Positions 1 through 64,000 of a DNA stretch of 64,000 nucleotides are shown one piece after another. This DNA is from an uncultured Pseudomonadota bacterium. GTDB taxonomy: Bacteria > Myxococcota_A > Polyangia > Fen-1088. The notes beneath the pieces were generated by a model that made no database searches, was not told the DNA's origin, and saw only the letters and a program-made list of their open reading frames with translations. How positions within the stretch are numbered: position 1 is the first letter of the stretch; each line of letters starts with the position of its first letter. The stretch spans positions 64,812-128,811 of the forward strand of contig CAWHRJ010000004.1 in the NCBI GenBank assembly GCA_963831685.1, read 5' to 3'. Made by a program: the position numbers and the translations under genes.

Positions 1-518
1 CGCACCACAGCTACTGGAACCTGGGCGGGCAGGACGCGGGGCCGATCTCCGACCACGAGCTGACGCTCTTCGCGCAGGCTTACACGCCTGGCGATCCGCT
101 GGTGCCGACGGGTGAGGTCGCGAAGGTGAGCGGGACGCCGTTCGACTTCCGCGCGGCGAAACCGATCGGGCGGGATCTGGCCGCCGCCGGCGGCGAGCCC
201 GTCGGCTACGATCACAACTTCGTCGTCGACGGCGCGCCCCAGACCCTGCGCCCGGTCGCTCGGCTGGCCGATCCCAAGACCGGCCGGGTCCTCACGCTCG
301 AGGCCGACCAGCCGGGGGTGCAATTCTATTCGGGGAACTACCTCGACGGCTCCGTCCGGGGCAAGGGCGGAAAGCCGTATCATCGGAACAGCGGGGTTTG
401 CCTGGAGACGCAGGCGTTCCCCAATGCGATCAACGTCCCCGCCTGGCGCGATCAAGTGATCGTCCGGCCGGGCACGCCTTACCAGCATCTGATGGTTCAC
501 CGGTTCACCACGGACTAG
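1..518 (+). CDS. galM: aldose 1-epimerase (galactose mutarotase), C-terminal part; 5' end lies outside the window
   Basis: Frame 3 is open from the window edge. Translation begins HHSYWNLGG and contains GVCLETQAFPN. Both motifs recur in the full-length paralog at 15201-16334 (HHSYFNLSG, ALCLEAQRFPD), typical of aldose 1-epimerases. Confidence 0.85.
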   Translation, partial: HHSYWNLGGQDAGPISDHELTLFAQAYTPGDPLVPTGEVAKVSGTPFDFRAAKPIGRDLAAAGGEPVGYDHNFVVDGAPQTLRPVARLADPKTGRVLTLEADQPGVQFYSGNYLDGSVRGKGGKPYHRNSGVCLETQAFPNAINVPAWRDQVIVRPGTPYQHLMVHRFTTD

Positions 519-545
519 CGCCCCCGCTGCATTCAAGGAGCACGC

Positions 546-1547
546 ATGGGATTTCCCGTTTCCAGAACGAATTCAGGCCGGCTGGCCGGCGCGCTGGTAT
601 TCGCTCTCGTGGCCGCTCTGCTCGGGTGCAAGAAGAAAGAGGGCGACGCCGGGGCGGGGGCGGCGCCCGCCGGCAGCTACCACTTTGCGTTCGTGACCAA
701 CAACTCGTCCGACTTCTGGAACATCGGCGAGAAGGGTATGCGCAAGGGCGAAAGAGATTTCGGGGTGAAGGTCGACATGTTCCGCCCCCTCAAGGGTGAG
801 GTCGCCGACCAGCAGCGGTTCCTGGAGGACATTCTGGTCCAGGGCTACGACGGCGTCGTGATCAGCCCCATCAACCCGGGCGCCATGACCGAGCTGTTCG
901 CCCGCGTGGCCGCCAAGATGCCGCTCGTGACCACCGATTCGGATGCGCCCAAGTCGGCCCGCAAGGTCTACGTCGGTACGAACAACGTCGAGGCCGGCAA
1001 GGTGGCGGGCAAGACCGCGACCGCGGCGCTGAAGGCCGCTGGCGTCACGAAGGGGAAGGTGGCGCTGTTCGTGGGTCGCATGGACATGCAGAATGCGATC
1101 GAGCGCAAGCAGGGGATCGACGACACGCTGGGCAAGGTGCCGGGCATCGAGATCCTCCCGGTCTTCTTGGACCACGCCGACCGCGCGCTGGCCAAGAAGA
1201 ACGTCGAGGACGCGCTGGCCCGCTACCCCGACCTGGTGCTGGCGATGGGAATCTGGTCGTACAACGGGCCGTGCATGGCCGACGCCGTGCGGGCTTCCAG
1301 CCGCAAGGACAAACCGATCCTGGTCGTGTTCGACGAGGAAGAAGAGACGTTGAAGGCGGTCCGTGACGGCCTCATCAGCGCCACGATCGTCCAGCGGCCT
1401 TTTCAGTTCGGCTACCAGTCGGTCAACGCCCTGAAACAGCTGCGCGACGGCAAGACCATGCCGCCGTTCGTCGACACCGGCATCCTGGTCGTCGACAAGA
1501 CGAACCTGGACCCGTTCTGGAACGAGCTACGCGAATTGAAAAAGTGA
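546..1547 (+). CDS. sugar ABC transporter periplasmic substrate-binding lipoprotein (ribose/galactose-binding type)
   Basis: Signal peptide with lipobox (LLGC). Periplasmic-binding-protein type I look (FVTNNSSDFW, VVISPINP, VTTDSD, YVGTNN). Sits directly upstream of ABC ATPase and permease genes. Confidence 0.85.
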   Translation: MGFPVSRTNSGRLAGALVFALVAALLGCKKKEGDAGAGAAPAGSYHFAFVTNNSSDFWNIGEKGMRKGERDFGVKVDMFRPLKGEVADQQRFLEDILVQGYDGVVISPINPGAMTELFARVAAKMPLVTTDSDAPKSARKVYVGTNNVEAGKVAGKTATAALKAAGVTKGKVALFVGRMDMQNAIERKQGIDDTLGKVPGIEILPVFLDHADRALAKKNVEDALARYPDLVLAMGIWSYNGPCMADAVRASSRKDKPILVVFDEEEETLKAVRDGLISATIVQRPFQFGYQSVNALKQLRDGKTMPPFVDTGILVVDKTNLDPFWNELRELKK

Positions 1548-1572
1548 TCGGGAATTCGCAGGACCTGCACCA

Positions 1573-2982
1573 ATGTCCCTCTCGCTGAAACAAGTCGAAA
1601 AGTCCTTTGGCGGCGTGCGCGCGCTGCGAGGGGTCGACTTCGCCGTCGCGCCCGGCGAGATCGTGGGCCTGCTGGGCGGCAACGGAGCCGGCAAGTCGAC
1701 GCTCATGAAGATCGCGGCGGGCGTGCACCAACCGGACGCGGGCACCGTGACCATCGACGGCCAGTCGCCGCAGAGCCCGGCCGACGCCATTCGGCTGGGC
1801 GTGTCGCTGGTCCGGCAGGAGCTGACCCAAGCCGAGGATCTGGACGTCGGGTCGAACGTGCTGCTGGGCCACGAGCCGCACCGGTTCGGGATCATCGATC
1901 GCGCGGCGCTGTACCGCCGCGCGGCCAAGGTCCTCGAGCGGGTGGGTGGGGACATCGACCCCCGGACGCCCCTCCGATTGTTGTCGCCCGGACAGAAGCA
2001 GCGGACCGAGATCGCGCGGGCGCTGTCGCTGGAAGCCAAGGTACTGCTGCTCGACGAGCCGACCGCCACGCTGAGCGAGACCGACGCGGCGCGCCTGTTC
2101 GAGCTGCTCCGCGATCTCCGCCAGAACGGGATCGCGATCGTCTACATCTCGCACCGCTTGCGCGAGGTCCTGGAGATCACCGACCGGGTGGTCTGTCTGC
2201 GAGACGGTGAGCGGGTGGCCGAGCTGCCGACCCGGGAAGCGACCCTGGACAAGCTGGTCTCCTGGCTGGCCGGGTCGACCCGGGTGTCCGAAGCCGCGCC
2301 ACCGACGGCGCGACCCGAAATCGTGATGTCCGTTCGCGGGCGGGTGTCGTTCGACCTGCACGCGGGGGAGATTCTGGGGCTGGCCGGCCTGGTCGGCGCG
2401 GGCCGCAGCAGCGTGCTGCGCGAGCTGTTTGGCGTCCGCCCCTGCGCGCTGGAGGTGAAGATAGGCGGTCGCGAGCTCTCGATCCGGACGCCGCGTGACG
2501 CGATGGCGGCCGGCCTGGCGCTGGTGCCGGAAGAACGCGCTTCGCAGGGTCTGATCCTGAGCATGCTGGTCGAACGAAATCTGGCCCTGCCGTCGCTGCG
2601 CGAGTTCCTGCTCGAGGACGAGATGGCCATCGCGCGTCCCTACATCGAGCGCTTCCGCTTCCGCGCCGGGGAGCTCGCCTCCGGGCTGTCGGGCGGCAAC
2701 CAGCAGAAGATCGTGCTCGGCAAGTGGATGGCCCGCGATCCGAAAGTGCTGCTTCTCGACGAGCCGACCCGGGGGCTGGACGTGCGGGCCAAGCGCGACG
2801 TTCACGACGTCGTCCGCGAGCTGGCGGCGGCCGGAACGGGGATCATCGTGTCCAGCTCGGAGGCCGAAGAGGTCGCCGCGCTTTGTCACCGGGCACTGGT
2901 CCTGTCCCAGGGAAAGTCCCGAGGCGAGCTCGGGCGCGACGAGCTCACGGACGTCAACATCTTGAGGTACGCGGCCGCATGA
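1573..2982 (+). CDS. sugar ABC transporter ATP-binding protein (duplicated ATPase, RbsA/MglA type)
   Basis: Walker A GGNGAGKST, signature LSPGQKQ, Walker B LLLDEPT. Second half has LSGGNQQK and LLLDEPTRGLD. Confidence 0.9.
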   Translation: MSLSLKQVEKSFGGVRALRGVDFAVAPGEIVGLLGGNGAGKSTLMKIAAGVHQPDAGTVTIDGQSPQSPADAIRLGVSLVRQELTQAEDLDVGSNVLLGHEPHRFGIIDRAALYRRAAKVLERVGGDIDPRTPLRLLSPGQKQRTEIARALSLEAKVLLLDEPTATLSETDAARLFELLRDLRQNGIAIVYISHRLREVLEITDRVVCLRDGERVAELPTREATLDKLVSWLAGSTRVSEAAPPTARPEIVMSVRGRVSFDLHAGEILGLAGLVGAGRSSVLRELFGVRPCALEVKIGGRELSIRTPRDAMAAGLALVPEERASQGLILSMLVERNLALPSLREFLLEDEMAIARPYIERFRFRAGELASGLSGGNQQKIVLGKWMARDPKVLLLDEPTRGLDVRAKRDVHDVVRELAAAGTGIIVSSSEAEEVAALCHRALVLSQGKSRGELGRDELTDVNILRYAAA

Positions 2983-4010
2983 GCGCCAACATGAGCGACG
3001 TTCAAATTCCTGCCGAGTCGGCCCCCCGGCCCGTTGCCTCGCTGGCTTCGGCCACGCGCCTCGGGCGGATGAAGAAAGAGCTGACCATGCTGGCCGTGAT
3101 GATCGGCCTCGGGGGTCTCACCGCCCTGCTCAACCCGGTCTTCCTGAGCCCCGACAATCTCCGCAATACCGTCCGGCACATCTCGCTCATCTCTCTGTTC
3201 GCGCTGGGCGAGGCGGTGGTGATCATCGCGGGGGGCATCGACTTGTCCGTCGGCTCGATCATCTGCATCTCGGCGGTCACCACCAGCTACCTCACCATGT
3301 ACGCCGGTTTCGGGATCGGTGCGGCCGTCACCGCCGCGATCGCGCTCTCGCTGCTGGTGGGCCTCGGGCAGGGGCTGGTGATCACCTGGCTGGGCGTCCA
3401 GCCGTTCGTGGTGACGCTGGGCTCGATGCTGCTGCTGCGCGGGGTCGCCGAAGTCCTGACCGGCGGCACCGACATCGGGTTTCAGGGCCAGTTCCCCCGG
3501 TTCCGTTTCCTGGGGGAAGGGGTCGGCCTCGGCATGCCGATGCCGTTCTGGTTCGCGCTCGCGGCCATCGTGGTCACGGCATTCCTGATGCACCGAACCC
3601 TGTTCGGGCGCTACTGCTACGCGATCGGATCGAATGCCGAAGCCGCCCGACTGTCCGGGGTTCCCGTGCAGTGGGTACGCCTCGTCACCTTCGTCGCCAG
3701 TGCCGGCCTGTCCGGCGTCGCGGGGATCCTGTACGTCGCGTATCTGCCCAGCGCCACACCGTCGCTCGGCTCGGCCTACGAGCTGCACGCCGTGGCCGCC
3801 GCGGTGCTCGGCGGCTGCTCGCTGCTGGGCGGGCGCGGCTCGGTCTTCGGCGTCCTCATCGGCGCCGGCATCATGCAGATCACCTTCAACGCCGTGAACC
3901 TGGTCGGCAAATCGCTGTGGCAGAACGTGGTCGCGGGCGGGGTCATCCTGGCCGCTGTCATCGTCGACCGCGTCTTCGAAAAGAACGCCTCCCGGCGTCG
4001 AGTCAAATGA
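2979..4010 (+). CDS. sugar ABC transporter permease (RbsC-like)
   Basis: In-frame ATG at 2979 overlaps the upstream stop (ATGA). Multi-pass hydrophobic protein. The part of the 2724 ORF upstream of 2979 is Arg/Gly-rich out-of-gene translation. Confidence 0.85.
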   Translation: MSANMSDVQIPAESAPRPVASLASATRLGRMKKELTMLAVMIGLGGLTALLNPVFLSPDNLRNTVRHISLISLFALGEAVVIIAGGIDLSVGSIICISAVTTSYLTMYAGFGIGAAVTAAIALSLLVGLGQGLVITWLGVQPFVVTLGSMLLLRGVAEVLTGGTDIGFQGQFPRFRFLGEGVGLGMPMPFWFALAAIVVTAFLMHRTLFGRYCYAIGSNAEAARLSGVPVQWVRLVTFVASAGLSGVAGILYVAYLPSATPSLGSAYELHAVAAAVLGGCSLLGGRGSVFGVLIGAGIMQITFNAVNLVGKSLWQNVVAGGVILAAVIVDRVFEKNASRRRVK

Positions 4011-5008
4011 GCATGCCATCCAAGACATCCCGCATCCTGGTCACCGGCGCCACCGGCAAGGTGGGTCAGACGTTCATCGCCCGACTGCTTGCCGATCCTC
4101 AGTTCTCGCGGTTCACCGTCCGGGCTCTCTGCCACAACCGAACGCTGGAGGTCGGCCCGCGGTTGGAGGTGGTCAGGGGGTCGATCGAGGATCGCAGCGT
4201 CGCAGAGCGCGCGGTCGCGGACGTGAGCCACGTGCTGCACCTGGCGACCAGTAAGGAGACGCCAGAGTCGATCATGGACGTGGCGATCAAGGGAATGTTC
4301 TGGCTGCTGGAGGCCTGCCGGACCAGCCCGTCCTTTGAACAATTCATCCTGATCGGCGGCGACGCCGGGATGGGGCACTTCTTTTACCCGCACCCGATCC
4401 CGGTCACCGAGACCCAGAAGCACAGCGCTTACCCGGGCTGCTACGCCCTGTCCAAGGTCCTCGAGGAGGTGATGCTGGAGCAGGTGATGATCCAGTACGA
4501 CCTCAACGGCTGCTGTTTACGCGCGCCCTGGATCATGGAGAAGGACGACTTCAAGTATCAGCTCTCGTTCGGCGAGGACGTTTTCGGCGGCCCGCGCTGG
4601 CGCGATCTGGTCGGCGCCCAGGCGGCGGACGACTACGTCAAGAGCGGCGCCGTCCCGATCATGCTCGATCCCGACGGACGTCCCGTGAAGCGCAATTTCG
4701 TGCACGTCGACGACCTGATCTCGGCCATCCTGCGCGCCATCGACCACCCGGCGGCGGGCCGCCAGACCTTCAACATCTGCATGGACGAACCCGTCGATTA
4801 CGGCGAGCTGGCCGCCTACCTGCGGGAGACCCGCGGCGCAGAGGGGATTCCCATTGCCACGCCGTACCGCTCGACGTGGCTCGACAACACCAAGGCCAAG
4901 TTCCTGCTGGGCTGGCGGCCACGTTACGACCTCGAGCAAATGGTCGAGGCGGCTTGGGGCTATCAGCGTGCAGCCGACGATCCGCGAAAGGTGTGGTACC
5001 CGGGTTGA
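4007..5008 (+). CDS. NAD-dependent epimerase/dehydratase (extended SDR)
   Basis: ATG 4007 overlaps the permease stop (ATGA). Has the N-terminal Rossmann motif VTGATGKVG and the catalytic YxxxK (YALSK). Confidence 0.8.
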   Translation: MSMPSKTSRILVTGATGKVGQTFIARLLADPQFSRFTVRALCHNRTLEVGPRLEVVRGSIEDRSVAERAVADVSHVLHLATSKETPESIMDVAIKGMFWLLEACRTSPSFEQFILIGGDAGMGHFFYPHPIPVTETQKHSAYPGCYALSKVLEEVMLEQVMIQYDLNGCCLRAPWIMEKDDFKYQLSFGEDVFGGPRWRDLVGAQAADDYVKSGAVPIMLDPDGRPVKRNFVHVDDLISAILRAIDHPAAGRQTFNICMDEPVDYGELAAYLRETRGAEGIPIATPYRSTWLDNTKAKFLLGWRPRYDLEQMVEAAWGYQRAADDPRKVWYPG

Positions 5009-5022
5009 CTTCGCTTCCGCAC

Positions 5023-6228
<1,206 letters not shown>

Positions 6229-6488
6229 CGGTGGTCTAGGGCTTCGGCCTGCCATTCCAGGGGATCTCCCGCCCACTGGAAAGCTGCACGCCCACATTTA
6301 CCCACCCTTGCTGTGCTTGACGTCTCGACCAGCAAAGAAAACAGAGCAACACATGCCCGTTCGAGGCAGTAGTTGTGTGGGATCTGGCCAGTTTTGGTGC
6401 CGGACTTGAAAAAGGTAACTTTGTTTAATAATTATCTGGCCGGCACATCTCGAAGTGAGATACTGACGATCTGGAATCGGAGGGCAGT

Positions 6489-8411
6489 ATGAGGGCCACG
6501 TTCCGTCTTGGTTTTTTCGCGGCAGCGGCGTTAATCGGCGCCGCCGGTTGTCAAGGCAAGATCAACGATCAAACCGGGTCCGGCGGGTCCTCGCAAACCG
6601 GGTCCGGCGGGTCCTCGCAGTCCGGGTCCGGCGGGTCCTCGCAGTCCGGGTCAACGGCGGGTCCTCACAGTCCGGTCAACGGCGGGTCCTCACAGTCCGG
6701 GTCCGGCGGGTCCTCGCAGTCCGGGAACGGCGGGTCGTCGACCGGCAGCGGCGGGTCCTCGACCGGCAGCGGCGGGAGCACCACGGCGTGCGTCCCACTC
6801 ACCCCACTTCCCCAGCGGCTCTGGCGGTTGTCTGTCGAGCAGTGGGATGCCGCCGTGCAGACCCTGCTCGCGCTGAAGACGGCTCCGATCCTGACCAGCC
6901 GCGGCGGCGAACAGCCCTTTGCGTTCTTCAGCGACGCCTCGCTCGGCGTCGACGCCCCAATGCAATATGACATGTACGGCCGAGCGGAAGACGTCCTGAC
7001 GACGATCGACTCCACCGTGACCACGTCGATCGCGCCCTGCACCGGAACGACCGCCTCGGCGCAGACCACCTGCGCGAACAATTGGGTGTCCACCTTCGCC
7101 CAGAAGGCCTATCGGCGCCCTCTGGACACGAGCGAGGTGACCAACCTGATGAAGGTCTACGCCCAGGGGGCGATGCAGGACTACAAGACGGGCATCAAGC
7201 TGATGATCGAGGCCATCATCATCTCGCCGTCCTTCGTTTATCGAACGGAGCTCGGTCCGCCGGCGACCGCGGACGCGAGCGGGAAATACCCGGACACCAC
7301 CCTCACGCCCTACGAGGTCGCCAGCCAGCTGGCGTTCACGTTGCTGGGTACGTTGCCCGACGACGCTCTGACCACGGCCGCCGCCAACGGCAGCCTGGGA
7401 ACGACCTCGGGCCTCCAGACGCAAATCGATCGATTGCTGGGACTGTCCGCGGTCCAGGCCAACCTGACGAACATCGTGCTCGGCTGGTTCAACATCAAGC
7501 AAGTGTTCTCGAAGCAAAAGGACACGTCGCTCCTCTCGGCCCTGTCCACGACCGAACAGGACATGACGGGGCTCCAGAACGATCTCTACACGTCGACCCA
7601 GCAGTGGGTGAACAGCATCCTCTGGAGCGGATCTGGAAAGATCGACGACCTCCTCACCTCCCAGGGCGTCTACGTCAACCAGCGATTGGCCACGCTCTAT
7701 CCGGGCCTGACGTACTCCGGGGGGAAGGCGCCGACCAGTGATTCCACCTTCGTGGCGGCGACCTTCCCGGCGTCGCAGGGGCGCAGCGGCATGCTCACCC
7801 AGCCCAGCTTCCTCTGGGCTGCCTCGGATCCGTCGGTGAATTCCATCGTGAAGCGCGGGTTGGGGATCCACGACAACGTGATTTGCCAGGACGCGCTGGG
7901 CTCTCCGGTCGACCTGTCCACCCCGATGGCCATGGCCGTCACCGCCTGCGAGAATCCTTCTGTCTCCAACCCGACGCCCGACTCGACCTGCGACAGCGAG
8001 ATCCTCAAGTCGAACGCCCGGCTGGCCTACCAGCCCTGCAAGAACTGCCACTCCCAGATGGACCCCTACGCGCGGGTGCTTCAAAACTTCGGACCCATCG
8101 GTAACTACCGAACCGTGGACGAGGCGGGGCGGTCCATCGATCCGAGCGGCACGTTCGTACCGACGTCGCCGCTCGCGGGGATGACCGTCAGCGGCGCTCA
8201 GGGCCTCGCAAGCGCCGTGGTGTCGTCGGGCGTCCTGGACGGCTGCTCGGTCCAGCAGATGACCAACTACGGGATGGGCTCGGCAATTCAAAAGTACGAT
8301 ACCTGCGAGCTCGACACGATCCGGGGTCAGACGGACGGCACCATCAAGTCCTTGTTCCGCAATGTGCTCCTCGCCAGTTTCATGCGCGCACGCACCGGAG
8401 GTATGAAGTGA
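6489..8411 (+). CDS. DUF1592/DUF1588/DUF1585-type secreted lipoprotein (planctomycete PSD-like family)
   Basis: Lipobox GAAGC and a GSGGSSQ repeat linker. Also RLWRLSVEQWDAAV (DUF1587/1595-like), FAQKAYRRPLD (DUF1592-like), TQPSFLWAAS..IVKRG (DUF1588-like) and CKNCHSQMDPYARVLQNFGPIG (DUF1585-like CxxCH). RBS GGAGG lies 6 nt upstream. Confidence 0.85.
   Translation: MRATFRLGFFAAAALIGAAGCQGKINDQTGSGGSSQTGSGGSSQSGSGGSSQSGSTAGPHSPVNGGSSQSGSGGSSQSGNGGSSTGSGGSSTGSGGSTTACVPLTPLPQRLWRLSVEQWDAAVQTLLALKTAPILTSRGGEQPFAFFSDASLGVDAPMQYDMYGRAEDVLTTIDSTVTTSIAPCTGTTASAQTTCANNWVSTFAQKAYRRPLDTSEVTNLMKVYAQGAMQDYKTGIKLMIEAIIISPSFVYRTELGPPATADASGKYPDTTLTPYEVASQLAFTLLGTLPDDALTTAAANGSLGTTSGLQTQIDRLLGLSAVQANLTNIVLGWFNIKQVFSKQKDTSLLSALSTTEQDMTGLQNDLYTSTQQWVNSILWSGSGKIDDLLTSQGVYVNQRLATLYPGLTYSGGKAPTSDSTFVAATFPASQGRSGMLTQPSFLWAASDPSVNSIVKRGLGIHDNVICQDALGSPVDLSTPMAMAVTACENPSVSNPTPDSTCDSEILKSNARLAYQPCKNCHSQMDPYARVLQNFGPIGNYRTVDEAGRSIDPSGTFVPTSPLAGMTVSGAQGLASAVVSSGVLDGCSVQQMTNYGMGSAIQKYDTCELDTIRGQTDGTIKSLFRNVLLASFMRARTGGMK
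6570..6782 (+). repeat. about 9 tandem copies of a 24-nt unit (caRWccgggtccggcgggtcctcg) encoding GSGGSSQ(S/T)
   Basis: Units read directly: 6570, 6594, 6618, 6642 (26 nt), 6668 (25 nt), 6693, 6717, 6741 (21 nt), 6762 (21 nt). Confidence 0.9.
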
Positions 8412-9982
8412 TTTCCTACAAGTTTGCTCGTCGCTCTTTCCTTCGCGGTCTGGGCGGGTCGGCGGCGATGATGGTTCCGCTGCTGCGCTCCATCGAGGCT
8501 CGCGCCGCCGGTGTCACCGCCCCTTTGCGGTTCTTGGTCATCCACCACCCGCTGGGGACGGCGTCGGGGCTCGCCAACTGGCGTCCGAACGCCAGCGCAA
8601 CCACGACCAACTTCACGCTCCCGGTGGAGAGCGCCCCGTTCCAGCCGCTCCAGAAGTACATGGTGATGGTCGACGGCGTGAACGTCGTCGCGGCGACCAG
8701 CCACTCGAGCGGCGGGACCAGCCCGGACACGAAGGGCGGCGGTCAGAATACGCATGAGGGCGGAATGGTCGCCATCATGACCGGGGTGCCGACCATCGGC
8801 ATGGTGGGGCAGGAGGATCACTGCGCCGGCGGTCCTTCGATCGATCAGATCCTCCTGCAACAGTCGGCCGGGCTCGGCGGGCCGGCCTTTGCGAAGCCGA
8901 CACCTTTTCCGTCACTGCAGCTGGCTGCCGACATCCGCTCCGATCGGGACGAGAAGGCGCCTCGGGTGTTGTCGTACCTGGCTCCCAAGAGCGGCGTGAG
9001 CGATCCGGACCAGGCTCGCCAGCCGCTCTATCCCGATACCTCACCGCTCGCCGTGTTCAACCGGATCTTCGGGGGTTCTCTGCCTACCGGAACGAACACA
9101 GCGCAGCTGCTGGCGCAAAAAGAGAGCGTCATCACCTACCTGAAGAGCGACTTGGCTCGCCTGCAGACATTGGTGCCGGCCAGCGAAAAGGACAGGATCA
9201 CGGCGCACACCGACGCGATCGCGCAGCTCGAGGCGAGCATTCAGCAGATGTACGGCATGACGACGCAGACATCGGTGTGCAGCAAGCCCAGCGCGCCCCC
9301 CGATTACTCGAATACCAGCTCCGGTAAACAGGGCTCGGGCTCCGTCTACAGCGACCTCGGTGGCGTCGATTACTACGTCCCCAATCAGCCCAGCAGCCAC
9401 CCGCACATCGATCTCGGCCAGACGCAGCTGAGATTGATCAAGGCGGCATTCCTGTGCGATCTGACCCGGGTCGCGACCTTCATGTGGTCGGCAGGAACCA
9501 ACTGGGTGGTGTTCCCGGGCACGTTCCAGGGGGCCACGATCGCCGGCAACCCCCAGTCCAGCCCCCACCATCCCCCCAGCCACTCCGGCGACGCCGCGAC
9601 GAACGGTTGGCTGAATCAGATCGACCAGCTCTACTCCTCCGCGACCTCCACCGTGCTGCAGGAGTTCGCCACGACGCCCGACATCGACGGGAACATGCTG
9701 CTCGACAACACGGTGGTCGTGTACCTGACCGAGGTCGCGCGCGCCTCCGATCACAACCAGCAGAACATGCCGCTGTTGATTTTTGGTGGGAAGAACACCA
9801 GGGTGAAGGGCGGCACGTACCTGAAGGTCACCGGCGGCTCTCTGAGCGCCCAGACGGGCGGCTCGGGAAACAGGCCGTTCAACGACGTCTGGTTGGCCCT
9901 GGCGCCGGTCTTTGGCGTGACCATGAACAGCCTAGGTGCCCAGAGCCAGTACACGGGCCCGCTTTCGGGCATCTTTTCCTAG
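8408..9982 (+). CDS. DUF1552 domain protein with twin-arginine signal
   Basis: GTG start overlaps the upstream stop (GTGA). Has a Tat-like RRSFLRGLGG and DLTRVATFMWSAG. This is the canonical partner of DUF1592 proteins. Confidence 0.85.
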   Translation: MISYKFARRSFLRGLGGSAAMMVPLLRSIEARAAGVTAPLRFLVIHHPLGTASGLANWRPNASATTTNFTLPVESAPFQPLQKYMVMVDGVNVVAATSHSSGGTSPDTKGGGQNTHEGGMVAIMTGVPTIGMVGQEDHCAGGPSIDQILLQQSAGLGGPAFAKPTPFPSLQLAADIRSDRDEKAPRVLSYLAPKSGVSDPDQARQPLYPDTSPLAVFNRIFGGSLPTGTNTAQLLAQKESVITYLKSDLARLQTLVPASEKDRITAHTDAIAQLEASIQQMYGMTTQTSVCSKPSAPPDYSNTSSGKQGSGSVYSDLGGVDYYVPNQPSSHPHIDLGQTQLRLIKAAFLCDLTRVATFMWSAGTNWVVFPGTFQGATIAGNPQSSPHHPPSHSGDAATNGWLNQIDQLYSSATSTVLQEFATTPDIDGNMLLDNTVVVYLTEVARASDHNQQNMPLLIFGGKNTRVKGGTYLKVTGGSLSAQTGGSGNRPFNDVWLALAPVFGVTMNSLGAQSQYTGPLSGIFS

Positions 9983-10021
9983 CCATACCTGACAGGCCAC
10001 CCCCGATAAGGAGCATTGTTT

Positions 10022-10696
10022 ATGAGGACTGGTTCCCTCTGTGCAGGCGTGGGCCTGACGCTGCTGTCGATGTTCGCGATCTCTTGTTCCAGCAACGACA
10101 TGATGCCGACGACCGGCACGGGCGGAAGCGGGGGGGGTACGGGAGGCGGGACGGGAGGCGGGACGGGAGGCGGCAGCGGGGGATCATCGGCAGCGGGCAT
10201 CTGCGGGACGCTCATGAACTATGCGCCCACCACCAGCACCGCCCCGTCCTTTGCGACGGACATTTACCCGATCTTGAGCAACACGGATCCGGGCACGTCC
10301 GACGCCCCGGCACCAGGATGCGGGCAGACGATGATTTGTCATGGGAACCCGCCGGCCCCCATCAACATGGACGGGACCATCTTCCAGTCGTTTGTCGATC
10401 CGCCGGCCACGGTGAAGACGGGCTTGCTGAGCAATGCGGTCAACGCCCCCTCGATGAAGCGGGTGGACCCCGGGCACGTCGGGACCAGCTTCCTGGCGTA
10501 CAAGATCTCCGGCGCCGACGGCGTCGCCTGCGTGTCGTCGGCCTGTCCCCCGAACACGACCGTTGGGAATACCCAGCCCTGCGGCGATCCGATGCCCAAT
10601 CAGAACGGCCACGGCGTCGGGCCGGGGGCGGCGGCGCTCACCGACGCGGAACGTTCGAAGATCCTCGACTGGATTGCGCTGGGCGCTCACGATTGA
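10022..10696 (+). CDS. lipoprotein with Gly-rich linker and PSCyt-like (planctomycete cytochrome c-like) domain, CX5CH variant
   Basis: AAGGAG RBS 8 nt before ATG 10022 (the track ORF starts at TTG 10016). Has a lipobox-like ISCSS, a GTGGG repeat linker, YPIL...GCGQTMICHG, and a C-terminal ILDWIALGA. Confidence 0.65.
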   Translation: MRTGSLCAGVGLTLLSMFAISCSSNDMMPTTGTGGSGGGTGGGTGGGTGGGSGGSSAAGICGTLMNYAPTTSTAPSFATDIYPILSNTDPGTSDAPAPGCGQTMICHGNPPAPINMDGTIFQSFVDPPATVKTGLLSNAVNAPSMKRVDPGHVGTSFLAYKISGADGVACVSSACPPNTTVGNTQPCGDPMPNQNGHGVGPGAAALTDAERSKILDWIALGAHD

Positions 10697-10700
10697 CCCG

Positions 10701-11282
10701 ATGCGGCTGATCCAGATCGACGATGTGATCCCGCAGCCGTATCAGGACCAGCTCGAGGCGGAGACGTCTGCCGTCGGTTGGTTTTTTCATAAAGAGACCG
10801 CCCGGCCCGGGCTGGGCTTCGCCCGCAATTACCCGGGATTCTTCCACATGGCCTTCGACGCCGCCTCGCCGGTGGCGGTCACCTCGAACATCAACGCGCT
10901 CTTGGTACCGCTCCTGTTCGTGTCGATGGACAAGGCCAAGTTGAAGTTGAACGACCTCATCCGGGTTCGCCTGGGCATGTTCCCCCAGACGCCGCTGGAC
11001 GTTCCGTATCACAACCCGCACGTCGACTTTTACGATCCCCACCTGGTCGGCCTTTACTACGTCAATGATTCCGACGGCGACACCGTCGTTTTCAACGAGA
11101 CCTCTGACCAGGTGGGGCTCGAACAATCCGCGGCCTACGCCAACCAGGGCAAGTTCACCGAGCTGGCGAGGATCACCCCCAAGAAAGGTCGGATGGTGTT
11201 CTTCGACGGAAGGCACTACCACGCCAGCATGCACCCCAGGTCGCACGCCCAGCGAATTGTGGTCACCTTCAACTTTCGGTAG
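10701..11282 (+). CDS. 2OG-Fe(II) oxygenase superfamily protein
   Basis: ATG lies 4 nt after the upstream stop. Has an HxD motif (HNPHVDF), a distal His (HYHASMHP) and a downstream Arg (RIVVTFNF), consistent with a 2-His-1-carboxylate facial triad plus a 2OG-binding Arg. Confidence 0.6.
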   Translation: MRLIQIDDVIPQPYQDQLEAETSAVGWFFHKETARPGLGFARNYPGFFHMAFDAASPVAVTSNINALLVPLLFVSMDKAKLKLNDLIRVRLGMFPQTPLDVPYHNPHVDFYDPHLVGLYYVNDSDGDTVVFNETSDQVGLEQSAAYANQGKFTELARITPKKGRMVFFDGRHYHASMHPRSHAQRIVVTFNFR

Positions 11283-11312
11283 CCCGACCCACCTCTAGGC
11301 TGAATCGAGCCG

Positions 11313-12650
11313 ATGCCTTTCACGCCCGCCATGGCCGCTGGACTGCGGTGCCCCCGCTGCACCGAGGGAGGAGCGCTGGACCTTGTCGCCAATTCGTTGC
11401 GGTGCCAGACGTGCCAGACGCGGTACCCGTTCGTCGGGACGATCCCCTGCTTGGTGCCGGATCCGCCGCTGTGGCATGCGCTGTGGTTGAATCGGTTGGC
11501 GGAGTTCGTTTCCGATACGCAGGCGACGCTGGCGGAGTGGCGAGCTGCGGCCGACACGCGAGAGAGCCAGCCCCGCACGCGCGCCCGGATCGATCGCGTC
11601 ATCGCCGCTTGCGAAGACCAGCGCGCCCGCGTGGAGGCGCTGTTCGAGGACCTGAGGCAGGGACAGCCCCAGCTTCTGCCCACCCGCCCAGAGTCGGGCA
11701 CCAACCCACTGCTCGAGTTCTCGGAGAATCTCTTTCGCGACTGGGTCTGGGGCGATAGAGAGGCCGAGCTGACCCGGGCTCTGGTCGCGAACCTGGTGGA
11801 CCAGCCCGCGGGACGCCTGGCCGTTTACGGGGCCGGCGCCGGCCGCCTGGCGGTCGACGTGCACCAGTCGCTGGCGTCTGTCGAGACCTGGGCGCTGGAT
11901 CTGAACCCGCTGCCGTTCCTGGTCGGCGAGCGTCTGGTTCGGGGCGAGACCGTGACGCTTCCCGAGTTTCCCGTCGCGCCGCATGGCGAGCGAGACGTGG
12001 TCCTCGAGCGCGAGCTTCGCTGCCCATTTCCGGTGCGGGAGGGGTTCGCCTTCGCGTTCGCGGACGCCTTGCGGCCCCCCTTCGCGCCGGCCTCGCTGGA
12101 CACCGTGTTGACCGCCTGGTTCATCGACGCCACCGGCCGGGACTTTCGGGAGACCGCCGCCGCGGTGAACCGCGTCCTTCGGCCGGGCGGGCTGTGGGTG
12201 AATTTGGGGCCACTGCGCTTCAAAGAGAGCCTGGCCCAGAACTACACCATCGAAGAGATCTGGGACCTGGTCGCGTCCAGCGCATTCGACCTAAGTAAGC
12301 GGGGCCGCGACGACCTCCCGTATTTCGATTCGCCCGTGAGCGGCTCGCGCCGCATCGAGACCGTTTTCTGGTTCGCTGCCCGTAAGTCCGGCGAGGCGGA
12401 GACTTTCCTGTCGTCCGACGACACGCCCCCCTGGATTGCCGACGCCAGCTTGCCGATTCCGATGACGCCAGCGTTGGTCGCCTTCGGACGAAAGTCCGTG
12501 TTTGCCGGCAGCGTCATCTCGTTGATCGACGGCGCCCGGTCCTTGTCGGAGGTGGCCGACGAGATGGGACGCCTCTGGGGGTTCGATTCGGCACGGATCC
12601 TGGACCAACTCCGCGCGTTCTTCGCCACGTTGCCGCTGGACGGCGCATGA
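11313..12650 (+). CDS. SAM-dependent methyltransferase (N2227-like) with N-terminal Zn-ribbon and C-terminal PqqD-like segment
   Basis: CPRC...CQTC ribbon, motif I VYGAGAGRLAVD, an N2227-like block VLTAWFIDATGRDF...VLRPGGLWVNLGPLRF, and a tail SLIDGARSLSEVADEMGRLWGFDSARILDQLRAFFATL. Confidence 0.7.
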   Translation: MPFTPAMAAGLRCPRCTEGGALDLVANSLRCQTCQTRYPFVGTIPCLVPDPPLWHALWLNRLAEFVSDTQATLAEWRAAADTRESQPRTRARIDRVIAACEDQRARVEALFEDLRQGQPQLLPTRPESGTNPLLEFSENLFRDWVWGDREAELTRALVANLVDQPAGRLAVYGAGAGRLAVDVHQSLASVETWALDLNPLPFLVGERLVRGETVTLPEFPVAPHGERDVVLERELRCPFPVREGFAFAFADALRPPFAPASLDTVLTAWFIDATGRDFRETAAAVNRVLRPGGLWVNLGPLRFKESLAQNYTIEEIWDLVASSAFDLSKRGRDDLPYFDSPVSGSRRIETVFWFAARKSGEAETFLSSDDTPPWIADASLPIPMTPALVAFGRKSVFAGSVISLIDGARSLSEVADEMGRLWGFDSARILDQLRAFFATLPLDGA

Positions 12651-13069
12651 GCTCTCGGGCTGACAGCGGCTGCCGGGGGAATGGACCGATTCGCGCCATG
12701 TTCTTGCCGAGGCTCGCAGCGCTGAGCGCGGTGGCCGCCTTGCTGGCGGGAGGGTGCTTGGGCTCGACGGACGACAGGCCGGCCAAGTGGTCCTTCATCT
12801 CGGCGATGATCACCGAACCGAGCTGCGCGACCGTGAACTGTCACTCCCAGATCAGCCAGCGCGCCGGGGTGGATCTGCACGCGCGCGAGATCGGCTACTA
12901 CACGCTGAAGAACGGCTTCTACGTAATCCCGAACGACAGCGCCGATTCGTCGCTGATCTACCTGCTGAATGCGTCCGGATCACTTCGGATGCCGCCCGAC
13001 AATCCTCTGCCAACCGCCGACGTCGTTCTAATCGAGAAGTGGATCGACGACGGCGCGGCCAACGACTGA
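12647..13069 (+). CDS. small PSCyt-like lipoprotein, CX4CH variant
   Basis: ATG overlaps the upstream stop (ATGA). Has lipobox LAGGC, CATVNCH, RMPP, and a C-terminal LIEKWIDDGAAND. Confidence 0.65.
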   Translation: MSSRADSGCRGNGPIRAMFLPRLAALSAVAALLAGGCLGSTDDRPAKWSFISAMITEPSCATVNCHSQISQRAGVDLHAREIGYYTLKNGFYVIPNDSADSSLIYLLNASGSLRMPPDNPLPTADVVLIEKWIDDGAAND

Positions 13070-13081
13070 TTGCGGAGAGAG

Positions 13082-14251
13082 ATGCGACGACGGGTCCTCT
13101 ATGCGGTCGCGGGATGGCTCTTTCTGATGGGCGGGCGGGCGATGGCGTATCCCCAGTTTCAGTTCAGCTCGGGGACCACCCGCTGCAGCCAGTGCCACTA
13201 CGATCCGGCCGGCGGCGGGCTCATCACCGCGTGGGGGCGTGACGAATCAGGCGACACGATCAGCTTGGGCGGCGACGGCGGCTTTGCCCACGGCGCCTGG
13301 ACGCCCCCTTCGTGGCTGGCGCTGGGCGCCGACGTCCGCCTGGCGGCGTTGTACAACGACTCGGGCGGGCCCCAAGGGGTCGAGCTCGACGCGTTTCCCA
13401 TGCAGGCGGACGGGTATGCGCGGTTCGCCTTCACCCAGCAACTGTCCCTGTACGTCCAGGGGGGCTTCCGCGGCGATACGCGGCCGGCGGACGCATCGGT
13501 GGGCGGGCGGTTCAGCACGCTCGGCGATCGGGTGATCTCGAACGAGCACTATCTAATGTGGAAACCGGGGGGCACCGGGCCCTACCTGCGGGCCGGGCGG
13601 TTCTTCACGCCTTACGGCCTGCGGTTCGTCGAGCACATCTACTGGGTCCAGCGCTACACCGGCTACGACCTCTACAACGAGACGTACAACCTGTCCGGGG
13701 GGCTCCTCGAAGAGGAGTGGGACCTGCACGTCTCCGCGTTCACACCTCCCCCCGAGAGCTTCCCCGACGCTTTGCAGTCGGTCGGCCGGCGCGAAAGCGG
13801 CGCGGCCGCCTACGCCGAGAAGCGGTGGGACGGGACCGCGATGCTGGCCCTGCAGGCACGGCTCGGGTTCGGCAGCGAGGTCAACCGGTATCAGGGCGGG
13901 GCCGTCGGCAAGCTGTGGCTGGAGAAGGGGAGGGCGCTGCTGCTGGGTGAGGCGGACGTTATCCGCGCCGTTGTCAGCGCGGCGTCCGCCGGCGAGACCC
14001 AGCTGGTGACGTACCTGGGCATCGACCTCGTCCCCAAACGCGGCTGGATGCTGGGTCTTGCGCACGAGCTTTATCAGGAAGACATCTCCGTGAAGGGGAC
14101 CTCGCACGACGCCTTCGATCTGGAGGTAAACTTCTTCCCCTGGTCGCACTTCGAGCTGCTGGCCTTCGGGCGATATCAATTCACGGGGACGGGCGGCACG
14201 GGCGAACCGTCCGCCTCGATGTTCATGCTGCAGCTCCATTACTACCTGTGA
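13082..14251 (+). CDS. outer-membrane beta-barrel-like protein with N-terminal CxxCH motif (paralog of 55333-56520)
   Basis: Signal peptide ending AMA, then CSQCHYDPAGGGLITAWGRDESGDT. Has alternating beta-strand-like composition and the terminal LQLHYYL. Shares MQAD, LRAGRFxxPYGLRxxEH and LLGEAD with the paralog. An alternative TTG start lies at 13070. Confidence 0.7.
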   Translation: MRRRVLYAVAGWLFLMGGRAMAYPQFQFSSGTTRCSQCHYDPAGGGLITAWGRDESGDTISLGGDGGFAHGAWTPPSWLALGADVRLAALYNDSGGPQGVELDAFPMQADGYARFAFTQQLSLYVQGGFRGDTRPADASVGGRFSTLGDRVISNEHYLMWKPGGTGPYLRAGRFFTPYGLRFVEHIYWVQRYTGYDLYNETYNLSGGLLEEEWDLHVSAFTPPPESFPDALQSVGRRESGAAAYAEKRWDGTAMLALQARLGFGSEVNRYQGGAVGKLWLEKGRALLLGEADVIRAVVSAASAGETQLVTYLGIDLVPKRGWMLGLAHELYQEDISVKGTSHDAFDLEVNFFPWSHFELLAFGRYQFTGTGGTGEPSASMFMLQLHYYL

Positions 14252-14802
14252 GACATCCCATGCGCGCACCTCAGCTCTCCCCAATGCTGTCGGCTCTGGC
14301 GAGCGCCGTGGCAGTTGTCGGGCTCGCGTCGTGCTCGACGACCGTCGCCACCGCCCCGGCAGAGCCCGCCTATGACGTAGACGTGCGCCCGATCCTGATG
14401 GTCCACTGCGCCCGTTGTCACGGGGCGGGCGGCTCTCTCAACGTCCCCACCGAGCCGACGGGACCGGACGCGGCGGTGCTGCCCGGCATCCGGACCCTCG
14501 CCGCCATGTTCCGGTCGTATCGATGTTTCCTGGATAGGTATCCGGAGGACAACGGCCAGTGCGGGTTGGATGGCGGCGCGCGTTCGGCGAGCTGCCAGCT
14601 CGGCGCGCTCTATTGGGCGAAACTCCATTCCATCAGCGCGACGATTGACCAGACCAGCGGTCCGACGCAGATGCCGCCACCCCCGGCGCAGGCGCTCAAC
14701 GACTGGGAAAAGCAGGTCCTCCGCAACTGGGAGGAGAACCCGATCTGCTCGAACTCGCCGAACCCGGATACGACCATCTGTCCGCCCGGCTCGGGCCCCT
14801 GA
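14248..14802 (+). CDS. small CxxCH lipoprotein (PSCyt-like)
   Basis: GTG 14248 overlaps the barrel stop (alternative ATG at 14260). Has lipobox GLASC, RPILMVHCARCHG, QMPPPP and LNDWEKQVLRNWEE. Confidence 0.65.
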   Translation: MRHPMRAPQLSPMLSALASAVAVVGLASCSTTVATAPAEPAYDVDVRPILMVHCARCHGAGGSLNVPTEPTGPDAAVLPGIRTLAAMFRSYRCFLDRYPEDNGQCGLDGGARSASCQLGALYWAKLHSISATIDQTSGPTQMPPPPAQALNDWEKQVLRNWEENPICSNSPNPDTTICPPGSGP

Positions 14803-14830
14803 TATCAACGCGTTGGAATTGGGCGCCCGG

Positions 14831-14853
14831 CCGGGCCCTGCGGGTCCTGCCGG
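14831..14853 (+). repeat. 23-nt GC-rich element ccgggccctgcgggtcctgccgg; direct repeat of 16571-16593
   Basis: 22 of 23 positions are identical to the second copy, in the same orientation. Contains a GGGCCC-tgc-GGGYCC palindrome. Confidence 0.8.
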
Positions 14854-14877
14854 AACGTCGCCACCTATACCGGAACG

Positions 14878-15177
14878 GTGACGGCCTCCGTCGCTACATC
14901 GGAGACGGCAACCCTCTCGCTGGGTGAGGCGGGCTTCAGTATAAGTCCGACGGAGATGGAGACCGACACCACGACCAACGTCAACGGCTGGACGGTGACG
15001 TTCCAGTCCGCATTTGCGGCGACGGTGCAAAGCTCGATCGGGGTCGAGGGTATGCTAGCGGACGATCATCCTACCGCCGACCTTCCGGCCGTCTTCGTCT
15101 TCCAGGACACGGCGTTCGGCACTTTCAGGGCGATGGACGCCGCGCCTCGGAAGCGAAGCTGCCCATCGCACCCGTGA
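14878..15177 (+). CDS. hypothetical ORF (possibly a gene fragment)
   Basis: 99-codon GTG ORF with a moderate G/C third-position bias. No recognisable motif, signal peptide or RBS. Confidence 0.25.
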   Translation: MTASVATSETATLSLGEAGFSISPTEMETDTTTNVNGWTVTFQSAFAATVQSSIGVEGMLADDHPTADLPAVFVFQDTAFGTFRAMDAAPRKRSCPSHP

Positions 15178-15200
15178 TGTTCGGGATCGTCGGGGAGGTC

Positions 15201-16334
15201 TTATCGGACAGAGAACCGGTAGATCGTCGTCTGCGTGTAGCGCTGCCCGGGCCGGAGGGTGGCGCTGGGGAAGGTGGGGTGGTTGGGCGCGTCGGGGAAG
15301 CGCTGCGCTTCGAGGCAGAGCGCCCCCCGGCGCCCGTACGCAACGCCCCCCTTGCCGTGGATGGTGCCGTCGAGGAAGTTGCCCGAGTAGAACTGCAGCC
15401 CCGGCTGGTCGGTGAGGACCTGCATGACGATGCCGCTACGGGCGTCGTAGACCTCGGCGACTTGTCGGAGCCGTCCCCGCGTGCCCCGCAGCACCCAGTT
15501 GTGGTCGTAGCCCTTGCCGAGGACCAGCTGCGGGTCGGCGGCGTCGATGCGCGCGCCGATCTTGATGGGCTGGCGGAAGTCGAGCGGCGTCCCTTTGACG
15601 TCGGCCAGCTTCCCGGTCGGAATGAGGCCCGCGCCCACGGCGGTCGTCTGATCGGCGTCGAGGGTCAGCTCTTCGTCGAGGATCGTCTGCGACGGGTCAC
15701 CGCTGAGGTTGAAGTACGAGTGGTGCGTCGGGTTGAGGATGGTCGGCTTGTCGGTCGCGCCGCGGTAGTCGACGCGGAGGGCGTCGTCGCGCGTGAGCGT
15801 GTAGGTCACGGTCAGCGTCACCTTGCCCGGATAGCCGTCCTCGCCGTCCGGGCTCACATAGGTGAGCGCGACGCCGGGTCCGTCCTTGCCCTTGACCAGC
15901 TTCGCCTGCCAGAGCTTCTTGTAGAAGCCGCCCGCGCCGCCGTGCAGGTGGTTGGGGCCGTCGTTCAGATCGAGCTGATACGTCTTTCCGTCGAGTGTGA
16001 ACTTGCCGGCGGCGATGCGGTTCGCGTAGCGGCCGACGGTGGCGCCGAGGAACACCTTGTCCTTCACGTAGCCGGCGAGATCGTCGTAACCGAGCACGAC
16101 GTCGCGCAACGTCCCCGCGCGGTCCGGTACCTTCAGCGACACGACGATGGCGCCGTAGTCGATGATCTTCACCTCGGCGCCGGACGGGTTGGTGAGGGTG
16201 AAGAGGTTGACCTGGCGCCCGTCCTCGAGCGTGCCGAACGGCGTCTCGGCGACCGCGGGTGCGGCCTTCTTGCTCGCCCGCGCGATGAGCGGAAGCGCGG
16301 CGACGAGCACCAGCGTGAATGCGATCGTTCTCAT
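15201..16334 (-). CDS. galM: aldose 1-epimerase (galactose mutarotase), secreted
   Basis: Motifs LHGGAGGF, THHSYFNLSG and CLEAQRFPD. Signal peptide MRTIAFTLVLVAALPLIARA. The track ORF extends to 16364; the ATG at 16334 fits the signal peptide better. Confidence 0.9.
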   Translation of the reverse strand: MRTIAFTLVLVAALPLIARASKKAAPAVAETPFGTLEDGRQVNLFTLTNPSGAEVKIIDYGAIVVSLKVPDRAGTLRDVVLGYDDLAGYVKDKVFLGATVGRYANRIAAGKFTLDGKTYQLDLNDGPNHLHGGAGGFYKKLWQAKLVKGKDGPGVALTYVSPDGEDGYPGKVTLTVTYTLTRDDALRVDYRGATDKPTILNPTHHSYFNLSGDPSQTILDEELTLDADQTTAVGAGLIPTGKLADVKGTPLDFRQPIKIGARIDAADPQLVLGKGYDHNWVLRGTRGRLRQVAEVYDARSGIVMQVLTDQPGLQFYSGNFLDGTIHGKGGVAYGRRGALCLEAQRFPDAPNHPTFPSATLRPGQRYTQTTIYRFSVR

Positions 16335-16570
16335 GGTCTCGGCAAGGTCCTTTGCGCCACGCATACAAGGGAACAGTCTGCCGCGTCAATTCCTGTTATG
16401 GGACCCGTGCTGGCTACATCAGCCATCCGGAATCGCCAGGGATCACGCGGCCCTTCGGTAGTCGTGATTACAGAAGGTCCCCGTCGTGTCGATGCTGTCG
16501 AAACCGCAACAGGGCTGGCCCTTGCCACCGCACGCTTGGGGCGCTCCGTCAACCCCTCCCCCTGCCTTTC

Positions 16571-16593
16571 CCGGGCCCTGCGGGCCCTGCCGG
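16571..16593 (+). repeat. 23-nt GC-rich element ccgggccctgcgggccctgccgg; direct repeat of 14831-14853
   Basis: See the first copy. Lies immediately 3' of the stop of the minus-strand gene 16595-17917. Confidence 0.8.
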
Positions 16594-16594
16594 G

Positions 16595-17917
16595 TCACGA
16601 ACCACTGGGCCAGACGATCTGGATTCCGTTGACCGGAGCGCGCGTCTGCGGGCCGGTTCCGGGGGTTGCCGTCAAGGTGAACGACGCTCCGGTCACTCTG
16701 CGGAAGATGACGTAGTTGCCGGACCCGCCCGAGGGTGCCAGCGTGTACCCGGGAAAGGTGGTCGACGTCGTCGGCCCGGTCTGCGAAACGGTCACGGTGG
16801 TGGTGCCAATCGCGTACTGGTACGTGCGCGTTACGCTCTGCGGGATATCGCCGAAGCAGTAAACGTACACGTCGTAGCCGTTCGCAATTGCCGCGGGCAG
16901 CCCGCTGACCTTGACCGTCGCGGGGGATGCAGCCGCCGACGGATCGAGGTACCCGTTCATCATTCGCGTGTCGCCGGGCGCGTCCGTGAAGATGTTGCTC
17001 CAGTCACCCAAATTTGTGCCCACGGCCGGTGAGTTCCAGGTGACCGTCGCGGCCGTCGCGCTGCCGTTCGACTGATGCAGATTGGCGAGCGTTCCCATGA
17101 CGCTGCCGGCGCCGTTCCAGTTCATGACCGGCTTGACGCCGGCGGTCTCCGTGGGGCCCATCGCGGGGTCGGGGACGTCTGCCCCTCCGGCGGTCGCGGG
17201 GCGGCCGCCGACGAAATCAATGCTGATGATGACCGGGCCGCTGCCGGCCGATCCGCCCTGGCCCGCGGTCCCGCCGGCACCGCCCTGGCCGCCGCGGCCA
17301 GCCGCGCCGCCGGTGCCCGCCCCTCCGGTTCCGCCACCGCTGCCGCCGGTGGACACACCGCCCGTGCCGCCAGAGCCACCACCGGTCCCCTGGCCACCGG
17401 TCCCCGCACCGCCGGTACCCACACCGCCGGCCCCGCCGCCGGTACCCGCACCGCCGGTCCCGCCGCCGGTGCCCGCACCGCCGGTCCCGCCGCCGGTGCC
17501 CAGGCCGCCGGTACCCGCGCCGCCGGTACCCGCACCGCCGGTCCCGCCGCCGGTACCCGCACCGCCGGTCCCGCCGCCGGTGCCCAGGCCGCCGGTACCC
17601 GCACCGCCGGTACCCGCACCGCCGGTCCCGCCGCCGGTGCCCAGGCCGCCGCCGCTCGCGCCAGATCCACCGCTGCCTTTCCCGCCCGAACCACCGCTGG
17701 CGGCGCCTCCCGAACCCGACAGTTGTCCGCCCGTGCCAGACCCGCCGCTGCCGCCGGCACCACCGCTGTGACCTCCGGTCAGCGATGAACCCCCGTCCGA
17801 CAACGAGTCGCCGGGAGCCTCCATGCCGCGATTGGCGCAGGCACCGAAACCGACGACGGGCGCGATCAGCAGCACCGTTGCGAAGCAGTGGCAGAACGAG
17901 GTCTTCATCGGGGGCAT
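16595..17917 (-). CDS. secreted lipoprotein with long GTGGx pentapeptide repeat linker and C-terminal globular domain of unknown function
   Basis: Signal peptide with lipobox (GFGAC). About 180 aa of GTGG(A/L/G/S) repeats, then about 210 aa of non-repetitive beta-rich sequence. Confidence 0.75.
   Translation of the reverse strand: MPPMKTSFCHCFATVLLIAPVVGFGACANRGMEAPGDSLSDGGSSLTGGHSGGAGGSGGSGTGGQLSGSGGAASGGSGGKGSGGSGASGGGLGTGGGTGGAGTGGAGTGGLGTGGGTGGAGTGGGTGGAGTGGAGTGGLGTGGGTGGAGTGGGTGGAGTGGGAGGVGTGGAGTGGQGTGGGSGGTGGVSTGGSGGGTGGAGTGGAAGRGGQGGAGGTAGQGGSAGSGPVIISIDFVGGRPATAGGADVPDPAMGPTETAGVKPVMNWNGAGSVMGTLANLHQSNGSATAATVTWNSPAVGTNLGDWSNIFTDAPGDTRMMNGYLDPSAAASPATVKVSGLPAAIANGYDVYVYCFGDIPQSVTRTYQYAIGTTTVTVSQTGPTTSTTFPGYTLAPSGGSGNYVIFRRVTGASFTLTATPGTGPQTRAPVNGIQIVWPSGS
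17233..17782 (-). repeat. coding 15-nt periodic repeat (GTGGx) with a higher-order unit of about 90 nt
   Basis: ggtacccgcaccgccggtcccgccgccggtgcccaggccgcc... recurs almost exactly (around 17481 and around 17566). Confidence 0.8.
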
Positions 17918-18269
17918 CCTGGCGCGAACCGCCGCCGAATCGCCGGTGACGGATCGCCGGTCTGAAAACGTCGGGCCGACGTATCTCCGTGTCGGGCCGG
18001 GCAGACCGGCGTGCTTTAGGAAACTATCTTAACATTTGCGGGTGAGACCTGTCCAGCGGCCGCTGTTGATAACGAATGTTGCGAATGTTTTGGTGGCGCC
18101 TCTCCTGGAGGAATCACGGAACGCCCCAATCTCGGCCAATGACGCGGTGAGACCAGCATCTTGAACGGCGTGTCCTGCACAATAAGCGGGCGGTCTCGGC
18201 AGTTAGGTACGACGGCACTCGCGCGTTCCGACCACGCGGGAAGTCGTCCAGCCCACCTGGAGAGAACCG

Positions 18270-20411
18270 ATGCCGAACCGATTCCGGATCATCCTCGTCG
18301 CCGCGACGATCGGCCTGCCGGCCGCGGCCGCCGCGCAGACGCCGACCAGCTACACGGCGTCGTGGACGTCGCTCAACGAGCACACGGCGGCGCCGGAGTG
18401 GTTCCAGGACGCCAAGTTCGGCGTCTACTTCCACTGGGGCGCCTACAGCGTCCCGGCGTTCTACAGCGAGTGGTACCCGCGCTGGATGTTCCAGAGCAAC
18501 GGCAACACCGGCAACGTCTACAACCACCACCTGACGACCTACGGCGACCCGCTCTCGAGCTGGGGCTACGAAAAGTTCCTGATCGGGGCCAAGGACAAGA
18601 GCGGGCACTTCACGCAGTTCGCCCCCAAGCTGGCGAGCGACGGCGGCAACTGGGATCCCAACGCCTGGGCCAAGATCTTCGTCGACGCCGGCGCCCGCTA
18701 CGCCGGCCCCAGCATGGAGCACCACGACGGGTTCTCCATGTGGGACAGCAAGGTGAACCCCTGGAACTCGGTGGCCTACGGCCCGAAGCTGAACCTGGCG
18801 CAGCTTCACGTGAACGCCTTTCGCAGCGCCGGCCTGAAGATCGTCGCCGCGCTCCACCACGCCTACCACTTCAACGGCTACTACCAGTACGTTCCGGCGC
18901 AGACTGATCCGATGTTGAAGGTCCTGTACGCGCAGACGGGCACGGCCAACGAAAACGATCTCTGGCTGGGCAAGATCAAGGAGGTCGTCGACGAGTTCCA
19001 GCCCGACATCCTCTGGCAGGACTTCGACCTGGGCCTGGTCGACCAGACGCACCTGCTCGAATCGCTGCAGTACTTCTACAACGCGGCGGTCGGCTGGGGC
19101 AAAGAGGTCGTGGCGACCTACAAGGACGGCTACAACAACCAGGGCGAGGTCTACGACTACGAGCGCGGAGGGCCCGCCAACATCACCACACCGTACTGGC
19201 TCACCGACGACGCCGTCGGCGTGAACAGCTGGTGTTACACGTCGGGGATGTCCTACTACTCGCCGCAGGCGGTGCTGGACGCGTTCATTGATCGCGTCAG
19301 CAAGGGCGGAAACCTCCTGCTCAACATCTCGCCGATGGCCGACGGAACGATCCCGAGCGAGCAGCAGACGATCCTCAGCACCATCGGCACGTTCCTGAAG
19401 CAGAACGGAACGGCGATCTACAACACCCGCGCGTGGACCGTGTACGGCGAGGGGCCGACCAAGATGGGCGGCGGCTCGTTCACCAACCCCACCGCCGGAA
19501 CCGCGAGCGACGTCCGTTACACCAAGTCCAAGGACGGCAGCACGCTGTACGCGATCTGGATGGGCTGGCCGGGCAACGGCAAGCAGGTGACGATGGCGTC
19601 GGTCACGACGACCGCGTTCCCCGTCGGAAGCGGGAAGGTGTTCCTGTTCGGCCCGACGGGCGGCTCGGCCATCCCGCTCACGTTCACCCAGGACGGCTCG
19701 GGGCTGCACGTGACGCTCCCGAGCACGCAGCCGTACGCGGCGACCGCTTACGCGATGGAGATCAGCCCCAGCGGCACGCCGCCGGCGCCGACGCCGTGGC
19801 TCATGGGGACGGGCGGCACGGGTGGGGCGGGCGGTGGGGCCGGTGGCTCTGCGGGAAGCAGCGGCGCCGGCGGGATGGGCGGGGGAGCCGGCGCGGGCAA
19901 CGGCGGCCGCGGCGGGGCGGGGCCGGGCGGCTCGTCCGGCGCTGGTGGTGTCTCTGGAACCGGCGGCGGATCGGGCGGGTCGTCCATCGGGTCTGGCGGC
20001 GCAGGAGGCGCGGGGATGATCGGAACCGGTGGGACGACAGGCGCCATCGGCGGCGCGAAGGGTTCCGGCGGCGCGACGGGCACCGGCGGTTCGACGGGGA
20101 CCGGAGGGTCCACGGGCACTGGCGGCTCGACGGGGTCCGGTGGGGTGACCGGGTCCGGTGGAGCGAACGGATCGGGTGGCGCGACGGGTGGATCTAGCGG
20201 TGAAGGGGGAACCTCCCCGGGGACCGGGGGCACCGCGAATGAAACCGGCGGGGGGAGCGGCTGCAGCTGCGACGTAATGCTCGTCGGCGCGGCCGGCGCG
20301 GAACGAATCGCCGTGTTCGTCGCGTTGGCTTTCCTTGCGCTCACGAAGCGACGGCGCGGCAGCAGACCGACGACGATGCAGGCGTGTTGCCACCGACGCC
20401 AGGCTTGGTGA
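18270..20411 (+). CDS. alpha-L-fucosidase (GH29) with Gly-rich spacer and MYXO-CTERM-type sorting tail
   Basis: GH29 N-terminal motif WFQDAKFGVYFHWGAYSVPA and WDSK. A Gly-rich region follows from about aa 510. The tail is GSGCSC + hydrophobic helix + KRRRG. Confidence 0.9.
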   Translation: MPNRFRIILVAATIGLPAAAAAQTPTSYTASWTSLNEHTAAPEWFQDAKFGVYFHWGAYSVPAFYSEWYPRWMFQSNGNTGNVYNHHLTTYGDPLSSWGYEKFLIGAKDKSGHFTQFAPKLASDGGNWDPNAWAKIFVDAGARYAGPSMEHHDGFSMWDSKVNPWNSVAYGPKLNLAQLHVNAFRSAGLKIVAALHHAYHFNGYYQYVPAQTDPMLKVLYAQTGTANENDLWLGKIKEVVDEFQPDILWQDFDLGLVDQTHLLESLQYFYNAAVGWGKEVVATYKDGYNNQGEVYDYERGGPANITTPYWLTDDAVGVNSWCYTSGMSYYSPQAVLDAFIDRVSKGGNLLLNISPMADGTIPSEQQTILSTIGTFLKQNGTAIYNTRAWTVYGEGPTKMGGGSFTNPTAGTASDVRYTKSKDGSTLYAIWMGWPGNGKQVTMASVTTTAFPVGSGKVFLFGPTGGSAIPLTFTQDGSGLHVTLPSTQPYAATAYAMEISPSGTPPAPTPWLMGTGGTGGAGGGAGGSAGSSGAGGMGGGAGAGNGGRGGAGPGGSSGAGGVSGTGGGSGGSSIGSGGAGGAGMIGTGGTTGAIGGAKGSGGATGTGGSTGTGGSTGTGGSTGSGGVTGSGGANGSGGATGGSSGEGGTSPGTGGTANETGGGSGCSCDVMLVGAAGAERIAVFVALAFLALTKRRRGSRPTTMQACCHRRQAW

Positions 20412-20423
20412 TCCTGGCCGGAG

Positions 20424-21182
20424 CTATCCGCGGACCGCCGCGACGAGCTTGCCGAGGTCCTGCTGTATCTCGGCGTTGTCGAGCTGCTCGAAGGGCACGG
20501 TTTGGACTCGCACGATCTGGTTCCGTCTCAGGTCGACGACCACCAGCGCCCCTCGCCGGACCGTGGAGTCGCCCCCTCCGGACCGGAAGAGCGCTGCGCC
20601 GACGAGCCCCCCGACGGCACCGCCGATCAGGGCCCCGGCGAGGATCGCGCTGCCGCCACGCTCTCTCCGAGCCTCCGTCTCAGAGGCTCCGCGGAAGGCT
20701 ACGAAGCAGAGGTAGTCGGCCTTGAGCGCCGGGGCCCAGCTCTGCAGCGCGCCATCGTGCAACGACCAGGCCTTCGACCAGGCCGCCAATGAATGACGGC
20801 CGTCGTCGGCGACGATTCGCTTAGTGACGGCATCCATCTCGTTATAGAAGGCGTCGCTCGTCAGCTCGGTCGGCGTGATTTCGCGCAGATCGGCCAACCG
20901 GAAGCCGCCGGAAGCGGAGAGAAAGCGGAGCCAGGTGTTCACCCGGATGCGGGCCTGCTTCGAACTCGCGTCGTCGAAGGTGAGCTCTCCGTCTTCTTCG
21001 ATCAAATACAGCGAGACCATGGCCGGCATGAAGACGACGCGGGCGTTCTGGACCCTGAAGTCGGGCGCCCGCATCGACAGCTCGTGACCGCACCCCAGCG
21101 AGAAGACCACCAACCAGACGCCGACGAGGGCCCGGATTGGGGCACGGTTCGGTAGAAGATCCCTCGCGCGGGGCCCATTCAT
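20424..21182 (-). CDS. hypothetical lipoprotein
   Basis: Signal peptide with lipobox (FSLGC), balanced composition, and a C-terminal Gly-rich hydrophobic stretch. No recognised domain. Confidence 0.6.
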   Translation of the reverse strand: MNGPRARDLLPNRAPIRALVGVWLVVFSLGCGHELSMRAPDFRVQNARVVFMPAMVSLYLIEEDGELTFDDASSKQARIRVNTWLRFLSASGGFRLADLREITPTELTSDAFYNEMDAVTKRIVADDGRHSLAAWSKAWSLHDGALQSWAPALKADYLCFVAFRGASETEARRERGGSAILAGALIGGAVGGLVGAALFRSGGGDSTVRRGALVVVDLRRNQIVRVQTVPFEQLDNAEIQQDLGKLVAAVRG

Positions 21183-21418
21183 CGGAGCAATGATATCTCG
21201 ACGGCGTCGCTCCAGAGATGCTTTGCGGGCGGTGGGGACCGCTAACCGAGATTCCGAGTAACGTCGCGACAGCCGACAAGTGCCCGGCCCTGCGGCCGCG
21301 GGCCGGACGGCCCCAGGATGAGTGCGCTACGGCTGGAGGCGCCCGGGAGTCCGTCCCCGAGATCCCCTGTCGATCCCCTGATGCTGCTTTTTCAGCAGCC
21401 TGCTAGAAGGGGCTCCGG

Positions 21419-21715
21419 TTAGCTATACTCGCCACCGCTCCGACAGCCGCCTGAATCTCCCTCTTGGGGGACGGTGCTGTAGAGGTCGGACATCTCGTCG
21501 GTTGCGTGACCGCAGATGTTCTGCCGGACGATCGCCTCGATGTCGGCGTTGCGGGCGAGGTCCTGGAAGGTTCGCCGCATCGCCCTCGGGGTGATCCGCT
21601 TGCGGAGTCGGATCGCCTTTCCCACGTCGCTGAATGGCTTGTCCAGCGCCGACGGGGAGGCACCCAGCGATGGCCTATCTCGACGTATACTCAGACCCGT
21701 GGGGGAGGACCTCAA
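21419..21715 (-). pseudogene. tyrosine recombinase (phage integrase) 3' fragment
   Basis: ITPRAMRRTFQDLARNADIEAIVRQNICGHATDEMSDLYSTV matches the C-terminal box II region (xxLRxT ... GH ... Y). The N-terminal roughly 250 aa of a normal integrase are absent. Confidence 0.6.
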
Positions 21716-22205
21716 AAGAGCCTGGCTAGCGCACTACGGTGCGCCTCTCTATGGCGAGAGCACGCTTTCGGGCCGGGCTGCGCCCGAACTGGAGAGACTC
21801 GTCGTCGACGCCCTCGGGCTCAGCCGCCGCGATCCCTCGCTGACGCGTGCGCTCCCGGTCCTGCTGTGGAGGCGCCGCGGGGACCTGGACATGGCGAAGC
21901 TGGTCCGGCTCGCCCAAGCCAAGGGCCGCGAACGTACGTTGGGGGTCTTCCTGGACCTCGCCGCGCGACTATCTGGCGATCGGCGGCTCCGAAGCGCGGC
22001 CGCGGCCCTGCGGCCGTCGTCGCAACGTCCCTCTACGAACTTCTTCACGAACCACCAGGGGGCGCTCGCGCGGGTCCTCGCCGACCAGAACACGCCGCCC
22101 GTGGCCCGCGCTTGGGGCTACCGCATGAACATGGGTATGGACGCGTTCGAGAGCATGTTCGCGAAAGCGAAGGCCACCGAGCGTGAAGCGTTACTCGCGA
22201 GCTGA
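21699..22205 (+). CDS. hypothetical protein, upstream partner of the nucleotidyltransferase-fold gene
   Basis: Natural-looking composition. The 5' part of the track ORF (from 21516) overlaps the integrase remnant, so the start is placed at the in-frame GTG 21699. It overlaps the downstream gene by 23 nt. Confidence 0.4.
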   Translation: MGEDLKRAWLAHYGAPLYGESTLSGRAAPELERLVVDALGLSRRDPSLTRALPVLLWRRRGDLDMAKLVRLAQAKGRERTLGVFLDLAARLSGDRRLRSAAAALRPSSQRPSTNFFTNHQGALARVLADQNTPPVARAWGYRMNMGMDAFESMFAKAKATEREALLAS

Positions 22206-22758
22206 GCTCGTCACCTTCCTACGTCGCGTCGACGCACGTCTGACCAAGCCAGAGGTGCTGGAGGTGATCGGTGGTGCCGCGGCCGTGCTGAAGTACGGGG
22301 CGAGCGCCCCGACGAAGGACATCGACACCTGGAACCGCGTGCCGAAGGCGGTGCAGGATGCCGCCGACGCCGTCGGGGCGATGGGGCAGGGCGTGCCGCT
22401 TGCGCCCGCCGGGTCGCGGAAGATCCCGAACGACGCCGAGCTGCGTTTCAAGACGGTCTCGATCGGGCTCAAGAAGCTCGTCGTCCGCGTGCCCGACCGC
22501 TACGACCTGGCGCTGTCGAAGACGATCCTTGGCTACGACAACGACCTCCAGGTCATCAAGGAGATGCACGAGAAGAAGCCGTTCTCGCTCAAGAGGCTCG
22601 TCGCCCTCTTCGAGACCGAGATGGACGGCGCGGTCACGAAAGATAAGCGCGCCCTGCGCCTCAACGTCGCCGTGCTCGTGGCCACCCTCTTCGGCGACGC
22701 CGAGGGCGAGAAGGTCGCTCTGCGCTGGGGGGTGGCCGTACCGAGAATCAAGACCTGA
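22183..22758 (+). CDS. minimal nucleotidyltransferase-fold protein (DUF6036/AbiEii-like look)
   Basis: The N-terminal VIGGAAAVLKYGASAPTKDIDTW fits the G-[GS]-x(9-13)-D-x-D pattern of pol-beta-type nucleotidyltransferases. Confidence 0.55.
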   Translation: MKRYSRAELVTFLRRVDARLTKPEVLEVIGGAAAVLKYGASAPTKDIDTWNRVPKAVQDAADAVGAMGQGVPLAPAGSRKIPNDAELRFKTVSIGLKKLVVRVPDRYDLALSKTILGYDNDLQVIKEMHEKKPFSLKRLVALFETEMDGAVTKDKRALRLNVAVLVATLFGDAEGEKVALRWGVAVPRIKT

Positions 22759-22976
22759 CGCTGCCGCGGTGAGGTGGGCTATCCCGCTTCCCACCACTTT
22801 TCCCACCACCTCGGCGTAACGGGGGACGTCCAGGTTGCGCCTCGGTGTGTGTTTTCGGTCGGTTAGCACTGCCCGTTACGGTCGGTTACGCCCTCCGTCG
22901 ACTTGCAAAGGTGGACGGCGTCGACTGCGCGCGCGATCGAGCATGTCGAGGCGACGCTGGCCGCGCAGCGCGCGAA

Positions 22977-24252
22977 TCAGAAGAACGTCTTCATCTGAAC
23001 GTAGAAGACCTGAGGGTAGATCCCGAACTCGTCGTAGAGCCTGAGGAGGCCCGCCGCGTCGACGGTGGGGTGGCGGCCGAGCGGGACGAGCGCGCCGCCC
23101 ACGACGTCGACGTTGTCCGACACCGACCAGACCAGCCCGGGCTGGATTCCGCCCGAGAGCGCGCCCGACGCGGCGAGCAGGCCGAGCGAGACGTGCAGCA
23201 GCGGGTGGGGGTCGTAGCTGGCGACGAGGCCGGCGACGTGACGGCTGGTCTGCAGCAGCCAGCCCTCGAGCAGCAGCGTCTGGGCGGCGACGCGGTCGGC
23301 GGGGGCGCCGCCGTTGTAGAAGTACTCGGCCTCGAGAATCGAGGCTGCTCTCGAAGCGGTGGCCCACGCCAGCCACGGCGGAGAGGGAGCTGCCGAGGGG
23401 CGAGCCCGTGGAGGCGAAGAAGCCGGCCGCTTCGGCGCGCACCGCCAGCGGTCCGAGCTCGCCGGCGGCGGCGGCGCCGGCCTGGTAGCCGCCCCGGATC
23501 TTCCCCCCCTGGGCGCCGAGGTCGAAGGCGCCGACGGTGGTGAAGGCGCGTGCCAGCGCCCCCGACTGGAACCAGCGCCCGGTCCCAGGCAGGCCCGGGT
23601 CGGGACGCCCGGCGACGCCGATGAAGGCGAGGCCCGAGAAGCTCCCCAGCGCCACGTCGAGCCGCGCGGCATCGACCCCCGCCTTGTAGTCGCGATCGAA
23701 CTCCGTCGGGCCGAACGGCAGGAAGACGTCGAGCGGGTTCCAGAAGTAGGTCTTGCCGAAACCGACGGCCTGGCGCCCGAGCGTCAGATCGAAGCGGCCG
23801 CGCGAGAGCTTCACGTCGGCGCGATCGAGGAAAAGGGTGGCGGTGACGTCCCCCTCGGCGGCCCAGTCCCAGCTGGCGGGGACCACCCGGTAGGGGACCC
23901 AGACCGGAACGGCGCCCAGCAACCCCCCCGCGGTGACGCCGCCCGCGGCGGCGGGCGGGAAGGTGCTCACCAGCAGCCGCTGCACCCCTTGCACCTCGTA
24001 GGCGAAGGTGGGCGAGGGGCGCCCCGCGGCGCCGAGGCGGAGATCGAGATCTTCGAACCCGTCGGCGAGGTTGCCGGGGCCGAACAGCTCCGGCGCGTCG
24101 TAGTTGTGAGAGGCGGCCGTCGTTCCGCGCAGGCTGCCGGAGAGGGCGAACGCGCGCGCGCTGTCGCCCATGCCGAGGTCGGGCTCCGCCGCGCGTCCGG
24201 CCCTGGCCGCCAGCGGCAGCAGCAAGAGCGCCACGGCGGGCGCGCGCCTCAC
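22977..24252 (-). pseudogene. outer-membrane beta-barrel protein, apparently interrupted by a 1-nt frameshift near 23345
   Basis: GTG 24252 overlaps the ATPase stop (GTGA) and is followed by a signal peptide (VALLLLPLAARAGRA). The frame A text ...AVAGVGHRFESSL continues sensibly only in another frame as ILEAEYFYNGG...YVQMKTFF (C-terminal Phe-Phe). Confidence 0.6.
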
Positions 24253-24965
24253 ACGAACCCCGAGGCGTCCGGCGGGCCGTCGTAGGAGAGGGCGCCGTCG
24301 GTGAGCACGAGCAGCCGGCGGGCGCGCGCGAGGACGTTGCGGTCGTGCGAGGAGAACAGGAAGGTGATCCCCTTCTCGCGGTTCAGCTCCTCGATCAGAT
24401 CGAGCAGCGCCGCGCCGGTCTTGGAGTCGAGGTTGGCGGTCGGCTCGTCCGCCAGCACCAGCGCCGGCTCGGCCACGATCGCCCGCGCGATGGCCACCCG
24501 CTGCTGCTGGCCGCCCGAGAGCTCGCGCGGGAAGCGGTGCTCGAGCCCGCCGAGGCCCACCCGCGCCAGCACGGCCATGACCGGAGCGTGTCGCTCGGCC
24601 GGGGAGAGCCCGCGCAGCATGAGCACGTACTCGGCGTTCTCGTACGCGGTCAGGACCGGCAGGAGGTTGTACGACTGGAAGACGAAGCCGATCTTCTCGA
24701 GCCGCAGGTGGCTCGCCTCCGATCCCGACAGGTCGGTGATGTCCCGCCCGGCGACCACCACCCGCCCGTGCGTCGGCCGGTCGAGGCCCCCCACGATGTT
24801 GAGCAGCGTGCTCTTCCCCGATCCCGACGGCCCGGCGACGGCGGTCAGCTCGCCCGATCCGATCTCCAGATCGATCCCGCGCAGCGCGGTGACGGCCAGC
24901 TCGCCCTCCCCGTAGATCTTGCTGATCCCGTTCAAGCTGACGATGGTCGGCATGTCGGCGCTCAT
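24249..24965 (-). CDS. ABC transporter ATP-binding protein (MacB/LolD type)
   Basis: Walker A GPSGSGKST, signature LSGGQQQR, Walker B LVLADEPT. Confidence 0.9.
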   Translation of the reverse strand: MSADMPTIVSLNGISKIYGEGELAVTALRGIDLEIGSGELTAVAGPSGSGKSTLLNIVGGLDRPTHGRVVVAGRDITDLSGSEASHLRLEKIGFVFQSYNLLPVLTAYENAEYVLMLRGLSPAERHAPVMAVLARVGLGGLEHRFPRELSGGQQQRVAIARAIVAEPALVLADEPTANLDSKTGAALLDLIEELNREKGITFLFSSHDRNVLARARRLLVLTDGALSYDGPPDASGFV

Positions 24966-26200
24966 CCCCGCAGCACGTCGGCGATGCCAATCCGCCGCAG
25001 TTGCACGAGCGGCACCAGCGACACCACCACGGTGGCGGCGAAGACGACCGCCCCCAGATCGCCGAGCCGCTCCGCCGTCACCTGGGCGTGGATGACAGTG
25101 TCGATCGCGAAGCCCGAGACGGTCACGTCGGCGGCGTAGAAATGGCGCATGTCGAGACCATGCACCTGGAGCGCGTAGCCGGCGAGGCCCCCCACGGTCA
25201 GCCCGACGGCGCAGCCGAGGAGCCCGAGCAGGATCGATTCGACCAGCACCTGCTCGCCGAGGAGGGCCCTACCGGCGCCGAGCGCCAGCTGCACCGCGAA
25301 CTCGCGCGTCCGCTCGAGCACCGACATGGTGATGGTGTTGAAGACGGTGAACAGGCTCAAGAAGATGAGGATCCCCTGAAAGATGAAGTTCGATCCGCGA
25401 TCGATCCGGATATAGGCGGCCAGGTCGGGGAGCACCTCCTCCCAGGTGCGCACCGCCGCGCCGGCCGGTGCCAGCGCGCGCAGGGCGGGCAGCAGCCGGT
25501 CGCGATCGCGCGGATCGCCGAGCACGATCGCCAGGCGGGTGGCGGCGTCGGGCCCAAGCCCGTAGAGGCGGCGCGCGAAGGCGAGAGGGACCTGGGCGAG
25601 ATAGGTGTCCGCCTCGTCGGAGCCGACGCGGAAGAGGCCGGCGACGTGGACCAGCTCCTCGACCAGCGCGCCGCGCGCGTCGTTGGTGGTGACGACCAGC
25701 TTGTCGCCGACCCCCACCTTGAGGCGCTCGGCCAGCTTGACGCCGACGACGATGCGCGCGCCGTCCTCGGGCGCCAGGTAGCGCCCGGCGACGATCCGGC
25801 CGGCCAGCGGAGAGGTGGCGCGCTCGACGGCCGGCTCGACCCCCACCACGGCCGCGCCGACCGCCCCGGCCCCGGACTGGATCACCCCCTGGCCGAGCAC
25901 CATCGCCTTGGTCCGGGCGACGCCGGGCAGGCGGGCGATGCGCGCCCGCAGCGCGGAGACGCCCTCGATCCGCAGGTCGACGGCCGGCGCCGCCTCGTAG
26001 CGGGCGTCCTCGATGGTCAGGTGCCCGCCGTGCATCCGGGCGGCGTCGTCGACCAGCCCCCGGTAGACGCCGTCGCCGAGCGCGATGAAGAACACCGCCA
26101 GCGCGAGCGAAAAGCCGATCGCGCTCACGCTGATTGCCGTGCGGCGCCGGTTCCGGCCCAGCGATCGCCAGGCGATCTTGAGGAGGGTGCCCGCGCCCAT
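24962..26200 (-). CDS. ABC transporter permease, FtsX/MacB-like
   Basis: The N-terminal IAWRSLGRNRRRT motif, a large periplasmic loop and a C-terminal FtsX-type 3-TM bundle. Overlaps the ATPase start by 4 nt. Confidence 0.85.
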   Translation of the reverse strand: MGAGTLLKIAWRSLGRNRRRTAISVSAIGFSLALAVFFIALGDGVYRGLVDDAARMHGGHLTIEDARYEAAPAVDLRIEGVSALRARIARLPGVARTKAMVLGQGVIQSGAGAVGAAVVGVEPAVERATSPLAGRIVAGRYLAPEDGARIVVGVKLAERLKVGVGDKLVVTTNDARGALVEELVHVAGLFRVGSDEADTYLAQVPLAFARRLYGLGPDAATRLAIVLGDPRDRDRLLPALRALAPAGAAVRTWEEVLPDLAAYIRIDRGSNFIFQGILIFLSLFTVFNTITMSVLERTREFAVQLALGAGRALLGEQVLVESILLGLLGCAVGLTVGGLAGYALQVHGLDMRHFYAADVTVSGFAIDTVIHAQVTAERLGDLGAVVFAATVVVSLVPLVQLRRIGIADVLRG

Positions 26201-26205
26201 CGCCG

Positions 26206-27450
26206 CTACACCTGGTTCATGGCTTCGACGGGATCGAGGCGCGCGACCTTGATCGCCGGGTAGAGCGAGGCCAGCAGGCAGGCGGCGGTGGTGGCGACGA
26301 CCGCGTCCACCACCGCCTGCGGGCGCAGGTAGCCGCGCCAGACGGGATCGAAGGCGATCCCCGAGAAGGTGATGTCGCCGCCGCCGAGCGCCGAGAGATC
26401 GATCCCCACCCGCTGCATCCAGACCGCGCCCGCGACGCCCAGCGCGACCCCCAGCGCGTTGGCCACCAGCGAGAGCAGCGCGGCCTCGACGAGCACGTCG
26501 CGGAAGATGCGCAGCCGGCCGGCCCCCAGCGCCTTGACGAGCCCGTACTCGCGGACGCGATCGTGGGTCGCCATCAGCATCGTGTTGAGCACGCCGAGGC
26601 CGGCCGCCAGCAGGAAGACCAGCCCGAACAGGAACATCGTGGCGCCGCTCAGATTCTGCATGTCGGAGATCGCCGGCAGGAGCTGGCGCCAGGTGACGAT
26701 CTCCATCCCGCGCGCCGGCAGGTCAGCGTAGAGCGCGACCAGCGCCTCGGGCGACAGCCGGCCGCGGCTGTCGAGCGCGATCTCGTGGACCCGCCCGCCG
26801 GCGACGAACAGCCGGTCCAGCTCCTCGCGGTGCATGAAGACGGCGCCGCGGTCGATGTCGTCCCCCACCGTTTGCAGGATCCCCACCACCTCGTAGAGCT
26901 CGTTCCCCAGCGAGCCGTCGGCGGCCTGCACGACCGCCACCAGCTCGGAGCCGACGCTCGCCTCGAGGCTCCGCGCCAGCTTGCGTCCGAGCACCACCTC
27001 GGCGGCCGGCGCGTCGGACAGGAAGCGCCCCGCCGCCAGGTGCCGCGGAAGATCGAAAGTCGCCCGCTCGGCGGCCGGATCGACGCCCCAGAAGGACGCG
27101 CCCGCCGACTTCGCGCCCGCCGACAGGAGCCCGACGCCGAACGTGCGCGGCGCCGCGGGGATCCCGTGCGCGCGCGCCCGCGCCAGCAGCGCGTCCGGAT
27201 CCGAGACCGCTTGGTACATCGACCGCTCGGCGCGATAGCCGGCGGCGTGAATCTCCACCTCGCCCACCACCATCTCGGTCGCGTTGTGGATCGTCTGCCG
27301 GGCGAAGCCGGCGAACAGGGCGTCGGACGCGATGAGGACCGCGGTGTTGAACAGGACGGCGGCGACGGTGATTGCCGTGCGGCGGTTGTTGCGCAGCAGG
27401 TTTCGCCAGGCGATCCGCAACACGTGCAGGGGGCCCTGTCCCATCGTCAT
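26206..27450 (-). CDS. ABC transporter permease, FtsX/MacB-like (second copy)
   Basis: IAWRNLLRNNRRT, with the same architecture as 24962-26200. Confidence 0.85.
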   Translation of the reverse strand: MTMGQGPLHVLRIAWRNLLRNNRRTAITVAAVLFNTAVLIASDALFAGFARQTIHNATEMVVGEVEIHAAGYRAERSMYQAVSDPDALLARARAHGIPAAPRTFGVGLLSAGAKSAGASFWGVDPAAERATFDLPRHLAAGRFLSDAPAAEVVLGRKLARSLEASVGSELVAVVQAADGSLGNELYEVVGILQTVGDDIDRGAVFMHREELDRLFVAGGRVHEIALDSRGRLSPEALVALYADLPARGMEIVTWRQLLPAISDMQNLSGATMFLFGLVFLLAAGLGVLNTMLMATHDRVREYGLVKALGAGRLRIFRDVLVEAALLSLVANALGVALGVAGAVWMQRVGIDLSALGGGDITFSGIAFDPVWRGYLRPQAVVDAVVATTAACLLASLYPAIKVARLDPVEAMNQV

Positions 27451-27457
27451 GGGCGGC

Positions 27458-28204
27458 TCAGCGCTGCAGGTTCCGCAAGCTGAAGACGTCGTTCGGCAAG
27501 GGGACGCCCAGCTCCAGGTGCTGGTAGCGGATCTCCGTCATCTCGCCCGGCTTGTCGGCGGGGGTCATGCGGGTCGTGGCCGGGATCTCGCGGCCGCCCA
27601 GCTTGGTGACGTCCGCGAAGGTGAGCGTCCGGGCCAGCTTGCCGTGCTCGTCGTAGTAGGCGATCGAGAGGGGCATCAGATCCGCGCGCCGCACGGTCGC
27701 CACCAGCCGCCCCCAGACCACCGCGGCGTTCTCCTTGGGGACGCAGTCGATCACGATCTGGTCCGCGGGCGCGCCGGCCTTCACGGTGAGGTTGTAGTCC
27801 TGCGACATGCGGCTGGCCCGCACGAGATCGTCGTTGGTGAAGTGGCTCCCCATCCAGGCCCCTCCCATCATCGACGACGGAACCTTCACCACCCGCTGGA
27901 CGTTGGGGAGGTAGTTCCAGATGTTCGACCCCGCCTTGAGGGTGGTGGTCCCGCGCTCCTTGGCCGGGGCGGTGATGCGAATGAGCGAGTCGTCCTTCCC
28001 CTTGCTCCAGACCTCGAGCTCGAGGGTCCGGGTCCAGTGCGCGGTCACGACCTTCATGGTGAGCTGCCCGTGCGAGGAGATGCCGCGATAGAGATCGTCG
28101 ACCCGGTCCAGGATCGCCTTCGGATCGATCGGCGGCGGCGCGGCGCGCGCCGTCGGGGCCGCTGTCAGGACGAGCGCCGCAAGACCGAGGATCGCGAGCC
28201 GCAC
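27458..28204 (-). CDS. LolA-like outer membrane lipoprotein-sorting protein family
   Basis: Signal peptide, then LDRVDDLYRG...QLTMKVV...WTRTLELEVWSKG...SLIRITAPAKERGTTTLK...NIWNYLP, the typical LolA_like pattern. Confidence 0.8.
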   Translation of the reverse strand: MRLAILGLAALVLTAAPTARAAPPPIDPKAILDRVDDLYRGISSHGQLTMKVVTAHWTRTLELEVWSKGKDDSLIRITAPAKERGTTTLKAGSNIWNYLPNVQRVVKVPSSMMGGAWMGSHFTNDDLVRASRMSQDYNLTVKAGAPADQIVIDCVPKENAAVVWGRLVATVRRADLMPLSIAYYDEHGKLARTLTFADVTKLGGREIPATTRMTPADKPGEMTEIRYQHLELGVPLPNDVFSLRNLQR

Positions 28205-28488
28205 ACCGACAGTCTACGTCGGCCTCGCAGGCAGTAGCGCCAAATCACCGGTCGGGTCGGTCACTGATCGAACCCGAGGGCCATCGGCCGCGCTTCACAA
28301 CTGAATAATCTGGTTCCGAACGGGGGTGGGGACTCCGGTTGGGAGGGGGGCGGCGATCGCGACCGAGCCGCGGCCGTGGCCGGCATCGACTCCTCGAACG
28401 CGAACGGGCGCAAATAGTCGGGCAGCCGATCTAGCGGATAGGGATCCCGCTGTCTAGGAGGGCGGAAAGCGCGGCTTAGCTTCCACGC

Positions 28489-29514
28489 GTGGCGATCCTC
28501 AAGCGCTTCTGGCGCGGATGGGCGGTGAGCGCCCTCTTTGGTCAGACGACCAGGCGCGAGGGGCTCCTCTTTTCCTTGATCGTCGTGGCCGCCGTGGCCT
28601 GGCCGATTCTGCTGGTCGCCATCCTGGCACCAAAGATCGCCGTGCAGACGATCGCCCTCGTCCCACTCCCCGACGGGGTTCCCTCCTGGACCGTCCGGCT
28701 CGGTTGGATCGGTTTGGCGTTGCTGATTCCGCTGATCGTCGGTGTCGCCGTATCGGTCAAGACGCCGCTGGCGATGCGCCAGGGGTCGCCGGTCCTGCGT
28801 GTTCTGCGCGGCTTTCCCATCACCGTCGGTCTGGCCAGCGCCTTCGCGATCATCTTCGTGTCCGTGCCGATCATGCGGGCCGCGGCGCTCGTGCGTCGAC
28901 AGAAGATCACCGACATCCCCCTCATCATGAGCGCCTCCGCCTATCACGAAGTCGCGGCCAAGATCTGCGAAGTCCTGAACCGCCAGGGCCTTTCGCTGCA
29001 CTCGGCAGAACCTGCCTGGTGGGTCTCCGCGCCGATGCGCCTGCTCACCTGGCTGGGCGGCGAGGCCTTTCGGTCGCATGTTCCGAAACGCTTCGAGCAC
29101 TTCGTGACCCACGACCTCGCCCTGTCGCTCTACCCGAGCGGCCTCGTCCTGCGGGGGAAGGCGGCGCGGCTGACCTGGGCGCGCGGGCTCGTCGCCGAGG
29201 CGGTCGTGCACACGGAGGGGCTGCAGACGACAGATCCCAAGGCGCAGGCCCTGGAGCAGCGCCTCCGCCCGCTGTGGAGGAGCTACGACCTCGATCCAGC
29301 TCTGAACGCGAAGAGCACCGACGTGGCGCGGGAGCTCGCCCGGGTCACGCGGGAGCTCCGGACCCTGCAGGTCGACTGGGACGACTGGCAGGTGCTCTAC
29401 CGGCAGATCTTGCAACTGGGTCGGGCCGCGCACGGCGAGCGACAGCTCCTCGACGCTGAGCCACCACCCCAGGCGGGGCTGACGCCCGATTCCCCGACCT
29501 CGTCGCGGCCATGA
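28489..29514 (+). CDS. hypothetical integral membrane protein
   Basis: Four or five clear TM helices followed by a soluble helical C-terminal region. Composition is far more protein-like than the competing antisense ORF 28261-29433. Confidence 0.55.
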   Translation: MAILKRFWRGWAVSALFGQTTRREGLLFSLIVVAAVAWPILLVAILAPKIAVQTIALVPLPDGVPSWTVRLGWIGLALLIPLIVGVAVSVKTPLAMRQGSPVLRVLRGFPITVGLASAFAIIFVSVPIMRAAALVRRQKITDIPLIMSASAYHEVAAKICEVLNRQGLSLHSAEPAWWVSAPMRLLTWLGGEAFRSHVPKRFEHFVTHDLALSLYPSGLVLRGKAARLTWARGLVAEAVVHTEGLQTTDPKAQALEQRLRPLWRSYDLDPALNAKSTDVARELARVTRELRTLQVDWDDWQVLYRQILQLGRAAHGERQLLDAEPPPQAGLTPDSPTSSRP

Positions 29515-29743
29515 AGTCAGGGAGTGAGTTGCGGTGTCGGGCGGCTGTGCCGTGACCGACAGAAACGCGTCTCGGCCAGGCGCTCCGCCAAAGGGCCTTC
29601 CTCGTGCGCTCGAGCTGATGATTTAGAGCATTCGGCACATGGCGCGCGGCCGCCTCTGCATCAGGTTGGGAACGAAGGCCGCCATGAAGCTCCAGGGGCA
29701 GAAGGCGTGTCCCGCGCCAGCAGGGCGAGGTCGTCGCGGGTAA

Positions 29744-30240
29744 GTGTTGAACGACGTGGTGGTGATCGGCGCTGGCGTAGCCGGCCTGACGGCGGCGCGC
29801 GAGCTAGCCCGGCAGGGGCTCGCGGTGACGGTGGTCGAGGCGCGCGACCGGACGGGTGGCCGGGTGTACACCCTCCGCGACTTCTGTGGCCATCCGGTGG
29901 AGGGCGGCGCGGAATTCGTGCACGCGGCCGACGCCGAGACGTGGCCGGAGATCCATGCCGCGCGACTTGCCGTGCGCAGGTGCGCGCTCACCCGCCGCAG
30001 CATGTTCAACCTCGGAGGGCGGACCCGTTGGCTGCCGTGGCTCCTCCTGCACCCCGGCGCATGGTCCGCGTTTTCGATCCTCCGTCAGCTCGCGCGCGCC
30101 CGCCCGCCAGATATGTCCGCCCGCGACTTCATCAACCGTCTCGGCTACCGCGGTCGGGCCCGGCTACTGGCGGAGATGGTCTTCATGGCGCACCTCCCCG
30201 GCATCGCTGAAGAAATTGGTGTGCTGAGCTTCCTCGCGGT
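29744..30240 (+). pseudogene. truncated paralog of the FAD-dependent amine oxidase gene at 34097-35416 (N-terminal about 160 codons only)
   Basis: [37 protein letters not shown]...GGAEFVH... aligns at about 80 percent (by eye) with the full-length gene up to EEIGVL. Similarity then stops, and the reading frame runs antisense into the neighbouring gene. Confidence 0.65.
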
Positions 30241-30373
30241 CGGGACCGGGACCGGAGCCGCCCTCGTCGTTTTACGAAGGCTGGCCGGACCAAGAACGTC
30301 GGTGGCGAACGTGGTCGAGGTCAACGACTGGCGAGCCGAACTGCGCCGAGAAGGCACCGATCGCGGGAAGGCC

Positions 30374-32728
30374 TCAGGCAGCCCGTTCCGCCGCGATGTA
30401 ATGACGCTCGGCGGCTGCGCGCCAGACAGGCAAGAGATCATTTACGAACACCTCGTGCCAGGTGGGCGCGTGCACGAGCGACCACGCGTGGGCGTCGCGA
30501 CCCATCGCCGCCGCCCGTTCCGGGTCGGCAAGCAGCTCGCCCAGCGCCTCCGCCCACGCCTGCGGCGTCGCCTCGCGCGAGACGAGCCCGGTCTTGCCCT
30601 CGACGACGAAACGTTCGCTCCCGCTGCCCGCCGCCACCACCAGCGGCAAGCCGGAGCTGGTCGCCTCGAGGACCGCGTTCGACAGCTCCTCGATGAGCGC
30701 CGGTTGAGCGCAGACGTCGGCTGACGCGTAGACGCGCGCCAGCGTGGCCGGGGCGAGCACGCCCGGACGGGTGACGCGATCGCCGAGGAGCGCCGTCACC
30801 GCGTCGCCATCCGGTCCCTGGCCCGCGCAGAAGAGGTGCAGATCGGCGCCCTCTGCGACGAGCTGGCGGACCGCGCGTGCCAGCACCAGCACGTTCTTGA
30901 TGGCGTCCAGGCGGCCCACGAAGATCACCACCCGTCGCCCGGGCGGGATCCCGAACGTCGTCGACAGCCAGGCGCGGTCGCGCCGACCCGGGTTGAAAAT
31001 GTCGCGCTCGATCCCCCGGTGGAGCAGGCCCACCCGTTCCGGCCCCAGCAGGGCGGCGAGCCGTGCGCGGTCCTCGGGCCGCGACGCCAGCACGACGGCG
31101 CAGCGGCGGTGGTGGTCGTCGAGCAGGCGTTGCATGTGCGCCTCGGCGGCCCGGGCGACGGCCCAGCGGTCGAGGAGCAGGCGCGACAGCCGACCCGAGC
31201 CGGCGAGGCGCTCGACGGTGGCTTCGGTGAACACCCGCGTGTAGTAGGGCGTCGTGGTGTGCACCGAGCTGGTGAGCGGAATGCCGTGCCAGCGCGACAC
31301 CCGCGCCGCCGTTCGGGCCGAGGCGAACGTCCCGTCGGTCGTGTGGATGACGTCGTATCCCCGCAGCCGGGACGTCAGCAACGGATTGTGGGGCGCCAGA
31401 TCGGTGTGGCCGGGCATGTCGGACAGAAACGGGAGGCGGGCGCTGCTGAACAGCGGCGGATGAATCTGGTAACGGACATGGGGCCCAAGGAGATGCGTCG
31501 CGTTTCGATCGCCCAAGAAATGCACCGTCAGGTCGATGTCCGCGCCAGCCTCGACTGCCGTCGCCGCCAGCCGCTCCCAGGTCTTGACGTGACCGCCCGC
31601 CGTCGGGCTCCAGTAGAGGTCGACGAGCACGCCGACACGCAGGCGCGCCGTGGGGCGCATGACCGGCAGGCCCGTCAAGCTGACTGCGCGTGGCTCCCGG
31701 CGTCTCTCCTTCATCTGGCGCCTCGACCAGAAAGTAGCGATGGCGTGTCGCTCCGCAATCACCCAGGCGGCGATGGCCGGCGCGCCGACCACCAGCTCGC
31801 GCCCGCGCTTGACGACCCCCAGTGCCAGGGCCGCCGGCGCCGCGACGCCGAACGCGGCGCCCACCGCCACCAGCGCCCCCTCCTGCACCCCGATGCCGCC
31901 AGGAACCACGAACGCCGCGCCCCGCGCCGAGGCGGCCAGACTCTCGATGGCCAGCGCCGCCGCCCAGCCGATCGGCCGCCCGAGCAAGCGAAGGACCAGC
32001 CAGGTCTCGACCACCTGGGCCAGCCAGGCCGCGAGGTGCCACGTCGCGCTGACCAGCACCACGTGGGGACGCCGCCGGATCGAGAACAGCGCCTGATCGA
32101 TGGCGGCGCCCCCGGTTCTCAACCTGGTCGCCAGGCGGTCGTTCAGGTGCAGAGACAGCTCCGTGAGCAATCGTCCCACGCCGACCCGGGCCACCAAGAT
32201 CAGCAGCGCGGCGAACCCGGCTCCGATGCCGATCACGATCGCCAGCCACCCGAGGTGGTTGCGCACCGAGGCGGCGGACGAGGCGCCAAAAATCAGCGCG
32301 GCCGCGCCCAGGAAGGTGAACAGCACCTGGGTGAACGCTCCAATGGCGACGTCGGCGACCATCGCCGCGGTCGCCTCCCCTGCGGGAACGCCTCCCGCGG
32401 TCAGCAGGCGGGCCCGGGCGAAATCGCCGCCGATCTGGGCGGTCGGCACGAGCGCGTTCACGGCCTCGCCGATCCAGCGCAGCCGCAGCGTGATCGCCCA
32501 GCCCAGCCGGTGCTTCCCGAGCAATACGCCCCAGGCTGCCGCGTTCAGCTCGACCGGGACGATCCGGTACAGCGAGGCAGCCATCAGCGCCCATCCGCCT
32601 CCGGCACCCAGGATCGCGAGAACATCGCCCGTGCGGGATCGGATGGCGATGAAGATCAGCAGCGCCACCCCGAGCAGGCCGCCCAGGGCAGCGATCCGGT
32701 ACTTCCGAGAGACCAGATCCCCCTGCAT
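30374..32728 (-). CDS. fusion protein: N-terminal flippase-like (lysylphosphatidylglycerol-synthase-TM/HpnL-like) domain + C-terminal GT4-type glycosyltransferase
   Basis: The N-terminal roughly 330 aa are polytopic, with conserved [12 protein letters not shown]. The C-terminal half has a GT-B/GT4 look ending in [19 protein letters not shown]...VVEGKTGLV (E-x7-E region). Confidence 0.8.
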
Positions 32729-33951
32729 CAGTACGGATACCCGAGCATGACGTAGGCCCTCACACCCTCGCCGCCGTAGGCGACATCGACGCGACCGAGG
32801 ATGTCCGGATGAATCCAGGCACGCAGGCCGGCTCCTCCCGCGACGCGCACGTGCGACCAGGGCGGCGCCCCCTCGCCGTAGACCTGACCCACCGCGACGA
32901 ACGGATCAAAGCGCCAGTCGGTCACCACACCAAAAATGTGGGTCTGGAACAGCTTCAGGCGCTGCTCGGCCTCGACCTCCCAGGCGCCCATGTCGATGAA
33001 CCGGTCCTCCTGGAACCCGCGAAAGAGGACCTCGCCGCCGAGGCTCGCCTGGTCGTAGAACGGCACGTCCGTGCCGAAGACCTGCATCCAGTAGACGCGC
33101 GCGGCTCCCTGCAAGAACGAGAGCTCGGGCAGGAGCCCGCGCGCGGTCCAGCCGAGCTGGGCGAATTTGCCGACTCCGGTGATGCCCTGGGCCACGTTGC
33201 CGGTGAGCTCCGTCGCGAACCCGACCGGCGAGTAGTCGCCCTCGGGGCGCGTGTCGTAGCGGATCGAAAATCCAGCGCGGACGAAGGCCGAGCCGTCGAG
33301 CCCGGGCGCGTCAGGGTAAACGTCCTGGGTCTCGGGCAAGCCCGAGATGGCGTGCCGTTCCGGGCGATCCCCGCGCACCTCGCCGTAGAGCGCCAGGTTG
33401 AGGTTCGAGGTCAGATTCCACCCGAGGCGGGCGTTTGCGGTCGCGAAGAGCCGCGTGTAGCTCGACTCCCCGTCCTCGGGCGTGTTGGGGCCGAGGCCGA
33501 AGTACCGGTAGAACAGGTTGCGCCGCACGCGCAGGACCAGATTGAAGGTGAACTCGCCCGGCGTGCGCCGATCGTCGTCGTACTCGAACCAGATCGATCG
33601 ATTGATGACCGTGCTCGCCGAGACGATGAAGTGCCACGACCGCAACAGCGCCAGGTACCGGTAGTAGCGAAACGTGCCGGTGAAGTGCGCGGAGCTGTTC
33701 CAGCTGGCGCTCGGCGCGAGGATGGAGCTCACCCAGTTGTCCTGCGACCACATGAAGACGGGCATGAAGCCGTAGGTGCTCCCCTCGTTGGGAGACGTCG
33801 TGTACATCGGCAGCGGGAAGAAGCGCATCCCGGCGGCAGCCGGCCGGCTTCCCACGGCCAGGCAGGCGGCGAGCAACGCCAGAGCGACCCGCCGGGCGCT
33901 CACGCCCCAGCCGGGCGCATCGGGTCTTCGATCCCGGATGCCATCAATCAC
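32728..33951 (-). CDS. Omp85/surface-antigen (D15)-like outer-membrane barrel without POTRA domains
   Basis: Signal peptide and beta-strand periodicity. The C-terminal GGAGLRAWIHPDILGRVDVAYGGEGVRAYVMLGYPY resembles the Bac_surface_Ag end. The stop overlaps the next start (TGATG). Confidence 0.7.
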   Translation of the reverse strand: MIDGIRDRRPDAPGWGVSARRVALALLAACLAVGSRPAAAGMRFFPLPMYTTSPNEGSTYGFMPVFMWSQDNWVSSILAPSASWNSSAHFTGTFRYYRYLALLRSWHFIVSASTVINRSIWFEYDDDRRTPGEFTFNLVLRVRRNLFYRYFGLGPNTPEDGESSYTRLFATANARLGWNLTSNLNLALYGEVRGDRPERHAISGLPETQDVYPDAPGLDGSAFVRAGFSIRYDTRPEGDYSPVGFATELTGNVAQGITGVGKFAQLGWTARGLLPELSFLQGAARVYWMQVFGTDVPFYDQASLGGEVLFRGFQEDRFIDMGAWEVEAEQRLKLFQTHIFGVVTDWRFDPFVAVGQVYGEGAPPWSHVRVAGGAGLRAWIHPDILGRVDVAYGGEGVRAYVMLGYPY

Positions 33952-34096
33952 CTGCGCGCTCGTCGGTGCGACGCCTCCGTCGGAGGGCGGGGAAGCAGAC
34001 GCAAACAGAGTGACGATACGGACGAAAGGACGCTCCGGAAGACGGCTCGCGTTCGAGACGGCGCCCGCCGTGCGCGTCGCTCCCGCGACGCCTTCG

Positions 34097-35416
34097 TCAA
34101 ACGACGAGGGCGCTGCCCTTGCTGACGGCGAGGAAGCTCAGCACCTCCGACGCCGCACGTAGGCCGCTGACGTAGGCCGCCTGAACCGTCTCGGCGATCG
34201 TCGAGGTGGCCGTGGCGGCGCCGGCCCAGAACAGCGCGGCGGTGTCGGCCGCGGCCAGACGGGCCCGGGCCCCGCGACCGCCGGGACGCGTGAACGTGTA
34301 ACCCCCACGGGCGAATGGGTCCGTGCTCCAGTCGATGCGGCGGTGCGCGAGCAGCAGGCGGCCCGGGTCGACACCCGGAAAGAGCCGCGCCAGGTCCGCG
34401 AGCACGACGGCCACTGCCTCGTCCTCCGACAACAGTGAGAGGCGGGAGGCGCGCGGGCCGATGCAGTAGGCGGTGAGCACCGCCGGCGTTCGGCGGCCAC
34501 CCTCGAGGGACGGCCAGTAGAGGGTGACCGGCCCGGTGCCGCAGCAGAGGTTCGCGAGCCGGGCCGGCCAGAACGGCTCGCGGAAACGGAGGAGAACCTT
34601 CATGACCGGACCCATCACGAGATCCCCCAAAGCCCGCCGCTTGCTCTCGGGCAGCGACGGCACGAACTCCACGGCCCCCGACGCGAGGACGCCGACCGGC
34701 AGGGTGACGATGGCCGCGCGTGCAGAGAGCGCTCGCCCATCAGCCGCGGCCACGGCCGCGCCTTCCGGCGTCCAGCACACGGTCGCGATCGGGAAGCGGT
34801 GGAGGACGTCGAGCCCGCGCGCGATGTGGGCCACCAGGCGATCGTAGCCGTTCGTAATGCGATGGAAGGATCCCATGTAGAGGTCGAGGATCCGATCCTC
34901 GAGCAGCCCCAGCACCCCAATCTCGTCGGTGAGGCCGGGCAGGTGCCCGGTGAACACCATCTCCGCCAGCATCCGGGCCCGGCCGCGGTAGCCCAGGTGG
35001 TCGATGAAGTCACGCGCCGACACGTCCGGCGGGCGGGCGCGCGCCAGGTGACGGAGGATCGGGAAGGCCGGCCAGGCGCCGGGGTGCAGCAAGAACCACG
35101 GCAGGAAGCGGGTGCGGCCCCCGAGGTTGAACATGCTGCGCCAGGCGGGCGCGTATCGGCGCACGGCAAGCCGCCCCTCGCGGATCTCCGGCCAGGTCTC
35201 GGCGTCGGCCGTGTGAACGAACTCCGCGCCGCCCTCCACCGCGTGGTCACCGAAATCGCGGACGGTGTGCACGCGTCCCCCGATCCGGTGGCGCGCCTCG
35301 ACCACCGTCACCGCAAGCCCCTGCCGTGTCAGCTCGCGCGCCGCGGTCAGGCCGGCCACTCCAGCGCCGATCACGAGCACGTCGCGGGCGGCCTGCCCTC
35401 GACGACCCGAGCGCAC
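34097..35416 (-). CDS. FAD-dependent amine oxidase family protein (HpnE/phytoene-desaturase-like fold)
   Basis: [27 protein letters not shown] and GGAEFVH. The C-terminal FWAGAATA...TVQAAYVSGLRAASEV is typical of flavin amine oxidases. GTG 35416 is preferred; the upstream ATG 35485 adds a 23-aa Arg/Gly-rich stretch. Confidence 0.85.
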   Translation of the reverse strand: MRSGRRGQAARDVLVIGAGVAGLTAARELTRQGLAVTVVEARHRIGGRVHTVRDFGDHAVEGGAEFVHTADAETWPEIREGRLAVRRYAPAWRSMFNLGGRTRFLPWFLLHPGAWPAFPILRHLARARPPDVSARDFIDHLGYRGRARMLAEMVFTGHLPGLTDEIGVLGLLEDRILDLYMGSFHRITNGYDRLVAHIARGLDVLHRFPIATVCWTPEGAAVAAADGRALSARAAIVTLPVGVLASGAVEFVPSLPESKRRALGDLVMGPVMKVLLRFREPFWPARLANLCCGTGPVTLYWPSLEGGRRTPAVLTAYCIGPRASRLSLLSEDEAVAVVLADLARLFPGVDPGRLLLAHRRIDWSTDPFARGGYTFTRPGGRGARARLAAADTAALFWAGAATATSTIAETVQAAYVSGLRAASEVLSFLAVSKGSALVV

Positions 35417-35580
35417 GGCTACATTCCCCCCGCGCAGCTCCGGATGCCCGCGTCCAGTCCGAAAGGGTCGCCCTGGGGCAGCCATTGTCGAGCGAGAGCC
35501 CACCGAATCGTCACCAGGCCGAGGACGAGCAGGGCAACCAGCCGAACCAGGCTCATGGTTCCAAGTTGGCGACGCCGGCC

Positions 35581-36621
35581 TCAGCGGGCAAGCGACCCGC
35601 GCGCCAATGCGACCGAGGCTGAGACCTTCTTCACGTAATCGTGGTCGATGAACCAGCTCACGGCGCGTTCGAACGCCGGCTCGATCGGGCTCTGGGGGAA
35701 TCCCAGCTCGCGGACCGCCTTGCCGGGGTCGAAGAACATCATCGACTTCGACATCCGCACGCCGTCGAGCGGCACGCGTGGATCGCGGCCCAGCCAGCGG
35801 GCCAGGGGCTCCTCGAGGTGTGCGATGGCGAGCGGAACCCAGTGCGGCAGCTTGAGGCGCGGCGGTCGCCTCCCCGTCAGCCGGCCGAGGAGCTCGAGCA
35901 TCTGTCGCAGGGTGAGGTTCACCGCGCCGAGGATGTAGCTCTGCCCCGGACGTCCCCGCTCCGCAGCCAAGAGGTGTCCGAGCGCCACGTCGCGCACGTC
36001 GACCAAGTTGAGACCAGTGTCGACGTAGGCCGGAAGTCGTCCGTTGAGGAAGTCGACCACGATTCTTCCGGTGGGTGTCGGTCTGGCGTCCCGCTCGCCG
36101 ATCGGCGTCGACGGGCTCACCACCACGATGGGGAGGCCACGATCGATCCAGCTCTCCACCACCCGCTCGGCGAGGAACTTGCTGCGCTTGTAGTCGCCGA
36201 CCATGTCCTCGAGCTCGGCGCGGGCGTTCTCGTTGGCGGGCCGGGGGCCGCCGAGCGCGAGCGTGCCGACGGAGCTGGTGTAGATGACCTTTCTCACGCC
36301 CAGCTCGGCGGCGAGCTCCAGCACGTTTCGCGTGCCGTCGACGTTGCTGCGGTAGATCTCGGCGGGATGTCGCGCGTAGAGCCGGTAGTCGGCGGCACAG
36401 TGAAACACCAGCTCGGCTCCGGTCATCGCCCGTCGCAGGGACTCCCGGTCGCCGAGATCGCCGACGACCCAATCGATCGGCAGGTCCTCCAGATCGGCGC
36501 GGTAACTGGTCTGCCGGCAGAGACAGGAGAGGCTCTCGTTACGCGCCAGGAGAGCTCGCGCTACGTGCGATCCGATGAACCCCGTCGCCCCGGTCAAGAA
36601 TACCCGCATGGACGCCGCCAC
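35581..36621 (-). CDS. NAD-dependent epimerase/dehydratase, hopanoid-associated sugar epimerase (HpnA)-like
   Basis: VFLTGATGFIGSH Rossmann motif, YKRSK catalytic dyad, and a dihydroflavonol-reductase-like extended SDR. Confidence 0.85.
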   Translation of the reverse strand: MAASMRVFLTGATGFIGSHVARALLARNESLSCLCRQTSYRADLEDLPIDWVVGDLGDRESLRRAMTGAELVFHCAADYRLYARHPAEIYRSNVDGTRNVLELAAELGVRKVIYTSSVGTLALGGPRPANENARAELEDMVGDYKRSKFLAERVVESWIDRGLPIVVVSPSTPIGERDARPTPTGRIVVDFLNGRLPAYVDTGLNLVDVRDVALGHLLAAERGRPGQSYILGAVNLTLRQMLELLGRLTGRRPPRLKLPHWVPLAIAHLEEPLARWLGRDPRVPLDGVRMSKSMMFFDPGKAVRELGFPQSPIEPAFERAVSWFIDHDYVKKVSASVALARGSLAR

Positions 36622-36690
36622 CCCGTTCTTGGTTACCTTAAGAACGGGCCCGCAGGAGAGAACCCGGGGAGATTATGGGAACTGGGAGTG

Positions 36691-37605
36691 TCAGTCGGCG
36701 TTCGAGAGCCCGAGCGCGGCAGAGGTACACGGAGCGAGGTCGCGCGAGATCTCGGCGGCGACCGAGGCCACCTCGCTCCGCGACAGCTTGGCGCCGAGGC
36801 CGCGCTCGGACAGAATTCCCAGATTCGATCGGGCCAGTCCGGCAATGAAAGCGTTGAAGGCGACGAGCCCCGGCGCCGTTCCGGCGCGGCGCAAGAGCTC
36901 CACATACTCCTCGGCCCGGGTCAGAGCTTGGCCGGTCAGCGCGAGCACCGTGTGGAGGTCGACGTCGGTGGGAACGTAGACGCGCCCTTCCGCTGCGTCG
37001 CGCGGAGCATCCTTGAGAATGTTCACCAGCTGTAGCCCCTCTCCGAAGCTGGAAGCTCGGTTGCGGAGCTCTTCCGCCGAGGCGGCCAGCTCCGCCCGGT
37101 CGAGCAGGTAGAGCTCGGTCAGCATTTCCCCCACGATCCCGGCGACCGAATAGCAGTAGTCGCGGAGATCGTCGATGTCCGACAGGGTGAGGCCATTTCT
37201 CTCGTCGGAGCGCCGGACGAACTGTCGCATGCCCTCGACGCTTCGGATGAGGTGCCGCCGAATGGCCACCCGCGCGGGCAGCGGCAGGGCGCCGAAGTCA
37301 CGCAGGACCAGCGGGAGTCTGGCCAGCAGCTCTCGGTATCCGGCGTGCTCGAGAGGCGGCTCGCGCAGACACTCGCCGGCCAGTTCCTGCGCGGCCGTCG
37401 GGTCCTGGTCGAGCAGCCCGACGAATCGGCCCAGGGCCTCGAGCCGCCGCTCGCGCGTCCAGAGGACAGCATCCTCGAACGTGTCGGCGATCCGGAACAG
37501 CAAGTAGGCAATGCCGACTTGATTCCGCGTTGGTTCCGGCAAGAGCGGGATGGCCAACGCGAACGTCCGGCTCGTCCGTTGTAGCAGATCGTCAATGACC
37601 GACAT
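36691..37605 (-). CDS. squalene/phytoene synthase family protein
   Basis: SRTFALAIPLLP, the first Asp-rich region FRIADTFED, YCYSVAGIVGEML, and the second region NILKDAPRDAAEGRVYVP. Start set at ATG 37605 (MSVIDDLLQRTSRTF). Confidence 0.85.
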   Translation of the reverse strand: MSVIDDLLQRTSRTFALAIPLLPEPTRNQVGIAYLLFRIADTFEDAVLWTRERRLEALGRFVGLLDQDPTAAQELAGECLREPPLEHAGYRELLARLPLVLRDFGALPLPARVAIRRHLIRSVEGMRQFVRRSDERNGLTLSDIDDLRDYCYSVAGIVGEMLTELYLLDRAELAASAEELRNRASSFGEGLQLVNILKDAPRDAAEGRVYVPTDVDLHTVLALTGQALTRAEEYVELLRRAGTAPGLVAFNAFIAGLARSNLGILSERGLGAKLSRSEVASVAAEISRDLAPCTSAALGLSNAD

Positions 37606-37672
37606 GGGCAAAAGGCTAAGTCTGCCCTTGCGGAGCACAACCCGAGTGGCCCCTCTCTCCGACGGGGGCTCG

Positions 37673-40420
37673 ATGAGCACAAGACTGAGTGGGGCGTTCG
37701 TAGAACGGAGGCCAAGCAACGCTGCGCCGCCGAGGCCAGTCGCTCGTCTGGGCTCCCATGCTCGGTGGCGCCGCTCTGCAACGTGCATCGCGCTGATGAT
37801 TGCGCTGGCGCAGATCCCCCGAGCAGGCGCGGCGACACCGGCGGCGCCAGCATTCAAGCCGCCACGTCTGGTTCATTTCGTGGAGGCAGTCCTCCCCCCG
37901 GCGGCCGCGCGTCGCGAGGGAGAGGTCGTCCTCTCCCTCGACGTGGACGAGACGGGCAAGGTCGGCGCGGTCGAGGTCGCCAAGCCAGCGGGCGGAGAAG
38001 GGGGCGAAGTGCTCGACCAGGCGGCCCTCGCAGCGGCTCGCCAATTTGTTTTCGAGCCGGGAGAGGCCGACGGACATCCGGTTCCGGTGCGGGTTACGTA
38101 TAGCTATCGGTTCGTGTTCAAGCCCGATCTGCGTCCGCTGCCTGCCCCAGCCCCGAACGGGGTGCAGTCTCCACACGCCCCCGTCGTCCCGCTTACGGGG
38201 ACCGTGCGCCGGCGCGGTGATCGGACGGCCGTCGCTGGCGCGGTCGCGCTGGTCTCCGTAGCGCCGGGGGACGAGCGGCGGGCCATCACCGACGAACAGG
38301 GACGATTTTCGTTCGCTGCGCTCCCCGTCGGCGAGCACAAGCTGGCGCTGCGGGGCGCGGCGATTTTCCCCGTCGACGTCATGGTCGCGCTGCACGAAGG
38401 GAAGTCCACCGAGCTCAGCCTGTTCGTCGATGTCAAGGAGCGCTACGCCTCCACCGTGCGCGGGCAGCGCGCCGTCGTCGAGACCGTCGAGCAGACGCTC
38501 ACCACCGCAGAGATCCAGCACATTCCCGGCACCCAGGGCGATACGCTCAAGGCCGTTCAAAACCTGCCGGGCGTCGCGCGGGCGCCGTTCGGGATCGGCC
38601 TTCTGCCGGTCTGGGGCTCGGCGCCGGCCGACACGCGCGTCTACATCGACGGCGTGAACGTGCCCGTCCTCTATCACTTCGGCGGCCTGCGCTCGACCGT
38701 GAACAGCGAGATGATCGACGCGCTCACCTTCGTCCCCGGCGGGTACCAGGCCGACCATGGGCTCGGTCTCGGCGGGATCGTGGACGTCGATACGCGGAGG
38801 CCGCGCACCGACGGGCTGCACGGCTACGCGCAGATGGACCTGCTCGACGGCTCGCTCATGCTCGAGGGGCCCATCAGTAAGACATTGTCGTTCGCGGTGG
38901 CCGGACGGCGAAGCTGGATCGACGCCACCTTGCCTCTCTTCACCACCAGCACCTTCCAGCTCTCGCCGGTCTACTACGACTATCAGGCGCGGCTCTCCTG
39001 GCGGCCTTCCTCTTCGGGGCGGGACGTGGTCGACCTGTTCCTGTTTGGCTCGGATGACAAGCTCAGCCTCCTGGCCCGGGTCAAGAACGATGCGCTCGAC
39101 GCCACCGTCGACTCGCACACTTTCTTCCACCGGGCGCTCCTCAGCTGGGCGCACCGCTTCGATCGGGGGCGCACGCTCACGGTCACCTCGTCGGTCGGCT
39201 ACGACGCCCCCTTCGGGCTGGGGGTGGCGTTCGGCCAGACGCCGACCTCGCTCGACGAGCGCACCTTCGCCTATGCGACGCGGGCGGTCGGCCGCTGGCC
39301 GATCACCAGCACGCTGCGGCTCGATGGCGGCGTCGACTTCGAGGGAAACCGCTGGCAAGTCGACCGCGCCGGCTCGCCCGCGGCCGTCACCGATCTGGTG
39401 GGCGGCACCGGCGCCGGGGGGCTGGGCGCCAACGGCGGTTTCAGCGGCGCCGGCAGCGGCTACGCCATCGACGACCTGACGCTCTACACGAACAACGTCG
39501 CGCCGTTCGTGACCGCCACAATCGCCTTCTTCGGGCGCCGCTTCACCGTCACGCCGCAATTTCGCCTGCAGGTCATGACCTTCACCGGCTACCAGGGGAT
39601 GCCGGCGTCGTTCGACCGGGCGTTCGTCTCGCCCGAGCCGCGCCTGGCGCTGCGCTACCAGCTCACCCCGCGCGTGGCGCTCAAGGGCGCGGTGGGCCTC
39701 TACGCGCAGCCGCCGGATCCGACGGCCTTCTCGCAAGACTTCGGCAATCCGAACATCCTCCCCGAGCACGGCACGCAGTATGTCGTCGGCGCCGAAGGGG
39801 AGCTCTGGCCGGGACTGACGGCCGAGATCGATCTCTTCTGGAAGAACCTGCGCGACCTGGTCGTCCCCGGGCAAAATCCCGGCGATCCGCTGCTCACCAA
39901 CGACGGCATCGGGCGCGCCTACGGCGGAGAGGTCCTCGTTCGCCAGAACCTGGGCAAGCGCCTCTTCGGCTGGCTCGCCTACACGCTCTCGCGGAGCGAG
40001 CGGAAGGATCATCCCGGTCAGAGTTGGTATCCGTTCGAGTTCGACCAGACCAACATCCTCACCGTGATGCTCAGCTACTTCCTGCCGCGCGGGTTCGAGG
40101 TGGGCGCGCGCTATCGCTACGTGACCGGAGATCCCTATACGGCCGTCACCGGCTCGTTCTACGACTCGGTCTCCGACAAGTACACGCCGCTCTCCGGCCC
40201 CACCAACAGCGCGCGCCTCGGCCCCTTCAACCAGCTCGACCTGCGCGTCGACAAGGTCTTCACCTTCGACCGCTGGCGCTTCTCCTTCTACCTCGACGTC
40301 CAGAACACGCTGCGCGCCGACAACCCCGAGGCGGTCGGATACAACTACAACTACACGATCGCGCATCCCATCACAGGGTTGCCGCTGCTGCCGATTCTCG
40401 GGATCCGGGGGGACTTCTGA
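37673..40420 (+). CDS. TonB-dependent-receptor-like outer membrane protein with N-terminal TonB_C-like and carboxypeptidase-regulatory-like domains
   Basis: TonB_C-like block (VEAVLPPAAARREGEVVLSLDVDETGKV...RVTYSYRFVF) and CarboxypepD_reg-like block (LTGTVRRRGDRTAVAGAVALV...GRFSFAALPVGEHKL). Plug motif GDTLKAVQNLPGVAR, a long barrel, and terminal GIRGDF. The start is uncertain (ATG 37673 chosen; signal-like CIALMIALAQIPRAGA). Confidence 0.8.
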   Translation: MSTRLSGAFVERRPSNAAPPRPVARLGSHARWRRSATCIALMIALAQIPRAGAATPAAPAFKPPRLVHFVEAVLPPAAARREGEVVLSLDVDETGKVGAVEVAKPAGGEGGEVLDQAALAAARQFVFEPGEADGHPVPVRVTYSYRFVFKPDLRPLPAPAPNGVQSPHAPVVPLTGTVRRRGDRTAVAGAVALVSVAPGDERRAITDEQGRFSFAALPVGEHKLALRGAAIFPVDVMVALHEGKSTELSLFVDVKERYASTVRGQRAVVETVEQTLTTAEIQHIPGTQGDTLKAVQNLPGVARAPFGIGLLPVWGSAPADTRVYIDGVNVPVLYHFGGLRSTVNSEMIDALTFVPGGYQADHGLGLGGIVDVDTRRPRTDGLHGYAQMDLLDGSLMLEGPISKTLSFAVAGRRSWIDATLPLFTTSTFQLSPVYYDYQARLSWRPSSSGRDVVDLFLFGSDDKLSLLARVKNDALDATVDSHTFFHRALLSWAHRFDRGRTLTVTSSVGYDAPFGLGVAFGQTPTSLDERTFAYATRAVGRWPITSTLRLDGGVDFEGNRWQVDRAGSPAAVTDLVGGTGAGGLGANGGFSGAGSGYAIDDLTLYTNNVAPFVTATIAFFGRRFTVTPQFRLQVMTFTGYQGMPASFDRAFVSPEPRLALRYQLTPRVALKGAVGLYAQPPDPTAFSQDFGNPNILPEHGTQYVVGAEGELWPGLTAEIDLFWKNLRDLVVPGQNPGDPLLTNDGIGRAYGGEVLVRQNLGKRLFGWLAYTLSRSERKDHPGQSWYPFEFDQTNILTVMLSYFLPRGFEVGARYRYVTGDPYTAVTGSFYDSVSDKYTPLSGPTNSARLGPFNQLDLRVDKVFTFDRWRFSFYLDVQNTLRADNPEAVGYNYNYTIAHPITGLPLLPILGIRGDF

Positions 40421-41262
40421 TGTCGCCCTCGCGGATTCTGGCTTCCGTCTGCAGCGCCGGCTGCGTCCTCGCCTGGCTGGGTGGATGCCAGACCTTCTCC
40501 GATCCACCGGTCAGCTTCGTCGCCGGGCTGCGCGTGCTCGGCATCAAGGCCGAGCCGCCGCAGATCGCGCCGGGCGCGAGCACGACGGTGGCGGCGCTGG
40601 TGGTCGACACCTACGGCGGAACGCCCGCGGCGTCCTGGAGCCAGTGCCTCCTGCCGCCGTTGCCGGGGAAGACGGTCAACACCGCCTGCATCGACGGGTC
40701 GGCGGGGGCTGAGCTCCAGCCGATCGGCGACGGTCTGACGATCCCCTTCGTGATGCCGCAGGTCGCGGCCGCATCGCTGGGCGCCCCCGACGCGACGGGC
40801 GGCGTCTATCTGCCGCTCGTGGCGGCCGTCGACGCGAGCCCGCAGACCCTCACCGCCGTCTATCGGTTGCGCCTCGCCGACGGCGCCCCGGCCAACACCA
40901 ATCCGACCATCGCCGACGTCTTCTCCGTCGACGCGGCCGGCACGATGTCGGCGCTCGACCCGACGGCGCCGACGCCGGTGCAGTCCGGCGGGGCGCTCAG
41001 CCTGAAAGTGACTTTCGCGCCCGACAGCCCCCAGATCTACACCGCCGCCGACGGGACGGTGACGACCGAAACGCTCACCACCTCCTGGTTCTGCACCGCC
41101 GGTGAGCTGAGCTTCGAAAAGACCAGCGCCACCCAGCCCGAGACGGTGTTGCACCTCGACCAGCGCCTGCCGGCGGCGGGCGCGCAGATCGATCTCTACG
41201 CCGTCGCCCGCGACGAACGCGGCGGCACCGACTTCGCACATCGCACCCTGTTGCTCCAGTAA
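40420..41262 (+). CDS. hypothetical lipoprotein co-transcribed with the receptor
   Basis: The ATG overlaps the receptor stop (TGATG). Has a lipobox (LGGC). No recognised domain. Confidence 0.6.
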   Translation: MSPSRILASVCSAGCVLAWLGGCQTFSDPPVSFVAGLRVLGIKAEPPQIAPGASTTVAALVVDTYGGTPAASWSQCLLPPLPGKTVNTACIDGSAGAELQPIGDGLTIPFVMPQVAAASLGAPDATGGVYLPLVAAVDASPQTLTAVYRLRLADGAPANTNPTIADVFSVDAAGTMSALDPTAPTPVQSGGALSLKVTFAPDSPQIYTAADGTVTTETLTTSWFCTAGELSFEKTSATQPETVLHLDQRLPAAGAQIDLYAVARDERGGTDFAHRTLLLQ

Positions 41263-41286
41263 AGGAAGGAAAAGGAAGTAACGAAG

Positions 41287-41901
41287 ATGGATGTTTCGGC
41301 AAGGTTCCTCGCGTTCACGCTCCACGGCGCCACATGGGTGCTCTGGCTGCTGATCGCTCTCAGCGTCATGAGCATGGCCGTCATGCTCGAACGGCTCTGG
41401 TACTTTCGCGCTCACCGGGTCGGCCGGCGCGATCTGGCGGCGGAGATTCGGACGCTGCTGCGAGAGTGCGCCGATCGCGGGGAGGGCGGACCAGCCGCGC
41501 CGATCGAGATGACGGCCGCGATCGAGGGAGCCAAGACGCGCGAGCGCTTGCGCCTCGAGCGGCGGCTCCCCTTTCTGGCAACGCTCGGCTCCAACGGGCC
41601 GTTCGTCGGTCTCTTCGGGACGGTGCTGGGGATCATCAAGGCCTTTCACGATCTGGCGGCCACGGCAGGAACGGCCGGCGCGGGCGCCTCGACCGTGATG
41701 GCGGGGATCTCGGAGGCGCTGGTGGCCACGGCGATCGGCCTCCTGGTCGCCATCCCCGCCGTCGTCGCCTTCAACTACTTCAGCCGCCGGGTCCGCGTGC
41801 GGATGGCGGAGGTCGACTGGCTGGCGCACCTAGCTGCGGAGGACGTTCAGTCGGGCTGGGCGCGCACCGACGAGCAGCAGCCGTTGCGGCGGAGCGCCTG
41901 A
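41287..41901 (+). CDS. exbB: MotA/TolQ/ExbB proton-channel protein
   Basis: Three TM helices and GPFVGLFGTVLGIIKAF. Confidence 0.9.
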   Translation: MDVSARFLAFTLHGATWVLWLLIALSVMSMAVMLERLWYFRAHRVGRRDLAAEIRTLLRECADRGEGGPAAPIEMTAAIEGAKTRERLRLERRLPFLATLGSNGPFVGLFGTVLGIIKAFHDLAATAGTAGAGASTVMAGISEALVATAIGLLVAIPAVVAFNYFSRRVRVRMAEVDWLAHLAAEDVQSGWARTDEQQPLRRSA

Positions 41902-42332
41902 TGGCGGCCGCTGGTCCCGATCGCGACGACTGCGGCGGCATGTTCGCCGCCATCAACGTCACGCCGATGGTCGACGTGACGCTGGTGCTGCTGGTCATCT
42001 TCATGGTGGCCGCGCCGCTCATCGTCGCCAACCCGTCGATCAAGGTGGCGCTGCCCAAGGCGGCGACGGCTGATGAGACCAAGCGGTCGACGCTGGCCCT
42101 CACGCTGGAGCGGGAGTCCGCCGGTGGCTACAAGCTCTACCGCGACGGCAAGCCGACCGATGAGCAGGCAGTGCGGGCGGTCGTGCCGGGATTGCTGAAG
42201 AGCGATCCAGAGCTGCAGGCGGTCGTCGCCGCGGATCGCGGGATCGCCTACGGCGACGTCATGCACGTCGTCGACGTCATCAAGGCGCTCGGCGTGACGA
42301 AGTTCGCGCTCAACACGCAGTCGGGCCCGTAA
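41901..42332 (+). CDS. exbD: biopolymer transport protein ExbD/TolR
   Basis: The ATG overlaps the exbB stop. Motifs INVTPMVDVTLVLLVIFMV and DVIKALG. Confidence 0.9.
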   Translation: MAAAGPDRDDCGGMFAAINVTPMVDVTLVLLVIFMVAAPLIVANPSIKVALPKAATADETKRSTLALTLERESAGGYKLYRDGKPTDEQAVRAVVPGLLKSDPELQAVVAADRGIAYGDVMHVVDVIKALGVTKFALNTQSGP

Positions 42333-42337
42333 GGAAT

Positions 42338-43120
42338 TTGTCAGTGTCTCGCCGGGCCGATCTGGTCACCCTGGTGGTGGCGGTCGTCGTTCATGTCGGC
42401 TTCGCGGTCGCGATCGCCCGCGAACATGTCGGCACGCGGGCCGCCACCAGCACGGTCGAGCTGGAGTTCGCGAAGCAACCGCCTCCGGTCGCCACCGCCC
42501 ATCCGGCGGCTGCAGCCGGGCCAGCGCATGCGGCCCCCGCCCTGCCCAAGCCCCGGCGCCAGCTGGCGCAGCGCCCGCGCGCCGTGCCCGTCAGCCACCC
42601 AGCTCTTGAGACCGCCGCCTCACCCGCGCCGGCACCCACACCGCAAAGACCGATGTTTGCGGTGTCGATGGCATCGACGAGCGAGGTCGCCACGGGAATC
42701 GCCGTTCCGGCAGGCGCGGCCGCGGCGGCCGAGCCGTCGCGACCCGGGGGTGCCGCCGCGGGGCGCACAGCCGGGACCGCGTCCTCCGGTAACGGCGAGG
42801 GCGCCTACCAACCGGCGTCGGAGTCGGAGGTCACGACAATGCCGGAGGTAGACACCGATGCTTGCGGGAAGACCATCGCCTACCCGGACGAGGCCGAGCA
42901 AGCGGGGATCGAAGGGGACGTCCGCCTGCGTGTTGCGCTCACCCCCGAGGGGCACGTCTACGCCGTCCGCGTCCTCTCCGGACTGGGCCACGGACTCGAT
43001 CGTGCCGCCGCCGAGGCGCTCAAGCACCGCTGCCGCTTCTCGCCGGCCATCGGCAAGGGGGGAAAGCCCGTGGCCTTCGTGATTCAGTCCTACACGTTCC
43101 ACTTCCAGCTCCCGCGCTGA
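42338..43120 (+). CDS. tonB: energy transducer TonB
   Basis: N-terminal TM anchor, Pro/Ala-rich spacer, and a C-terminal TonB_C (YPDEAEQAGIEGDVRLRVALTPEGHVYAVRVL...SYTFHF). TTG start. Confidence 0.8.
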   Translation: MSVSRRADLVTLVVAVVVHVGFAVAIAREHVGTRAATSTVELEFAKQPPPVATAHPAAAAGPAHAAPALPKPRRQLAQRPRAVPVSHPALETAASPAPAPTPQRPMFAVSMASTSEVATGIAVPAGAAAAAEPSRPGGAAAGRTAGTASSGNGEGAYQPASESEVTTMPEVDTDACGKTIAYPDEAEQAGIEGDVRLRVALTPEGHVYAVRVLSGLGHGLDRAAAEALKHRCRFSPAIGKGGKPVAFVIQSYTFHFQLPR

Positions 43121-43274
43121 GTGCGGACCCGGCGGACCGCCTCCCGGATCGGCCGGCTGAGGCGGGTGATCACCGAAAAGAGGATCCCGGCCCACGACTG
43201 GTAGAAGACTCGCGGCGCGGGAACGTCGTCGGGGGGCGCGGGCCATCCGCAGTGTTTAGAATTGAAGCGCCAGA

Positions 43275-44066
43275 ATGCCGAGCCGCGCGCGTTTCGCTCC
43301 ACTCTTCATCTTTGTTCTGGCGCCCGCCGTCGTCGCGACGGCAACGGCGACCGGGGCGACGCCGGAAGCGGCGAGCGGGACGCCGCTGCTTCCCGAGGCG
43401 CTGGCGCGCCTGGATGCGCTGCACGCGCGGCGCGACGAGCCGGCGGCGCGGGCCGAGGCGCGCCGCCTGGCCGACGCTGCGCTTGCGCAGGCGCCCGCCG
43501 ATTGTGGCGCCCTCTGGCGCGCCGCGCGCGAGCTGTTCGACGAAAGCGACGCCCCCCATCTCTCCGACGACCAGCGGTCGCGGCTCGGCGAGCAGGCCTA
43601 CGCGCTGGCCGAGCGCGCCACCGCCGCCAACCCCAACGACGTCGCCGCGCAATACTGGGCGGCGCTCAGCATCGGCCGCTACGCCGAGACGATGGGGGTC
43701 CTGCGCGCCATCGCGAACGGCATCGAAGGGAAGTTCAAGCGACCGCTAGAGCGCGCCACCGCCCTCGACGTCCGCTACGACCACGGCAACATCCCGGCCG
43801 TCTGGGCCGCCTACTATTTGGAGCTCCCCTGGCCCAAGCGCGATCGCGACAAGGCGGCCGCGGAGCTGCAGCGCTCGCTCGCGATCAATCCCGCCAACCT
43901 GCGAGCAAGGCTCTATCAGGCGCGGATCGCCGCCGATCAAGATCATCTGGCCGACGCCAAGGCGCTGCTGGCGGCGATCGCCGCCGCGCCCGTCGGCCGC
44001 TACGACCCGCCCGAGGAGCGTGCGGTGAAGAAGGAAGCGGCCGCCATGGCGGCGAAGCTGCACTAG
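43275..44066 (+). CDS. hypothetical secreted helical-repeat (TPR-like) protein
   Basis: Signal peptide and Ala/Leu/Arg-rich helical composition. No specific motif. Confidence 0.55.
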   Translation: MPSRARFAPLFIFVLAPAVVATATATGATPEAASGTPLLPEALARLDALHARRDEPAARAEARRLADAALAQAPADCGALWRAARELFDESDAPHLSDDQRSRLGEQAYALAERATAANPNDVAAQYWAALSIGRYAETMGVLRAIANGIEGKFKRPLERATALDVRYDHGNIPAVWAAYYLELPWPKRDRDKAAAELQRSLAINPANLRARLYQARIAADQDHLADAKALLAAIAAAPVGRYDPPEERAVKKEAAAMAAKLH

Positions 44067-44485
44067 CGAATCTAGTTCCTGCAGCGCACGTGAACCGAAA
44101 CGCGCAGTTCAAGATCGTGCATGTGTGCGATCACCGGGACCTCGACTACGTGCTCTGGGATGCGCGCACCCGCGAGGGGCGTGCCTGCCACGACTTTCAC
44201 AACCCGTACGCGTTCCCCGAGGAGTGTCTGACGGATCGCGCGAAGGCGGCCGTCGCTGCAATCGTGGACTATCTGGTCGTGACCTACCGGAGCCGGACGC
44301 GCGCACTTTCAATGGCTTGCGGGATTGCCGTCCTCGTCCGTCAAGACCTTCGCCGACAAGCTCTGGTCAGCGTCCATCCCGAGCAGCTACTGGGACGGAA
44401 CGCTCTACATGCTCGCGTTGCTTCACGTGACCGGCACGTTCCATTCTGGTACTGACCGCCGTCGCCGGACGTGTCGCCGAAACCG

Positions 44486-45025
44486 TCATGGGCAGGGGGC
44501 GCCGCAGGTGGTGACGTCGCCGCTCGGACAGACGACGGGCACCCCCGCGGCACAATCGACGATATCGCAGCCTTCGGTGCCGGCGAGCGCGGCGGGGCAA
44601 TGGACGACGCAGGCGGCGCCGGCGGCGCAGCTGGTGTGGCAGGGCGACGCCGAACAGGTGAACGAGCAGCTGCTCCCCGCGCCGCAAACGCACTGGCCGT
44701 CGGCGCACGTGCCCGAGCAGCTGCTGTCGGGCTCGCAGGTCACGTGACAGGGGGGCGCCTTGCAGGTGAAGTCGCACGAGCTGCCGCCGCCGCAGGTGCA
44801 GGTCCCGTTCGCGCACACGGCCTGGCAGCTGCCGTTGTTCCCCTCGCAGGTCACGTGACAGGGGGGCGCGGTGCAGACGAATTGGCAGGCGTCGCCGGAC
44901 GGACAGGTGCAGGTTCCGCTGCGGCAACCGCCCGCGGGCCCGCAGGCGGTCAGACCGACGGCCAGCACCGCCGCCAGCACGGCGGCGACGCCAGCGCGCA
45001 GACACACTCGGATCGGAAGGGGCAT
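44486..45025 (-). CDS. extremely Cys-rich repeat lipoprotein
   Basis: Lipobox LTAC. Three roughly 38-aa repeats of the form C-x-C-x2-G-x2-C-x-F-x-C-x-A-P-P-C-H-V-T-C-E. About one residue in five of the mature protein is Cys. ATG 45025 is preferred over TTG 45031. Confidence 0.7.
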   Translation of the reverse strand: MPLPIRVCLRAGVAAVLAAVLAVGLTACGPAGGCRSGTCTCPSGDACQFVCTAPPCHVTCEGNNGSCQAVCANGTCTCGGGSSCDFTCKAPPCHVTCEPDSSCSGTCADGQCVCGAGSSCSFTCSASPCHTSCAAGAACVVHCPAALAGTEGCDIVDCAAGVPVVCPSGDVTTCGAPCP

Positions 45026-45061
45026 CGACAAGTCAGGCGCATTCTAGCCTCTCCGCCGGAA

Positions 45062-46846
45062 TCAGTGGGCGATGGTGCGTGCCAGCTGCTGGGCGTGCCG
45101 CGCGATGTCGGGGACCGAGGTCGTCTCCCAGTCGCTGGCACGGCGGACCGCGCCGATGCCGAAGATCCGCCGCGAGGTCTCGCCACGCCCATCGACGACG
45201 CGCCCGTCCGTCGTCGTTTCGATGCCGAGACCGTTCGGGAGGAGCGCCGCCAGCCCACCGTCGATCAGGGATCGCAAGAGCGGCGTGGCGGCCTCGGCGG
45301 CTTCCAGCGCGGGTCCGATGCACCTGACGACCGCGTCGAACCGCTCGGCGCGTTCACTTCCCGAGCGCTCGTGAATGACGACGTCGAGCGACGCGGAGTC
45401 ACCGCGCGGATCGATGGTCACCCGGCCGGCGATACGGCGCAAACGACCGCTCTGCGTCCAATCGTCCAGCAGCGCGTGAGCGTCCGCGGGCGCGCGGTGG
45501 CGGAACACGTCCCAGTACGGGCGAACGTGGCGAACGAAGCTGGCCCGATCCTTCGGGGAGAGCGCGCGAAACAGACGCGCGATGTTCGGGCGCAGGCCGT
45601 CGACGGCCCGCTGCCAGGGGACGCCGGCGGCCTCGGCCGAGGCGATCGTCTGACGAACCCACCGGACCAACGGGCGCAGCGTCCGTGGCGCGCTTTCGAT
45701 CTCGGCGCCTGGAAACGGCGTCGTCGCGTGAAACAGGGGCTCGTGCGGAAACGGGAGAAGCCCGCGTCGCGAGACCAGGGTGACGTCGCCGGCAAAGCCC
45801 TGCGCGCTGAGGAAGGCGAGCACGTCCAGCGCGCTCAGCCCGGAGCCGAGGAGCAGAAGCCGGCCCTGCTTCGGCAGCGTCGCCAGCGCGCACTCGTCCC
45901 ACGCATCGACCAGGCGCGGATGCCAGTGGCCCTGCTTGACGCGCGGGACGATCCCGGTGGCCAGCACCACCGCCTCCGCCGGCAGCGTCACGCCACCGCG
46001 GAGCACCACGGCGTCGCGCGTGACCGCGACCCCCTCGTCGCGCCACACCCTCAGCTTGGCGGGGCTGCTCCTGACCGCGGCAGCGAGGCTGGCCGTGACG
46101 TACCGGGCGTAGAGCGCGCGCCCCAGGAAGGCATCCGGCGTCGCCTCGCTGCCCGAGAACCGCACGAAGTCACCGGGCGCCTCCGGATCGATGCTCATGC
46201 GCGAGGCCGGGACGTTCAGGCGGAAGACGTCGCTCTCGACTCCGTACGCGACGCCGCGTCCCAGCCACGGCCCCATCTCGACGAGATGAATGCGCCCGTT
46301 GCCGTCCATCTCGCGCAGCAGGTGGTAGGCGACCGCCGCGCCGGCGAAGCCGCCGCCGACGATGACGACCTGGCGTCCGAGCTGCGACGACGGCGCGTCG
46401 ATCGGCAGCGGCGGGCTGTAGGCGTGCAAGGTGAGCAACGGGTCGCGACCCGCGTTCATCACCTGGTGCAGGCGAGGCGCGTTCTCCTCGATGATGCTTC
46501 CGGGCGCCCAGACTCTGTCCCGGCCACCCAACACGGTCTCCGTGGCGGTGCCGCGCAGCACCTTGAAGGCGCAAGCCGACGCACCATGCCCGTGCAGCGA
46601 GGACGACTGCCCCGGGCGCCAGCAGTGCAGCCGCAGCTCCAGCCGATCGTTGCGATAGATGAGCGCCCGGACGTAGCTGTCGTCCTCGAAGCTCACGAAG
46701 CCCCGAACGTCGTCGAAGGTGATGGGCGCCGCCAGCGCCGCCGCCAAAGCCGCCCCATCCGGGCGCTCCGCCCGCAACAGGCCGTCGAGGAGAGCCGCGA
46801 GGTTGGGTGTGAGATCAGTCTGAGGCGCCACGGATGACCTCCGCAC
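45062..46846 (-). CDS. cupin (cysteine-dioxygenase-type-I-like) + FAD/NAD(P)-binding domain protein
   Basis: The N-terminal LRLHCWRPGQSSSLHGHGASACAFKVLRG has a CDO-like cupin look. It is followed by VVIVGGGFAGAAVAYHL and a second dinucleotide site LLLGSGLSALD. Confidence 0.75.
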   Translation of the reverse strand: MRRSSVAPQTDLTPNLAALLDGLLRAERPDGAALAAALAAPITFDDVRGFVSFEDDSYVRALIYRNDRLELRLHCWRPGQSSSLHGHGASACAFKVLRGTATETVLGGRDRVWAPGSIIEENAPRLHQVMNAGRDPLLTLHAYSPPLPIDAPSSQLGRQVVIVGGGFAGAAVAYHLLREMDGNGRIHLVEMGPWLGRGVAYGVESDVFRLNVPASRMSIDPEAPGDFVRFSGSEATPDAFLGRALYARYVTASLAAAVRSSPAKLRVWRDEGVAVTRDAVVLRGGVTLPAEAVVLATGIVPRVKQGHWHPRLVDAWDECALATLPKQGRLLLLGSGLSALDVLAFLSAQGFAGDVTLVSRRGLLPFPHEPLFHATTPFPGAEIESAPRTLRPLVRWVRQTIASAEAAGVPWQRAVDGLRPNIARLFRALSPKDRASFVRHVRPYWDVFRHRAPADAHALLDDWTQSGRLRRIAGRVTIDPRGDSASLDVVIHERSGSERAERFDAVVRCIGPALEAAEAATPLLRSLIDGGLAALLPNGLGIETTTDGRVVDGRGETSRRIFGIGAVRRASDWETTSVPDIARHAQQLARTIAH

Positions 46847-47048
46847 CTTTAGTCTCCCACGCTGCGCGGCGATCGGGGCGGAACAATCGCGTGAGCGGGT
46901 CGGTTCGCAAGATCAGCGACGACTGGCGAGGCGAGGCGCTGCGCGGACTTTGCGTTTATGGCGAGGTGTTTTCATTTGTGGCGAACACCCACGAGACCTC
47001 TGCTCGCGGCCGAGTTTCTCGGGCATAACGTTGCTGGGACCAAGAAGA

Positions 47049-48251
47049 ATGGACCGAACGGCGGTGGCCCGTGAGTTGCGGTGCGAGCGAGCACCGGTGC
47101 CGGTGCGCGATCGCCGAAAGCGCCTCGGCGCGCTCGTCGCGGGCGCATGGGTGGGACTTCTTCTGGCTTCCTGCCAGGGACCGGAGGAGTTCTTTCGAAA
47201 CGACCAGACGGGAATGGGGCAGGGCGGGAGCACGCCCACCGGGACGGGGGGGAGCATCGTGAGCGGGACAGGGGGGAGCGTCGTGGTGAGCACGGGAGGA
47301 ACCTCGGCTGGTGGCACGGGCGGCACCACTGGAATTGCGGGAACAACTGGCACTGGGGGTCGGGGAGGAGTGACGGGAGCCGGCGGTTCGGGGAGCCCTG
47401 GGGGGGCGACCGGGGCCGCCGGCTCTGGGGGTCGGGGGGGAGCAACGGGAGCCGCCGGCTCTGGGGGGCGCGGGGGAGTCGGCGGAACCGCGGGAGGCGC
47501 GGGGCGCGGCGGGACCACCGGAGCGGCCGGCGCCGGCGGCCGTGGGGGACGCGGGGGCGGGGCCGGAGCTGCGGGGAGCACGGGGACCGCCGGTACGAGC
47601 GGCGGGAACTCCTGTCCGCTCGGCGGCAAGCTCACCTGCACGAGCACGGGCTCGCTGAAGCTGACGCCCGACGGACAGGTCGTCGACTTTTCGCCCGTGG
47701 AATGGCAAAGCACGTCGGCCACCTGGTGCGACACACACGGCCTCGACGGCGGCATCTCCTCGTACGCGGGCACGTCGTCGACAGCTGCGGCGGTCGTCGA
47801 CACGGCGGCGCAGAACCTCAAGCTCAACCTGACCGTCGGAGCAGGCCAGTACGCCGGCGGTCGGGTGAACTTCGACTCCTGCGTCGACGCGAGCAGCTTC
47901 AACGCCGTCCAGTTCACCGCCTCTGTGACGGCAGGCAGCCTCACGGGCTGCACCTGGCAGGTGCAGATTCAGACTCAGGATCAGCGCCCGACCACCTCGA
48001 CGAATCCGACGGGTGGAACGTGCAACTCGACGACGACGACCTGCGAACGCTACCCGGCGTTCACCCTCGCCGCCGCGACCGCGGCCGCCACGACCGTCAC
48101 CACCCCGTTCTCGTCGTTCAACAACACCGCCAACTCGACGATCGCGACGCCGAGCCAGATCGTCGGGCTGCAGTGGCAGGTCAACTCGGGCAACTCGGGC
48201 TCGGGCACGTGCACCGTCGAGCTGCGTATCGATAACGTCCGATTCCAGTAG
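47049..48251 (+). CDS. lipoprotein with Gly-rich linker and C-terminal carbohydrate-binding-module-like domain
   Basis: Lipobox LLASC and about 130 aa of Gly-rich linker. The C-terminal beta-sandwich-like domain ends VGLQWQVNSGNSGSGTCTVELRIDNVRFQ. Confidence 0.7.
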   Translation: MDRTAVARELRCERAPVPVRDRRKRLGALVAGAWVGLLLASCQGPEEFFRNDQTGMGQGGSTPTGTGGSIVSGTGGSVVVSTGGTSAGGTGGTTGIAGTTGTGGRGGVTGAGGSGSPGGATGAAGSGGRGGATGAAGSGGRGGVGGTAGGAGRGGTTGAAGAGGRGGRGGGAGAAGSTGTAGTSGGNSCPLGGKLTCTSTGSLKLTPDGQVVDFSPVEWQSTSATWCDTHGLDGGISSYAGTSSTAAAVVDTAAQNLKLNLTVGAGQYAGGRVNFDSCVDASSFNAVQFTASVTAGSLTGCTWQVQIQTQDQRPTTSTNPTGGTCNSTTTTCERYPAFTLAAATAAATTVTTPFSSFNNTANSTIATPSQIVGLQWQVNSGNSGSGTCTVELRIDNVRFQ

Positions 48252-48273
48252 AGGCCGCGAAAACGCCGCGAAG

Positions 48274-49227
48274 CTAGCGCGCGTCGGTCTTCGTCGACCC
48301 GCGCACGTACTGGCGGGGGCTCGCGCGCAGCTGCGCCCGGAACACCCGATAGAACTGCGAATAGCTGCCGAATCCGGCTTCGTAAGCCGCCTCGAGGAGG
48401 TTGGTGAGACCGCCGTCGAGCAACACCGCGAACCTGTCGAGGCGAAGCCGGTTCCTGTACTCGACCAGCGACATCCCCTTCTGGGTCTTGAAAACACGGG
48501 CCAGGTGCGAAAGGCTGACGTTCAGCGCAGCCGCGATCTCCTTGCCGCCCATCCCCGGATTCTCGTCGAGCAGCGCGACCGTCGACGAAACGAGCCGTTG
48601 GCTCGGCGATTCGAGGGGGCGAACCGCGCGGCGCCCGAACCAGACCCGCGCGGGATCGAGCATCATCCCCAGCGCGGCGCACAGAACGGCCGTTTGCGCC
48701 TGCTTGATCTCGTCGACCACCGCGTCGGTCAGCGCCGCATCGTTGAACATCATCCCGATCGCCCCGTGCGTCGAGCGGATCGGTGTCTTGGCGACCCAGC
48801 CGCGCCCGGCGACTCGGGTCTCGCCCCCTTGGTGCTCGATGATCGGGCAGTTCTCGAACACCGTGAAGTGCGCCCCCTCGCTTTCGGAGCGATGCAGCGC
48901 CTCCAGGTCGCTCTCGCAGATATCGTAGACGATGTGGTGCTCGTCGACGACGCTGCACGAGACGTCCATCCCCCACGTCCCCAGCATCAGGTTGCGCGAG
49001 GGGTCGAGCAGGAAGATGCCCGCGCGTTTGAGCCCGATTCGATCCCGCGCCAGCTCCACGGCGCGACGGAGGATGAGGTCCGTGTCCTCGAGGAGACGGA
49101 TCTCGTCGAGCACCGCCAGCAACGGCGCCAGGCCCCCGCGCGAAGATCCCCCCACGGCTCTCGGACCCGGTGCGTCAGGCCACAAGATGCTCGGCCAGTT
49201 GGCCCGTCTCCCCGTCACCTTGAACAT
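48274..49227 (-). CDS. AraC-family transcriptional regulator with N-terminal GAF-like sensor domain
   Basis: The C-terminal HTH is IAAALNVSLSHLARVFKTQKGMSLVEYRNRLRL...EAGFGSYSQFYRVFR. Confidence 0.85.
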   Translation of the reverse strand: MFKVTGRRANWPSILWPDAPGPRAVGGSSRGGLAPLLAVLDEIRLLEDTDLILRRAVELARDRIGLKRAGIFLLDPSRNLMLGTWGMDVSCSVVDEHHIVYDICESDLEALHRSESEGAHFTVFENCPIIEHQGGETRVAGRGWVAKTPIRSTHGAIGMMFNDAALTDAVVDEIKQAQTAVLCAALGMMLDPARVWFGRRAVRPLESPSQRLVSSTVALLDENPGMGGKEIAAALNVSLSHLARVFKTQKGMSLVEYRNRLRLDRFAVLLDGGLTNLLEAAYEAGFGSYSQFYRVFRAQLRASPRQYVRGSTKTDAR

Positions 49228-49258
49228 GACCCAATATTCCCGAAACCGTGAATCCCGA

Positions 49259-50638
49259 TCAGGGCCCGATCCCCCATTTGCGGCGCAGGAGCTCGATCAG
49301 GCCGTCGAACGCGTCGCGCATCGCCCACGCCTTGTCGACGAAACCCGGCCGTCGGCCGGCTTCGTTGACGCCCGCCATCAGCGCCTCCTTGGGGCCGGCG
49401 CATCCGTTGACCTGGCGCTGCAGGGCGAGGGCCGCGCCTTCGTAGACGCGGAAGCAGGCCTCGAAGTTTCCCTGATTGTAGAGCGGGGCGCCGACGCCGA
49501 TGGCGCTGTCGATGGCGCGCGCGAGCTGTCGTCCGTCGGCCGGGCTGCAGTCGTCGAGCAGTCGCAGCGGATGCGACGGGACGTGGCGCGCGGGGGCAGC
49601 GGGAAGCGCCAGCGTGGGTGCGGGCGCGTCGTGCCGCTCGATCACCTCGAGCACGCCGTCGAACGCATCGCGCATCGCCCACGCCTTGTCGTCGAAGCTG
49701 ACGAGCGTGTCGGCCTTGCGCACGCCTGCCAGAAGCGCCTCGCGCGGCCCCGCGCACGCCTTCACTTCGTGGTCGATGGCGACGGCGGCGGAGGCGTAGG
49801 CGCGGTAGCAGCCCTCGTGGTTGCCCTGGTTGTAAGCAGGGGCGCCGACGGAGATGGCCACCTGGATGCGGTCGGCGATGACGTGGAGGCTCGCCTCCGA
49901 GCAGCCGGCGAGCAGGCTGAGCTCGTGGTGCGGCACGTTGCGCTTGACCTTGCCGCTCGTCTTCCACCTGTACGCCGCGAGCGGCGTCGCCACCTTCGCG
50001 TCGAGCATCGGTTTGACGGCGTTGATGGCCACGCCGAAGTTGAGGTTCTGCCCCTGCGTGATGATCAGCGTCGAGACGCCGACCACCTGGCCGCGCTCGT
50101 CGATGATCGGGCCGCCGGACGAACCGGGCGAGATGGGCGCGCTCAGCTGCAGCAGCGAGACCCGAGCGTCGATCTGCCGCAGCGCGCTGACCAGCCCGTC
50201 GGAGACGGTGTTGCTGAGACCGAGCGGATTGCCGATGGCCACCACGCGCTGCCCCACCTGCACGCGGCTCGAGTCGCCGAGTGACAGCGCCGGAAGCTTG
50301 TCGGCCGGCACCTTGAGCAGCGCCAGGTCGAAGGCGTCGCTGACGGCGAGGACCTCGACGCCGCCGAGCCTGCGCCCGTCGGACAACACCACCGTCGCTT
50401 CCCGAGCGCCGGCGACGACGTGCAGGTTGGTGACGATGCGTCCGTCGCTGCGCACGACGAAGCCGGAGCCGAGACCGCCCGGCACCTCGATGGTTACCAC
50501 CGACGGCATCGCGCGCGCCGCGATCTGCTGCGGCGTCAGCGGCGGCGCCGGCGGCTCGCCGGCGTACACCCTCGGACCCATGAGCAGCGTCGCGACCGCG
50601 ACGGCCTGCGCGATCGACGCGCGACATCCGAACATCAT
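49259..50638 (-). CDS. trypsin-like (S1C) serine protease with two C-terminal repeats of an unknown domain
   Basis: Signal peptide. His region GSGFVV...IVTNLHVV and Ser region SPGSSGGPIID. No PDZ. Two roughly 95-aa repeats follow, each ending KAWAMRDAFDG. Confidence 0.85.
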   Translation of the reverse strand: MMFGCRASIAQAVAVATLLMGPRVYAGEPPAPPLTPQQIAARAMPSVVTIEVPGGLGSGFVVRSDGRIVTNLHVVAGAREATVVLSDGRRLGGVEVLAVSDAFDLALLKVPADKLPALSLGDSSRVQVGQRVVAIGNPLGLSNTVSDGLVSALRQIDARVSLLQLSAPISPGSSGGPIIDERGQVVGVSTLIITQGQNLNFGVAINAVKPMLDAKVATPLAAYRWKTSGKVKRNVPHHELSLLAGCSEASLHVIADRIQVAISVGAPAYNQGNHEGCYRAYASAAVAIDHEVKACAGPREALLAGVRKADTLVSFDDKAWAMRDAFDGVLEVIERHDAPAPTLALPAAPARHVPSHPLRLLDDCSPADGRQLARAIDSAIGVGAPLYNQGNFEACFRVYEGAALALQRQVNGCAGPKEALMAGVNEAGRRPGFVDKAWAMRDAFDGLIELLRRKWGIGP

Positions 50639-50751
50639 CGAGATCCCTACGATCTGACAGGATATCAGGAGGCCAAACTTCGTCGAGCCAGGGCCACCGG
50701 AGTCCGGCCCTTCGATCCTTGCCAGCGCCCGCCCGCGCGTATGATCCCGTC

Positions 50752-51558
50752 GTGCCTAGCGTGGGTCAGACCGGCTGGAGCCGCGCGAGGTGGCGGCCGG
50801 CGGTGACAGTCATCGTGCTCTGCCTGTTGGCCGGACGGAAGGCGCGGGCCGTCGACCCCTTCGAGATCCAGGTCTACGACGCTTCGATCAATCCCCCGAT
50901 GACGGCCGGGATCGAGCTGCACGTCAACTCGGTCGTGTCGGGGCTCGAGACGGCGCCACCACCCGAGCTGCCACCGAATCACCAAACCCACCTGACCGCT
51001 GAACCATCGCTCGGGCTCACGACTTGGTGGGAAGTGGGAGGGTACGTCCAGTCGACGATTCGACGCGACGGTGGCTTCGACTTCGCCGGGGTGAAGCTGC
51101 GCTCGAAGCTCGCGCTTCCACCGGCTCCGGGAAGCCCGTTCCGGTGGGCCGTCAACTTCGAGGTGTCATGGTTGCCCGCAGCGTACGACGCCGCTCGATG
51201 GGGCGCCGAGGTCCGACCCATCGCGACGGCGTCGGTTGCAAGCGGGCGACTTTTCTTCGCCGTGAACCCGATCCTGGACTGGGATCTCGCCGGCCCGAAC
51301 GCGGCCGCCAGGCCCGCTCTGGAGCCCGCGGTCGCCGGGCTCTTCGTCGTCGAGAATCTTCTCTCGGTGGGGTTCGAGTACTACGCGAGCTTCGGGCCAA
51401 TCGGACGCTGGCTACCCGCGGCTGCGGAGGAGCAGTACCTGTACGAGGTCATCAACCTCGACCGGTGGAAAAGATGGGACCTCAATTTCGGCGTGGGGGA
51501 GGGGCTCACGGACGCCTCGAACCGCTTTGTTGTCAAAGCGATTTTGGGCTTTCGCTGA
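50752..51558 (+). CDS. hypothetical outer-membrane beta-barrel protein
   Basis: Signal-like RWRPAVTVIVLCLLAGRKARA, beta-strand periodicity, and terminal AILGFR. The start is uncertain (track TTG 50719; GTG 50752 or 50761). Confidence 0.5.
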   Translation: MPSVGQTGWSRARWRPAVTVIVLCLLAGRKARAVDPFEIQVYDASINPPMTAGIELHVNSVVSGLETAPPPELPPNHQTHLTAEPSLGLTTWWEVGGYVQSTIRRDGGFDFAGVKLRSKLALPPAPGSPFRWAVNFEVSWLPAAYDAARWGAEVRPIATASVASGRLFFAVNPILDWDLAGPNAAARPALEPAVAGLFVVENLLSVGFEYYASFGPIGRWLPAAAEEQYLYEVINLDRWKRWDLNFGVGEGLTDASNRFVVKAILGFR

Positions 51559-51602
51559 AGCCGGATTGTCGGAAATGTCCGTGGCAAATTTAGCGCCCTG
51601 CT

Positions 51603-51651
51603 CCTGCCTGCTTTCGATGAGGTGGGGGTACTAGAGGCACCAATAGGCGGA
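51603..51651 (+). promoter_or_regulatory. conserved upstream element, copy 1 (cctgcctgctttcga-N5-tgggggtact-N12-aggcgga)
   Basis: 32 of 49 positions, in three exact blocks (15, 10 and 7 nt) with identical spacing, match 58350-58398. Ends 22 nt before ATG 51674. The reading-frame relation differs between the copies, so the conservation is not coding. Confidence 0.6.
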
Positions 51652-51673
51652 AGTCCGCCCTCGCTGGACGCCG

Positions 51674-52516
51674 ATGCGAATCTCGCCCCTCAATCGGATT
51701 TTGATGACGCTCGTCGTGACCGCGGCCCTCTACGGCTGCGCCCAGAGCGAGCCGATCAATCTCTTCGTCCTCCTGCCGGACGGCGGTGGACAGTCCGGAG
51801 GGGCGACGGGAAGCGGGACCGGCGGCGACAGCTCGAGCAGCGGGGGGAACCAGGGCTCCGGCTCGGGCGGTACCGGAACTACCGGGAATGGCGGTTCCGT
51901 CGGGACGGGCGGCTCCGGTACCGGGGGCACCGTGAGCGGTGCCGGCGGCTCAACCGGCAGCGGTGGCTTGACCGGAAGTGGCGGGTCGGTCGGAACGGGC
52001 GGCTCCGCCACCGGGGGCGTGACGGGCAGCGGGGGCCTGACGGGCAGCGGTGGCCTCACAGGCAGCGGTGGCCTCACAGGCAGCGGTGGCCTCACAGGCA
52101 GCGGTGGCTCCATCGGAAGCGGGGGCACGACGGGCACCGGCGGATCGACCGGCTCGGGCGGGAAGGGCGGAACCACGGGGACGGGTGGCTCGACCGGCTC
52201 GGGCGGCACGACGGGCACCGGCGGCGCCGGTGGCGCGGCGGCCCCGACTTTCACGCAGGTCTACAAGCAGATCTTGACCGTCTACTGCGCGGGAAGTCAG
52301 TGCCACAACCCTGGGTCGCAGCGCGGGATGGCGTTCGCGACGCAATCGGGTGCCTACACCTGCGTATTGACCGTGGTGACACCGGGGAACGGCGCCAACT
52401 CCAGCTTCTACAAGACGGTCAACGGTGGGTCGATGCCCCCGGGTGGACCGAAACTGTCGGCCGCCAACCTCGCGCTCATCAAAGCCTGGATAGACGCCGG
52501 CGCGCTCAACAACTGA
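51674..52516 (+). CDS. lipoprotein with GSGGxT repeat linker and PSCyt-like domain, CX4CH variant
   Basis: Lipobox LYGC and a long Gly/Ser/Thr linker, then ILTVYCAGSQCHNPG, GSMPPGG and LIKAWIDAGALNN. Confidence 0.7.
   Translation: MRISPLNRILMTLVVTAALYGCAQSEPINLFVLLPDGGGQSGGATGSGTGGDSSSSGGNQGSGSGGTGTTGNGGSVGTGGSGTGGTVSGAGGSTGSGGLTGSGGSVGTGGSATGGVTGSGGLTGSGGLTGSGGLTGSGGLTGSGGSIGSGGTTGTGGSTGSGGKGGTTGTGGSTGSGGTTGTGGAGGAAAPTFTQVYKQILTVYCAGSQCHNPGSQRGMAFATQSGAYTCVLTVVTPGNGANSSFYKTVNGGSMPPGGPKLSAANLALIKAWIDAGALNN
52025..52114 (+). repeat. five tandem 18-nt units (ggcagcggtggcctcaca) encoding GSGGLT
   Basis: The three central units (52043, 52061, 52079) are identical; the flanking units are slightly diverged. 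Confidence 0.9.
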
Positions 52517-52571
52517 CGGGCCGCCGCGGGCTCCGCGAGATATATTTGTCACGGCGTGAGCTGATGTCCGG

Positions 52572-53576
52572 ATGGTGACAGCCCCCATCGTCTTGCTCAT
52601 CGCCGTGGCGAACACCCCCGACGGCATCGCCGCGGCGAATGAAGCTGCCGCCGCATGTTTGCAGGCGCTACCGTCCGGAGCGAAGACGGTGCTCCGCACC
52701 GTCCCGAAGGCTCCCGACGACGCCGACGTCAGCGTGGCCGCGGCGGCAGCCGGCGCGACGGCGACCGTGGTCGTGACCTGGCGAGATGCCGACCACTTGG
52801 TGAGCGACGTCCGCGTCCGCTCGACGCCGCCCGACGGAATCGTGCGGCAGACCGAGCGCAACGTCGTTTTCAGCGCGCGCGATCAGCCGGTCGAGCGTGG
52901 CCGAGCTCTCGGTTTGGTGATCGCGTCCATTCTGGACGAGGATTGGACCGCCGGGGCCAGGACGGCCAGCCCGGCGGCCGTCGTGCCCGTCGGTGTCGGG
53001 GGCGGAGCGGTCGACACGGAGGTCCCCGCGGCGATCGCCGGAGCGCACGGGCTGCCCTCGCGGGAGGCGCCGCGTTGGGCCTTGGAGGCGAACGTCATCA
53101 CGGCCGTGGACGCGCAGGAGGACTTCGACGACGCCATCGGGGGGCTCGTCGCCCTGCGGCGGTCGTTGACCCCCCGATGGGCGCTTCGGGCAGGGTTGGG
53201 TCTCCGCGTCGCAGATCTGGACGGCGCCAACGCCACGGCGCGCACCACAATGGGGTCCTTGGGCGTCGTGTGGGCCAGCCGCGGGTTCGCGGAAGGAGAG
53301 CGCGTGGGTTTCGCTGTACGAGCCGACCTTCTTGGGGTCCGCGAGGTGATCAAGCGGCAAGGGAACGACGATCGAGGGACCGTTGGGCTCTGGACGGTCG
53401 GCGCGGACGTCGTCGGGCAGATTGGTCTCGGGCTCTCGTCGGGGACGAGCCTGCTCGGGAGCGCCGGCGTCGAAGGCTTTGCCAGCGGCGAGAGCCTAGT
53501 CTCGGACGGGCAGGCGCCGGCCACGCTCTCGCGCGGCCGCCTCATCTTCGAGCTGGGCGTGCTGTCACGCTTTTAG
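52572..53576 (+). CDS. hypothetical protein, possible outer-membrane barrel domain at C-terminus
   Basis: Earliest possible start is ATG 52572, because an in-frame stop lies at 52557. The C-terminal half has beta-strand periodicity and ends GVLSRF. There is no clean signal peptide. Confidence 0.5.
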   Translation: MVTAPIVLLIAVANTPDGIAAANEAAAACLQALPSGAKTVLRTVPKAPDDADVSVAAAAAGATATVVVTWRDADHLVSDVRVRSTPPDGIVRQTERNVVFSARDQPVERGRALGLVIASILDEDWTAGARTASPAAVVPVGVGGGAVDTEVPAAIAGAHGLPSREAPRWALEANVITAVDAQEDFDDAIGGLVALRRSLTPRWALRAGLGLRVADLDGANATARTTMGSLGVVWASRGFAEGERVGFAVRADLLGVREVIKRQGNDDRGTVGLWTVGADVVGQIGLGLSSGTSLLGSAGVEGFASGESLVSDGQAPATLSRGRLIFELGVLSRF

Positions 53577-53626
53577 CTCAGCCTGCTGCCTGATGGTTCG
53601 AGGTACTCTATAAAGGAAGCGCTTCC

Positions 53627-54292
53627 ATGGCTGCCGTTCGTCCACACAAAACCGTGCTCAGCGTCGTCCCGGGCGCCGAAGCGTCCCGGGCGGAACGCCG
53701 TCCGCGCCGCAGCGATGACGAGATCCTGGCGGGGCTCCGGCGCGGCGACCTCGAGGTGGCGGAGGACTTCTACTGGCGCGTCAAACCGGTCGTGGATCGG
53801 ACGGTTCGCCGGTTGATGGGGCGGATGGACAGCGACGGAGAGGATCTCATTCAGATTGCGCTCATCCAGCTCATCGAGTCGGTGGCCCATTACCGCGGCG
53901 AGTGTGCCCTCGATGCCTGGGTCTCCACCGTCTCGGCACACGTCGTCTACAAGCACATCCGCCGCCGGCGGCTGGAGCGGACAATCTTCGCCGCGGCGCT
54001 GGACGACGACGAAGAGATCGCGGTCAGCCCGAGGTCCAGCAGCGTCGACGCGATGTCGCTTCGCCGGGCGCTCGGGCAGGTCGCCGAGCATCTGTGCACG
54101 ATGCGGGAGGAGAGATCGTGGGCCTTCCTGTTGCACGACGTCTGTGGCTACTCCCTCGACGAGGTCGCGCACATCTGCGGGATCTCGGTCGTCGCCGCCC
54201 AGAGTCGGCTCGTCCGTGGGCGCCGCGAGATCCACGACCGGATCGCGGCTGATCCTCGCCTGGCGGAGATTCTCGATCGGGGTGAGCCGTGA
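53627..54292 (+). CDS. ECF-type RNA polymerase sigma-70 family factor
   Basis: Region 2 (DLIQIALIQLIESVAHY...LDAWVSTVSAHVVYKHIRRRR) and region 4 HTH (YSLDEVAHICGISVVAAQSRLVRGRREI). Confidence 0.85.
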   Translation: MAAVRPHKTVLSVVPGAEASRAERRPRRSDDEILAGLRRGDLEVAEDFYWRVKPVVDRTVRRLMGRMDSDGEDLIQIALIQLIESVAHYRGECALDAWVSTVSAHVVYKHIRRRRLERTIFAAALDDDEEIAVSPRSSSVDAMSLRRALGQVAEHLCTMREERSWAFLLHDVCGYSLDEVAHICGISVVAAQSRLVRGRREIHDRIAADPRLAEILDRGEP

Positions 54293-55293
54293 CCACGTTC
54301 CGCTACGCCGAGCGCGCGGCCCGACTGCTCCGTGCGGCACGCGCGCGGATCCGGCCGCACCGGTCGGCGCCTCCCGAGAACGCCATCGCGGCCATCGCCG
54401 AGGCGATCGAGCGCACCGCCTCTCGGCAGCGGCGGCGGCGGGTGGCGACGGCGGCGGGGTTCGCGACCGCGATCCTGGGCGCCCTCGCGCTCGTGGCCGC
54501 CGCACCCTGGAGATCACCTGGAACTATCGCGCTCGTGCCGATGCGGGTGCCAGAGAACGTGCCGAGAGCGACGCTCGTGGCCGGCTCCGAGGTGCGCGCC
54601 ACGCTGGCGAGCGCGGACGGGCAGCTCCGGCCCCTCCCGGCCGGACACGCGTGGGTTTCGGACGAGCGGCTGCAGACCGACGCGCTGCCGGTCGCGCTGG
54701 CGGGTGAGGACGGTACGACGGTCGACCTCGAGCCGCGGTCCGACCTGAAGTTGTTGCGCGCCGACGCCGAGCAGTGGCTTCGCCTGGGACGCGGTGCTGT
54801 CGCCCTGCACGTCGCAAAGTTGAAAGCCGGGCAGCGCTTCGTCGTCTTGACACCCGACGCAGAGGTGGAGGTCCGCGGCACGCGCTTTCACGTGGCGCTC
54901 GCTTCACCCGACGAGAACTGCGGCCATGGCACGCCCACGCGCGTCGTCGTGGACGAAGGCGTCGTCGTGGTCCGCTCGGCGGCGGGGGAGGTTCGCGTTC
55001 CCGCAGGACAACGCTGGCCGGCCGCCTGTCCGGCGCCGCCTGCGGCCGAACCGCCGCCCCCATCGGTCGCGATGAGGCGCCTGCCGAGACCCGTGCTGGC
55101 GACGCCTGCTTCGACCCTGGCGACGGAGAACGACCTTTTCGGTGCCGCTTTGAGAGCCGAGCGCTCCGGAGATCGGGCCGAGGCCGCTCACCTGCTCGAC
55201 GCCCTGCTGACGAGATTCCCTCAGACCCCACTCCGAGAGAGCGCGCAGCGTGCGCGGGCGCGCATGACGGCAACCACGCTGCCGTCGCGATAG
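54289..55293 (+). CDS. FecR-domain anti-sigma factor (single-pass)
   Basis: GTG overlaps the sigma stop (GTGA). One TM helix (AAGFATAILGALALVAAA). FecR-like beta region GQRFVVLTPDAEVEVRGTRFHV. Confidence 0.75.
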   Translation: MTTFRYAERAARLLRAARARIRPHRSAPPENAIAAIAEAIERTASRQRRRRVATAAGFATAILGALALVAAAPWRSPGTIALVPMRVPENVPRATLVAGSEVRATLASADGQLRPLPAGHAWVSDERLQTDALPVALAGEDGTTVDLEPRSDLKLLRADAEQWLRLGRGAVALHVAKLKAGQRFVVLTPDAEVEVRGTRFHVALASPDENCGHGTPTRVVVDEGVVVVRSAAGEVRVPAGQRWPAACPAPPAAEPPPPSVAMRRLPRPVLATPASTLATENDLFGAALRAERSGDRAEAAHLLDALLTRFPQTPLRESAQRARARMTATTLPSR

Positions 55294-55332
55294 GCGTGAT
55301 CGTCAGCCGCCTCCATTCGAGTCCAAGATTCT

Positions 55333-56520
55333 GTGCCTCGCCGCTTCCGCCATTCGGTTCTGATAGTCATTGGTGTCTTCTCGGCCATCGCGCTGGCGCC
55401 TCGTCGTGCCCACGCCTACGCGTGGATGATCGGTCACGGTTACGCCGGCTGCGCGGGCTGTCACCTCGATCCGTCCGGCGCCGGCCTCTTGAACGAGTTC
55501 GGCCGAGAGGAGGCCGGCGACACCCTACGCTCCCGCTATGGCAGCGACCCGCCGCCGGTCGAGCCATTTTTCGGTCTCTGGAAGAATCCCGACTGGCTTC
55601 TCACCGGGGGAAGTTTTCGCGATGGGATCTTCTTCATGAAGGCAGGCGCAGCGCCCTACTCCCAGCAGAACATCTTGATGCAGGCCGACCTGCGGGTGGG
55701 CATCGACGCGGGCCGCTGGCGAGCCGCCGGAACTCTCGGCGTCCTGCCGAACGGAGACTTCCCAGCGGCGGTGGTGACGTCCAGCGGCGGCCCCAGCCTG
55801 GTGGCGCGGGAGTATTGGGTCGGCTACACGTTCGAGAATGACGCCATCTTGCTGCGTGCCGGCCGGATCAACGTGCCCTACGGCATACGATCGATCGAGC
55901 ACACGCTGTTCGTGCGGCAGGCGACGCAGACCGATATCAACGACACGCAAGAACACGGGATAGCCCTGTCTTTGCGATGGAGCGGACTCCGTGGCGAGCT
56001 CATGGCCATCGCCGGCAACTATCAGGAGTCTCCCGATGCCTACCGCCAGCGCGGCTACAGCGGGTACCTGGAATGGAGCCCGCAAGGCCGCTACGCCTTC
56101 GGCGTCAACAGCCTGGTGACCTACGCCAAACAGGACGTCTCCCTTGGGGTCGCCAATCTTCGCCAGGCTCACGGTCTGACGGTGCGGGCGTCGCCGGTCG
56201 AGAGGCTGGTCTTGCTCGGCGAGGCCGACTACGTGGCAGAAGGCTTGTCGGGCCAGCCGCACTGGAATGGCCTGGCGACGATGCTGCAGGCAGACTTCGA
56301 GCCCTGGCAAGGGTTACATTTCATCGGCACGGGCGAGACCTACGGCTCGGGGCAGCCCACGACCGAAACCTCCTGGAGCGTGTGGGGGAGCGTGGCGTGG
56401 TTCTTCTACTCGCACGTCGATGTTCGGTTCGACTACGTCCATCAGAGTCTCTCCACGCCTCCCCCCGAGGGGCGCATTCCAATCGAGACATACTTGGTCC
56501 AGCTCCATCTCTTCTTGTGA
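55333..56520 (+). CDS. outer-membrane beta-barrel-like protein with N-terminal CxxCH motif (paralog of 13082-14251)
   Basis: Signal peptide ending AHA, then CAGCHLDPSGAGLLNEFGREEAGDT. Shares MQAD, LRAGRINVPYGIRSIEH and LLGEAD with the paralog. Terminal VQLHLFL. Confidence 0.7.
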   Translation: MPRRFRHSVLIVIGVFSAIALAPRRAHAYAWMIGHGYAGCAGCHLDPSGAGLLNEFGREEAGDTLRSRYGSDPPPVEPFFGLWKNPDWLLTGGSFRDGIFFMKAGAAPYSQQNILMQADLRVGIDAGRWRAAGTLGVLPNGDFPAAVVTSSGGPSLVAREYWVGYTFENDAILLRAGRINVPYGIRSIEHTLFVRQATQTDINDTQEHGIALSLRWSGLRGELMAIAGNYQESPDAYRQRGYSGYLEWSPQGRYAFGVNSLVTYAKQDVSLGVANLRQAHGLTVRASPVERLVLLGEADYVAEGLSGQPHWNGLATMLQADFEPWQGLHFIGTGETYGSGQPTTETSWSVWGSVAWFFYSHVDVRFDYVHQSLSTPPPEGRIPIETYLVQLHLFL

Positions 56521-56528
56521 GGCCGTCC

Positions 56529-57038
56529 ATGCGGACCAAATCCCTATCTACGCTGCTGATGGTTGGGTCAGCCGGGCTCTGTCTGACGCTCGAGCCCGCC
56601 CCGGCACGGGCCATTTCTCGCTTTCCAGGCAACATGATCGACTATTTCACGCCGCCTCTCGGATACACGCCGCCCTGCCGTGTTTGTCACATCGATGGGA
56701 CAACTGGCTCGGGCAGCGTTCGAACGCCGTTCGGCATATCGATGCTCGCGCACGGGTTGACGAGCGGCCGGGGCACGCTCACCCCTGCCCTCGACGCCCT
56801 CAAGGCAGACAACGTCGACAGTGACGGAGATGGTGTGTCGGACATCGACGAGCTCGTCATGAACACCGATCCGAACACCAGCGCCGACGTCCCGCTGTCG
56901 GCGAGCGGTCCTTCTTACGGCTGCGCGGTCGCGGCCGGGCAGGGCGGAGAACCGGCCGGGCTGGCCTTGGGAGCCCTCTTCGTGGCCGCTCTCGTAGTCA
57001 GGCGCCGCCGTCCTCGTCCGCGCGTCGACGGCGAATGA
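56529..57038 (+). CDS. secreted CxxCH protein with thrombospondin-type-3-like Ca-binding repeat and MYXO-CTERM-like tail
   Basis: Signal peptide, PPCRVCHIDG and DSDGDGVSDIDE. The tail is YGCAVAAG + hydrophobic helix + RRRRPRPR. Confidence 0.7.
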   Translation: MRTKSLSTLLMVGSAGLCLTLEPAPARAISRFPGNMIDYFTPPLGYTPPCRVCHIDGTTGSGSVRTPFGISMLAHGLTSGRGTLTPALDALKADNVDSDGDGVSDIDELVMNTDPNTSADVPLSASGPSYGCAVAAGQGGEPAGLALGALFVAALVVRRRRPRPRVDGE

Positions 57039-57057
57039 CAGAGCAAGCAGGCGCTGG

Positions 57058-57582
57058 TTACCTCTTCCCTTCCGACACTCGTGTGGGCGAGGCCGATCTG
57101 GGCGCCTCGGTCCCGCGAAGGAAGTAGCTCTTGAGTCGCGCCTTGTCGCCCGCCGACAGCTTCGCCGTGGGATGCATTGGGAAGACGTAGAACCAGGGCG
57201 GCATTTCGCCGGACTCCACCTGCTCCCAGCAGGTCTCTAGATCGTCCCCGCGCTCGTCCTCGTCGACACCGCGCCACTCGGAAAAGTTGAGATGCGTGCG
57301 ACCCTTGTGGACGTCGCGGGCCATCAGCCAGGAGCCTGGTGCGAGGCGACTGTAAAGGGGCCATCGCGTTTCGTTCGTGTGGCAGTCGAAGCATGCGCGT
57401 CTCAGGATGGCCGCGACCTCGGCTGGGGCATCGATCTGAAAGCGCTCGGGCGGGTTCGTCCCAACGTCTTTGACTGGGATGAACTGGATTCCAGCCCCCA
57501 CCACGACCGACCCGAGCCCAGCGAGCTTGACCGCCCTCTTGATGCGAGAGCGCACGTCCGAACCACGACCGACCACGCTCAA
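57058..57582 (-). CDS. haem-binding-domain (Haem_bd family) membrane-anchored protein
   Basis: N-terminal TM anchor. CFDCHTNETRWPLYSRLAPGSWLMARDVHKGRTHLNFSEW and EMPPWFY match the Pfam Haem_bd pattern as I remember it. Confidence 0.8.
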   Translation of the reverse strand: MSVVGRGSDVRSRIKRAVKLAGLGSVVVGAGIQFIPVKDVGTNPPERFQIDAPAEVAAILRRACFDCHTNETRWPLYSRLAPGSWLMARDVHKGRTHLNFSEWRGVDEDERGDDLETCWEQVESGEMPPWFYVFPMHPTAKLSAGDKARLKSYFLRGTEAPRSASPTRVSEGKR

Positions 57583-58064
57583 CCGGCCGGCGTGCGGGTG
57601 CTCGCGGAGACCGGCTGGCTGCCATCGACGGTGATGCTGCCGTCCGCGGCGATCGTCACCGCGTAGTGCTGGAGCGGCGACCGCGCCGGTCCGCTCGTCG
57701 CGCTTCCGTTGCCGTCGAACGTGGAGCCGTGGCAGGGGCAGCTCAGCCCGGTGGCGATCTTGTCGGCGCTGTCATCGAGTAGGCATCCGGCATGCGTGCA
57801 TACCGCGGACATCGCGTAGACGCCGTTCGCGTCCCGCGCCACAACGAAGTTCGTCATGACCAGGAGTGATCCGACCGCCAGGGCCGATATGTTCCCCGCA
57901 CCGACGGGGCCGGTCGGTGGCGAGCCGGTCGGATTCATACAACCCGATACCGCGCCGCCCATGACCACCAGACCCGTCGCGGCGCCGGCCAGAATCAGCA
58001 GCTCGCGGCGATTGACCGCCCGTTTGGAACAAGTGGAACAGCGGTCCGTTTCGTCGTTGGCCAT
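57579..58064 (-). CDS. Rieske [2Fe-2S] domain lipoprotein with Tat-type signal
   Basis: NRRELLILAGAATG twin-Arg signal with lipobox VSGC. Cluster ligands CTHAGC ... CPCHGS. Overlaps the downstream gene by 4 nt. Confidence 0.85.
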   Translation of the reverse strand: MANDETDRCSTCSKRAVNRRELLILAGAATGLVVMGGAVSGCMNPTGSPPTGPVGAGNISALAVGSLLVMTNFVVARDANGVYAMSAVCTHAGCLLDDSADKIATGLSCPCHGSTFDGNGSATSGPARSPLQHYAVTIAADGSITVDGSQPVSASTRTPAG

Positions 58065-58349
58065 CGCCTGCCCTCCGCGAGCTCAGTGCCGTCGGGTCTC
58101 GATGAGCAGGCAGATGCGGACACCGATCACGAATCCGGATCTAGACAGCTCGAGCTGTTCGGATCGCAGATCTGATGCCCGAGCAATCGGACGTCGTCAG
58201 GCAACCCACGCATCGGTCCGTCGTGCGATCGCAGCGTGGGAGCGGCCTCGCCATACGCAGAATGTCTACTCGCCCGACCCGGCTTTGCAGGCGGTCGAGC
58301 TGGTCGTCGTCCTCCCCCGGTCTGAGCCGGCAGAAAAAAACAGCCGACG

Positions 58350-58398
58350 CCTGCCTGCTTTCGAAGGCCTGGGGGTACTGGATGCTGCAACAGGCGGA
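58350..58398 (+). promoter_or_regulatory. conserved upstream element, copy 2 (cctgcctgctttcga-N5-tgggggtact-N12-aggcgga)
   Basis: See 51603-51651. Ends 18 nt before ATG 58417. Lies in the divergent region between the Rieske operon and 58417-59859. Confidence 0.6.
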
Positions 58399-58416
58399 GA
58401 TCTGCCTAGCTCCAGG

Positions 58417-59859
58417 ATGGTTCCGCACAGTCCAGGTTCCTTCCGGCGGTGTCGCTGGGCTGCGGCGATGGCGCTGCTGTTCGTGTCCGCGCGTGCCGAG
58501 GCCGCGGGCAAGCGGATCGGCGTTCCCGAGTTCGAGGGGCCGCACGAGGCGGAGGTTCGCATGAAGGTGATGCAACTGCTCCAGGCGCACGGCTTCGAAC
58601 CGGTTCGCTCTCGCGAGATGCAGGAGGCGATGCTTCTCACCGGCGCCACCCTCGACTCGGACGACGACCTGAAGACGCTGGCCAAGGAGCTGGGGCTCTC
58701 GGCGATCGTGACCGGCGAGGTGGGACCCAGGCGGGCGAAGATCGTCGTCCACGATGGCGGCGAGGGGTCGATCCTGGGTGACGCCTCGTTCAGCGGCGCC
58801 AACTCACGCGAGCTGGTGGATCAGGTGGGGCTCACCTTCTGGAAGAGGCTCGGCGCCGACGTGGAACGCGGGCACTTGCCTGCCGGCGCGGGCGGCGAAA
58901 AGGGCAAGGCCGACTCCGACGAGGCTCCGCCGCCCAGGAACACGAAGAAGAGACGGAGATTCAGGATGGAGGAGGCGCCGCCCGAAGAGACGGCCGCGCG
59001 CCCCGTTCCGCCGGGGGACCCCTGGCTCGACTTCGAGCTGGGCCTGGGCGGGTTGAATCGCAGCCTGACGTTCACTCAGAGCGCCGCCGCGCAAGGCCCC
59101 GTCCCCTTGCGCCCCTACACTCTGGGCTTCGGGCCGATCGCCATCGCGAAGCTGGTGCTGTTCCCCTGGATGGCTGGAAAGGTCGGCAATTTCGGGCTGG
59201 AGGCCGAGATCGAGCAGGGGCTCGGGATCTCGACGCCGTCGAGCGGCGGGAGCTTCAGCAACACCGTGCACGAGTACGCCGGAGGTTTCCGGTACCGCGT
59301 GCCGTTCGCGACCACCGACGACGTCTTCTTTTCGCTGGGGCTCGGCGAGGAAGCCTTCACCTTCAACGGTCCCAACCGATCGAGTCTGGCGACCCCCGAC
59401 ACCATCTACCATTACACGCGCCTTGGAACAGGGATGCATGTGACGATCTCCGACGGGATCGGCGTCTCGTTCGGCGGGGGCTACCGTTACATTTCCAACC
59501 GCGGCGGGTCTCAGATCTCGCAGGACTTCTTTCCGCACCTGACGGTGGCGGGCGCAGACGCCGACATCGTGGCCCGCTACGCTCTCAGCGGGATGTTCGA
59601 AGTGCGCGCTGGACTGCAGTGGCGCCGCTATTGGTACGCCCCGCATTCGCAACCGGGAGACCTGGTCATGGCCGACGGCGCGGTCGATCAGTCGTTCGCC
59701 TTCACCGTGGGCATCGCCGTTCTGCTCGGCGTCAGCAGCGCTCCCAAAGCCGCAGGGGGCGCCGAGGCCCCGCCTCCGCCACCGCCCCCCAAGCCGAACG
59801 CCCATTCGCCGGAGCAGCCGTCCGATGACGACGCCAGCAGTGGACCAGATAGCGACTGA
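58417..59859 (+). CDS. hypothetical secreted/outer-membrane protein
   Basis: Signal peptide (AAMALLFVSARAEA). N-terminal alpha/beta domain (KRIGVPEFEGP...), a Lys/Glu/Pro-rich spacer, a beta-rich C-terminal half, and a Pro-rich acidic tail. Start chosen at ATG 58417, beyond the Rieske gene. Confidence 0.6.
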   Translation: MVPHSPGSFRRCRWAAAMALLFVSARAEAAGKRIGVPEFEGPHEAEVRMKVMQLLQAHGFEPVRSREMQEAMLLTGATLDSDDDLKTLAKELGLSAIVTGEVGPRRAKIVVHDGGEGSILGDASFSGANSRELVDQVGLTFWKRLGADVERGHLPAGAGGEKGKADSDEAPPPRNTKKRRRFRMEEAPPEETAARPVPPGDPWLDFELGLGGLNRSLTFTQSAAAQGPVPLRPYTLGFGPIAIAKLVLFPWMAGKVGNFGLEAEIEQGLGISTPSSGGSFSNTVHEYAGGFRYRVPFATTDDVFFSLGLGEEAFTFNGPNRSSLATPDTIYHYTRLGTGMHVTISDGIGVSFGGGYRYISNRGGSQISQDFFPHLTVAGADADIVARYALSGMFEVRAGLQWRRYWYAPHSQPGDLVMADGAVDQSFAFTVGIAVLLGVSSAPKAAGGAEAPPPPPPPKPNAHSPEQPSDDDASSGPDSD

Positions 59860-59862
59860 GAT

Positions 59863-60099
59863 GTGCCACTGCGTGAAGTTCCACGACCCGCACATCCTCG
59901 CGTCGCTCCCCGCAGCGACGCCCTGATCCTGGTCACCTGCTTCGTCTTGACGGTGGTTTTCGACATGGTCGTCGCGGTCTCGGTGGGTGTCGTTCTCGCC
60001 GCCCTCCTGTTCGCGCGGCGGATGGCGGAGCTCACGCACGCCCGGTTGACTGGGGACGCGGAGCGGGGCGGGACACCGACGAAGATTCCGGCGGTCTGA
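59863..60099 (+). pseudogene. relic of a SulP-family anion transporter (last TM helices only)
   Basis: PRSDALILVTCFVLTVVFDMVVAVSVGVVLAALLFARRMAELT matches the conserved segment that precedes the STAS domain in SulP transporters. The roughly 430 upstream residues and the STAS domain are absent. Confidence 0.55.
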
Positions 60100-60389
60100 T
60101 CGAGCGCGCGGGACTGGAGAAACGAGGCTGGCGACTCGCGGTCCGTCCGGACCTTGCGTCGGCTCTCGACGCCGGCAGGCAACTGGTCAGCGGGTCGACT
60201 CCGTCGCATTCCTGACTCGTCAGCGCGCCCGCGTCGCGTCGCGGGCCGCCCGAAAAGCGGCGCGGCGCGCGTCAGAGATCCGCCGCCCGAGCTGACGGCC
60301 GCGCGCGGCACCCCGACGCGCTCACCGACGCCCCGATCTGCGCCGAGGTCGTTGTTTGGCGCCAACTATTTTCGCTCATCCTCCACCCG

Positions 60390-62306
60390 ATGGCGCCGAT
60401 GAGATCTGATATGAGGATCGTGTCCGTCCGGCGCGCGTCGTTGGTGTCGGGTTCCGTCATCGCGGGGCTCGCTCTGCTGGCGCTCGGATGCGACTTTCGC
60501 GCCGCGCAGTTCACCACCGAGGGACCCGGCGCGGGCGCCGCCGGCTCGACCGGCAGTCTGAAGCTCGGTACCGGCGGGAGCTCGACGAAGGGATCGGGCA
60601 GCGCCAGCGGGGCCGGATCGGTCGACGGCGGCGCGTCCGGTGCCGCGGGGCAGGGTGGCGCGGGGGCGACCGGTTGTCCCGCGCACTGTCCGAGCGGCCA
60701 GATCTGCCTGGGCGTGAGCTGTCAACCCGATCCCTGCCTCGCCGCCTCGGCGATGAGCTGCGCGTCGGGGACCACCTGCCGCGCCAGCTGCGTGGCGGTC
60801 GCCGACCGCTGCGCCGGCGTCACCTGCCCGCAAGGCGACACCTGCGTCGCCGGCTCCTGCGTCGCCGGCTGCTTCGCGCAGCCGTGCAACGGCGTCACCT
60901 GCCCGACGGGGCAGTACTGCAGCCCGGGGAGCGGCAAGTGCGTCCCGGTCAACGCTTGCGACGCCGCCTGCGGCGCCGGGATGGCCTGCAACCTCTCCTG
61001 CGTCGCCCCGAACCCGTGCGCAGGCGTCACCTGCGCCGCCAATCAGGTCTGCGCGGGCGGCAAATGCGTGGAGAACCTGTGCGCGGGCGTCACCTGTCCG
61101 ACCGGCAGCCTCTGCAGCAACGGGACCTGCCTGGACACTTGCAAGTGCAGCAGCAACTGCGGGACCGCCGGCAAGTGCGTGCAGGCCAGCTGCGTCTGCA
61201 CGCCGACCTGTCCCTCCGACGGAAGCCGGGCCGGGATGGACGACGGTTGCAGCGGCAAGTGCCCCTGCCCGACCGGCAGCACGCAGGCGACGAACGGTTG
61301 CTGCATGCCGAACTGCCCGGCCGACGGAAGCCGCGGCGACATGTCCGACGGGTGCGGCAAGACCTGCGCTTGCCCGAGCGGCGACGTCACCTACCAGGGC
61401 GCCTGCTGCAAGCCCAACTGCCCCAGCGACGGGAGCGAGGGCGGCAAGTCCGACGGCTGCGGCAACACCTGCAGCTGTGCCAAGGGGACGACGCTCTACA
61501 TGGGCGCCTGCTGCACCCCGAATTGCCCCACCGACGGGAGTCACGCCGGCATGTCCGACGGGTGCGGCAAGACCTGCGCCTGCCCGAGCGGCGACGTCAC
61601 CTACCAGGGCGCCTGCTGCAAGCCCAACTGCCCCAGCGACGGGAGCGAGGGCGGCAAGTCCGACGGCTGCGGCAACACCTGCAGCTGTGCCAAGGGGACG
61701 ACGCTCTACATGGGCGCCTGCTGCACCCCGAATTGCCCCACCGACGGCAGCCGCGGCGACATGTCCGACGGCTGCGGCAAGACGTGCGCCTGCCCGACCG
61801 GCGAGGTCACTTACAAGGCGGCCTGCTGTAAGCCCAACTGCCCCAGCGACGGGAGCGAGGGTGGCAAGTCCGACAGCTGCGGCGGGACGTGCGCCTGCCC
61901 GACCGGCGAGTCGATCTACAACGGCAGCTGCTGCAAGACGAACTGCCCGACTGACGGCAGCCGCGCCGGGATGTCGGACGGCTGCGGCAAGAGCTGCGCC
62001 TGCCCGACCGGCGAGACCTCCTACCAGAACGCCTGCTGCGAGCCCTACTGTCCCAGCGACGGGACCTGCGGCCAGAGCGACGGATGCGGCAGCACCTGCG
62101 GCTGCGCGGGCGGCGGCACCTGCAAGGTTGGCCTCTGCCCCGGCAAGACCTGCTCGCCCGCCTGCGGCTGCGGCGAGATCTGCAACAACGGACAGTGCCT
62201 GGGGATCATCTGCAGCCCGGACGTCGTCCAGTGCGGCTGCGGCTGTTGCAACCCCGGCGACAGCTGCGTGGCCGGACAGTGCATGCAGGGGATCAGCATC
62301 GGGTAG
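60390..62306 (+). CDS. large Cys-rich repeat lipoprotein (four GVTC-type modules + nine 35-aa CC-x-PNCP-x-DGS modules)
   Basis: Lipobox ALGC and a Gly/Ser linker. N-terminal C-x-GVTCP-x-G-x2-C-x2-G-x-C modules, then nine units CC.PNCP.DGS.G..SDGCG..C.C..G...Y.G. Confidence 0.8.
   Translation: MAPMRSDMRIVSVRRASLVSGSVIAGLALLALGCDFRAAQFTTEGPGAGAAGSTGSLKLGTGGSSTKGSGSASGAGSVDGGASGAAGQGGAGATGCPAHCPSGQICLGVSCQPDPCLAASAMSCASGTTCRASCVAVADRCAGVTCPQGDTCVAGSCVAGCFAQPCNGVTCPTGQYCSPGSGKCVPVNACDAACGAGMACNLSCVAPNPCAGVTCAANQVCAGGKCVENLCAGVTCPTGSLCSNGTCLDTCKCSSNCGTAGKCVQASCVCTPTCPSDGSRAGMDDGCSGKCPCPTGSTQATNGCCMPNCPADGSRGDMSDGCGKTCACPSGDVTYQGACCKPNCPSDGSEGGKSDGCGNTCSCAKGTTLYMGACCTPNCPTDGSHAGMSDGCGKTCACPSGDVTYQGACCKPNCPSDGSEGGKSDGCGNTCSCAKGTTLYMGACCTPNCPTDGSRGDMSDGCGKTCACPTGEVTYKAACCKPNCPSDGSEGGKSDSCGGTCACPTGESIYNGSCCKTNCPTDGSRAGMSDGCGKSCACPTGETSYQNACCEPYCPSDGTCGQSDGCGSTCGCAGGGTCKVGLCPGKTCSPACGCGEICNNGQCLGIICSPDVVQCGCGCCNPGDSCVAGQCMQGISIG
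61341..61747 (+). repeat. near-identical tandem duplication with 210-nt period inside the Cys-rich gene
   Basis: 61341-61537 equals 61551-61747 except for one mismatch (61370 t vs 61580 c). The stretch 61381-61537 is identical to 61591-61747. Confidence 0.9.
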
Positions 62307-62334
62307 GCCTCTGCCTGCCGGAGTCACCCGCGGG

Positions 62335-63441
62335 TCAGGCGGCGACTTTTCGGATGCTGCGCGCGCCGAGGAAGACCAAGACGACGGTCATCAAGAGGAG
62401 CGCGGCGATGTTGGGCCACAGATCGAAGACGCTCGCGTTGCGAAGGACCACGCCGCGCATGATGGCGATCATGTGCGTCACCGGGAAGAGGAGCCCAATT
62501 CCCCGGAGCACCATCGGCATTCCCTCGAACGGGAAGATGTAGCCGGAGAGAAACACGCCTGGAAGAAAAAGCAGCTGCCCCATCTGCTGCGCCTCCATCT
62601 GCGTCTTGGCGCGGGTGGAGATGAGAAGGCCCAAGGAGAGCAGGGCGCTCAGGTAGAAGAGGGCGATGCCGTAGAGCAGGAGGACGCTGCCGCGGATGGG
62701 GACGCCGAATCCGAACCGCATCGCTATGAGGATGAGCGTCATCTCGACCAGGCTGAGCACCAGGTAGGGGCAGAGCTTCCCCATCATCAGGCCGACGGGA
62801 TCGATCGGCGTGACGAGGAGCTGCTCGAGGGTTCCCCTCTCTCGCTCGCGCACGATGGCCCCCGCGGAGAGAACGATGCCCACCAGTTGCAGCAGCACCG
62901 CCACCAGCCCCGGGATGATGTAGTTGGCCGTTCGCCCCTCCGGGTTGAACAGGATGATTGGCTGGGCGGCGATCGCCCCCCGCCCGGGGACGACGGTCTC
63001 GAGCCGCGCCAGGTTGTCGCTGGCGGTGAGGCCGTTGACGCTGGCGAGCGCCTGCGCGCTGGCGGTCGAGTCGGAGCCGTCGATGAGCACCAGCACCTGC
63101 GCGGTCGTTCCGCGCACGCGGTCGTCGTGGAACCGCGGCGGGATGACGATGGCGATCCGCGCACGGCCGGAGCGGATCTCCTGGCGCGCCTGCCCGGGAT
63201 CGGTGGTGACGTCGATGATCTTGAAGGTCTTGGTGGCCTTCAGCTGATCGCGGAAGAGGCGGCTCTCGACGGAATGATCCTGGTCGACGATGGCGGTCGG
63301 CAGATCGTGGACGGTCTGGTCGATGAAGCCGAACAGCACGAGCTGCATGACCGGGAGCATGAGCGCCAATCGGAGCGTGCCGGCGTCGCGCACGATGTGC
63401 AGGAACTCCTTCCGGAAGACGGCCAGGAACGAGCGCCACAC
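62335..63441 (-). CDS. ABC-2 type transporter permease
   Basis: The N-terminal FRKEFLHIVRD motif, a large extracytoplasmic loop and five C-terminal TM helices. Immediately follows the ATPase gene. Confidence 0.85.
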   Translation of the reverse strand: MWRSFLAVFRKEFLHIVRDAGTLRLALMLPVMQLVLFGFIDQTVHDLPTAIVDQDHSVESRLFRDQLKATKTFKIIDVTTDPGQARQEIRSGRARIAIVIPPRFHDDRVRGTTAQVLVLIDGSDSTASAQALASVNGLTASDNLARLETVVPGRGAIAAQPIILFNPEGRTANYIIPGLVAVLLQLVGIVLSAGAIVRERERGTLEQLLVTPIDPVGLMMGKLCPYLVLSLVEMTLILIAMRFGFGVPIRGSVLLLYGIALFYLSALLSLGLLISTRAKTQMEAQQMGQLLFLPGVFLSGYIFPFEGMPMVLRGIGLLFPVTHMIAIMRGVVLRNASVFDLWPNIAALLLMTVVLVFLGARSIRKVAA

Positions 63442-63442
63442 G

Positions 63443-64000
63443 CTAGGCCGCCGATTCGCCGCGCGCCCGGGCCGCGTCTTCGGTGAGCTTGACGAACACG
63501 TCTTCGAGCGAGGGGTGGATCTCGCGGATCTCCGCCTGCGAGAACCCGGCCTGGTGGGCTTCGGCGAGGATGGTCGCGTCGGCCTTTTCGCGGGGGACCA
63601 CGGTGTGAACCGACTGGCCGAAGATGGTCGCGCCCAGGCACCACGGCTGCGGCCGGATCCAGGCCAGCGCCTTGGCCGGCTGCGGCGTCTCGATCTCGAT
63701 GCGGCGCGTGTCCGGCTGGTTGACCATCGGCAGCGTCTTCAGACGCTCGGGCGTCCCGGTGACCAGCAGCTTCGACAGATAGAGGTACCCGACCTCGCCA
63801 CAGCGCTCGGCCTCGTCCATGTAATGGGTGGTCACGAGAAACGTGATCCCCTGCGCCGCCAGCGCGAACAGCAGGTCCCAGAGCTCCCGGCGCGCGACCG
63901 GATCGATCCCCGCCGTCGGCTCGTCGAGGAAGACGACGCGCGGCTCGTGCAGCAGCGCCGCCCCCAGCGCCAGCCGCTGCTTCCACCCGCCCGACAGAAG
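63443..64000 (-). CDS. ABC transporter ATP-binding protein, C-terminal part (5' end outside window)
   Basis: The frame is open to the window edge. It reads [34 protein letters not shown]...TTHYMDEAE (signature, Walker B, H-loop). Confidence 0.85.

Follow-up and report, generated by a model that had tools for sequence, protein, structure and literature searches.

A CARME-type methyltransferase accompanies a DUF1592/DUF1552 pair and, in one Polyangia genome, adjoins a separately conserved barrel cassette

The pairing of a PSD/PSCyt3 protein with a DUF1552 protein is conserved and its function is unknown (PMC5615132). In the 64,000-nt stretch of DNA analysed here (the window), from an uncultured member of the Polyangia, such a pair heads a run of eight genes, g1-g8, that also encodes cytoplasmic enzymes, small lipoproteins and an outer-membrane barrel (Table 1). 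Do these genes form one system, and which of their associations are conserved?

Eight tightly packed genes

Eight open reading frames lie close together on the forward strand between 6489 and 14802, as the earlier note on this DNA described, and each has far higher GC at third (0.83-0.88) than at second codon positions (0.36-0.62), the pattern of genuine genes in this 68% GC genome. Nearly all domain calls made in that note were also correct by Pfam and NCBIfam, those for g3 and for the PqqD-like tail of g5 being weaker. It had counted three 4-nt overlaps and gaps of at most 39 nt; the tight spacing stands, whereas two of the three overlaps are probably a product of choosing the longest open reading frame, and gaps reach 47 nt. 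The longest frames begin at TTG 10016 (g3), 12647 (g6), TTG 13070 (g7) and GTG 14248 (g8). In Table 1, the ATG of g3 is preceded by AAGGAG, the start of g6 is set by homology and an invariant Met (M18 of the longest frame), which makes the g5-g6 gap 47 nt, and the ATG codons of g7, behind GGAGAG, and g8 are the most likely starts. With these revisions, all spacers within g1-g8 are 47 nt or shorter. GGAGG lies 7 nt upstream of the ATG of g1.

The 260-nt spacer before g1 is AT-richer, its GC falling to about 0.5, and holds the sole promoter-like site on the forward strand between 6000 and 15400, where chance would also supply one. Terminator-like matches did not exceed chance (four found, 4.9 expected). 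Given the short spacers and the lack of a terminator signal above chance, g1-g8 are probably read as a single transcript in this genome, and transcription may stop at the hairpin after g8. Upstream of the cluster lie genes for a galactose ABC transporter, GalE and GalK, and downstream those for an aldose epimerase and a fucosidase; this carbohydrate gene context largely reflects shared ancestry among related Polyangia.

Table 1. Features of the cluster and its borders in window coordinates.
Feature	Position	Strand	Basis or remark
Sigma-70-like promoter candidate, TTGAAA-18-AATTAT	6406..6435	+	260-nt gap between galactokinase gene and g1
g1, lipoprotein: Gly/Ser-rich linker, then PSD5-PSD4(DUF1592)-PSCyt3-PSD2	6489..8411	+	Pfam
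g2, DUF1552 (HXXSHH) protein with twin-arginine signal ARRSFLRG	8408..9982	+	Pfam 5.8e-42
g3, small lipoprotein, Gly-rich linker, PSCyt1-like by motif only	10022..10696	+	motif
g4, predicted cytoplasmic 2OG-Fe(II) oxygenase, intact HxD...H...R	10701..11282	+	PF13759, PF13640
g5, predicted cytoplasmic methyltransferase, three domains	11313..12650	+	Zn ribbon, CARME/N2227, PqqD-like tail
Cassette junction	12651..12697	.	blastn: A homology ends by 12645, B begins at 12691
g6, PSCyt1 lipoprotein, invariant C-x4-CH (CATVNCH)	12698..13069	+	Pfam PSCyt1
g7, predicted porin-like 16-strand outer-membrane beta-barrel, signal peptide	13082..14251	+	AlphaFold/Foldseek
g8, lipoprotein with CxxCH (CARCH) and PSCyt1-like MPPP...W motif	14260..14802	+	motif
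GC-rich hairpin, 11 bp, no T tract	14827..14853	+	ViennaRNA fold; 25 nt after g8 stop
Aldose 1-epimerase gene, convergent	15201-16364	-	Pfam Aldose_epim 6.3e-97; beyond the hairpin

Two cassettes, each conserved on its own

The eight genes comprise two cassettes that are conserved separately and joined in this genome alone. Cassette A spans g1-g5 (6489-12650) and cassette B spans g6-g8 (about 12698-14802). All close relatives match cassette A collinearly, and the collinearity ends at the stop codon of g5 (L003, L005, L007, L034-L037 and L116-L119; collinear g1 orthologs in L003, L005, L007, L034 and L116). By blastn, collinearity with at least five relatives stops at 12629-12645, and 12691-14793 matches a three-gene unit located elsewhere in the same relatives' genomes. 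There the orthologs of g6-g8 (84-87% identity) occupy other contigs or regions, behind two PMT_2 genes. In the closest DUF1552 relatives (93% amino acid identity), as in P0248, unrelated genes come after g1-g5, and at least three different contexts follow an intact g1-g5. In at least ten genomes with both, the cassettes occupy separate contigs or lie 80-120 kb from each other. No methyltransferase gene lies within 10 kb at 84 of the 86 barrel loci, the exceptions being L001 and L033, and, L033 aside, only L059 has a DUF1552-like gene within that distance of the barrel. The earlier note took the eight genes for one operon. Although no internal promoter or terminator was seen, synteny extends to five genes only, and no close relative keeps the full order.

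Cassette B has a life of its own. In g6, the PSCyt1 match exceeds its cut-off (27.6 against 22 bits) and C60, C65 and H66 are invariant. No Pfam family was found for g7, whose CSQCH lies in an invariant N-terminal segment (AYPQFQFSSGT.RCSQCH..P.GGGL..WGR, with C39, C42 and H43 invariant); its AlphaFold model (pLDDT 68.5, pTM 0.69) resembles VhChiP, OmpT, Omp32 and OmpF in Foldseek (E 1e-14 to 1e-10, target-normalised TM-score 0.6-0.7). Cytochrome c matches of g8 fall under the Pfam cut-off, and in relatives g8 always directly follows the barrel gene. From their motifs, the CxxCH proteins may bind haem. In 39 of the 86 other barrel loci, cassette B lies downstream of PMT_2 glycosyltransferase genes (aminotransferase-PMT_2-PMT_2), and since it overlaps the upstream PMT_2 gene in this usual context, it seems reliant on upstream promoters. 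Its order of putative lipoprotein cytochrome, outer-membrane barrel and lipoprotein cytochrome recalls the porin-cytochrome conduits MtrCAB and Pcc. The barrels of those conduits have 20 or more strands, whereas that of cassette B is predicted to have a 16-strand general-porin-like fold and itself carries CxxCH, and its partners have one haem-type motif each, of the C-x4-CH form in g6. Such conduits have been discussed for Verrucomicrobia (PMC5615132).

Could all eight genes nevertheless form one multi-compartment system, in which cytoplasmic modification is followed by assembly with lipoproteins and an outer-membrane barrel? Given that the cassettes stand apart in other genomes, that the dominant partner of the barrel is PMT_2, that so few barrel loci have a methyltransferase nearby and that the eight-gene order recurs in no close relative, we consider this unlikely, despite the co-directional packing without internal signals and the small PSCyt1-like lipoproteins common to A (g3) and B (g6 and g8). 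The barrel cassette does adjoin the methyltransferase cluster three times, in arrangements independent of one another: in the window, in L001, where a 65%-identical paralog lies upstream of g3-g4-g5, and in L033 (Bacteriovoracaceae), with the barrel gene and two genes for PSCyt1-like lipoproteins between the methyltransferase and PSD/Tat genes. By a rough estimate, chance would give fewer than 0.1 such cases among about 14 genomes with both cassettes, so that the barrel cassette may have a loose functional affinity to the methyltransferase cluster. It is very improbable that the g5/g6 junction is an assembly chimera of this metagenome-derived genome. The arrangement is indeed unique among the relatives examined, and the g5 protein of this genome is not recorded in other public assemblies; against this, g5 and g6 are both complete, composition is uniform across the junction, L001 has a similar juxtaposition in the same clade, and the junction, which folds weakly, has no flanking repeats that could mislead an assembler.

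The methyltransferase and its exported partners

The conserved link within cassette A is that of the methyltransferase with PSD and Tat partners, and it crosses phyla. A PSD-type lipoprotein and a Tat-signal protein of about 500 aa are encoded beside or within 10 kb of the methyltransferase at 24 of 27 loci, all from species-representative genomes, in Myxococcota, Gammaproteobacteria and Bdellovibrionota; P0318 is a further case. The genes may be collinear or divergent, or stand 7 kb from one another, and the loci include gammaproteobacterial ones whose Tat protein comes from an unrelated family that no Pfam model covers. The coupling of a DUF1592/DUF1552 pair to a cytoplasmic methyltransferase, which the earlier note pointed out, is thus upheld in three phyla, and the note described the compartments fairly in setting cytoplasmic enzymes beside exported proteins. 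Members of the methyltransferase family are also found apart from such a pair: between murD and ftsW (L013), after nadCBA (L025) and overlapping a gene for a Sec-type beta-helix protein (L121). Conversely, the methyltransferase is missing from the majority of DUF1552 pairs, the second one in L008 among them, and is therefore no general maturation factor of the DUF1552 family.

In g1, Pfam matches PSD5 (4.9e-19), PSD4/DUF1592 (2.7e-24), PSCyt3 (2e-13) and PSD2 (4e-6), and there is one CxxCH (C517KNCH). Among 26 homologs of g2, at least 90% keep R8, R9, F11 and L12 of the twin-arginine motif. The fold of g2 is probably that of the alkaline-phosphatase superfamily (sulfatases, MCR-1, LtaS, iPGM), to which all 50 of the 50 best PDB matches in Foldseek belong, albeit weakly (E 3e-3 to 0.3) and from a poor AlphaFold model (pLDDT 57). 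The pair shares Pfam domains, gene order (PSD/PSCyt3 directly upstream of DUF1552) and the CxxCH in PSCyt3 with the pairs of Planctomycetes and Verrucomicrobia. In contrast to these, it occurs here in Myxococcota (Polyangia), its subfamily always adds a CARME-type methyltransferase, and the window clade also adds a 2OG oxygenase and a small lipoprotein; we found no paper mentioning these extra genes with the pair.

In g5, the CARME domain (formerly N2227) scores 37.4 bits (cut-off 27), behind a Trm112-like Zn ribbon (CPRC...CQTC) and with intact GxGxG and acidic motifs of a class I SAM enzyme (GAGAGR, FRDWVWGD). Over the catalytic domain, including the RDW motif region, the profile of the family aligns with human CARNMT1 (5yf0, E 2.3e-13); it also matches Zn ribbons (2kpi, 7e-4) and PqqD (5sxy, 0.01). 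The PqqD-like tail (DGxRS) proposed in the earlier note finds support in this profile and in precomputed PF05402 matches of homologs, which also match PF03966, whereas g5 itself matches TIGR03859 only weakly (E 0.045, under curated thresholds). At E<=1e-30, 392 clusters (50% identity) are related to g5, mostly over its full length. No signal peptides were found on g4 or g5. CARNMT1 is a protein histidine N1-methyltransferase (PMC10546975, PMC12275196). Unlike this eukaryotic enzyme, g5 is bacterial, has the two additional domains at its N and C termini and adjoins genes for exported proteins, and its substrate assignment is putative.

Judging from their distribution, g3 and g4 are clade-specific genes. 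In the alignment of g3, C-x5-CH is invariant and the C-terminal motif reads MP...WIALGA; the gene is missing from L005, L006, L008, L011, L020 and L022-L024. Its description as a PSCyt-like lipoprotein draws on motif resemblance (YPIL...C-x5-CH...MP...WIxxGA), whereas Pfam and NCBIfam gave no match and hhalign against the g6 family gave E 0.005 with a probability of 7%. For g4, both 2OG-FeII_Oxy_5 and 2OG-FeII_Oxy_3 exceed the gathering score, and H107, D109, H172/H174 and R185 are invariant. The oxygenase is limited to the window clade, L009 and L021, with opposite-strand copies in L006 and L008; it is missing at methyltransferase loci L011, L020, L022-L024 and all gammaproteobacterial ones, so that a hydroxylase/methyltransferase pair, as once supposed, is not a conserved feature. 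What does recur in three phyla is an unnamed, histidine-methyltransferase-like enzyme in the company of the unexplained DUF1592/DUF1552 pair.

A model for modification of the Tat-exported protein

The locus is a lineage-specific fusion of two cassettes; tentatively, and with less than even confidence, we propose that in it g5 modifies Tat-exported g2. The core of cassette A would be the periplasmic pair, g1 and g2, plus cytoplasmic g5. We infer the substrate and chemistry of g5: it would act on g2, a client guessed from gene neighbourhood, in the cytoplasm before export, its PqqD-like tail holding a peptide segment of g2 while its CARME-type domain methylates a side chain, at a histidine nitrogen if the analogy with CARNMT1 holds. 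In the window clade, g4 may add a second modification. Modified g2 would then be exported folded by Tat and, once in the periplasm, act together with g1 (and g3). Its substrate there is probably carbohydrate-derived, given the galactose, fucose and aldose genes nearby and the lectin-type domains in relatives, such as Laminin_G_3 in a gammaproteobacterial partner protein. Cassette B, placed right after g5 without an evident promoter of its own, would be a facultative neighbour.

Sulfatases need a dedicated maturase (FGE or anSME), which installs formylglycine. The model resembles that system in having an exported enzyme, putatively of the alkaline-phosphatase superfamily, and a cytoplasmic modifier encoded alongside; here, however, methylation or hydroxylation is proposed, and the fold assignment of g2 is weak. 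Fusion of a PqqD-like domain to a modifying enzyme is also seen in RiPP tailoring enzymes (PMC7470986, PMC12710340), whereas the g5 locus has no precursor peptide gene and the presumed client is a full-length Tat-signal protein.

The founding substrate of the CARME family is the dipeptide carnosine, and a small-molecule role for g5 is possible. Acting with g4, it might make or tailor a small molecule or short RiPP-like peptide instead of the Tat protein; g2 might then be loaded with this product as its cofactor or ligand, or the product might be unrelated to g2. The CARNMT1 match over the catalytic domain would suit such a role, as would the PqqD-like domain, typical of RiPP pathways (PMC7470986), and the three loci without the pair. 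We nonetheless think it doubtful: no small ORF conserved across lineages was found, no other biosynthetic genes are kept alongside the methyltransferase, and the Tat gene abuts it in L020, L022, L024 and the gammaproteobacterial loci. As a further alternative, g1/g2, g4/g5 and g6-g8 could be functionally unrelated genes that common ancestry has kept side by side in a single clade. Since every close relative belongs to the Polyangia, their collinearity is not independent evidence. Even so, this is a decidedly improbable account, as the PSD and Tat partners recur across the three phyla in varied gene orders, even with a different Tat family, and g1-g5 stays whole while the genes after it change.

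Gene calls and synteny of the eight-gene cluster

The eight co-directional genes are very probably two cassettes: cassette A, comprising g1 (PSD/PSCyt3, DUF1592 lipoprotein), g2 (Tat-signal DUF1552 protein), g3 (small lipoprotein), g4 (2OG oxygenase) and g5 (CARME methyltransferase), and cassette B, comprising g6 (PSCyt1 lipoprotein), g7 (CxxCH porin-like barrel) and g8 (CxxCH lipoprotein). The genes themselves are well founded, since all eight plus-strand ORFs are present and their third-position GC content, determined from an ORF listing and codon-position GC, is 0.83-0.88, as expected of real genes in a window of 65-72% GC. The domain calls of the earlier note also proved largely right, except that g3 has no family match and resembles PSCyt1 at the level of a motif only. 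Of the 4-nt overlaps that the same note described, the one between g1 and g2 is genuine (GTGA at 8408-8411, with GGAGG 8 nt upstream), but the likeliest starts of g6, g7 and g8 lie further downstream: at ATG 12698 for g6, whose methionine does not vary among eight homologs, DNA similarity to relatives setting in at 12691, at ATG 13082 for g7, which is preceded by GGAGAG, and at ATG 14260 for g8. With these starts the spacers range from -4 to 47 nt and, judged by spacing, g1-g8 still look operon-like. The sole sigma-70-like site on the plus strand lies in a 260-nt lower-GC gap upstream of g1, terminator-like matches did not exceed chance level, and neither a riboswitch nor a leader RNA came up when 6000-15400 was compared with Rfam. 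Downstream of g8 a GC-rich hairpin opens a highly structured, GC-rich spacer, past which an aldose 1-epimerase gene follows in convergent orientation; a short ORF within this spacer is probably non-coding.

The division into two cassettes emerges from comparison with related genomes. Scanning back-translated g5 against 185,579 species genomes gave 13 loci, the close ones from Polyangia MAGs. By blastn, collinearity of the window with three of these (L003, L005 and L007) starts at about 1300 and, having run through the stop codon of g5, ends at 12629-12645; it ends at the same place in L034-L037 and L116-L119. Metagenome contigs encoding a DUF1552 protein 93% identical to g2 carry the order aldose epimerase, sugar ABC transporter, GalE, GalK, g1, g2, g3, g4, g5, followed by a 209-nt gap and unrelated genes, and in contigs whose methyltransferase is 87% identical to g5 that gene is followed by a convergent GFO/IDH/MocA gene. 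Thus, g1-g5 form a conserved unit and synteny breaks after g5, with no fewer than three distinct continuations. When g7 served as the query, the same MAGs proved to carry its orthologs (84-87% identity) on other contigs or in other regions (for example, JBJMQQ contig 33 versus contig 46, and CAVTSM contig_13235 versus contig_1268), each within a g6-g7-g8 trio. The barrel cassette is therefore separable, and the eight-gene operon described in the earlier note is not conserved, as collinearity in the relatives ends at the g5 stop and g6-g8 are sited elsewhere.

How the two cassettes came to adjoin here can be read in more than one way. The 47 nt between them have no homology to either set of relatives, a repeat search around g6-g8 revealed neither flanking direct or inverted repeats nor any sign of a mobile element, and the exact sequence of g5 has nothing on record in public assemblies. 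Given that the genes on both sides of the g5|g6 junction are complete, we consider a genuine rearrangement likelier than an assembly chimera. Whether such an adjacency reflects function is a separate matter. A scan with a barrel profile gave 80 loci and, with the other loci in hand, 86; PMT_2 genes are nearby in 39 of the 86, and a methyltransferase lies within 10 kb only in L001 and L033. Cassette B is normally unlinked to cassette A, and as a system the eight genes are therefore not conserved. Nevertheless, there are three cases in which the barrel cassette sits beside the methyltransferase cluster: the window, L033, and L001, where the barrel is a different paralog and lies upstream of g3. 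Taking about 14 genomes with both, 20-kb windows and between one and three copies of the barrel in each genome, we estimate that chance would give fewer than 0.1 such cases. A facultative functional link may therefore exist, with the PSCyt1-like lipoproteins present in both cassettes as a conceivable common element; on balance we think such a link improbable.

Coordinates of features in the window and in loci from other genomes or metagenome contigs (L numbers)
Sequence	Position	Strand	Feature
Window	3-6228	+	Aldose epimerase fragment, periplasmic sugar-binding protein, ABC ATPase, permease, GalE-like epimerase, galactokinase
Window	6489-14802	+	g1-g8
Window	6560-6790		Example of the Gly/Ser-rich linkers that follow the lipobox in g1 and g3
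Window	10022-10696		g3; non-canonical C-x5-CH (CGQTMICH), spacing invariant in its family
Window	12651-12697		g5|g6 junction
Window	12698-13069	+	g6; invariant C-x4-CH (CATVNCH)
Window	14803-15200		Structured GC-rich spacer
Window	14827-14853		GC-rich hairpin
Window	14878-15177		ORF, 99 aa, third-position GC 0.79, no family match; within the structured spacer
Window	15201-16364	-	Second aldose 1-epimerase
Window	16595-17917	-	Lipoprotein of 440 aa whose very long Gly-rich region (GTGG/GSGG) resembles the g1/g3 linkers; no Pfam match
Window	18270-20411	+	Alpha-L-fucosidase
Window	51674-52516	+	ORF weakly like g6 (phmmer 8e-8); no Pfam match
Window	53627-54292	+	ECF sigma factor
Window	54289-55293	+	FecR-like anti-sigma gene
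Window	55333-56520	+	Second, divergent CxxCH-porin paralog (phmmer E 1e-17 to g7)
L008	6024-9303		DUF1552 gene tandemly duplicated (74% and 70% identity to g2) between DUF1592 gene and methyltransferase; 2OG oxygenase inverted
L008	18051-21211		Second, distant DUF1592/DUF1552 pair without methyltransferase
L012	4618-11395		Compact four-gene unit, then housekeeping lpxC and dus
L017	5082-11700		Example of a barrel cassette in PMT_2 context
L121	7022-10383		Methyltransferase and overlapping 659-aa Sec-signal protein

The DUF1592/DUF1552 pair and its cytoplasmic partners

The pairing of PSCyt3-PSD proteins with DUF1552 proteins is already known, although nothing is known of its function (PMC5615132). 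The lipoprotein g1 contains PSD5 (68.9 bits, cut-off 34.2), PSD4, i.e. DUF1592 (86.5, 23.3), PSCyt3 (50.9, 27) and PSD2 (26.9, 25.8) domains, with a single CxxCH in PSCyt3 (CKNCH, residue 517), and g2 matches HXXSHH/DUF1552 at 144.8 bits against a cut-off of 30 (E 5.8e-42). The g1 gene directly precedes g2 on the same strand, an order that is identical in all Myxococcota relatives, and g2 has a twin-arginine motif (ARRSFLRG) of which RR-x-FL is kept in at least 90% of 26 homologs; its match to the Pfam TAT_signal model reached E 0.079 only. From these motifs Tat export of g2 and haem binding by g1 are predicted. In domains, adjacency, order, twin-arginine signal and CxxCH the two genes agree with the known pair, and so the cluster is a Myxococcota subfamily of it with cytoplasmic accessory enzymes, additionally fused here to a porin cassette. 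Sequence and profile searches of the PDB with g2 and with an alignment of its family (A3) gave nothing usable. The AlphaFold model of g2 is poor (pLDDT 57); the 50 best PDB matches found with it by Foldseek (sulfatases, MCR-1, LtaS and iPGM) all belong to the alkaline-phosphatase superfamily, which is characterised by an alpha/beta core with metal-binding residues and a nucleophile. Their E values run from 3e-3 to 0.3 with TM-scores near 0.3, a modelled hint of that fold class.

The methyltransferase g5 belongs to the CARME (formerly N2227) family, scoring 37.4 bits against a curated cut-off of 27 and retaining intact SAM-binding motifs, whose residues G175, G177, R178, D196 and D251 are invariant in its family. 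Positions 61-337 of the family profile align with CARNMT1, the human carnosine N-methyltransferase (5yf0), at E 2.3e-13. On either side of this domain, the N-terminal part of the profile resembles small zinc ribbons of the Trm112/UPF0434 type (2kpi, 7e-4) and the C-terminal part, corresponding to g5 residues of about 375-445, PqqD chains (5sxy, 0.01; 5vrd, 0.089; 3g2b, 0.11); g5 itself matches TIGR03859 at E 0.045, under the cut-off. Precomputed PF03966 and PF05402 matches exist for g5 homologs, the latter for P0318 (marked 'faint'), P0340, P0342 and P0346, and JGI labels some homologs 'N2227-like' or 'YbaR (Trm112 family)'. In an exhaustive phmmer search, 392 clusters (representatives at 50% identity) reached E<=1e-30, and as most match over positions about 10-440, the three-domain architecture constitutes a sizeable, unnamed family.

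The oxygenase g4 scores just above the cut-off of 27 bits for PF13759 (31.6) and PF13640 (30.2), and H107, D109, H172/H174 and R185 are invariant in five orthologs with identity down to 56%; model match, HxD...H triad and 2OG-binding arginine together identify it as a 2OG-Fe(II) oxygenase. Sequence and profile searches of the PDB with g4 gave nothing usable. For g3, homology to the g6 family was considered, the hhalign match being too weak to call, and pairwise BLASTP among g3, g6 and g8 gave no significant matches.

The neighbourhoods of the methyltransferase show which of these genes are conserved together. A methyltransferase profile (motif FRDWVWGD, alignment A1) recovered 26 loci, or 27 with L006, which were typed by comparing the window proteins with six-frame ORFs in local phmmer runs and by Pfam searches of unknown neighbours; L001 was too short for a call. 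The clade of the window has g1-g2-[g3]-g4-g5. In four other Myxococcota loci (L020, L022, L023 and L024) the order is g1-g2-methyltransferase, g3 and the oxygenase being absent; within 10 kb, L009 and L021 combine an inverted pair with genes for the methyltransferase and the oxygenase; and the pair and the methyltransferase gene point away from each other in L011 and in L120, a metagenome contig. In nine Pseudomonadales/Azotimanducaceae loci and in L010 the methyltransferase follows genes for a 415-aa protein (weak PSD2), an 817-aa Laminin_G_3 protein and a 540-aa twin-arginine protein. Within 11 kb, L033 (Bacteriovoracaceae) encodes the methyltransferase, a barrel homolog with the g7-type motif AYP.F...C..CH.P.G.G, two PSCyt1-like lipoproteins and a 979-aa/530-aa/415-aa trio. 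Besides L001, there are these exceptions: the methyltransferase is flanked by murD and ftsW in L013, follows nadC-nadB-nadA in L025 and, in L121, is 50% identical to g5 and overlaps the stop codon of a gene for a 659-aa Sec-signal protein. This L121 partner is beta-helix-repeat-like and Sec-secreted, and no PSD/Tat pair is close by.

Altogether, the methyltransferase is coupled to a PSD-type and a Tat-signal protein in 24 of the 27 loci. We estimate that, if a 10-Mb genome has perhaps ten such pairs, the chance of finding one within 10 kb of a random gene is about 2%, and the diversity of gene order speaks against one arrangement having simply been inherited. The methyltransferase is thus a conserved partner of a Tat-exported protein, and the oxygenase and g3 are optional. 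The converse fails: many DUF1552 pairs, such as the second one in L008, have no methyltransferase. Clustering the six-frame ORFs all against all revealed no further conserved partners near the methyltransferase, the result being too noisy in this high-GC DNA.

The 540-aa twin-arginine family, which has the motifs GGYDYHG and FSDG and no Pfam family, appears to be undescribed. Its identity with DUF1552 was considered and rejected: hhalign of its alignment (A5) with A3 aligned the signal region only, at a probability of 1%, BLASTP found nothing, and a lenient Pfam scan detected neither DUF1501 nor DUF1552 in the Tat proteins of 540 and 530 aa. For A5, too, the PDB gave nothing usable by sequence or profile search. 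The genes for the 415-aa, 817-aa and 540-aa proteins and the methyltransferase form a compact four-gene unit, followed by lpxC and dus, in L012 and also in L026-L032 and L010.

Proposed modification of the exported protein

In the cluster two cytoplasmic enzymes are encoded together with exported proteins, and we tentatively propose, as a possibility we hold with some doubt, that g5, and here also g4, modifies the Tat-exported partner in the cytoplasm. Tat substrates fold in the cytoplasm and would be open to cytoplasmic enzymes. A PqqD-like RiPP recognition element is a winged helix that takes up a leader peptide as an additional beta strand, with the precursor gene close by. In no lineage does a conserved small ORF, of the kind expected for a precursor peptide, adjoin the methyltransferase; the Tat gene abuts it instead. 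Given this and the cytoplasmic folding of Tat substrates, the neighbouring Tat protein would be the most economical client of the PqqD-like tail. The target of CARNMT1 is the N1 (pi) nitrogen of the histidine imidazole, which it methylates in carnosine as well as in zinc-finger proteins of the C3H type (PMC10546975, PMC12275196). By analogy with this enzyme, the expected chemistry of g5 would be histidine N-methylation, and in the clade of the window g4 might add a hydroxyl. The closest functional analogy is a sulfatase with its maturase. In its most specific form, which we consider unlikely, the proposal would make the three-domain enzyme (zinc ribbon, CARME and PqqD-like tail) a dedicated maturase that methylates the DUF1552 enzyme before export, recognising the full-length Tat substrate in the manner of a RiPP leader, with hydroxylation added in this clade.

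A carbohydrate-related role in the periplasm is suggested by neighbouring sugar genes, by the lectin-type domain of the gammaproteobacterial partner protein, and by the association of PSCyt genes with carbohydrate-binding modules (PMC5615132). Galactose, aldose and fucose genes surround the cluster in several Polyangia, and in the window sugar-utilisation genes flank it on both sides.

In Planctomycetes, Verrucomicrobia and Myxococcota, few unexplained gene pairs are as abundant as that of PSD/PSCyt proteins with DUF1552 and its sister combination with DUF1501. Literature searches found no functional study of DUF1552, DUF1592, PSCyt3 or HXXSHH, or of N2227 together with PqqD, and no report of a methyltransferase companion of the DUF1552 pair. 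A conserved cytoplasmic methyltransferase partner makes this pair, long listed as of unknown function, directly testable. If the maturase reading is true, it would provide the first functional handle on these 'Planctomycete-specific' systems, CARME-type protein histidine methylation, so far eukaryotic, would reach bacteria, and PqqD-like recognition would be widened from short peptides to a Tat-exported enzyme. If the methyltransferase link is one of neighbourhood only, the cluster amounts to an unremarkable group of hypothetical envelope genes.

The CxxCH porin-like barrel cassette

The middle protein of cassette B, g7, matches no family and carries a CSQCH motif; g6 has a PSCyt1 domain by Pfam, and g8 carries CARCH. 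The model of g7 is a 16-strand barrel (pLDDT 68.5, pTM 0.69) that matches the general porins VhChiP, OmpT, Omp32 and OmpF at E 1e-14 to 1e-10 with target-normalised TM-scores of 0.6-0.7; its invariant N-terminal CxxCH segment falls in a low-confidence part of the model. The family has no Pfam model and comprises 854 proteins at E<=0.001 among 8000 candidates scored. A porin with its own haem-type motif merits separate study. In L033 the motif of the g6-like lipoprotein is CFAGSCH.

We considered whether g6-g8 form a porin-cytochrome electron conduit. Such conduits have a wide barrel enclosing a multihaem cytochrome, with multihaem partners on both sides, whereas g7 is a 16-strand barrel like those of general porins and g6, g7 and g8 each carry a single motif, that of g6 being C-x4-CH. 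For these reasons we do not assign the cassette to the conduits. A possibility is that the CxxCH porin and its two lipoproteins could provide a minimal three-haem path across the outer membrane, pluggable into the DUF1552 system.

The trio usually lies between upstream genes for arginine decarboxylase, a class I/II aminotransferase and two PMT_2 (ArnT-like) glycosyltransferases, and a convergent TetR-MFS-RND-OEP efflux cluster downstream. Loci with the PMT_2 context include L014-L018, L038, L039 and L042, among others. The second porin paralog in the window has the same N-terminal motif as g7 (AYAWMIGHGYAGCAGCHLDPSGAGLL..FGREEAGDT) and stands directly after the sigma factor and anti-sigma genes. 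This FecI/FecR/outer-membrane-protein layout hints at a sensing or uptake role for the barrel family. The ORF that weakly resembles g6 lies a few kb before the second paralog.

Follow-up and report, generated by a model that had tools for sequence, protein, structure and literature searches.

What is encoded by a gene whose product appears to combine a signal peptide, a heme-attachment-type CxxCH motif and an outer-membrane barrel, and does a similar gene some 40 kb away belong to the same family? We addressed this question in a 64,000-nucleotide stretch of DNA from an uncultured bacterium of the class Polyangia, referred to below as the window. Our reading, to which we give a probability of roughly 70%, is that both genes (copy 1 and copy 2, Table 1) encode outer-membrane fused monoheme cytochrome-porins of the Cyc2 type. 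Using BLASTP, we confirmed that the two are paralogs, as the original prediction had claimed: both open reading frames lie on the plus strand, and their products share 25% identity over the whole length (E 3e-19). An HMM of the family matched precisely two of the 357 open reading frames in the window, and these were copy 1 and copy 2. A protein identical to copy 2 is encoded on a 2.1 Mb NCBI/ENA contig, and copy 1 has at least 854 homologs. For copy 1, the ATG at 13082 is a better start than the TTG at 13070 given in the list of open reading frames, because a Shine-Dalgarno-like run, GGAGAGAG, lies immediately 5' of this ATG and the homologs begin at the same methionine. The sigma-70 promoter scan gave no promoter-like site in the surroundings of copy 1, and the terminator-like sites found there were not above the shuffled-sequence level.

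Table 1. Features of the two cytochrome-porin loci in the window.
Feature	Coordinates	Strand	Description
Fourth lipoprotein of the PSCyt1/LIC11213-like kind	10016-10696		Cx5CH
Copy 1 upstream partner, 140-aa lipoprotein	12647..13069	+	CATVNCH (Cx4CH); PSCyt1-like MPP...WI..GA tail; Pfam PSCyt1 E 4.5e-6
Copy 1, putative fused cytochrome-porin	13082..14251	+	ORF, paralog of copy 2; 389 aa from ATG 13082, 393 aa from TTG 13070; predicted layout: signal peptide, heme head, 16-strand barrel
CSQCH, putative heme-c attachment motif of copy 1	13184..13198	+	aa 39-43; followed by YDPAGGGLITAWGR
Copy 1 downstream partner, 184-aa lipoprotein	14248..14802	+	CARCH, MPPPPA..LNDWE
Third Cx4CH lipoprotein, PSCyt1/LIC11213-like	51674..52516	+	CAGSQCH; 2.8 kb upstream of copy 2; NCBIfam LIC11213_lipo E 2.2e-7, below cut-off
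ECF sigma factor (53627-54292) and FecR-type anti-sigma factor (54289-55293)	53627..55293	+	Directly upstream of copy 2; Pfam Sigma70_r2/r4_2, FecR
Copy 2, putative fused cytochrome-porin	55333..56520	+	ORF; 395 aa
CAGCH, putative heme-c attachment motif of copy 2	55450..55464	+	aa 40-44; in the predicted mature chain the His is residue 16
Copy 2 downstream partner, secreted, ~169 aa	56529..57038	+	PPCRVCH...TPFG; TSP3 repeat (Pfam TSP3_bac); MYXO-CTERM sorting signal (NCBIfam E 4.8e-5)

Both proteins begin with a signal peptide, which reads from the sequence as MRRRVLYAVAGWLFLMGGRAMA in copy 1 and MPRRFRHSVLIVIGVFSAIALAPRRAHA in copy 2, each followed by tyrosine. In the AlphaFold2 models the N-terminus is helical, over residues 3-23 in copy 1 and 4-21 in copy 2. 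The CxxCH had been expected to follow the signal peptide directly; both elements are present, but the motif lies 12-13 residues past the predicted A-x-A cleavage site. Its conservation is well beyond chance. Among 36 diverse relatives C39, C42, H43, P46 and G48 are invariant, and of the 492 family proteins with a length of 340 aa or more, 487 carry a CxxCH inside the first 120 residues; the other five have wrong or fused starts. The Cys/Cys/His triad is thus essentially invariant. Exactly one CxxCH occurs in 371 of 389 family proteins. In the family the segment after this motif reads x-[DS]-P-[SA]-G-G-G-L-[LI]-[TN]-x-[WYF]-G-R, and we take its P-x-G...L..[WYF]GR context to resemble the corresponding segment of class I cytochromes c. 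M111, H189 and H390, also invariant among the 36 relatives, are candidate distal heme ligands only. A Pfam scan of both copies gave no cytochrome match at E <= 1, including Cytochrom_C and Cytochrome_CBB3. When the head profile was compared with the PDB, the five matches (E 0.31-3.8) were not significant; all of them were heme-c proteins, and the three displayed alignments fall on CxxCH sites. The other features that the copies were said to share, MQAD, LRAGR-x3-PYG[LI]R-x2-EH, LLGEAD and an aromatic/hydrophobic C-terminus (QLH-aromatic-aromatic-L), were all found in the sequence.

The predicted barrel was confirmed by structure prediction and Foldseek: both AlphaFold2 models form a transmembrane beta-barrel of 16 strands. 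The model of copy 2 has a pLDDT of 91.4 and a pTM of 0.86, and in the model of copy 1 head residues 22-75 are of low confidence. The top Foldseek matches of copy 2 are the 16-strand porins PorB, OmpT, OprP (2o4v, TMq 0.57) and OprO (4rjw, TMq 0.56); copy 1 also matched 16-strand porins. With OprP and OprO, which are phosphate- and pyrophosphate-selective, the window proteins share the 16 strands (query-normalised TM-score 0.56-0.57) and a weak sequence likeness over residues 158-254, including an R-x-G-R...P-[YF]-G-[LI] block, whereas these porins have neither the N-terminal CxxCH head nor the heme predicted here. Porin_O_P (Pfam PF07396) scored 16.5 bits (E 0.005) against copy 2, under the gathering threshold of 20.9 bits, and did not match copy 1. 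The LRAGR...PYG.R..EH block, proposed as a motif of the family, is indeed common to both copies, but it falls within residues 158-254, the weak Porin_O_P stretch, and is therefore a porin feature and not a new motif. Barrels that pass heme-borne electrons across the outer membrane, as proposed here, are also found in MtrAB, MtoAB and PioAB, where 26 strands surround a separate decaheme protein (PMC8406198). The window barrels differ from them in having 16 strands and one fused, predicted heme. An MtrB/PioB/MtoB type was rejected on the strand number, 16 and not 26, and because the conserved module holds no multiheme gene.

The original prediction treated this arrangement as unprecedented and recognised no named family. 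Database models are indeed absent: neither Pfam nor NCBIfam has a model for the family or gives anything usable on either copy. However, the architecture is a published one: the iron oxidase Cyc2, a fused cytochrome-porin, is defined by a signal peptide followed by a single CxxCH near the N-terminus and a porin of 16 strands whose model is based on OprO/OprP (Keffer et al. 2021, PMC8406198). The blank Pfam and NCBIfam results are uninformative, since canonical Cyc2 proteins are equally blank in both. Cyc2, Cyc2PV-1 and Cyt572 are outer-membrane Fe(II) oxidases of Acidithiobacillus, Zetaproteobacteria, Gallionellaceae and Leptospirillum; experiments showed Cyc2 to be an outer-membrane, heme-stained Fe(II) oxidase, and for Cyc2PV-1 the work comprised expression in E. 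coli together with the Ccm genes, membrane fractionation, a heme stain and Fe(II) assays (Keffer et al. 2021, PMC8406198). Both copies have an N-terminal Sec signal peptide, a single N-terminal CXXCH and a 16-strand porin, and with 389/393 aa and 395 aa they lie above the length limit for Cyc2 of >=365 aa, by the criteria of Keffer et al. 2021 and FeGenie. In Cyc2, likewise, a Sec signal peptide precedes a single CxxCH (mature residues 12-16 or 13-17), the heme head comprises ~50 residues, and the barrel has 16 strands and an OprO/OprP-like fold, in a total of 390-400 aa. The heme His of A. ferrooxidans Cyc2 is mature residue 16, as in copy 2. In Cyc2 as in the family, the cytochrome head is the best-conserved part, and the gene often stands beside one for a periplasmic cytochrome. 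PDB searches found no experimental Cyc2 structure, and the family profile searched against PDB sequences gave only a chance match, YajQ (E 0.97).

To compare the sequences, we used a canonical set of 120 Cyc2-type loci, obtained with a degenerate DNA pattern and including Acidithiobacillus, Sideroxydans and Gallionella. The profile-profile comparisons, made with hhalign, point to homology between the head of the family and that of Cyc2. The family profile matched 35 canonical Cyc2 proteins at 95.6% probability (E 1.2e-8, 355 columns), with the signal in the heme head, and 83 canonical proteins in global mode at 98.7% (E 2.7e-15). Head against head gave E 7.8e-9. After removal of CxxCH from both profiles the head match was still E 4.5e-4, with 4e-5 for the downstream part alone and 0.019 for the upstream part alone. 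The sequence link to Cyc2 is carried by about 33 head columns. The comparison of the family barrel with the Cyc2 barrel was not significant (E 0.018; reversed and shuffled controls 0.26-0.94), and barrel-only profiles gave nothing significant against all Cyc2 or against five Cyc2 sub-clusters. For this reason, we do not claim homology of the barrels.

The head shares with Cyc2 the order and spacing of an A-x-A site, x-P-x-[F/M]-x-R, a Cys at mature residue 12/13 and P...L-[NT]-x-[FYW]-G-R, and differs from it in detail. For the published Cyc2 tree, sequences were screened by the presence of PXFAR[Q/K][T/Y] upstream of CXXCH (Keffer et al. 2021, PMC8406198). This Cyc2-defining motif is present in 83 of 85 canonical Cyc2 proteins and in none of 487 family members. 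At its position the family consensus is A-Y-P-[QW]-[FM]-[QI]-[FR]-[SH], the two window proteins read P-Q-F-Q-F-S-S and A-W-M-I-G-H-G, and a degenerate A-x-P-x-[F/M]-x-R is retained in only part of the family. The PXL of Cyc2 is also replaced: the family has Pro at His+3 and the conserved Leu at His+8-9, against 4 and 6 in canonical Cyc2, which puts the Pro one residue nearer to CxxCH and makes the G-rich segment 3 residues longer. An HMM of 83 canonical Cyc2 proteins matched nothing in the window at E <= 1. The family barrel is closer to Pfam Porin_O_P than are the Cyc2 barrels, to which it cannot be aligned at significance.

We also determined the gene context in the window and at the loci of relatives (L121-L128), with ten places sampled. 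Two types of module were found. In type 1, a Cx4CH lipoprotein gene, the barrel gene and a CxRCH lipoprotein gene follow each other at five of five loci sampled. In L121, L123, L127 and L128 the barrel gene is immediately preceded by a gene like the upstream partner of copy 1; the downstream partner is 44% identical to the product encoded downstream of the L121 barrel gene, and L123, L127 and L128 have a gene for a CxRCH protein at this place. In the window there is an overlap of 4 nt at two junctions: the start of the upstream partner gene with the stop of the gene before it, and the start of the downstream partner gene with the stop of copy 1. In type 2, the barrel gene is followed by one for a 'PPCxVCH' MYXO-CTERM protein at four to five of five loci sampled. 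The partner of copy 2, which begins 9 nt past the stop of copy 2, has homologs at this place in L122, L125 and L126 and a fragment in L124. Each conserved neighbour carries a single CxxCH or Cx4CH. As opposed to Cyc2, the family is accompanied by PSCyt1-like Cx4CH/CxRCH lipoproteins or by a MYXO-CTERM cytochrome, and no Cyc1 or rusticyanin gene was found at any sampled locus. The ECF sigma/FecR pair is a possible regulator of copy 2; L124 and L128 also have an ECF sigma factor gene close to that for the barrel, and L122, L125 and L126 have none there. The other neighbours vary; cytochrome P460 is encoded in L127, for example, and YceI in L126. The head motif had been compared with one assigned to DUF1585 in a DUF1592 protein of the same operon. 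It turned out that this CKNCH...DP is at aa 517, within PSCyt3/DUF1588 (432-543) and not in DUF1585 (564-625). Linkage to DUF1592/DUF1552 was rejected as a defining feature, because it was seen only in the window and L125 among the ten sampled places.

What could such a protein do? Its most likely role is to carry electrons through the outer membrane by means of a single heme. From the layout and the likeness to Cyc2 we infer heme attachment, the placement of the head in the barrel, the direction of electron flow and the substrate as follows. The protein would be exported by Sec, and the signal peptide would be cleaved after A-x-A. Heme c would be joined to the CxxCH, 12-13 residues into the mature chain, and the remainder would fold as a 16-strand OprO/OprP-like barrel. 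[quoted passage not shown] A small redox-active solute, by analogy with Cyc2 perhaps dissolved Fe2+, would enter the pore from outside and exchange an electron with the heme. The electron would then pass from the heme to the small c-type cytochrome-like proteins encoded beside the barrel gene. For copy 1, the acceptors would be the two periplasmic lipoproteins, and for copy 2 the MYXO-CTERM protein, which is probably anchored at the surface. Fe(II) oxidation in particular is a tentative assignment that we consider somewhat doubtful. An anion-selective OprO/OprP-like barrel with several invariant arginines is a poor fit for a cationic substrate such as Fe2+. The hosts also differ from those of Cyc2 in that they are Polyangia, which are not known iron oxidisers. 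Cultured members of this class are aerobic heterotrophs for which no iron oxidation is known.

The arginines also bear on the origin of the protein. Three of them (R90, R174 and R273) do not vary among the 36 relatives and four more (R134, R177, R185 and R241) hardly vary, as might be expected if an OprO/OprP-type anion porin had gained a class-I-cytochrome-like heme peptide separately from Cyc2. The substrate would then not be free Fe2+, and the protein could handle anionic species (chelated iron, sulfur or nitrogen oxyanions, quinone-like shuttles), export electrons or remove peroxide. The lack of the Cyc2 signature motif and of significant similarity between the barrel sequences is consistent with such a fusion, as is the variety of neighbours (cytochrome P460 and YceI among them). 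Porin_O_P weakly matches 34 of 69 copy 2 relatives at E <= 0.1 (best E 7e-6) and none of 35 canonical Cyc2 proteins. It has also been noted that distant Cyc2 homologs may serve other functions (Keffer et al. 2021, PMC8406198). However, the likeness of the head to Cyc2 extends to the residues before and after CxxCH, with an unchanged order of elements and nearly the same distance from the signal-peptidase site, which chance convergence does not readily explain. Cyc2 barrels are themselves poorly conserved (Keffer et al. 2021, PMC8406198), so that a non-significant barrel match is expected even for true homologs. An independent fusion is unlikely in our view.

A heme-free protein is far less probable still. 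The weak Porin_O_P match, the OprP/OprO-like fold, the low confidence of the head in the copy 1 model and the failure to detect a cytochrome Pfam domain would all suit an ordinary anion-selective porin whose CxxC(H) forms a disulfide or binds a metal without heme, for example as part of a plug or gating segment. But the His after the second Cys is conserved as strongly as the cysteines (487/492), 271 of the 487 CxxCH-bearing family proteins of at least 340 aa have no further cysteine, and the context after the motif presumably resembles that of class I cytochromes c. The profile comparisons relate the head to that of Cyc2, a protein that does bind heme, the gene is constantly linked to others for CxxCH proteins, and the PDB matches of the head, weak and non-significant as they are, are all heme-c proteins. 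The ECF sigma factor and FecR genes directly upstream of copy 2, together with the ECF sigma factors near family members in L124 and L128, could point to an iron or heme sensor or uptake component tied to this pair and not to an electron conduit. This is the reading to which we give hardly any credence: most of the sampled loci lack the pair (L121, L122, L123, L125, L126 and L127), the barrel protein has no TonB-dependent transducer domain, and the conserved neighbours are cytochrome-like proteins. Thus, an outer-membrane cytochrome-porin of the Cyc2 type remains our preferred reading.

Cyc2 is the main marker gene for iron-oxidising bacteria in genomes and metagenomes, and the Polyangia are an abundant group of soil myxobacteria. 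The family comprises 2518 representatives at 50% identity; all its members are annotated as 'hypothetical', and every named one comes from Polyangia. A literature search combining Cyc2 with Polyangia-type names found Cyc2 unmentioned in the top-ranked papers. What is new is a large unannotated branch with the build of Cyc2, so far found only in soil myxobacteria of the class Polyangia. It escapes both the Cyc2 motif filter and the canonical Cyc2 HMM, and thousands of members are consequently filed as 'hypothetical protein'. If these proteins bear heme and move electrons, they form an overlooked redox interface between aerobic soil myxobacteria and their surroundings. The conserved operons of two or three genes would then be a compact test system for the hand-over of electrons from a single-heme porin to its partners. 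One may speculate further, though we regard it as rather unlikely, that the Polyangia possess a lineage-wide system of multiple paralogous one-heme cytochrome-porins, each with partner cytochromes of its own and one of these partners fixed to the cell surface via MYXO-CTERM, which serves extracellular electron exchange or iron redox chemistry and goes unseen in screens by Cyc2 motif or HMM. If so, soil gene surveys of iron cycling and extracellular electron transfer would be missing a major group of organisms.

The window encodes two predicted cytochrome-porins, here called copy 1 and copy 2 (see table). The original prediction that they are paralogs agrees with BLASTP, which aligned them end to end with 25% identity (E 3e-19), and all the motifs it had quoted were found. 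Among 357 window ORFs, the family HMM matched exactly these two. As read from the sequence, each protein has an N-terminal Sec-type signal peptide with A-x-A at its end. The start of copy 1 is likely the ATG at 13082, because GGAGAGAG lies just before it and the homologs start at the same Met.

For copy 1, word-indexed searches found at least 854 relatives, and for copy 2 they found 1152; all are unnamed or called 'hypothetical protein'. When 1.84 billion cluster representatives were searched exhaustively with a profile, 2518 matched at E <= 1e-3 (609 at E <= 1e-30). Organism-named matches were all from Polyangia, Polyangiales, Polyangiaceae or Kofleriaceae, and one metagenome-assembled genome (locus tags VHG72_) carries at least three members. 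The Cys/Cys/His of the heme motif is kept in all 36 diverse members aligned, and CxxCH lies inside the first 120 residues in 487 of the 492 members with a length of 340 aa or more; the other five have fused or wrong starts. Invariant among the 36 are C39, C42, H43, P46 and G48 in the head, the N-terminal CxxCH segment, as well as M111, Q112, D114, R174, G176, G183, H189 and H390. No cysteine other than the CxxCH pair is present in 271 of the 487 members.

The AlphaFold2 models of both proteins contain 16 strands. The model of copy 2 (69 sequences) reached pLDDT 91.4 and pTM 0.86, and its head forms short helices (30-35, 55-65, 78-81; block pLDDT 79-89). The model of copy 1 (25 sequences) had pLDDT 69, with head residues 22-75 unconfident. 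Foldseek against the PDB returned only outer-membrane barrels, mostly 16-strand porins of the PorB, OmpT, Omp32 and OmpC/F types, and also OprP (2o4v, TMq 0.57) and OprO (4rjw, TMq 0.56). Thus, the barrel proposed earlier was borne out. Residues 158-254 of copy 2 weakly match Pfam Porin_O_P (E 0.005), as do 34 of 69 copy 2 relatives (best E 7e-6). The LRAGR...PYG.R..EH block lies inside this stretch and is therefore a porin feature.

This build is that of Cyc2: its signal peptide is followed by one N-terminal CxxCH and then by a porin of 16 strands, modelled on OprO/OprP; the cytochrome head is its best conserved part, and Cyc2PV-1 is a heme-stain-positive outer-membrane Fe(II) oxidase (Keffer et al. 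2021, PMC8406198). The original prediction of a barrel with a heme motif holds, but such a protein is not unprecedented or without a named relative. With a degenerate DNA pattern, we retrieved canonical Cyc2-type genes from genome assemblies at 120 loci, which take in Acidithiobacillus, Sideroxydans, Gallionella, Ralstonia, a Myxococcales MAG and Anaeromyxobacter. The genes of the Myxococcales MAG and Anaeromyxobacter sp. carry the full FARKYGTSCLTCH head; Myxococcota therefore holds both the canonical and the divergent Polyangia types. Profile comparison of the family with canonical Cyc2 gave 95.6% probability (35 proteins, local, E 1.2e-8, 355 columns) and 98.7% (83 proteins, global, E 2.7e-15). 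Four of five Cyc2 sub-clusters matched at E 5e-8 to 1e-6, all via the head. The heads matched at E 7.8e-9 across 33 columns, and at E 4.5e-4 with CxxCH removed from both. The segment downstream of CxxCH alone gave E 4e-5 (LLTxYGR vs LNxFGR), and the upstream segment E 0.019 (AYPWMIR vs AIPAFAR). CxxCH lies 12 residues into the predicted mature chain in copy 2 and 13 in copy 1; the Cys (residue 12) and His (residue 16) of copy 2 fall as in the canonical set, and in a modelling paper, mature A. ferrooxidans Cyc2 likewise has H16.

The published signature is AxPxFAR[Q/K][T/Y] ahead of CxxCH and PxL behind it (Keffer et al. 2021, PMC8406198). PxFAR[Q/K][T/Y] occurs in 83 of 85 canonical proteins, but in none of the 487 family members. 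In the family, the Pro after CxxCH is one residue nearer, and a Gly-rich insert places the following Leu three residues further off. When the window was searched with an HMM made from 83 canonical Cyc2 sequences, nothing matched at E <= 1, and without filters the two proteins scored -0.4 and 3.5 bits. The family would fall outside the Cyc2 tree under published screening rules. Canonical Cyc2 proteins matched no Pfam or NCBIfam model either, so the family's missing annotation is uninformative either way.

Genes of the copy 1 cluster and the copy 2 module
Feature	Position	Strand	Description
Gene 1		+	DUF1592-family protein (PSD4/PSD5/PSCyt3/PSD2)
Gene 2		+	DUF1552 (HXXSHH) protein
Gene 3	10016-10696	+	Cx5CH lipoprotein
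Gene 4		+	2OG-Fe(II) oxygenase
Gene 5		+	CARME-like methyltransferase
Gene 6	12647-13069	+	Cx4CH PSCyt1-like lipoprotein
Gene 7 (copy 1)	13070/13082-14251	+	Barrel; ORF, 393 or 389 aa by start
Gene 8	14248-14802	+	CxRCH lipoprotein
Copy 2	55333-56520	+	ORF, 395 aa
Copy 2 downstream gene	56529-57038	+	PPCRVCH...TPFG secreted protein, 9 nt past copy 2 stop; TSP3 repeat, MYXO-CTERM

The gene for copy 1 stands seventh in a row of eight closely packed genes (6489-14802) which, with 4-nt stop/start overlaps at several joints, look like one operon. Only genes 6-8 stay together in relatives: at four sampled loci (L121, L123, L127, L128) the order is Cx4CH lipoprotein, barrel, and one or two CxRCH proteins. 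The lipoproteins of genes 3 and 6 and a third at 51674-52516 (+) are paralogs with a PSCyt1/LIC11213-like tail (MPP...L...I..WI..GA) and a heme-like Cx4CH or Cx5CH instead of CxxCH; two of the three have long Gly/Ser/Thr-rich linkers. The copy 2 downstream gene recurs in relatives' loci L122 (9152-9634), L125 (7083-7598) and L126 (7121-7537), and as a fragment in L124. The small proteins of the window, L122, L125 and L126, each directly behind a copy-2-type barrel, share a signal peptide, PPCxVCH..TG....TPFG, a thrombospondin-type-3 repeat (DSDGDGV.D) and MYXO-CTERM; such a protein would be a surface-anchored monoheme cytochrome. From these recurring neighbours, the conserved unit is a cytochrome-porin with one or two small cytochrome-like partners. 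In L125, PSD-family gene fragments adjoin a copy-2-type module. Two divergent members have a cytochrome P460 gene in the module (L127:7763-8203) or a YceI gene ahead of and overlapping the barrel start (L126:5474-6004), which hints that partner set or substrate differs between sub-branches. Convergent to the copy 2 module lie Haem_bd (PF14376, E 4e-37) and Rieske [2Fe-2S] genes (57058-58064, -) with a 4-nt overlap; this pair was not seen beside family members at other sampled loci. A 638-aa secreted protein (60390-62306, +) has about eight tandem Cys-rich units (CC.PNCP.DGS..G.SDGCG.TC.C..G), and the C-terminal halves of two proteins (50719-51558 and 57856-59859, both +) resemble beta-barrel outer-membrane proteins in their alternating hydrophobic residues; none of the three matched Pfam.

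The most economical reading is a Cyc2-type conduit, in which a single heme would carry electrons across the outer membrane. Heme would be attached to CxxCH, and the head would sit where the OprO/OprP-like barrel opens to the periplasm; through the pore, a small redox-active solute may reach the heme, and electrons would pass to neighbouring cytochromes. M111, H189 and H390 are candidates for the sixth heme ligand. The strongest alternative is a separate fusion event, in which a porin of the OprO/OprP type with another substrate would have gained a cytochrome peptide. The family and Cyc2 barrel profiles did not match significantly (E 0.018; reversed or shuffled controls 0.26-0.94), and the heads still matched without CxxCH. 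A porin without heme, for a family in which the motif is nearly universal, is much less likely. So is a sensor linked to FecR: ECF sigma factor and FecR anti-sigma factor genes lie directly upstream of copy 2, and the pair does not recur consistently at the sampled relatives' loci.

For a conduit of the Cyc2 type, Fe(II) oxidation is suggested by analogy, but we consider it rather doubtful, since the Polyangia hosts are not known to oxidise iron and the barrel looks anion-selective, with several invariant arginines. Keffer et al. (2021, PMC8406198) also caution that distant Cyc2 homologs may have other roles. The cytochrome-porin architecture is already known from Cyc2; what is new is a large unannotated Polyangia variant. 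It is of moderate interest, chiefly because the family evades the motif that defines Cyc2 and is found in an abundant soil lineage.

Follow-up and report, generated by a model that had tools for sequence, protein, structure and literature searches.

The region at positions 30353-43120 of the 64,000-nt stretch of DNA analysed here (the window) is probably the part of a dispersed, Polyangia-type hopanoid cluster that covers squalene supply and accessory functions; the shc, hpnH, hpnG and hpnR genes of this cluster would lie elsewhere in the genome. It is best read so because the orthologues of its genes are found beside SHC, HpnH, HpnG and HpnR in other Polyangia and Myxococcota MAGs, and because HpnR adjoins the same block in a relative with ~91% identity. 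The block begins with six co-directional genes on the minus strand, encoding a synthase, HpnA, a 45-aa ORF, an amine oxidase, an outer membrane barrel and an HpnL-GT4 fusion; their order and coordinates were as given in the original prediction. The spacings in gene order were 69, 24, 5 and ~190 nt, the final pair (barrel and HpnL-GT4) overlapped by 1 nt, and no terminator-like sites were detected in the intergenic gaps of this run. The identical order occurred in at least seven independent assemblies (related loci L005, L007, L009, L011, L027, L028 and partly L010), which bears out the predicted conserved lipid-related unit, and the dN/dS values of 0.04-0.35 across every gene, including the 45-aa ORF, indicated purifying selection. 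On this sequence evidence, the arrangement of the six genes is not due to chance.

The synthase gene (36691..37605, minus strand) encodes a 304-aa protein with an SQS_PSY domain (PF00494, 133 bits), and is predicted to be a divergent Sqs-type enzyme that makes squalene alone. Its top NCBIfam model was TIGR01559 squal_synth (78.5 bits over residues 6-215, under the cutoff of 287), followed by HpnD (55 bits), HpnC (47 bits) and CrtB (38-39 bits). The top PDB matches were the T. cruzi and human squalene synthases over residues 6-216, whereas the match to CrtM was confined to residues 144-211 (35 bits), and the identity as CrtB or CrtM was rejected on these scores. The Asp-rich motifs DTFED and DAPRD as well as YCYxVAGIVG were invariant across 27 homologues, and farnesyl-diphosphate farnesyltransferases were the best annotated plasmid-borne homologues. 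Along two thirds of the protein the identity to Burkholderia Sqs is ~35%, and the C-terminal ~90 residues could not be aligned to the solved structures. Thus, it resembles bacterial Sqs (PMC7306690) in its top profile, PDB and annotated-homologue matches and in the Asp-rich motifs, and differs by being very divergent (78 bits against the cutoff of 287); in relatives, the complete hopanoid clusters that were looked at (L004 and the P0109 contig) likewise have no other SQS_PSY gene. Sqs is a recognised one-enzyme alternative to HpnCDE (PMC7306690), and an Sqs-type synthase therefore makes the HpnC/D/E set unnecessary. The single synthase noted earlier was indeed the only one found in the window by tblastn and by Pfam searches on its remainder, but the view that this was anomalous, as HpnCDE needs two, did not hold.

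The next gene (35581..36621, minus strand) encodes a 346-aa HpnA, a hopanoid-associated extended SDR, which scored 443 bits with TIGR03466 (cutoff 368), had 3wj7 as its top PDB match (286 bits) and showed dN/dS of 0.15-0.19. No biochemical function was found described in the literature for either HpnA or HpnL. The 45-aa ORF (35419..35556, minus strand) is a conserved single-helix membrane protein, intact and 70-93% identical in L005, L007, L009, L010, L011, L027 and L028 (dN/dS 0.04-0.24), and apparently it is translationally coupled to the oxidase, whose GTG start lies 5 nt after its stop codon. The oxidase (34097..35413, minus strand) is a flavin amine oxidase of the LSD/polyamine-oxidase type (PF01593 full-length, 205 bits), with full-length PDB matches to LSD2 (126 bits), LSD1, spermine oxidase and MAO. 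Its GPVMKVLLRF segment aligned with LSD2 and retains the Lys at what we take to be the LSD1 K661 position. The earlier label of this protein as HpnE-like was wrong, as it scored 57 bits with the HpnE model against the cutoff of 283 and only its N-terminal FAD-binding motif matched; the HpnE identity was rejected for this and for the lack of the gene in most orthologous clusters (L002, L004, L013, L014 and L020 among them). Amine oxidase genes are infrequent beside sqs (PMC7306690). The oxidase and its 45-aa membrane partner could be a clade-specific accessory, and speculatively might act on an amino head group.

The barrel gene (32728..33903, minus strand) encodes a 391-aa POTRA-less (noNterm) Omp85-family protein matching PF01103 with 27 bits and NF047779 with 80 bits, under the cutoff of 200. 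Its AF2 model (pLDDT 89.6, pTM 0.83) runs from the signal peptide directly into a barrel and nothing else, confirming the predicted lack of POTRA domains, and the best Foldseek matches were the barrels of BamA, TamA and Sam50 (E 5e-10). The family is small, with ~380 proteins among 5.8 billion, all of roughly 380-430 aa. When the GTDB species representatives were scanned with the barrel alignment, 19 loci were obtained, and hopanoid or hopanoid-cluster genes lay within 10 kb of the barrel in 16 of them, including SHC in L013 and L020-L024 and HpnH in L013, L018, L020, L023 and L024; in the other three no hopanoid gene was near. Like the known noNterm Omp85 proteins (PMC4104836), including the Leptospira paralogues (PMC11358297), it lacks POTRA or any other periplasmic domain, but it belongs to a narrow subfamily beside hopanoid genes, and no report was found in the literature of a noNterm Omp85 with a link to lipid synthesis or transport.

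The last gene of the run (30374..32728, minus strand) is one 784-aa ORF in which HpnL (residues 11-326) is fused to a GT4 glycosyltransferase (residues ~360-784). The HpnL half scored 239 bits with TIGR03476 (cutoff 196) and 46.8 bits with the flippase-like domain TIGR00374 (cutoff 43.2). The GT4 half matched GT4 Pfam families, with MshA as the closest structure (PDB 3c4q, 80 bits); among the models it scored 83 bits for MshA and 68 bits for GlcNAc-PG synthase, both far under cutoff. Since it is MshA-like, a UDP-HexNAc donor is probable. L007-L011, L028 and the Illumina assembly L027 have the same 784-aa fusion, and related ones were present in L013 (76% identical to that of the window), L014 and L020; HpnL and GT4 are separate neighbouring genes in L002, L003, L004 and L012. 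The recurrent fusion suggests that HpnL flips the product of the glycosyltransferase. PF03706 is the flippase module of the bifunctional lipid synthase and flippase MprF, where it also forms the N-terminal part of a fusion with a cytoplasmic synthase (PMC8131360). Both proteins thus combine an N-terminal PF03706 transmembrane module with a C-terminal cytoplasmic enzyme transferring a head group, but the catalytic domain here is GT4 and not a tRNA-dependent aminoacyl transferase, and the fusion scored no more than 15 bits with the MprF equivalog model (cutoff 600). We found no description of a hopanoid-linked barrel or of an HpnL-glycosyltransferase fusion, and both the POTRA-less Omp85 subfamily linked to hopanoid genes and the fusion appear to be undescribed.

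The hopanoid genes were found in related clusters. L004 holds orthologues of GT4, HpnL, HpnA, SQS, Omp85, the TonB-dependent receptor, the lipoprotein, ExbB, ExbD and TonB (42-70% identity), which surround SHC (TIGR01507, 664 bits, cutoff 431), HpnH (382 bits, cutoff 225), HpnG and HpnR (809 bits, cutoff 650), and this layout is repeated in L013 and on the contig carrying P0109. L027 and L028 share one collinear 12.8-kb block with the window at 91-92% nucleotide identity, and the gene directly beside this block in L027 is HpnR (413 bits for the visible half-gene). The MAG MFD01916.bin.2.64 has SQS, Omp85, HpnL-GT4 and HpnA clustered with no cyclase gene inside 10 kb; its SHC and a fused HpnH-HpnG are on that contig too, at ~20 kb from the gene for the barrel. 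Because the same genes adjoin hopene cyclase in relatives, the original description of the operon as cyclase-less stands for this locus only: SHC, HpnH, HpnG and HpnR were absent from the 64-kb window (tblastn, and Pfam on its remainder), but orthologous clusters in relatives contain them. Clusters of this kind are typical of soil Polyangia.

Compared with the hpn clusters of Zymomonas, Rhodopseudomonas palustris and Burkholderia (PMC12583986), the locus is alike in having HpnA and HpnL above the family cutoffs with a squalene-synthesis gene adjoining, and in that its relatives carry SHC, HpnH, HpnG and HpnR in the same cluster. It differs in making squalene by one Sqs-type enzyme instead of HpnCDE, in the absence of shc, hpnH and hpnG from the locus, in its POTRA-less Omp85 barrel, amine oxidase and adjacent TonB system, and in a glycosyltransferase of GT4 and not of the GT2-type HpnB or HpnI. 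HpnN, HpnM, HpnS and HpnT were not found among the loci examined. The HpnI/HpnK/HpnJ route, reportedly described by Schmerk et al. in 2015 (cited in PMC12583986), leads to BHT-glucosamine and the cyclitol ether. The older cassette of L003, which pairs an MshA-like GT4 with a PIG-L deacetylase, parallels its addition of GlcNAc onto the hopanepolyol and subsequent deacetylation. However, these families are not orthologous to HpnI and HpnK, PIG-L has been lost in the window except for a relic, and the B12 radical-SAM genes near the relatives' loci scored as HpnR and not HpnJ.

The nucleotide comparisons show that the locus is a mosaic, in which a cassette of the 45-aa ORF, oxidase, barrel and HpnL-GT4 supplanted an older Omp85/HpnL/GT4/PIG-L set. 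Compared with L003, nucleotide identity falls from 87% in the flanks to ~66% in this 3' half of the operon. The replacement left two gene relics behind. One is the 72-nt 3' end of a PIG-L deacetylase gene (30294..30365, minus strand), 87.5% identical to the PIG-L end of L003, where this gene comes after GT4. The other is what remains of an older, convergent amine oxidase copy with an internal deletion (29744..30243, plus strand). It keeps the orientation of the original gene, and its N-terminal 166 codons are 87% nucleotide-identical to the oxidase of L003; in our reading these are followed by a short segment similar to the C-terminal codons of the gene, an estimated ~270 middle codons being missing.

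This separate history of the cassette, and its presence in L010 and L008 in housekeeping surroundings (LeuRS and DUF3014 genes) that lack SQS and HpnA, would fit two unrelated units being juxtaposed, with SQS and HpnA serving hopanoids and the cassette modifying and flipping another lipid in an MprF-like manner, for example a glycolipid of the GlcNAc/GlcN-phosphatidylglycerol type; the about equal scores of GT4 on the GlcNAc-PG synthase and MshA models agree with it. We consider this unlikely, because the Omp85/HpnL/GT4 trio is embedded amid SHC and HpnH in L004, L013 and L020, the barrel alone adjoins SQS and SHC in the distant L021-L024, and the transmembrane domain clears the cutoff of the hopanoid-specific HpnL model. 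A staphyloxanthin-like C30 carotenoid pathway, in which a CrtM-like synthase and a CrtN-like desaturase would act together with a glycosyltransferase, is highly improbable and already contradicted. The parallel is a superficial one of domains (SQS_PSY, a glycosyltransferase and a flavoprotein of the Amino_oxidase family), but the synthase is neither CrtB nor CrtM, so that the original reading survives the check it had proposed on this point; the oxidase is LSD/PAO-like and matched the CrtI-family model by its FAD motif only (36 bits, cutoff 238), and most orthologous clusters do without it.

Quite unlikely too is that the organism has no cyclase and that the operon serves to build, glycosylate, flip and export an isoprenoid glycolipid that is not cyclised, whether derived from squalene or not. 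SHC, HpnH and HpnG are present in all the more distant orthologous clusters, the hopanoid-methylating HpnR directly adjoins the block in the ~91% identical relative, and MFD01916.bin.2.64 provides a documented case of SHC lying apart from such a cluster on one contig. Furthermore, HpnA and HpnL track hpnH in Alphaproteobacteria, where genomes without hpnH also lack hpnA and hpnL (PMC12583986). On the other side, SHC and HpnH are missing from the window, SHC was not within 10 kb in any member of the closest clade (L001, L003, L005-L007, L009, L011 and L025), and squalene synthesis enzymes sometimes occur without an accompanying cyclase (PMC7306690). Given the orthologous clusters with SHC, HpnH, HpnG and HpnR and the HpnR beside the relative's block, the product is most likely a hopanoid derivative and not a new non-cyclised isoprenoid glycolipid. 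The predicted glycosylation, flipping and outer membrane delivery fits the GT4-flippase fusion and the barrel.

In the hopanoid pathway so proposed, the Sqs-type enzyme would convert two FPP into squalene, as homology and context suggest, and a cyclase encoded elsewhere with HpnH and HpnG would, as in the relatives, give bacteriohopanepolyols. The cytoplasmic MshA-like GT4 may then glycosylate the lipid, probably from a UDP-HexNAc donor, with the sugar perhaps supplied or modified by HpnA. As the fusion and the analogy with MprF suggest, the N-terminal HpnL module would carry the glycosylated lipid across to the outer leaflet of the inner membrane, and the conserved linkage of the barrel suggests that it may act on the same lipid class at the outer membrane.

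A TonB system lies beside the operon on the plus strand, and its conservation next to a hopanoid cluster appears to be undescribed. The divergent TonB-dependent-transporter-like protein (37673..40420), with TonB_C, CarboxypepD_reg, Plug and barrel domains, has a start backed by cross-locus conservation, 67 nt from that of SQS, and its gene adjoins SQS in 18 related loci among those examined. The CarboxypepD_reg, Plug and barrel architecture and a dedicated ExbB, ExbD and TonB set are shared with the myxobacterial Oar-type transporters (PMC6434023) and the myxochelin receptor MxcH, and the N-terminal region of the receptor matches the start of the MxcH model. Unlike these, the receptor has a TonB_C-like domain of its own at the N-terminus, precedes an orphan lipoprotein and is conserved beside squalene and hopanoid genes. 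This 280-aa lipoprotein (40420..41262, plus strand; LGGC lipobox) had no Pfam or NCBIfam match, and every related locus with the Ton cluster keeps it between receptor and ExbB. It is followed by ExbB, ExbD and TonB (41287..43120, plus strand; PF01618, PF02472 and PF03544), and the collinear block common to the window, L027 and L028 stops exactly at 43120.

The lipid operon consists of six co-directional genes on the minus strand, and gene calling by third-position G+C and ORF translation placed them exactly where the original prediction had put them. In transcriptional order, these encode an SQS_PSY synthase (36691–37605), HpnA (35581–36621; NCBIfam TIGR03466, 443 bits against a cutoff of 368), a 45-aa single-helix ORF (35419–35556), a flavin amine oxidase (34097–35413; PF01593), an Omp85-type barrel (32728–33903; PF01103) and a 784-aa HpnL-GT4 fusion (30374–32728), whose HpnL part matched NCBIfam TIGR03476 with 239 bits against a cutoff of 196. 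The intergenic gaps in this order are 69, 24, 5 and ~190 nt, and the last two genes share 1 nt. The gaps are free of terminator-like hairpins, such sites being all intragenic and no more numerous than expected, and a promoter scan gave no match. With these gaps and no hairpin between the genes, co-transcription of the six genes is plausible. All the operon genes in the window are under purifying selection (dN/dS 0.04–0.35), and the gene block is real, conserved and under selection. The window has a G+C content of ~69% and sits in a contig of 2,128,940 bp, the closest named homologues being in Polyangia MAGs (Myxococcota).

The identity of the synthase was assessed against profile models, solved structures and annotated homologues. 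The squalene-synthase model was the top synthase match (78 bits, below its equivalog cutoff) and the sole model to span residues 6–215, and the scores were 55 bits for HpnD (cutoff 279), 47 for HpnC (cutoff 250) and 38–39 for the CrtB models (cutoffs 480–550). The top PDB matches were the trypanosome and human squalene synthases, and CrtM was matched partially, over a central stretch only, with 35 bits. In a plasmid collection, the top annotated homologues were farnesyl-diphosphate farnesyltransferases of Burkholderia, Cupriavidus and haloarchaea, and the HpnD and CrtM matches were marginal. Both Asp-rich motifs are invariant across 27 homologues. From these comparisons the synthase is predicted to be Sqs-like. 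The HpnCDE route to squalene requires two SQS_PSY paralogues and HpnE, whereas the window has a single SQS_PSY gene and an oxidase that is not HpnE. The original prediction had taken this lone synthase as an anomaly against the three-step route; the count of one synthase held, and the “missing” second paralogue ceases to be anomalous because Sqs, an established single-enzyme alternative to HpnCDE, replaces that route with one enzyme (PMC7306690). Genes for amine oxidases seldom lie beside sqs (PMC7306690).

The amine oxidase matched PF01593 from end to end (205 bits, model positions 1–443), and among solved structures it is closest to LSD2, LSD1, spermine oxidase, nicotine and putrescine oxidases and MAO. 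In the alignment with LSD2, a Lys is kept in the stretch GPVMKVLLRF beside the flavin, a position which we take to be that of K661 in LSD1. The oxidase is thus assigned by similarity to the flavin amine oxidases of the MAO/PAO/LSD clade. It had been described as HpnE-like, and this had to be given up, as the HpnE model scored 57 bits against a cutoff of 283 with a match limited to the N-terminal FAD motif. A CrtI-type desaturase was likewise rejected, the crtI_fam model reaching 36 bits against a cutoff of 238 on the FAD motif alone. A C30 or C40 carotenoid pathway (CrtM/CrtN or CrtB/CrtI) was rejected as well, on the low CrtB and CrtM scores of the synthase; a CrtB-type synthase in a known carotenoid pathway was among the outcomes that the original prediction had named as overturning it. 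The 45-aa ORF accompanies the oxidase in every case, and its stop lies 5 nt ahead of the oxidase start.

The barrel was predicted to be an Omp85 protein devoid of POTRA domains, and this was borne out by the PF01103 match and by structural modelling. The AF2 model (pLDDT 89.6) has a signal peptide followed by the barrel and no periplasmic domain, and Foldseek matched it to the barrels of BamA and TamA (both with probability 1.0) and of Sam50. The barrel-only model and its likeness to BamA, TamA and Sam50 place the protein in the “noNterm” Omp85 group (PMC4104836, PMC11358297). The family is small, with ~380 proteins.

The fusion of HpnL to GT4 was also upheld. The 784-codon gene is unbroken in L027, an Illumina assembly, and in L007–L011 and L028; L013, L014 and L020 have related fusions, and in L002, L003, L004 and L012 the two genes are separate but adjacent. 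A long-read frameshift artefact was rejected, since the same 784-codon ORF is found in the Illumina assembly and four further loci with dN/dS of ~0.3, and the fusion is real. Full-length fusions were rare among 1.8 billion cluster representatives, numbering just a handful, and most relatives were stand-alone GT4 (~430 aa) or HpnL (~330 aa) proteins. The protein is Ala-rich, and hydropathy gave no usable count of TM helices in the HpnL domain; the TM half also passes the cutoff of the generic “flippase-like domain” model. It belongs to PF03706, the family of the flippase module of MprF (PMC8131360). Like MprF, the fusion joins a PF03706 TM module to a C-terminal domain; unlike MprF, this domain is a GT4, and the score of 15 bits for NF033480 (cutoff 600) sets the protein outside the MprF family. 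A natural fusion of HpnL with a glycosyltransferase points to a “make head group, then flip” role for HpnL, as in MprF. The GT4 half is closest to MshA, and in an older form of the cassette, such a GT4 is paired with a PIG-L deacetylase, a pairing reminiscent of MshA/MshB and of the logic of HpnI/HpnK.

The linkage of these genes to hopanoid synthesis was seen in the related loci. In L004 and on the contig that carries P0109, where the synthase is 58–62% identical, the synthase, barrel, HpnA, HpnL and GT4 genes form one cluster that also has HMG-CoA reductase, SHC (664 bits), HpnH (382), HpnG and HpnR (809). L004 has orthologues of all the operon genes except the oxidase and its small partner, together with the receptor, lipoprotein, ExbB, ExbD and TonB of the divergent cluster described below. 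A scan of GTDB species representatives with the barrel alignment returned 19 loci, all in MAGs, labelled as Polyangia, Myxococcales, Myxococcota, “Deltaproteobacteria”, “uncultured proteobacterium” or Oligoflexia, and one as WWE3. Hopanoid or hopanoid-cluster genes lie within 10 kb of the barrel in 16 of the 19, SHC in six (L013, L020–L024) and HpnH in five (L013, L018, L020, L023 and L024). The barrel of L021–L024 is just 43–46% identical, yet it still adjoins SQS and SHC, and L013 has the full set with an HpnL-GT4 fusion 76% identical to that of the window.

The absence of a cyclase, on which the original prediction had partly based its isoprenoid-derived glycolipid, was confirmed at the level of the window: SHC (TIGR01507), HpnH, HpnG and HpnR were not found in its 64 kb, and the rest of the window has no other isoprenoid genes. 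None of the best 120 of 7,061 SHC homologues came from a contig of the length of that of the window, and the NCBI accession series of the SHC proteins gave no match to the L003 assembly. A pathway without a cyclase was not supported by the comparison, the orthologous clusters containing SHC and HpnH. L027 and L028 are 91–92% identical to the window over one collinear block (30353–43120), and in L027, HpnR, the hopanoid C-3 methylase, lies directly beyond TonB. In the MAG MFD01916.bin.2.64, no cyclase lies within 10 kb of the SQS/Omp85/HpnL-GT4/HpnA cluster, and the same contig encodes SHC and an HpnH-HpnG fusion ~20 kb away from the barrel gene. In Alphaproteobacteria, genomes that lack hpnH also lack hpnA and hpnL (PMC12583986). 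The HpnR of L027, the split layout in MFD01916.bin.2.64, the purifying selection and the tracking of hpnH by hpnA and hpnL together make it quite likely that SHC is encoded elsewhere in the genome of the window. The block is best taken as part of a lineage-specific variant of the hopanoid cluster that has been broken up by rearrangement, and not as a new cyclase-less pathway. For genome mining, HpnA, HpnL and Sqs without a cyclase can represent a piece of a dispersed hopanoid pathway.

The history of the locus was traced by comparison with L003, whose synthase is 88% identical to that of the window. From TonB to HpnA the two are collinear, with 87.5% of nucleotides identical; identity falls to ~66% in the barrel and HpnL-GT4, and the oxidase is inverted, the order in L003 being HpnA, Omp85, HpnL, GT4, PIG-L and then a convergent oxidase. 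The window keeps a 72-nt relic of the 3′ end of a PIG-L deacetylase gene (30294–30365) directly after the HpnL-GT4 stop, and a remnant of the former convergent amine oxidase with an internal deletion (29744–30243, plus strand), in which 166 N-terminal codons are joined to a short C-terminal-like stretch. These relics and the L003 comparison show that an older resident set gave way to a cassette made up of the 45-aa ORF, the oxidase, the barrel and HpnL-GT4. The replacement is further supported by the disagreement between barrel and synthase identities, since the window and L002 have barrels 77% identical though their synthases are just 63% identical, and the barrel identity with L003 is 51%. 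It is also supported by L010 and L008, which have the same cassette among housekeeping genes with no mobile-element genes flanking it, by the variation among L001 and L006 (no cassette beside SQS and HpnA) and L025 (another barrel type), and by the joint travel of the 45-aa ORF and oxidase. In the clade with synthases 78–90% identical, the segment after HpnA is the window-type cassette, a ~50%-identical PIG-L cassette, a third barrel or nothing, and this variable segment between conserved flanks resembles a variable surface-structure locus.

A TonB-dependent-transporter-like receptor gene starts at 37673 on the plus strand, 67 nt from the synthase start, and relatives show strong conservation of the intervening region (37605–37673), suggesting a control region shared by both genes. 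The receptor has TonB_C, CarboxypepD_reg, a weak Plug (19.5 bits against 23.9) and a barrel, with a partial match to TIGR01783 (23.6 bits), and is followed by an orphan lipoprotein (LGGC lipobox), ExbB, ExbD and TonB. Among the related loci examined, 18 have this Ton set beside the synthase. Its orientation varies: some loci have it divergent from the synthase, and L004 has it co-directional and after the barrel. Adjacency that outlasts rearrangement suggests a functional link between the Ton cluster and squalene synthase; an ordinary uptake system retained through synteny is a possible alternative. Such transporters of myxobacteria, like Oar, can export as well (PMC6434023). The TonB system holding its place beside squalene synthase despite the rearrangements is a testable lead, as are the HpnL-glycosyltransferase fusion and the narrow POTRA-less Omp85 subfamily, which in Myxococcota and lineages close to them is tied to hopanoid genes.

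Hopanoids rank among the major membrane lipids of bacteria and serve widely as geological biomarkers. The literature gives no settled role to hpnA or hpnL (PMC12583986; bioRxiv 10.1101/2025.07.29.667474), and the latest survey of shc-neighbour genes names hpnL, hpnM, hpnS and hpnT and terms the function of HpnL unclear (bioRxiv 10.1101/2025.07.29.667474). A term search of that survey found no mention of Omp85 or TonB, full-text literature searches of limited scope returned nothing relevant on hopanoids and TonB-dependent transporters, and the proposals found for hopanoid transfer to the outer membrane concern Proteobacteria only. The HpnL-GT4 fusion, a hopanoid-linked POTRA-less Omp85 barrel and an adjacent Ton system appear to be undescribed. 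We tentatively raise the possibility, which we hold to be rather less than probable, that Polyangia and related Myxococcota have their own hopanoid envelope machinery, unlike the proteobacterial HpnN/HpnM/HpnS/HpnT candidates. HpnL would then work as the flippase beside a GT4 that adds sugar to bacteriohopanepolyols, and a dedicated barrel would insert the lipid into the outer membrane or display it there. The TonB-energised transporter and lipoprotein might take part, and lineages would exchange the cassette much as they do a surface-antigen locus. If so, the fusion would be a clue to the function of HpnL.

Other genes were noted in the window and the related loci. A LolCDE-like export unit (22876–28204, minus strand; a LolA_like protein, two FtsX/MacB_PCD permeases, an ABC ATPase and a 458-aa orphan) lies ~2 kb from the operon, with a 341-aa orphan gene (28489–29514, plus strand) in between; this unit was excluded from the system because no orthologue occurs near any of the related loci. 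In the locus of MFD01916.bin.2.64 (L026), HpnH (radical SAM and DUF3463) and HpnG (PNP_UDP_1) form one 590-aa fusion (8155–9927) beside SHC. In L004, the gene overlapping the end of HpnR (19211–19666) scores as an AAC(3)-I family aminoglycoside N-acetyltransferase (208 bits against a cutoff of 200), which is odd in a hopanoid cluster and might instead acetylate an amino sugar or amino-hopanoid. The receptor is broken into several short calls in the long-read MAG contigs L005 and L028, as are the barrel and GT4 of L005; these genes are intact in L027, the near-identical Illumina relative of L028. The two long-read assemblies probably carry frameshift errors, and the fragments are therefore not taken as pseudogenes. 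Elsewhere in the window, a 594-aa protein (45062–46846, minus strand) has cysteine-dioxygenase-type cupin and FAD/NAD(P)-binding oxidoreductase domains, and a 631-aa ORF (60411–62306, plus strand) without a Pfam match, whose G+C at second codon positions is unusually high (0.70), may encode a low-complexity or repeat-rich protein. The regions 6828–9982 and 12698–13069 encode a DUF1592/DUF1595/DUF1588/DUF1585 protein, a DUF1552 protein and a PSCyt1 cytochrome-like protein, families better known from Planctomycetes than from Polyangia, the group of this genome.
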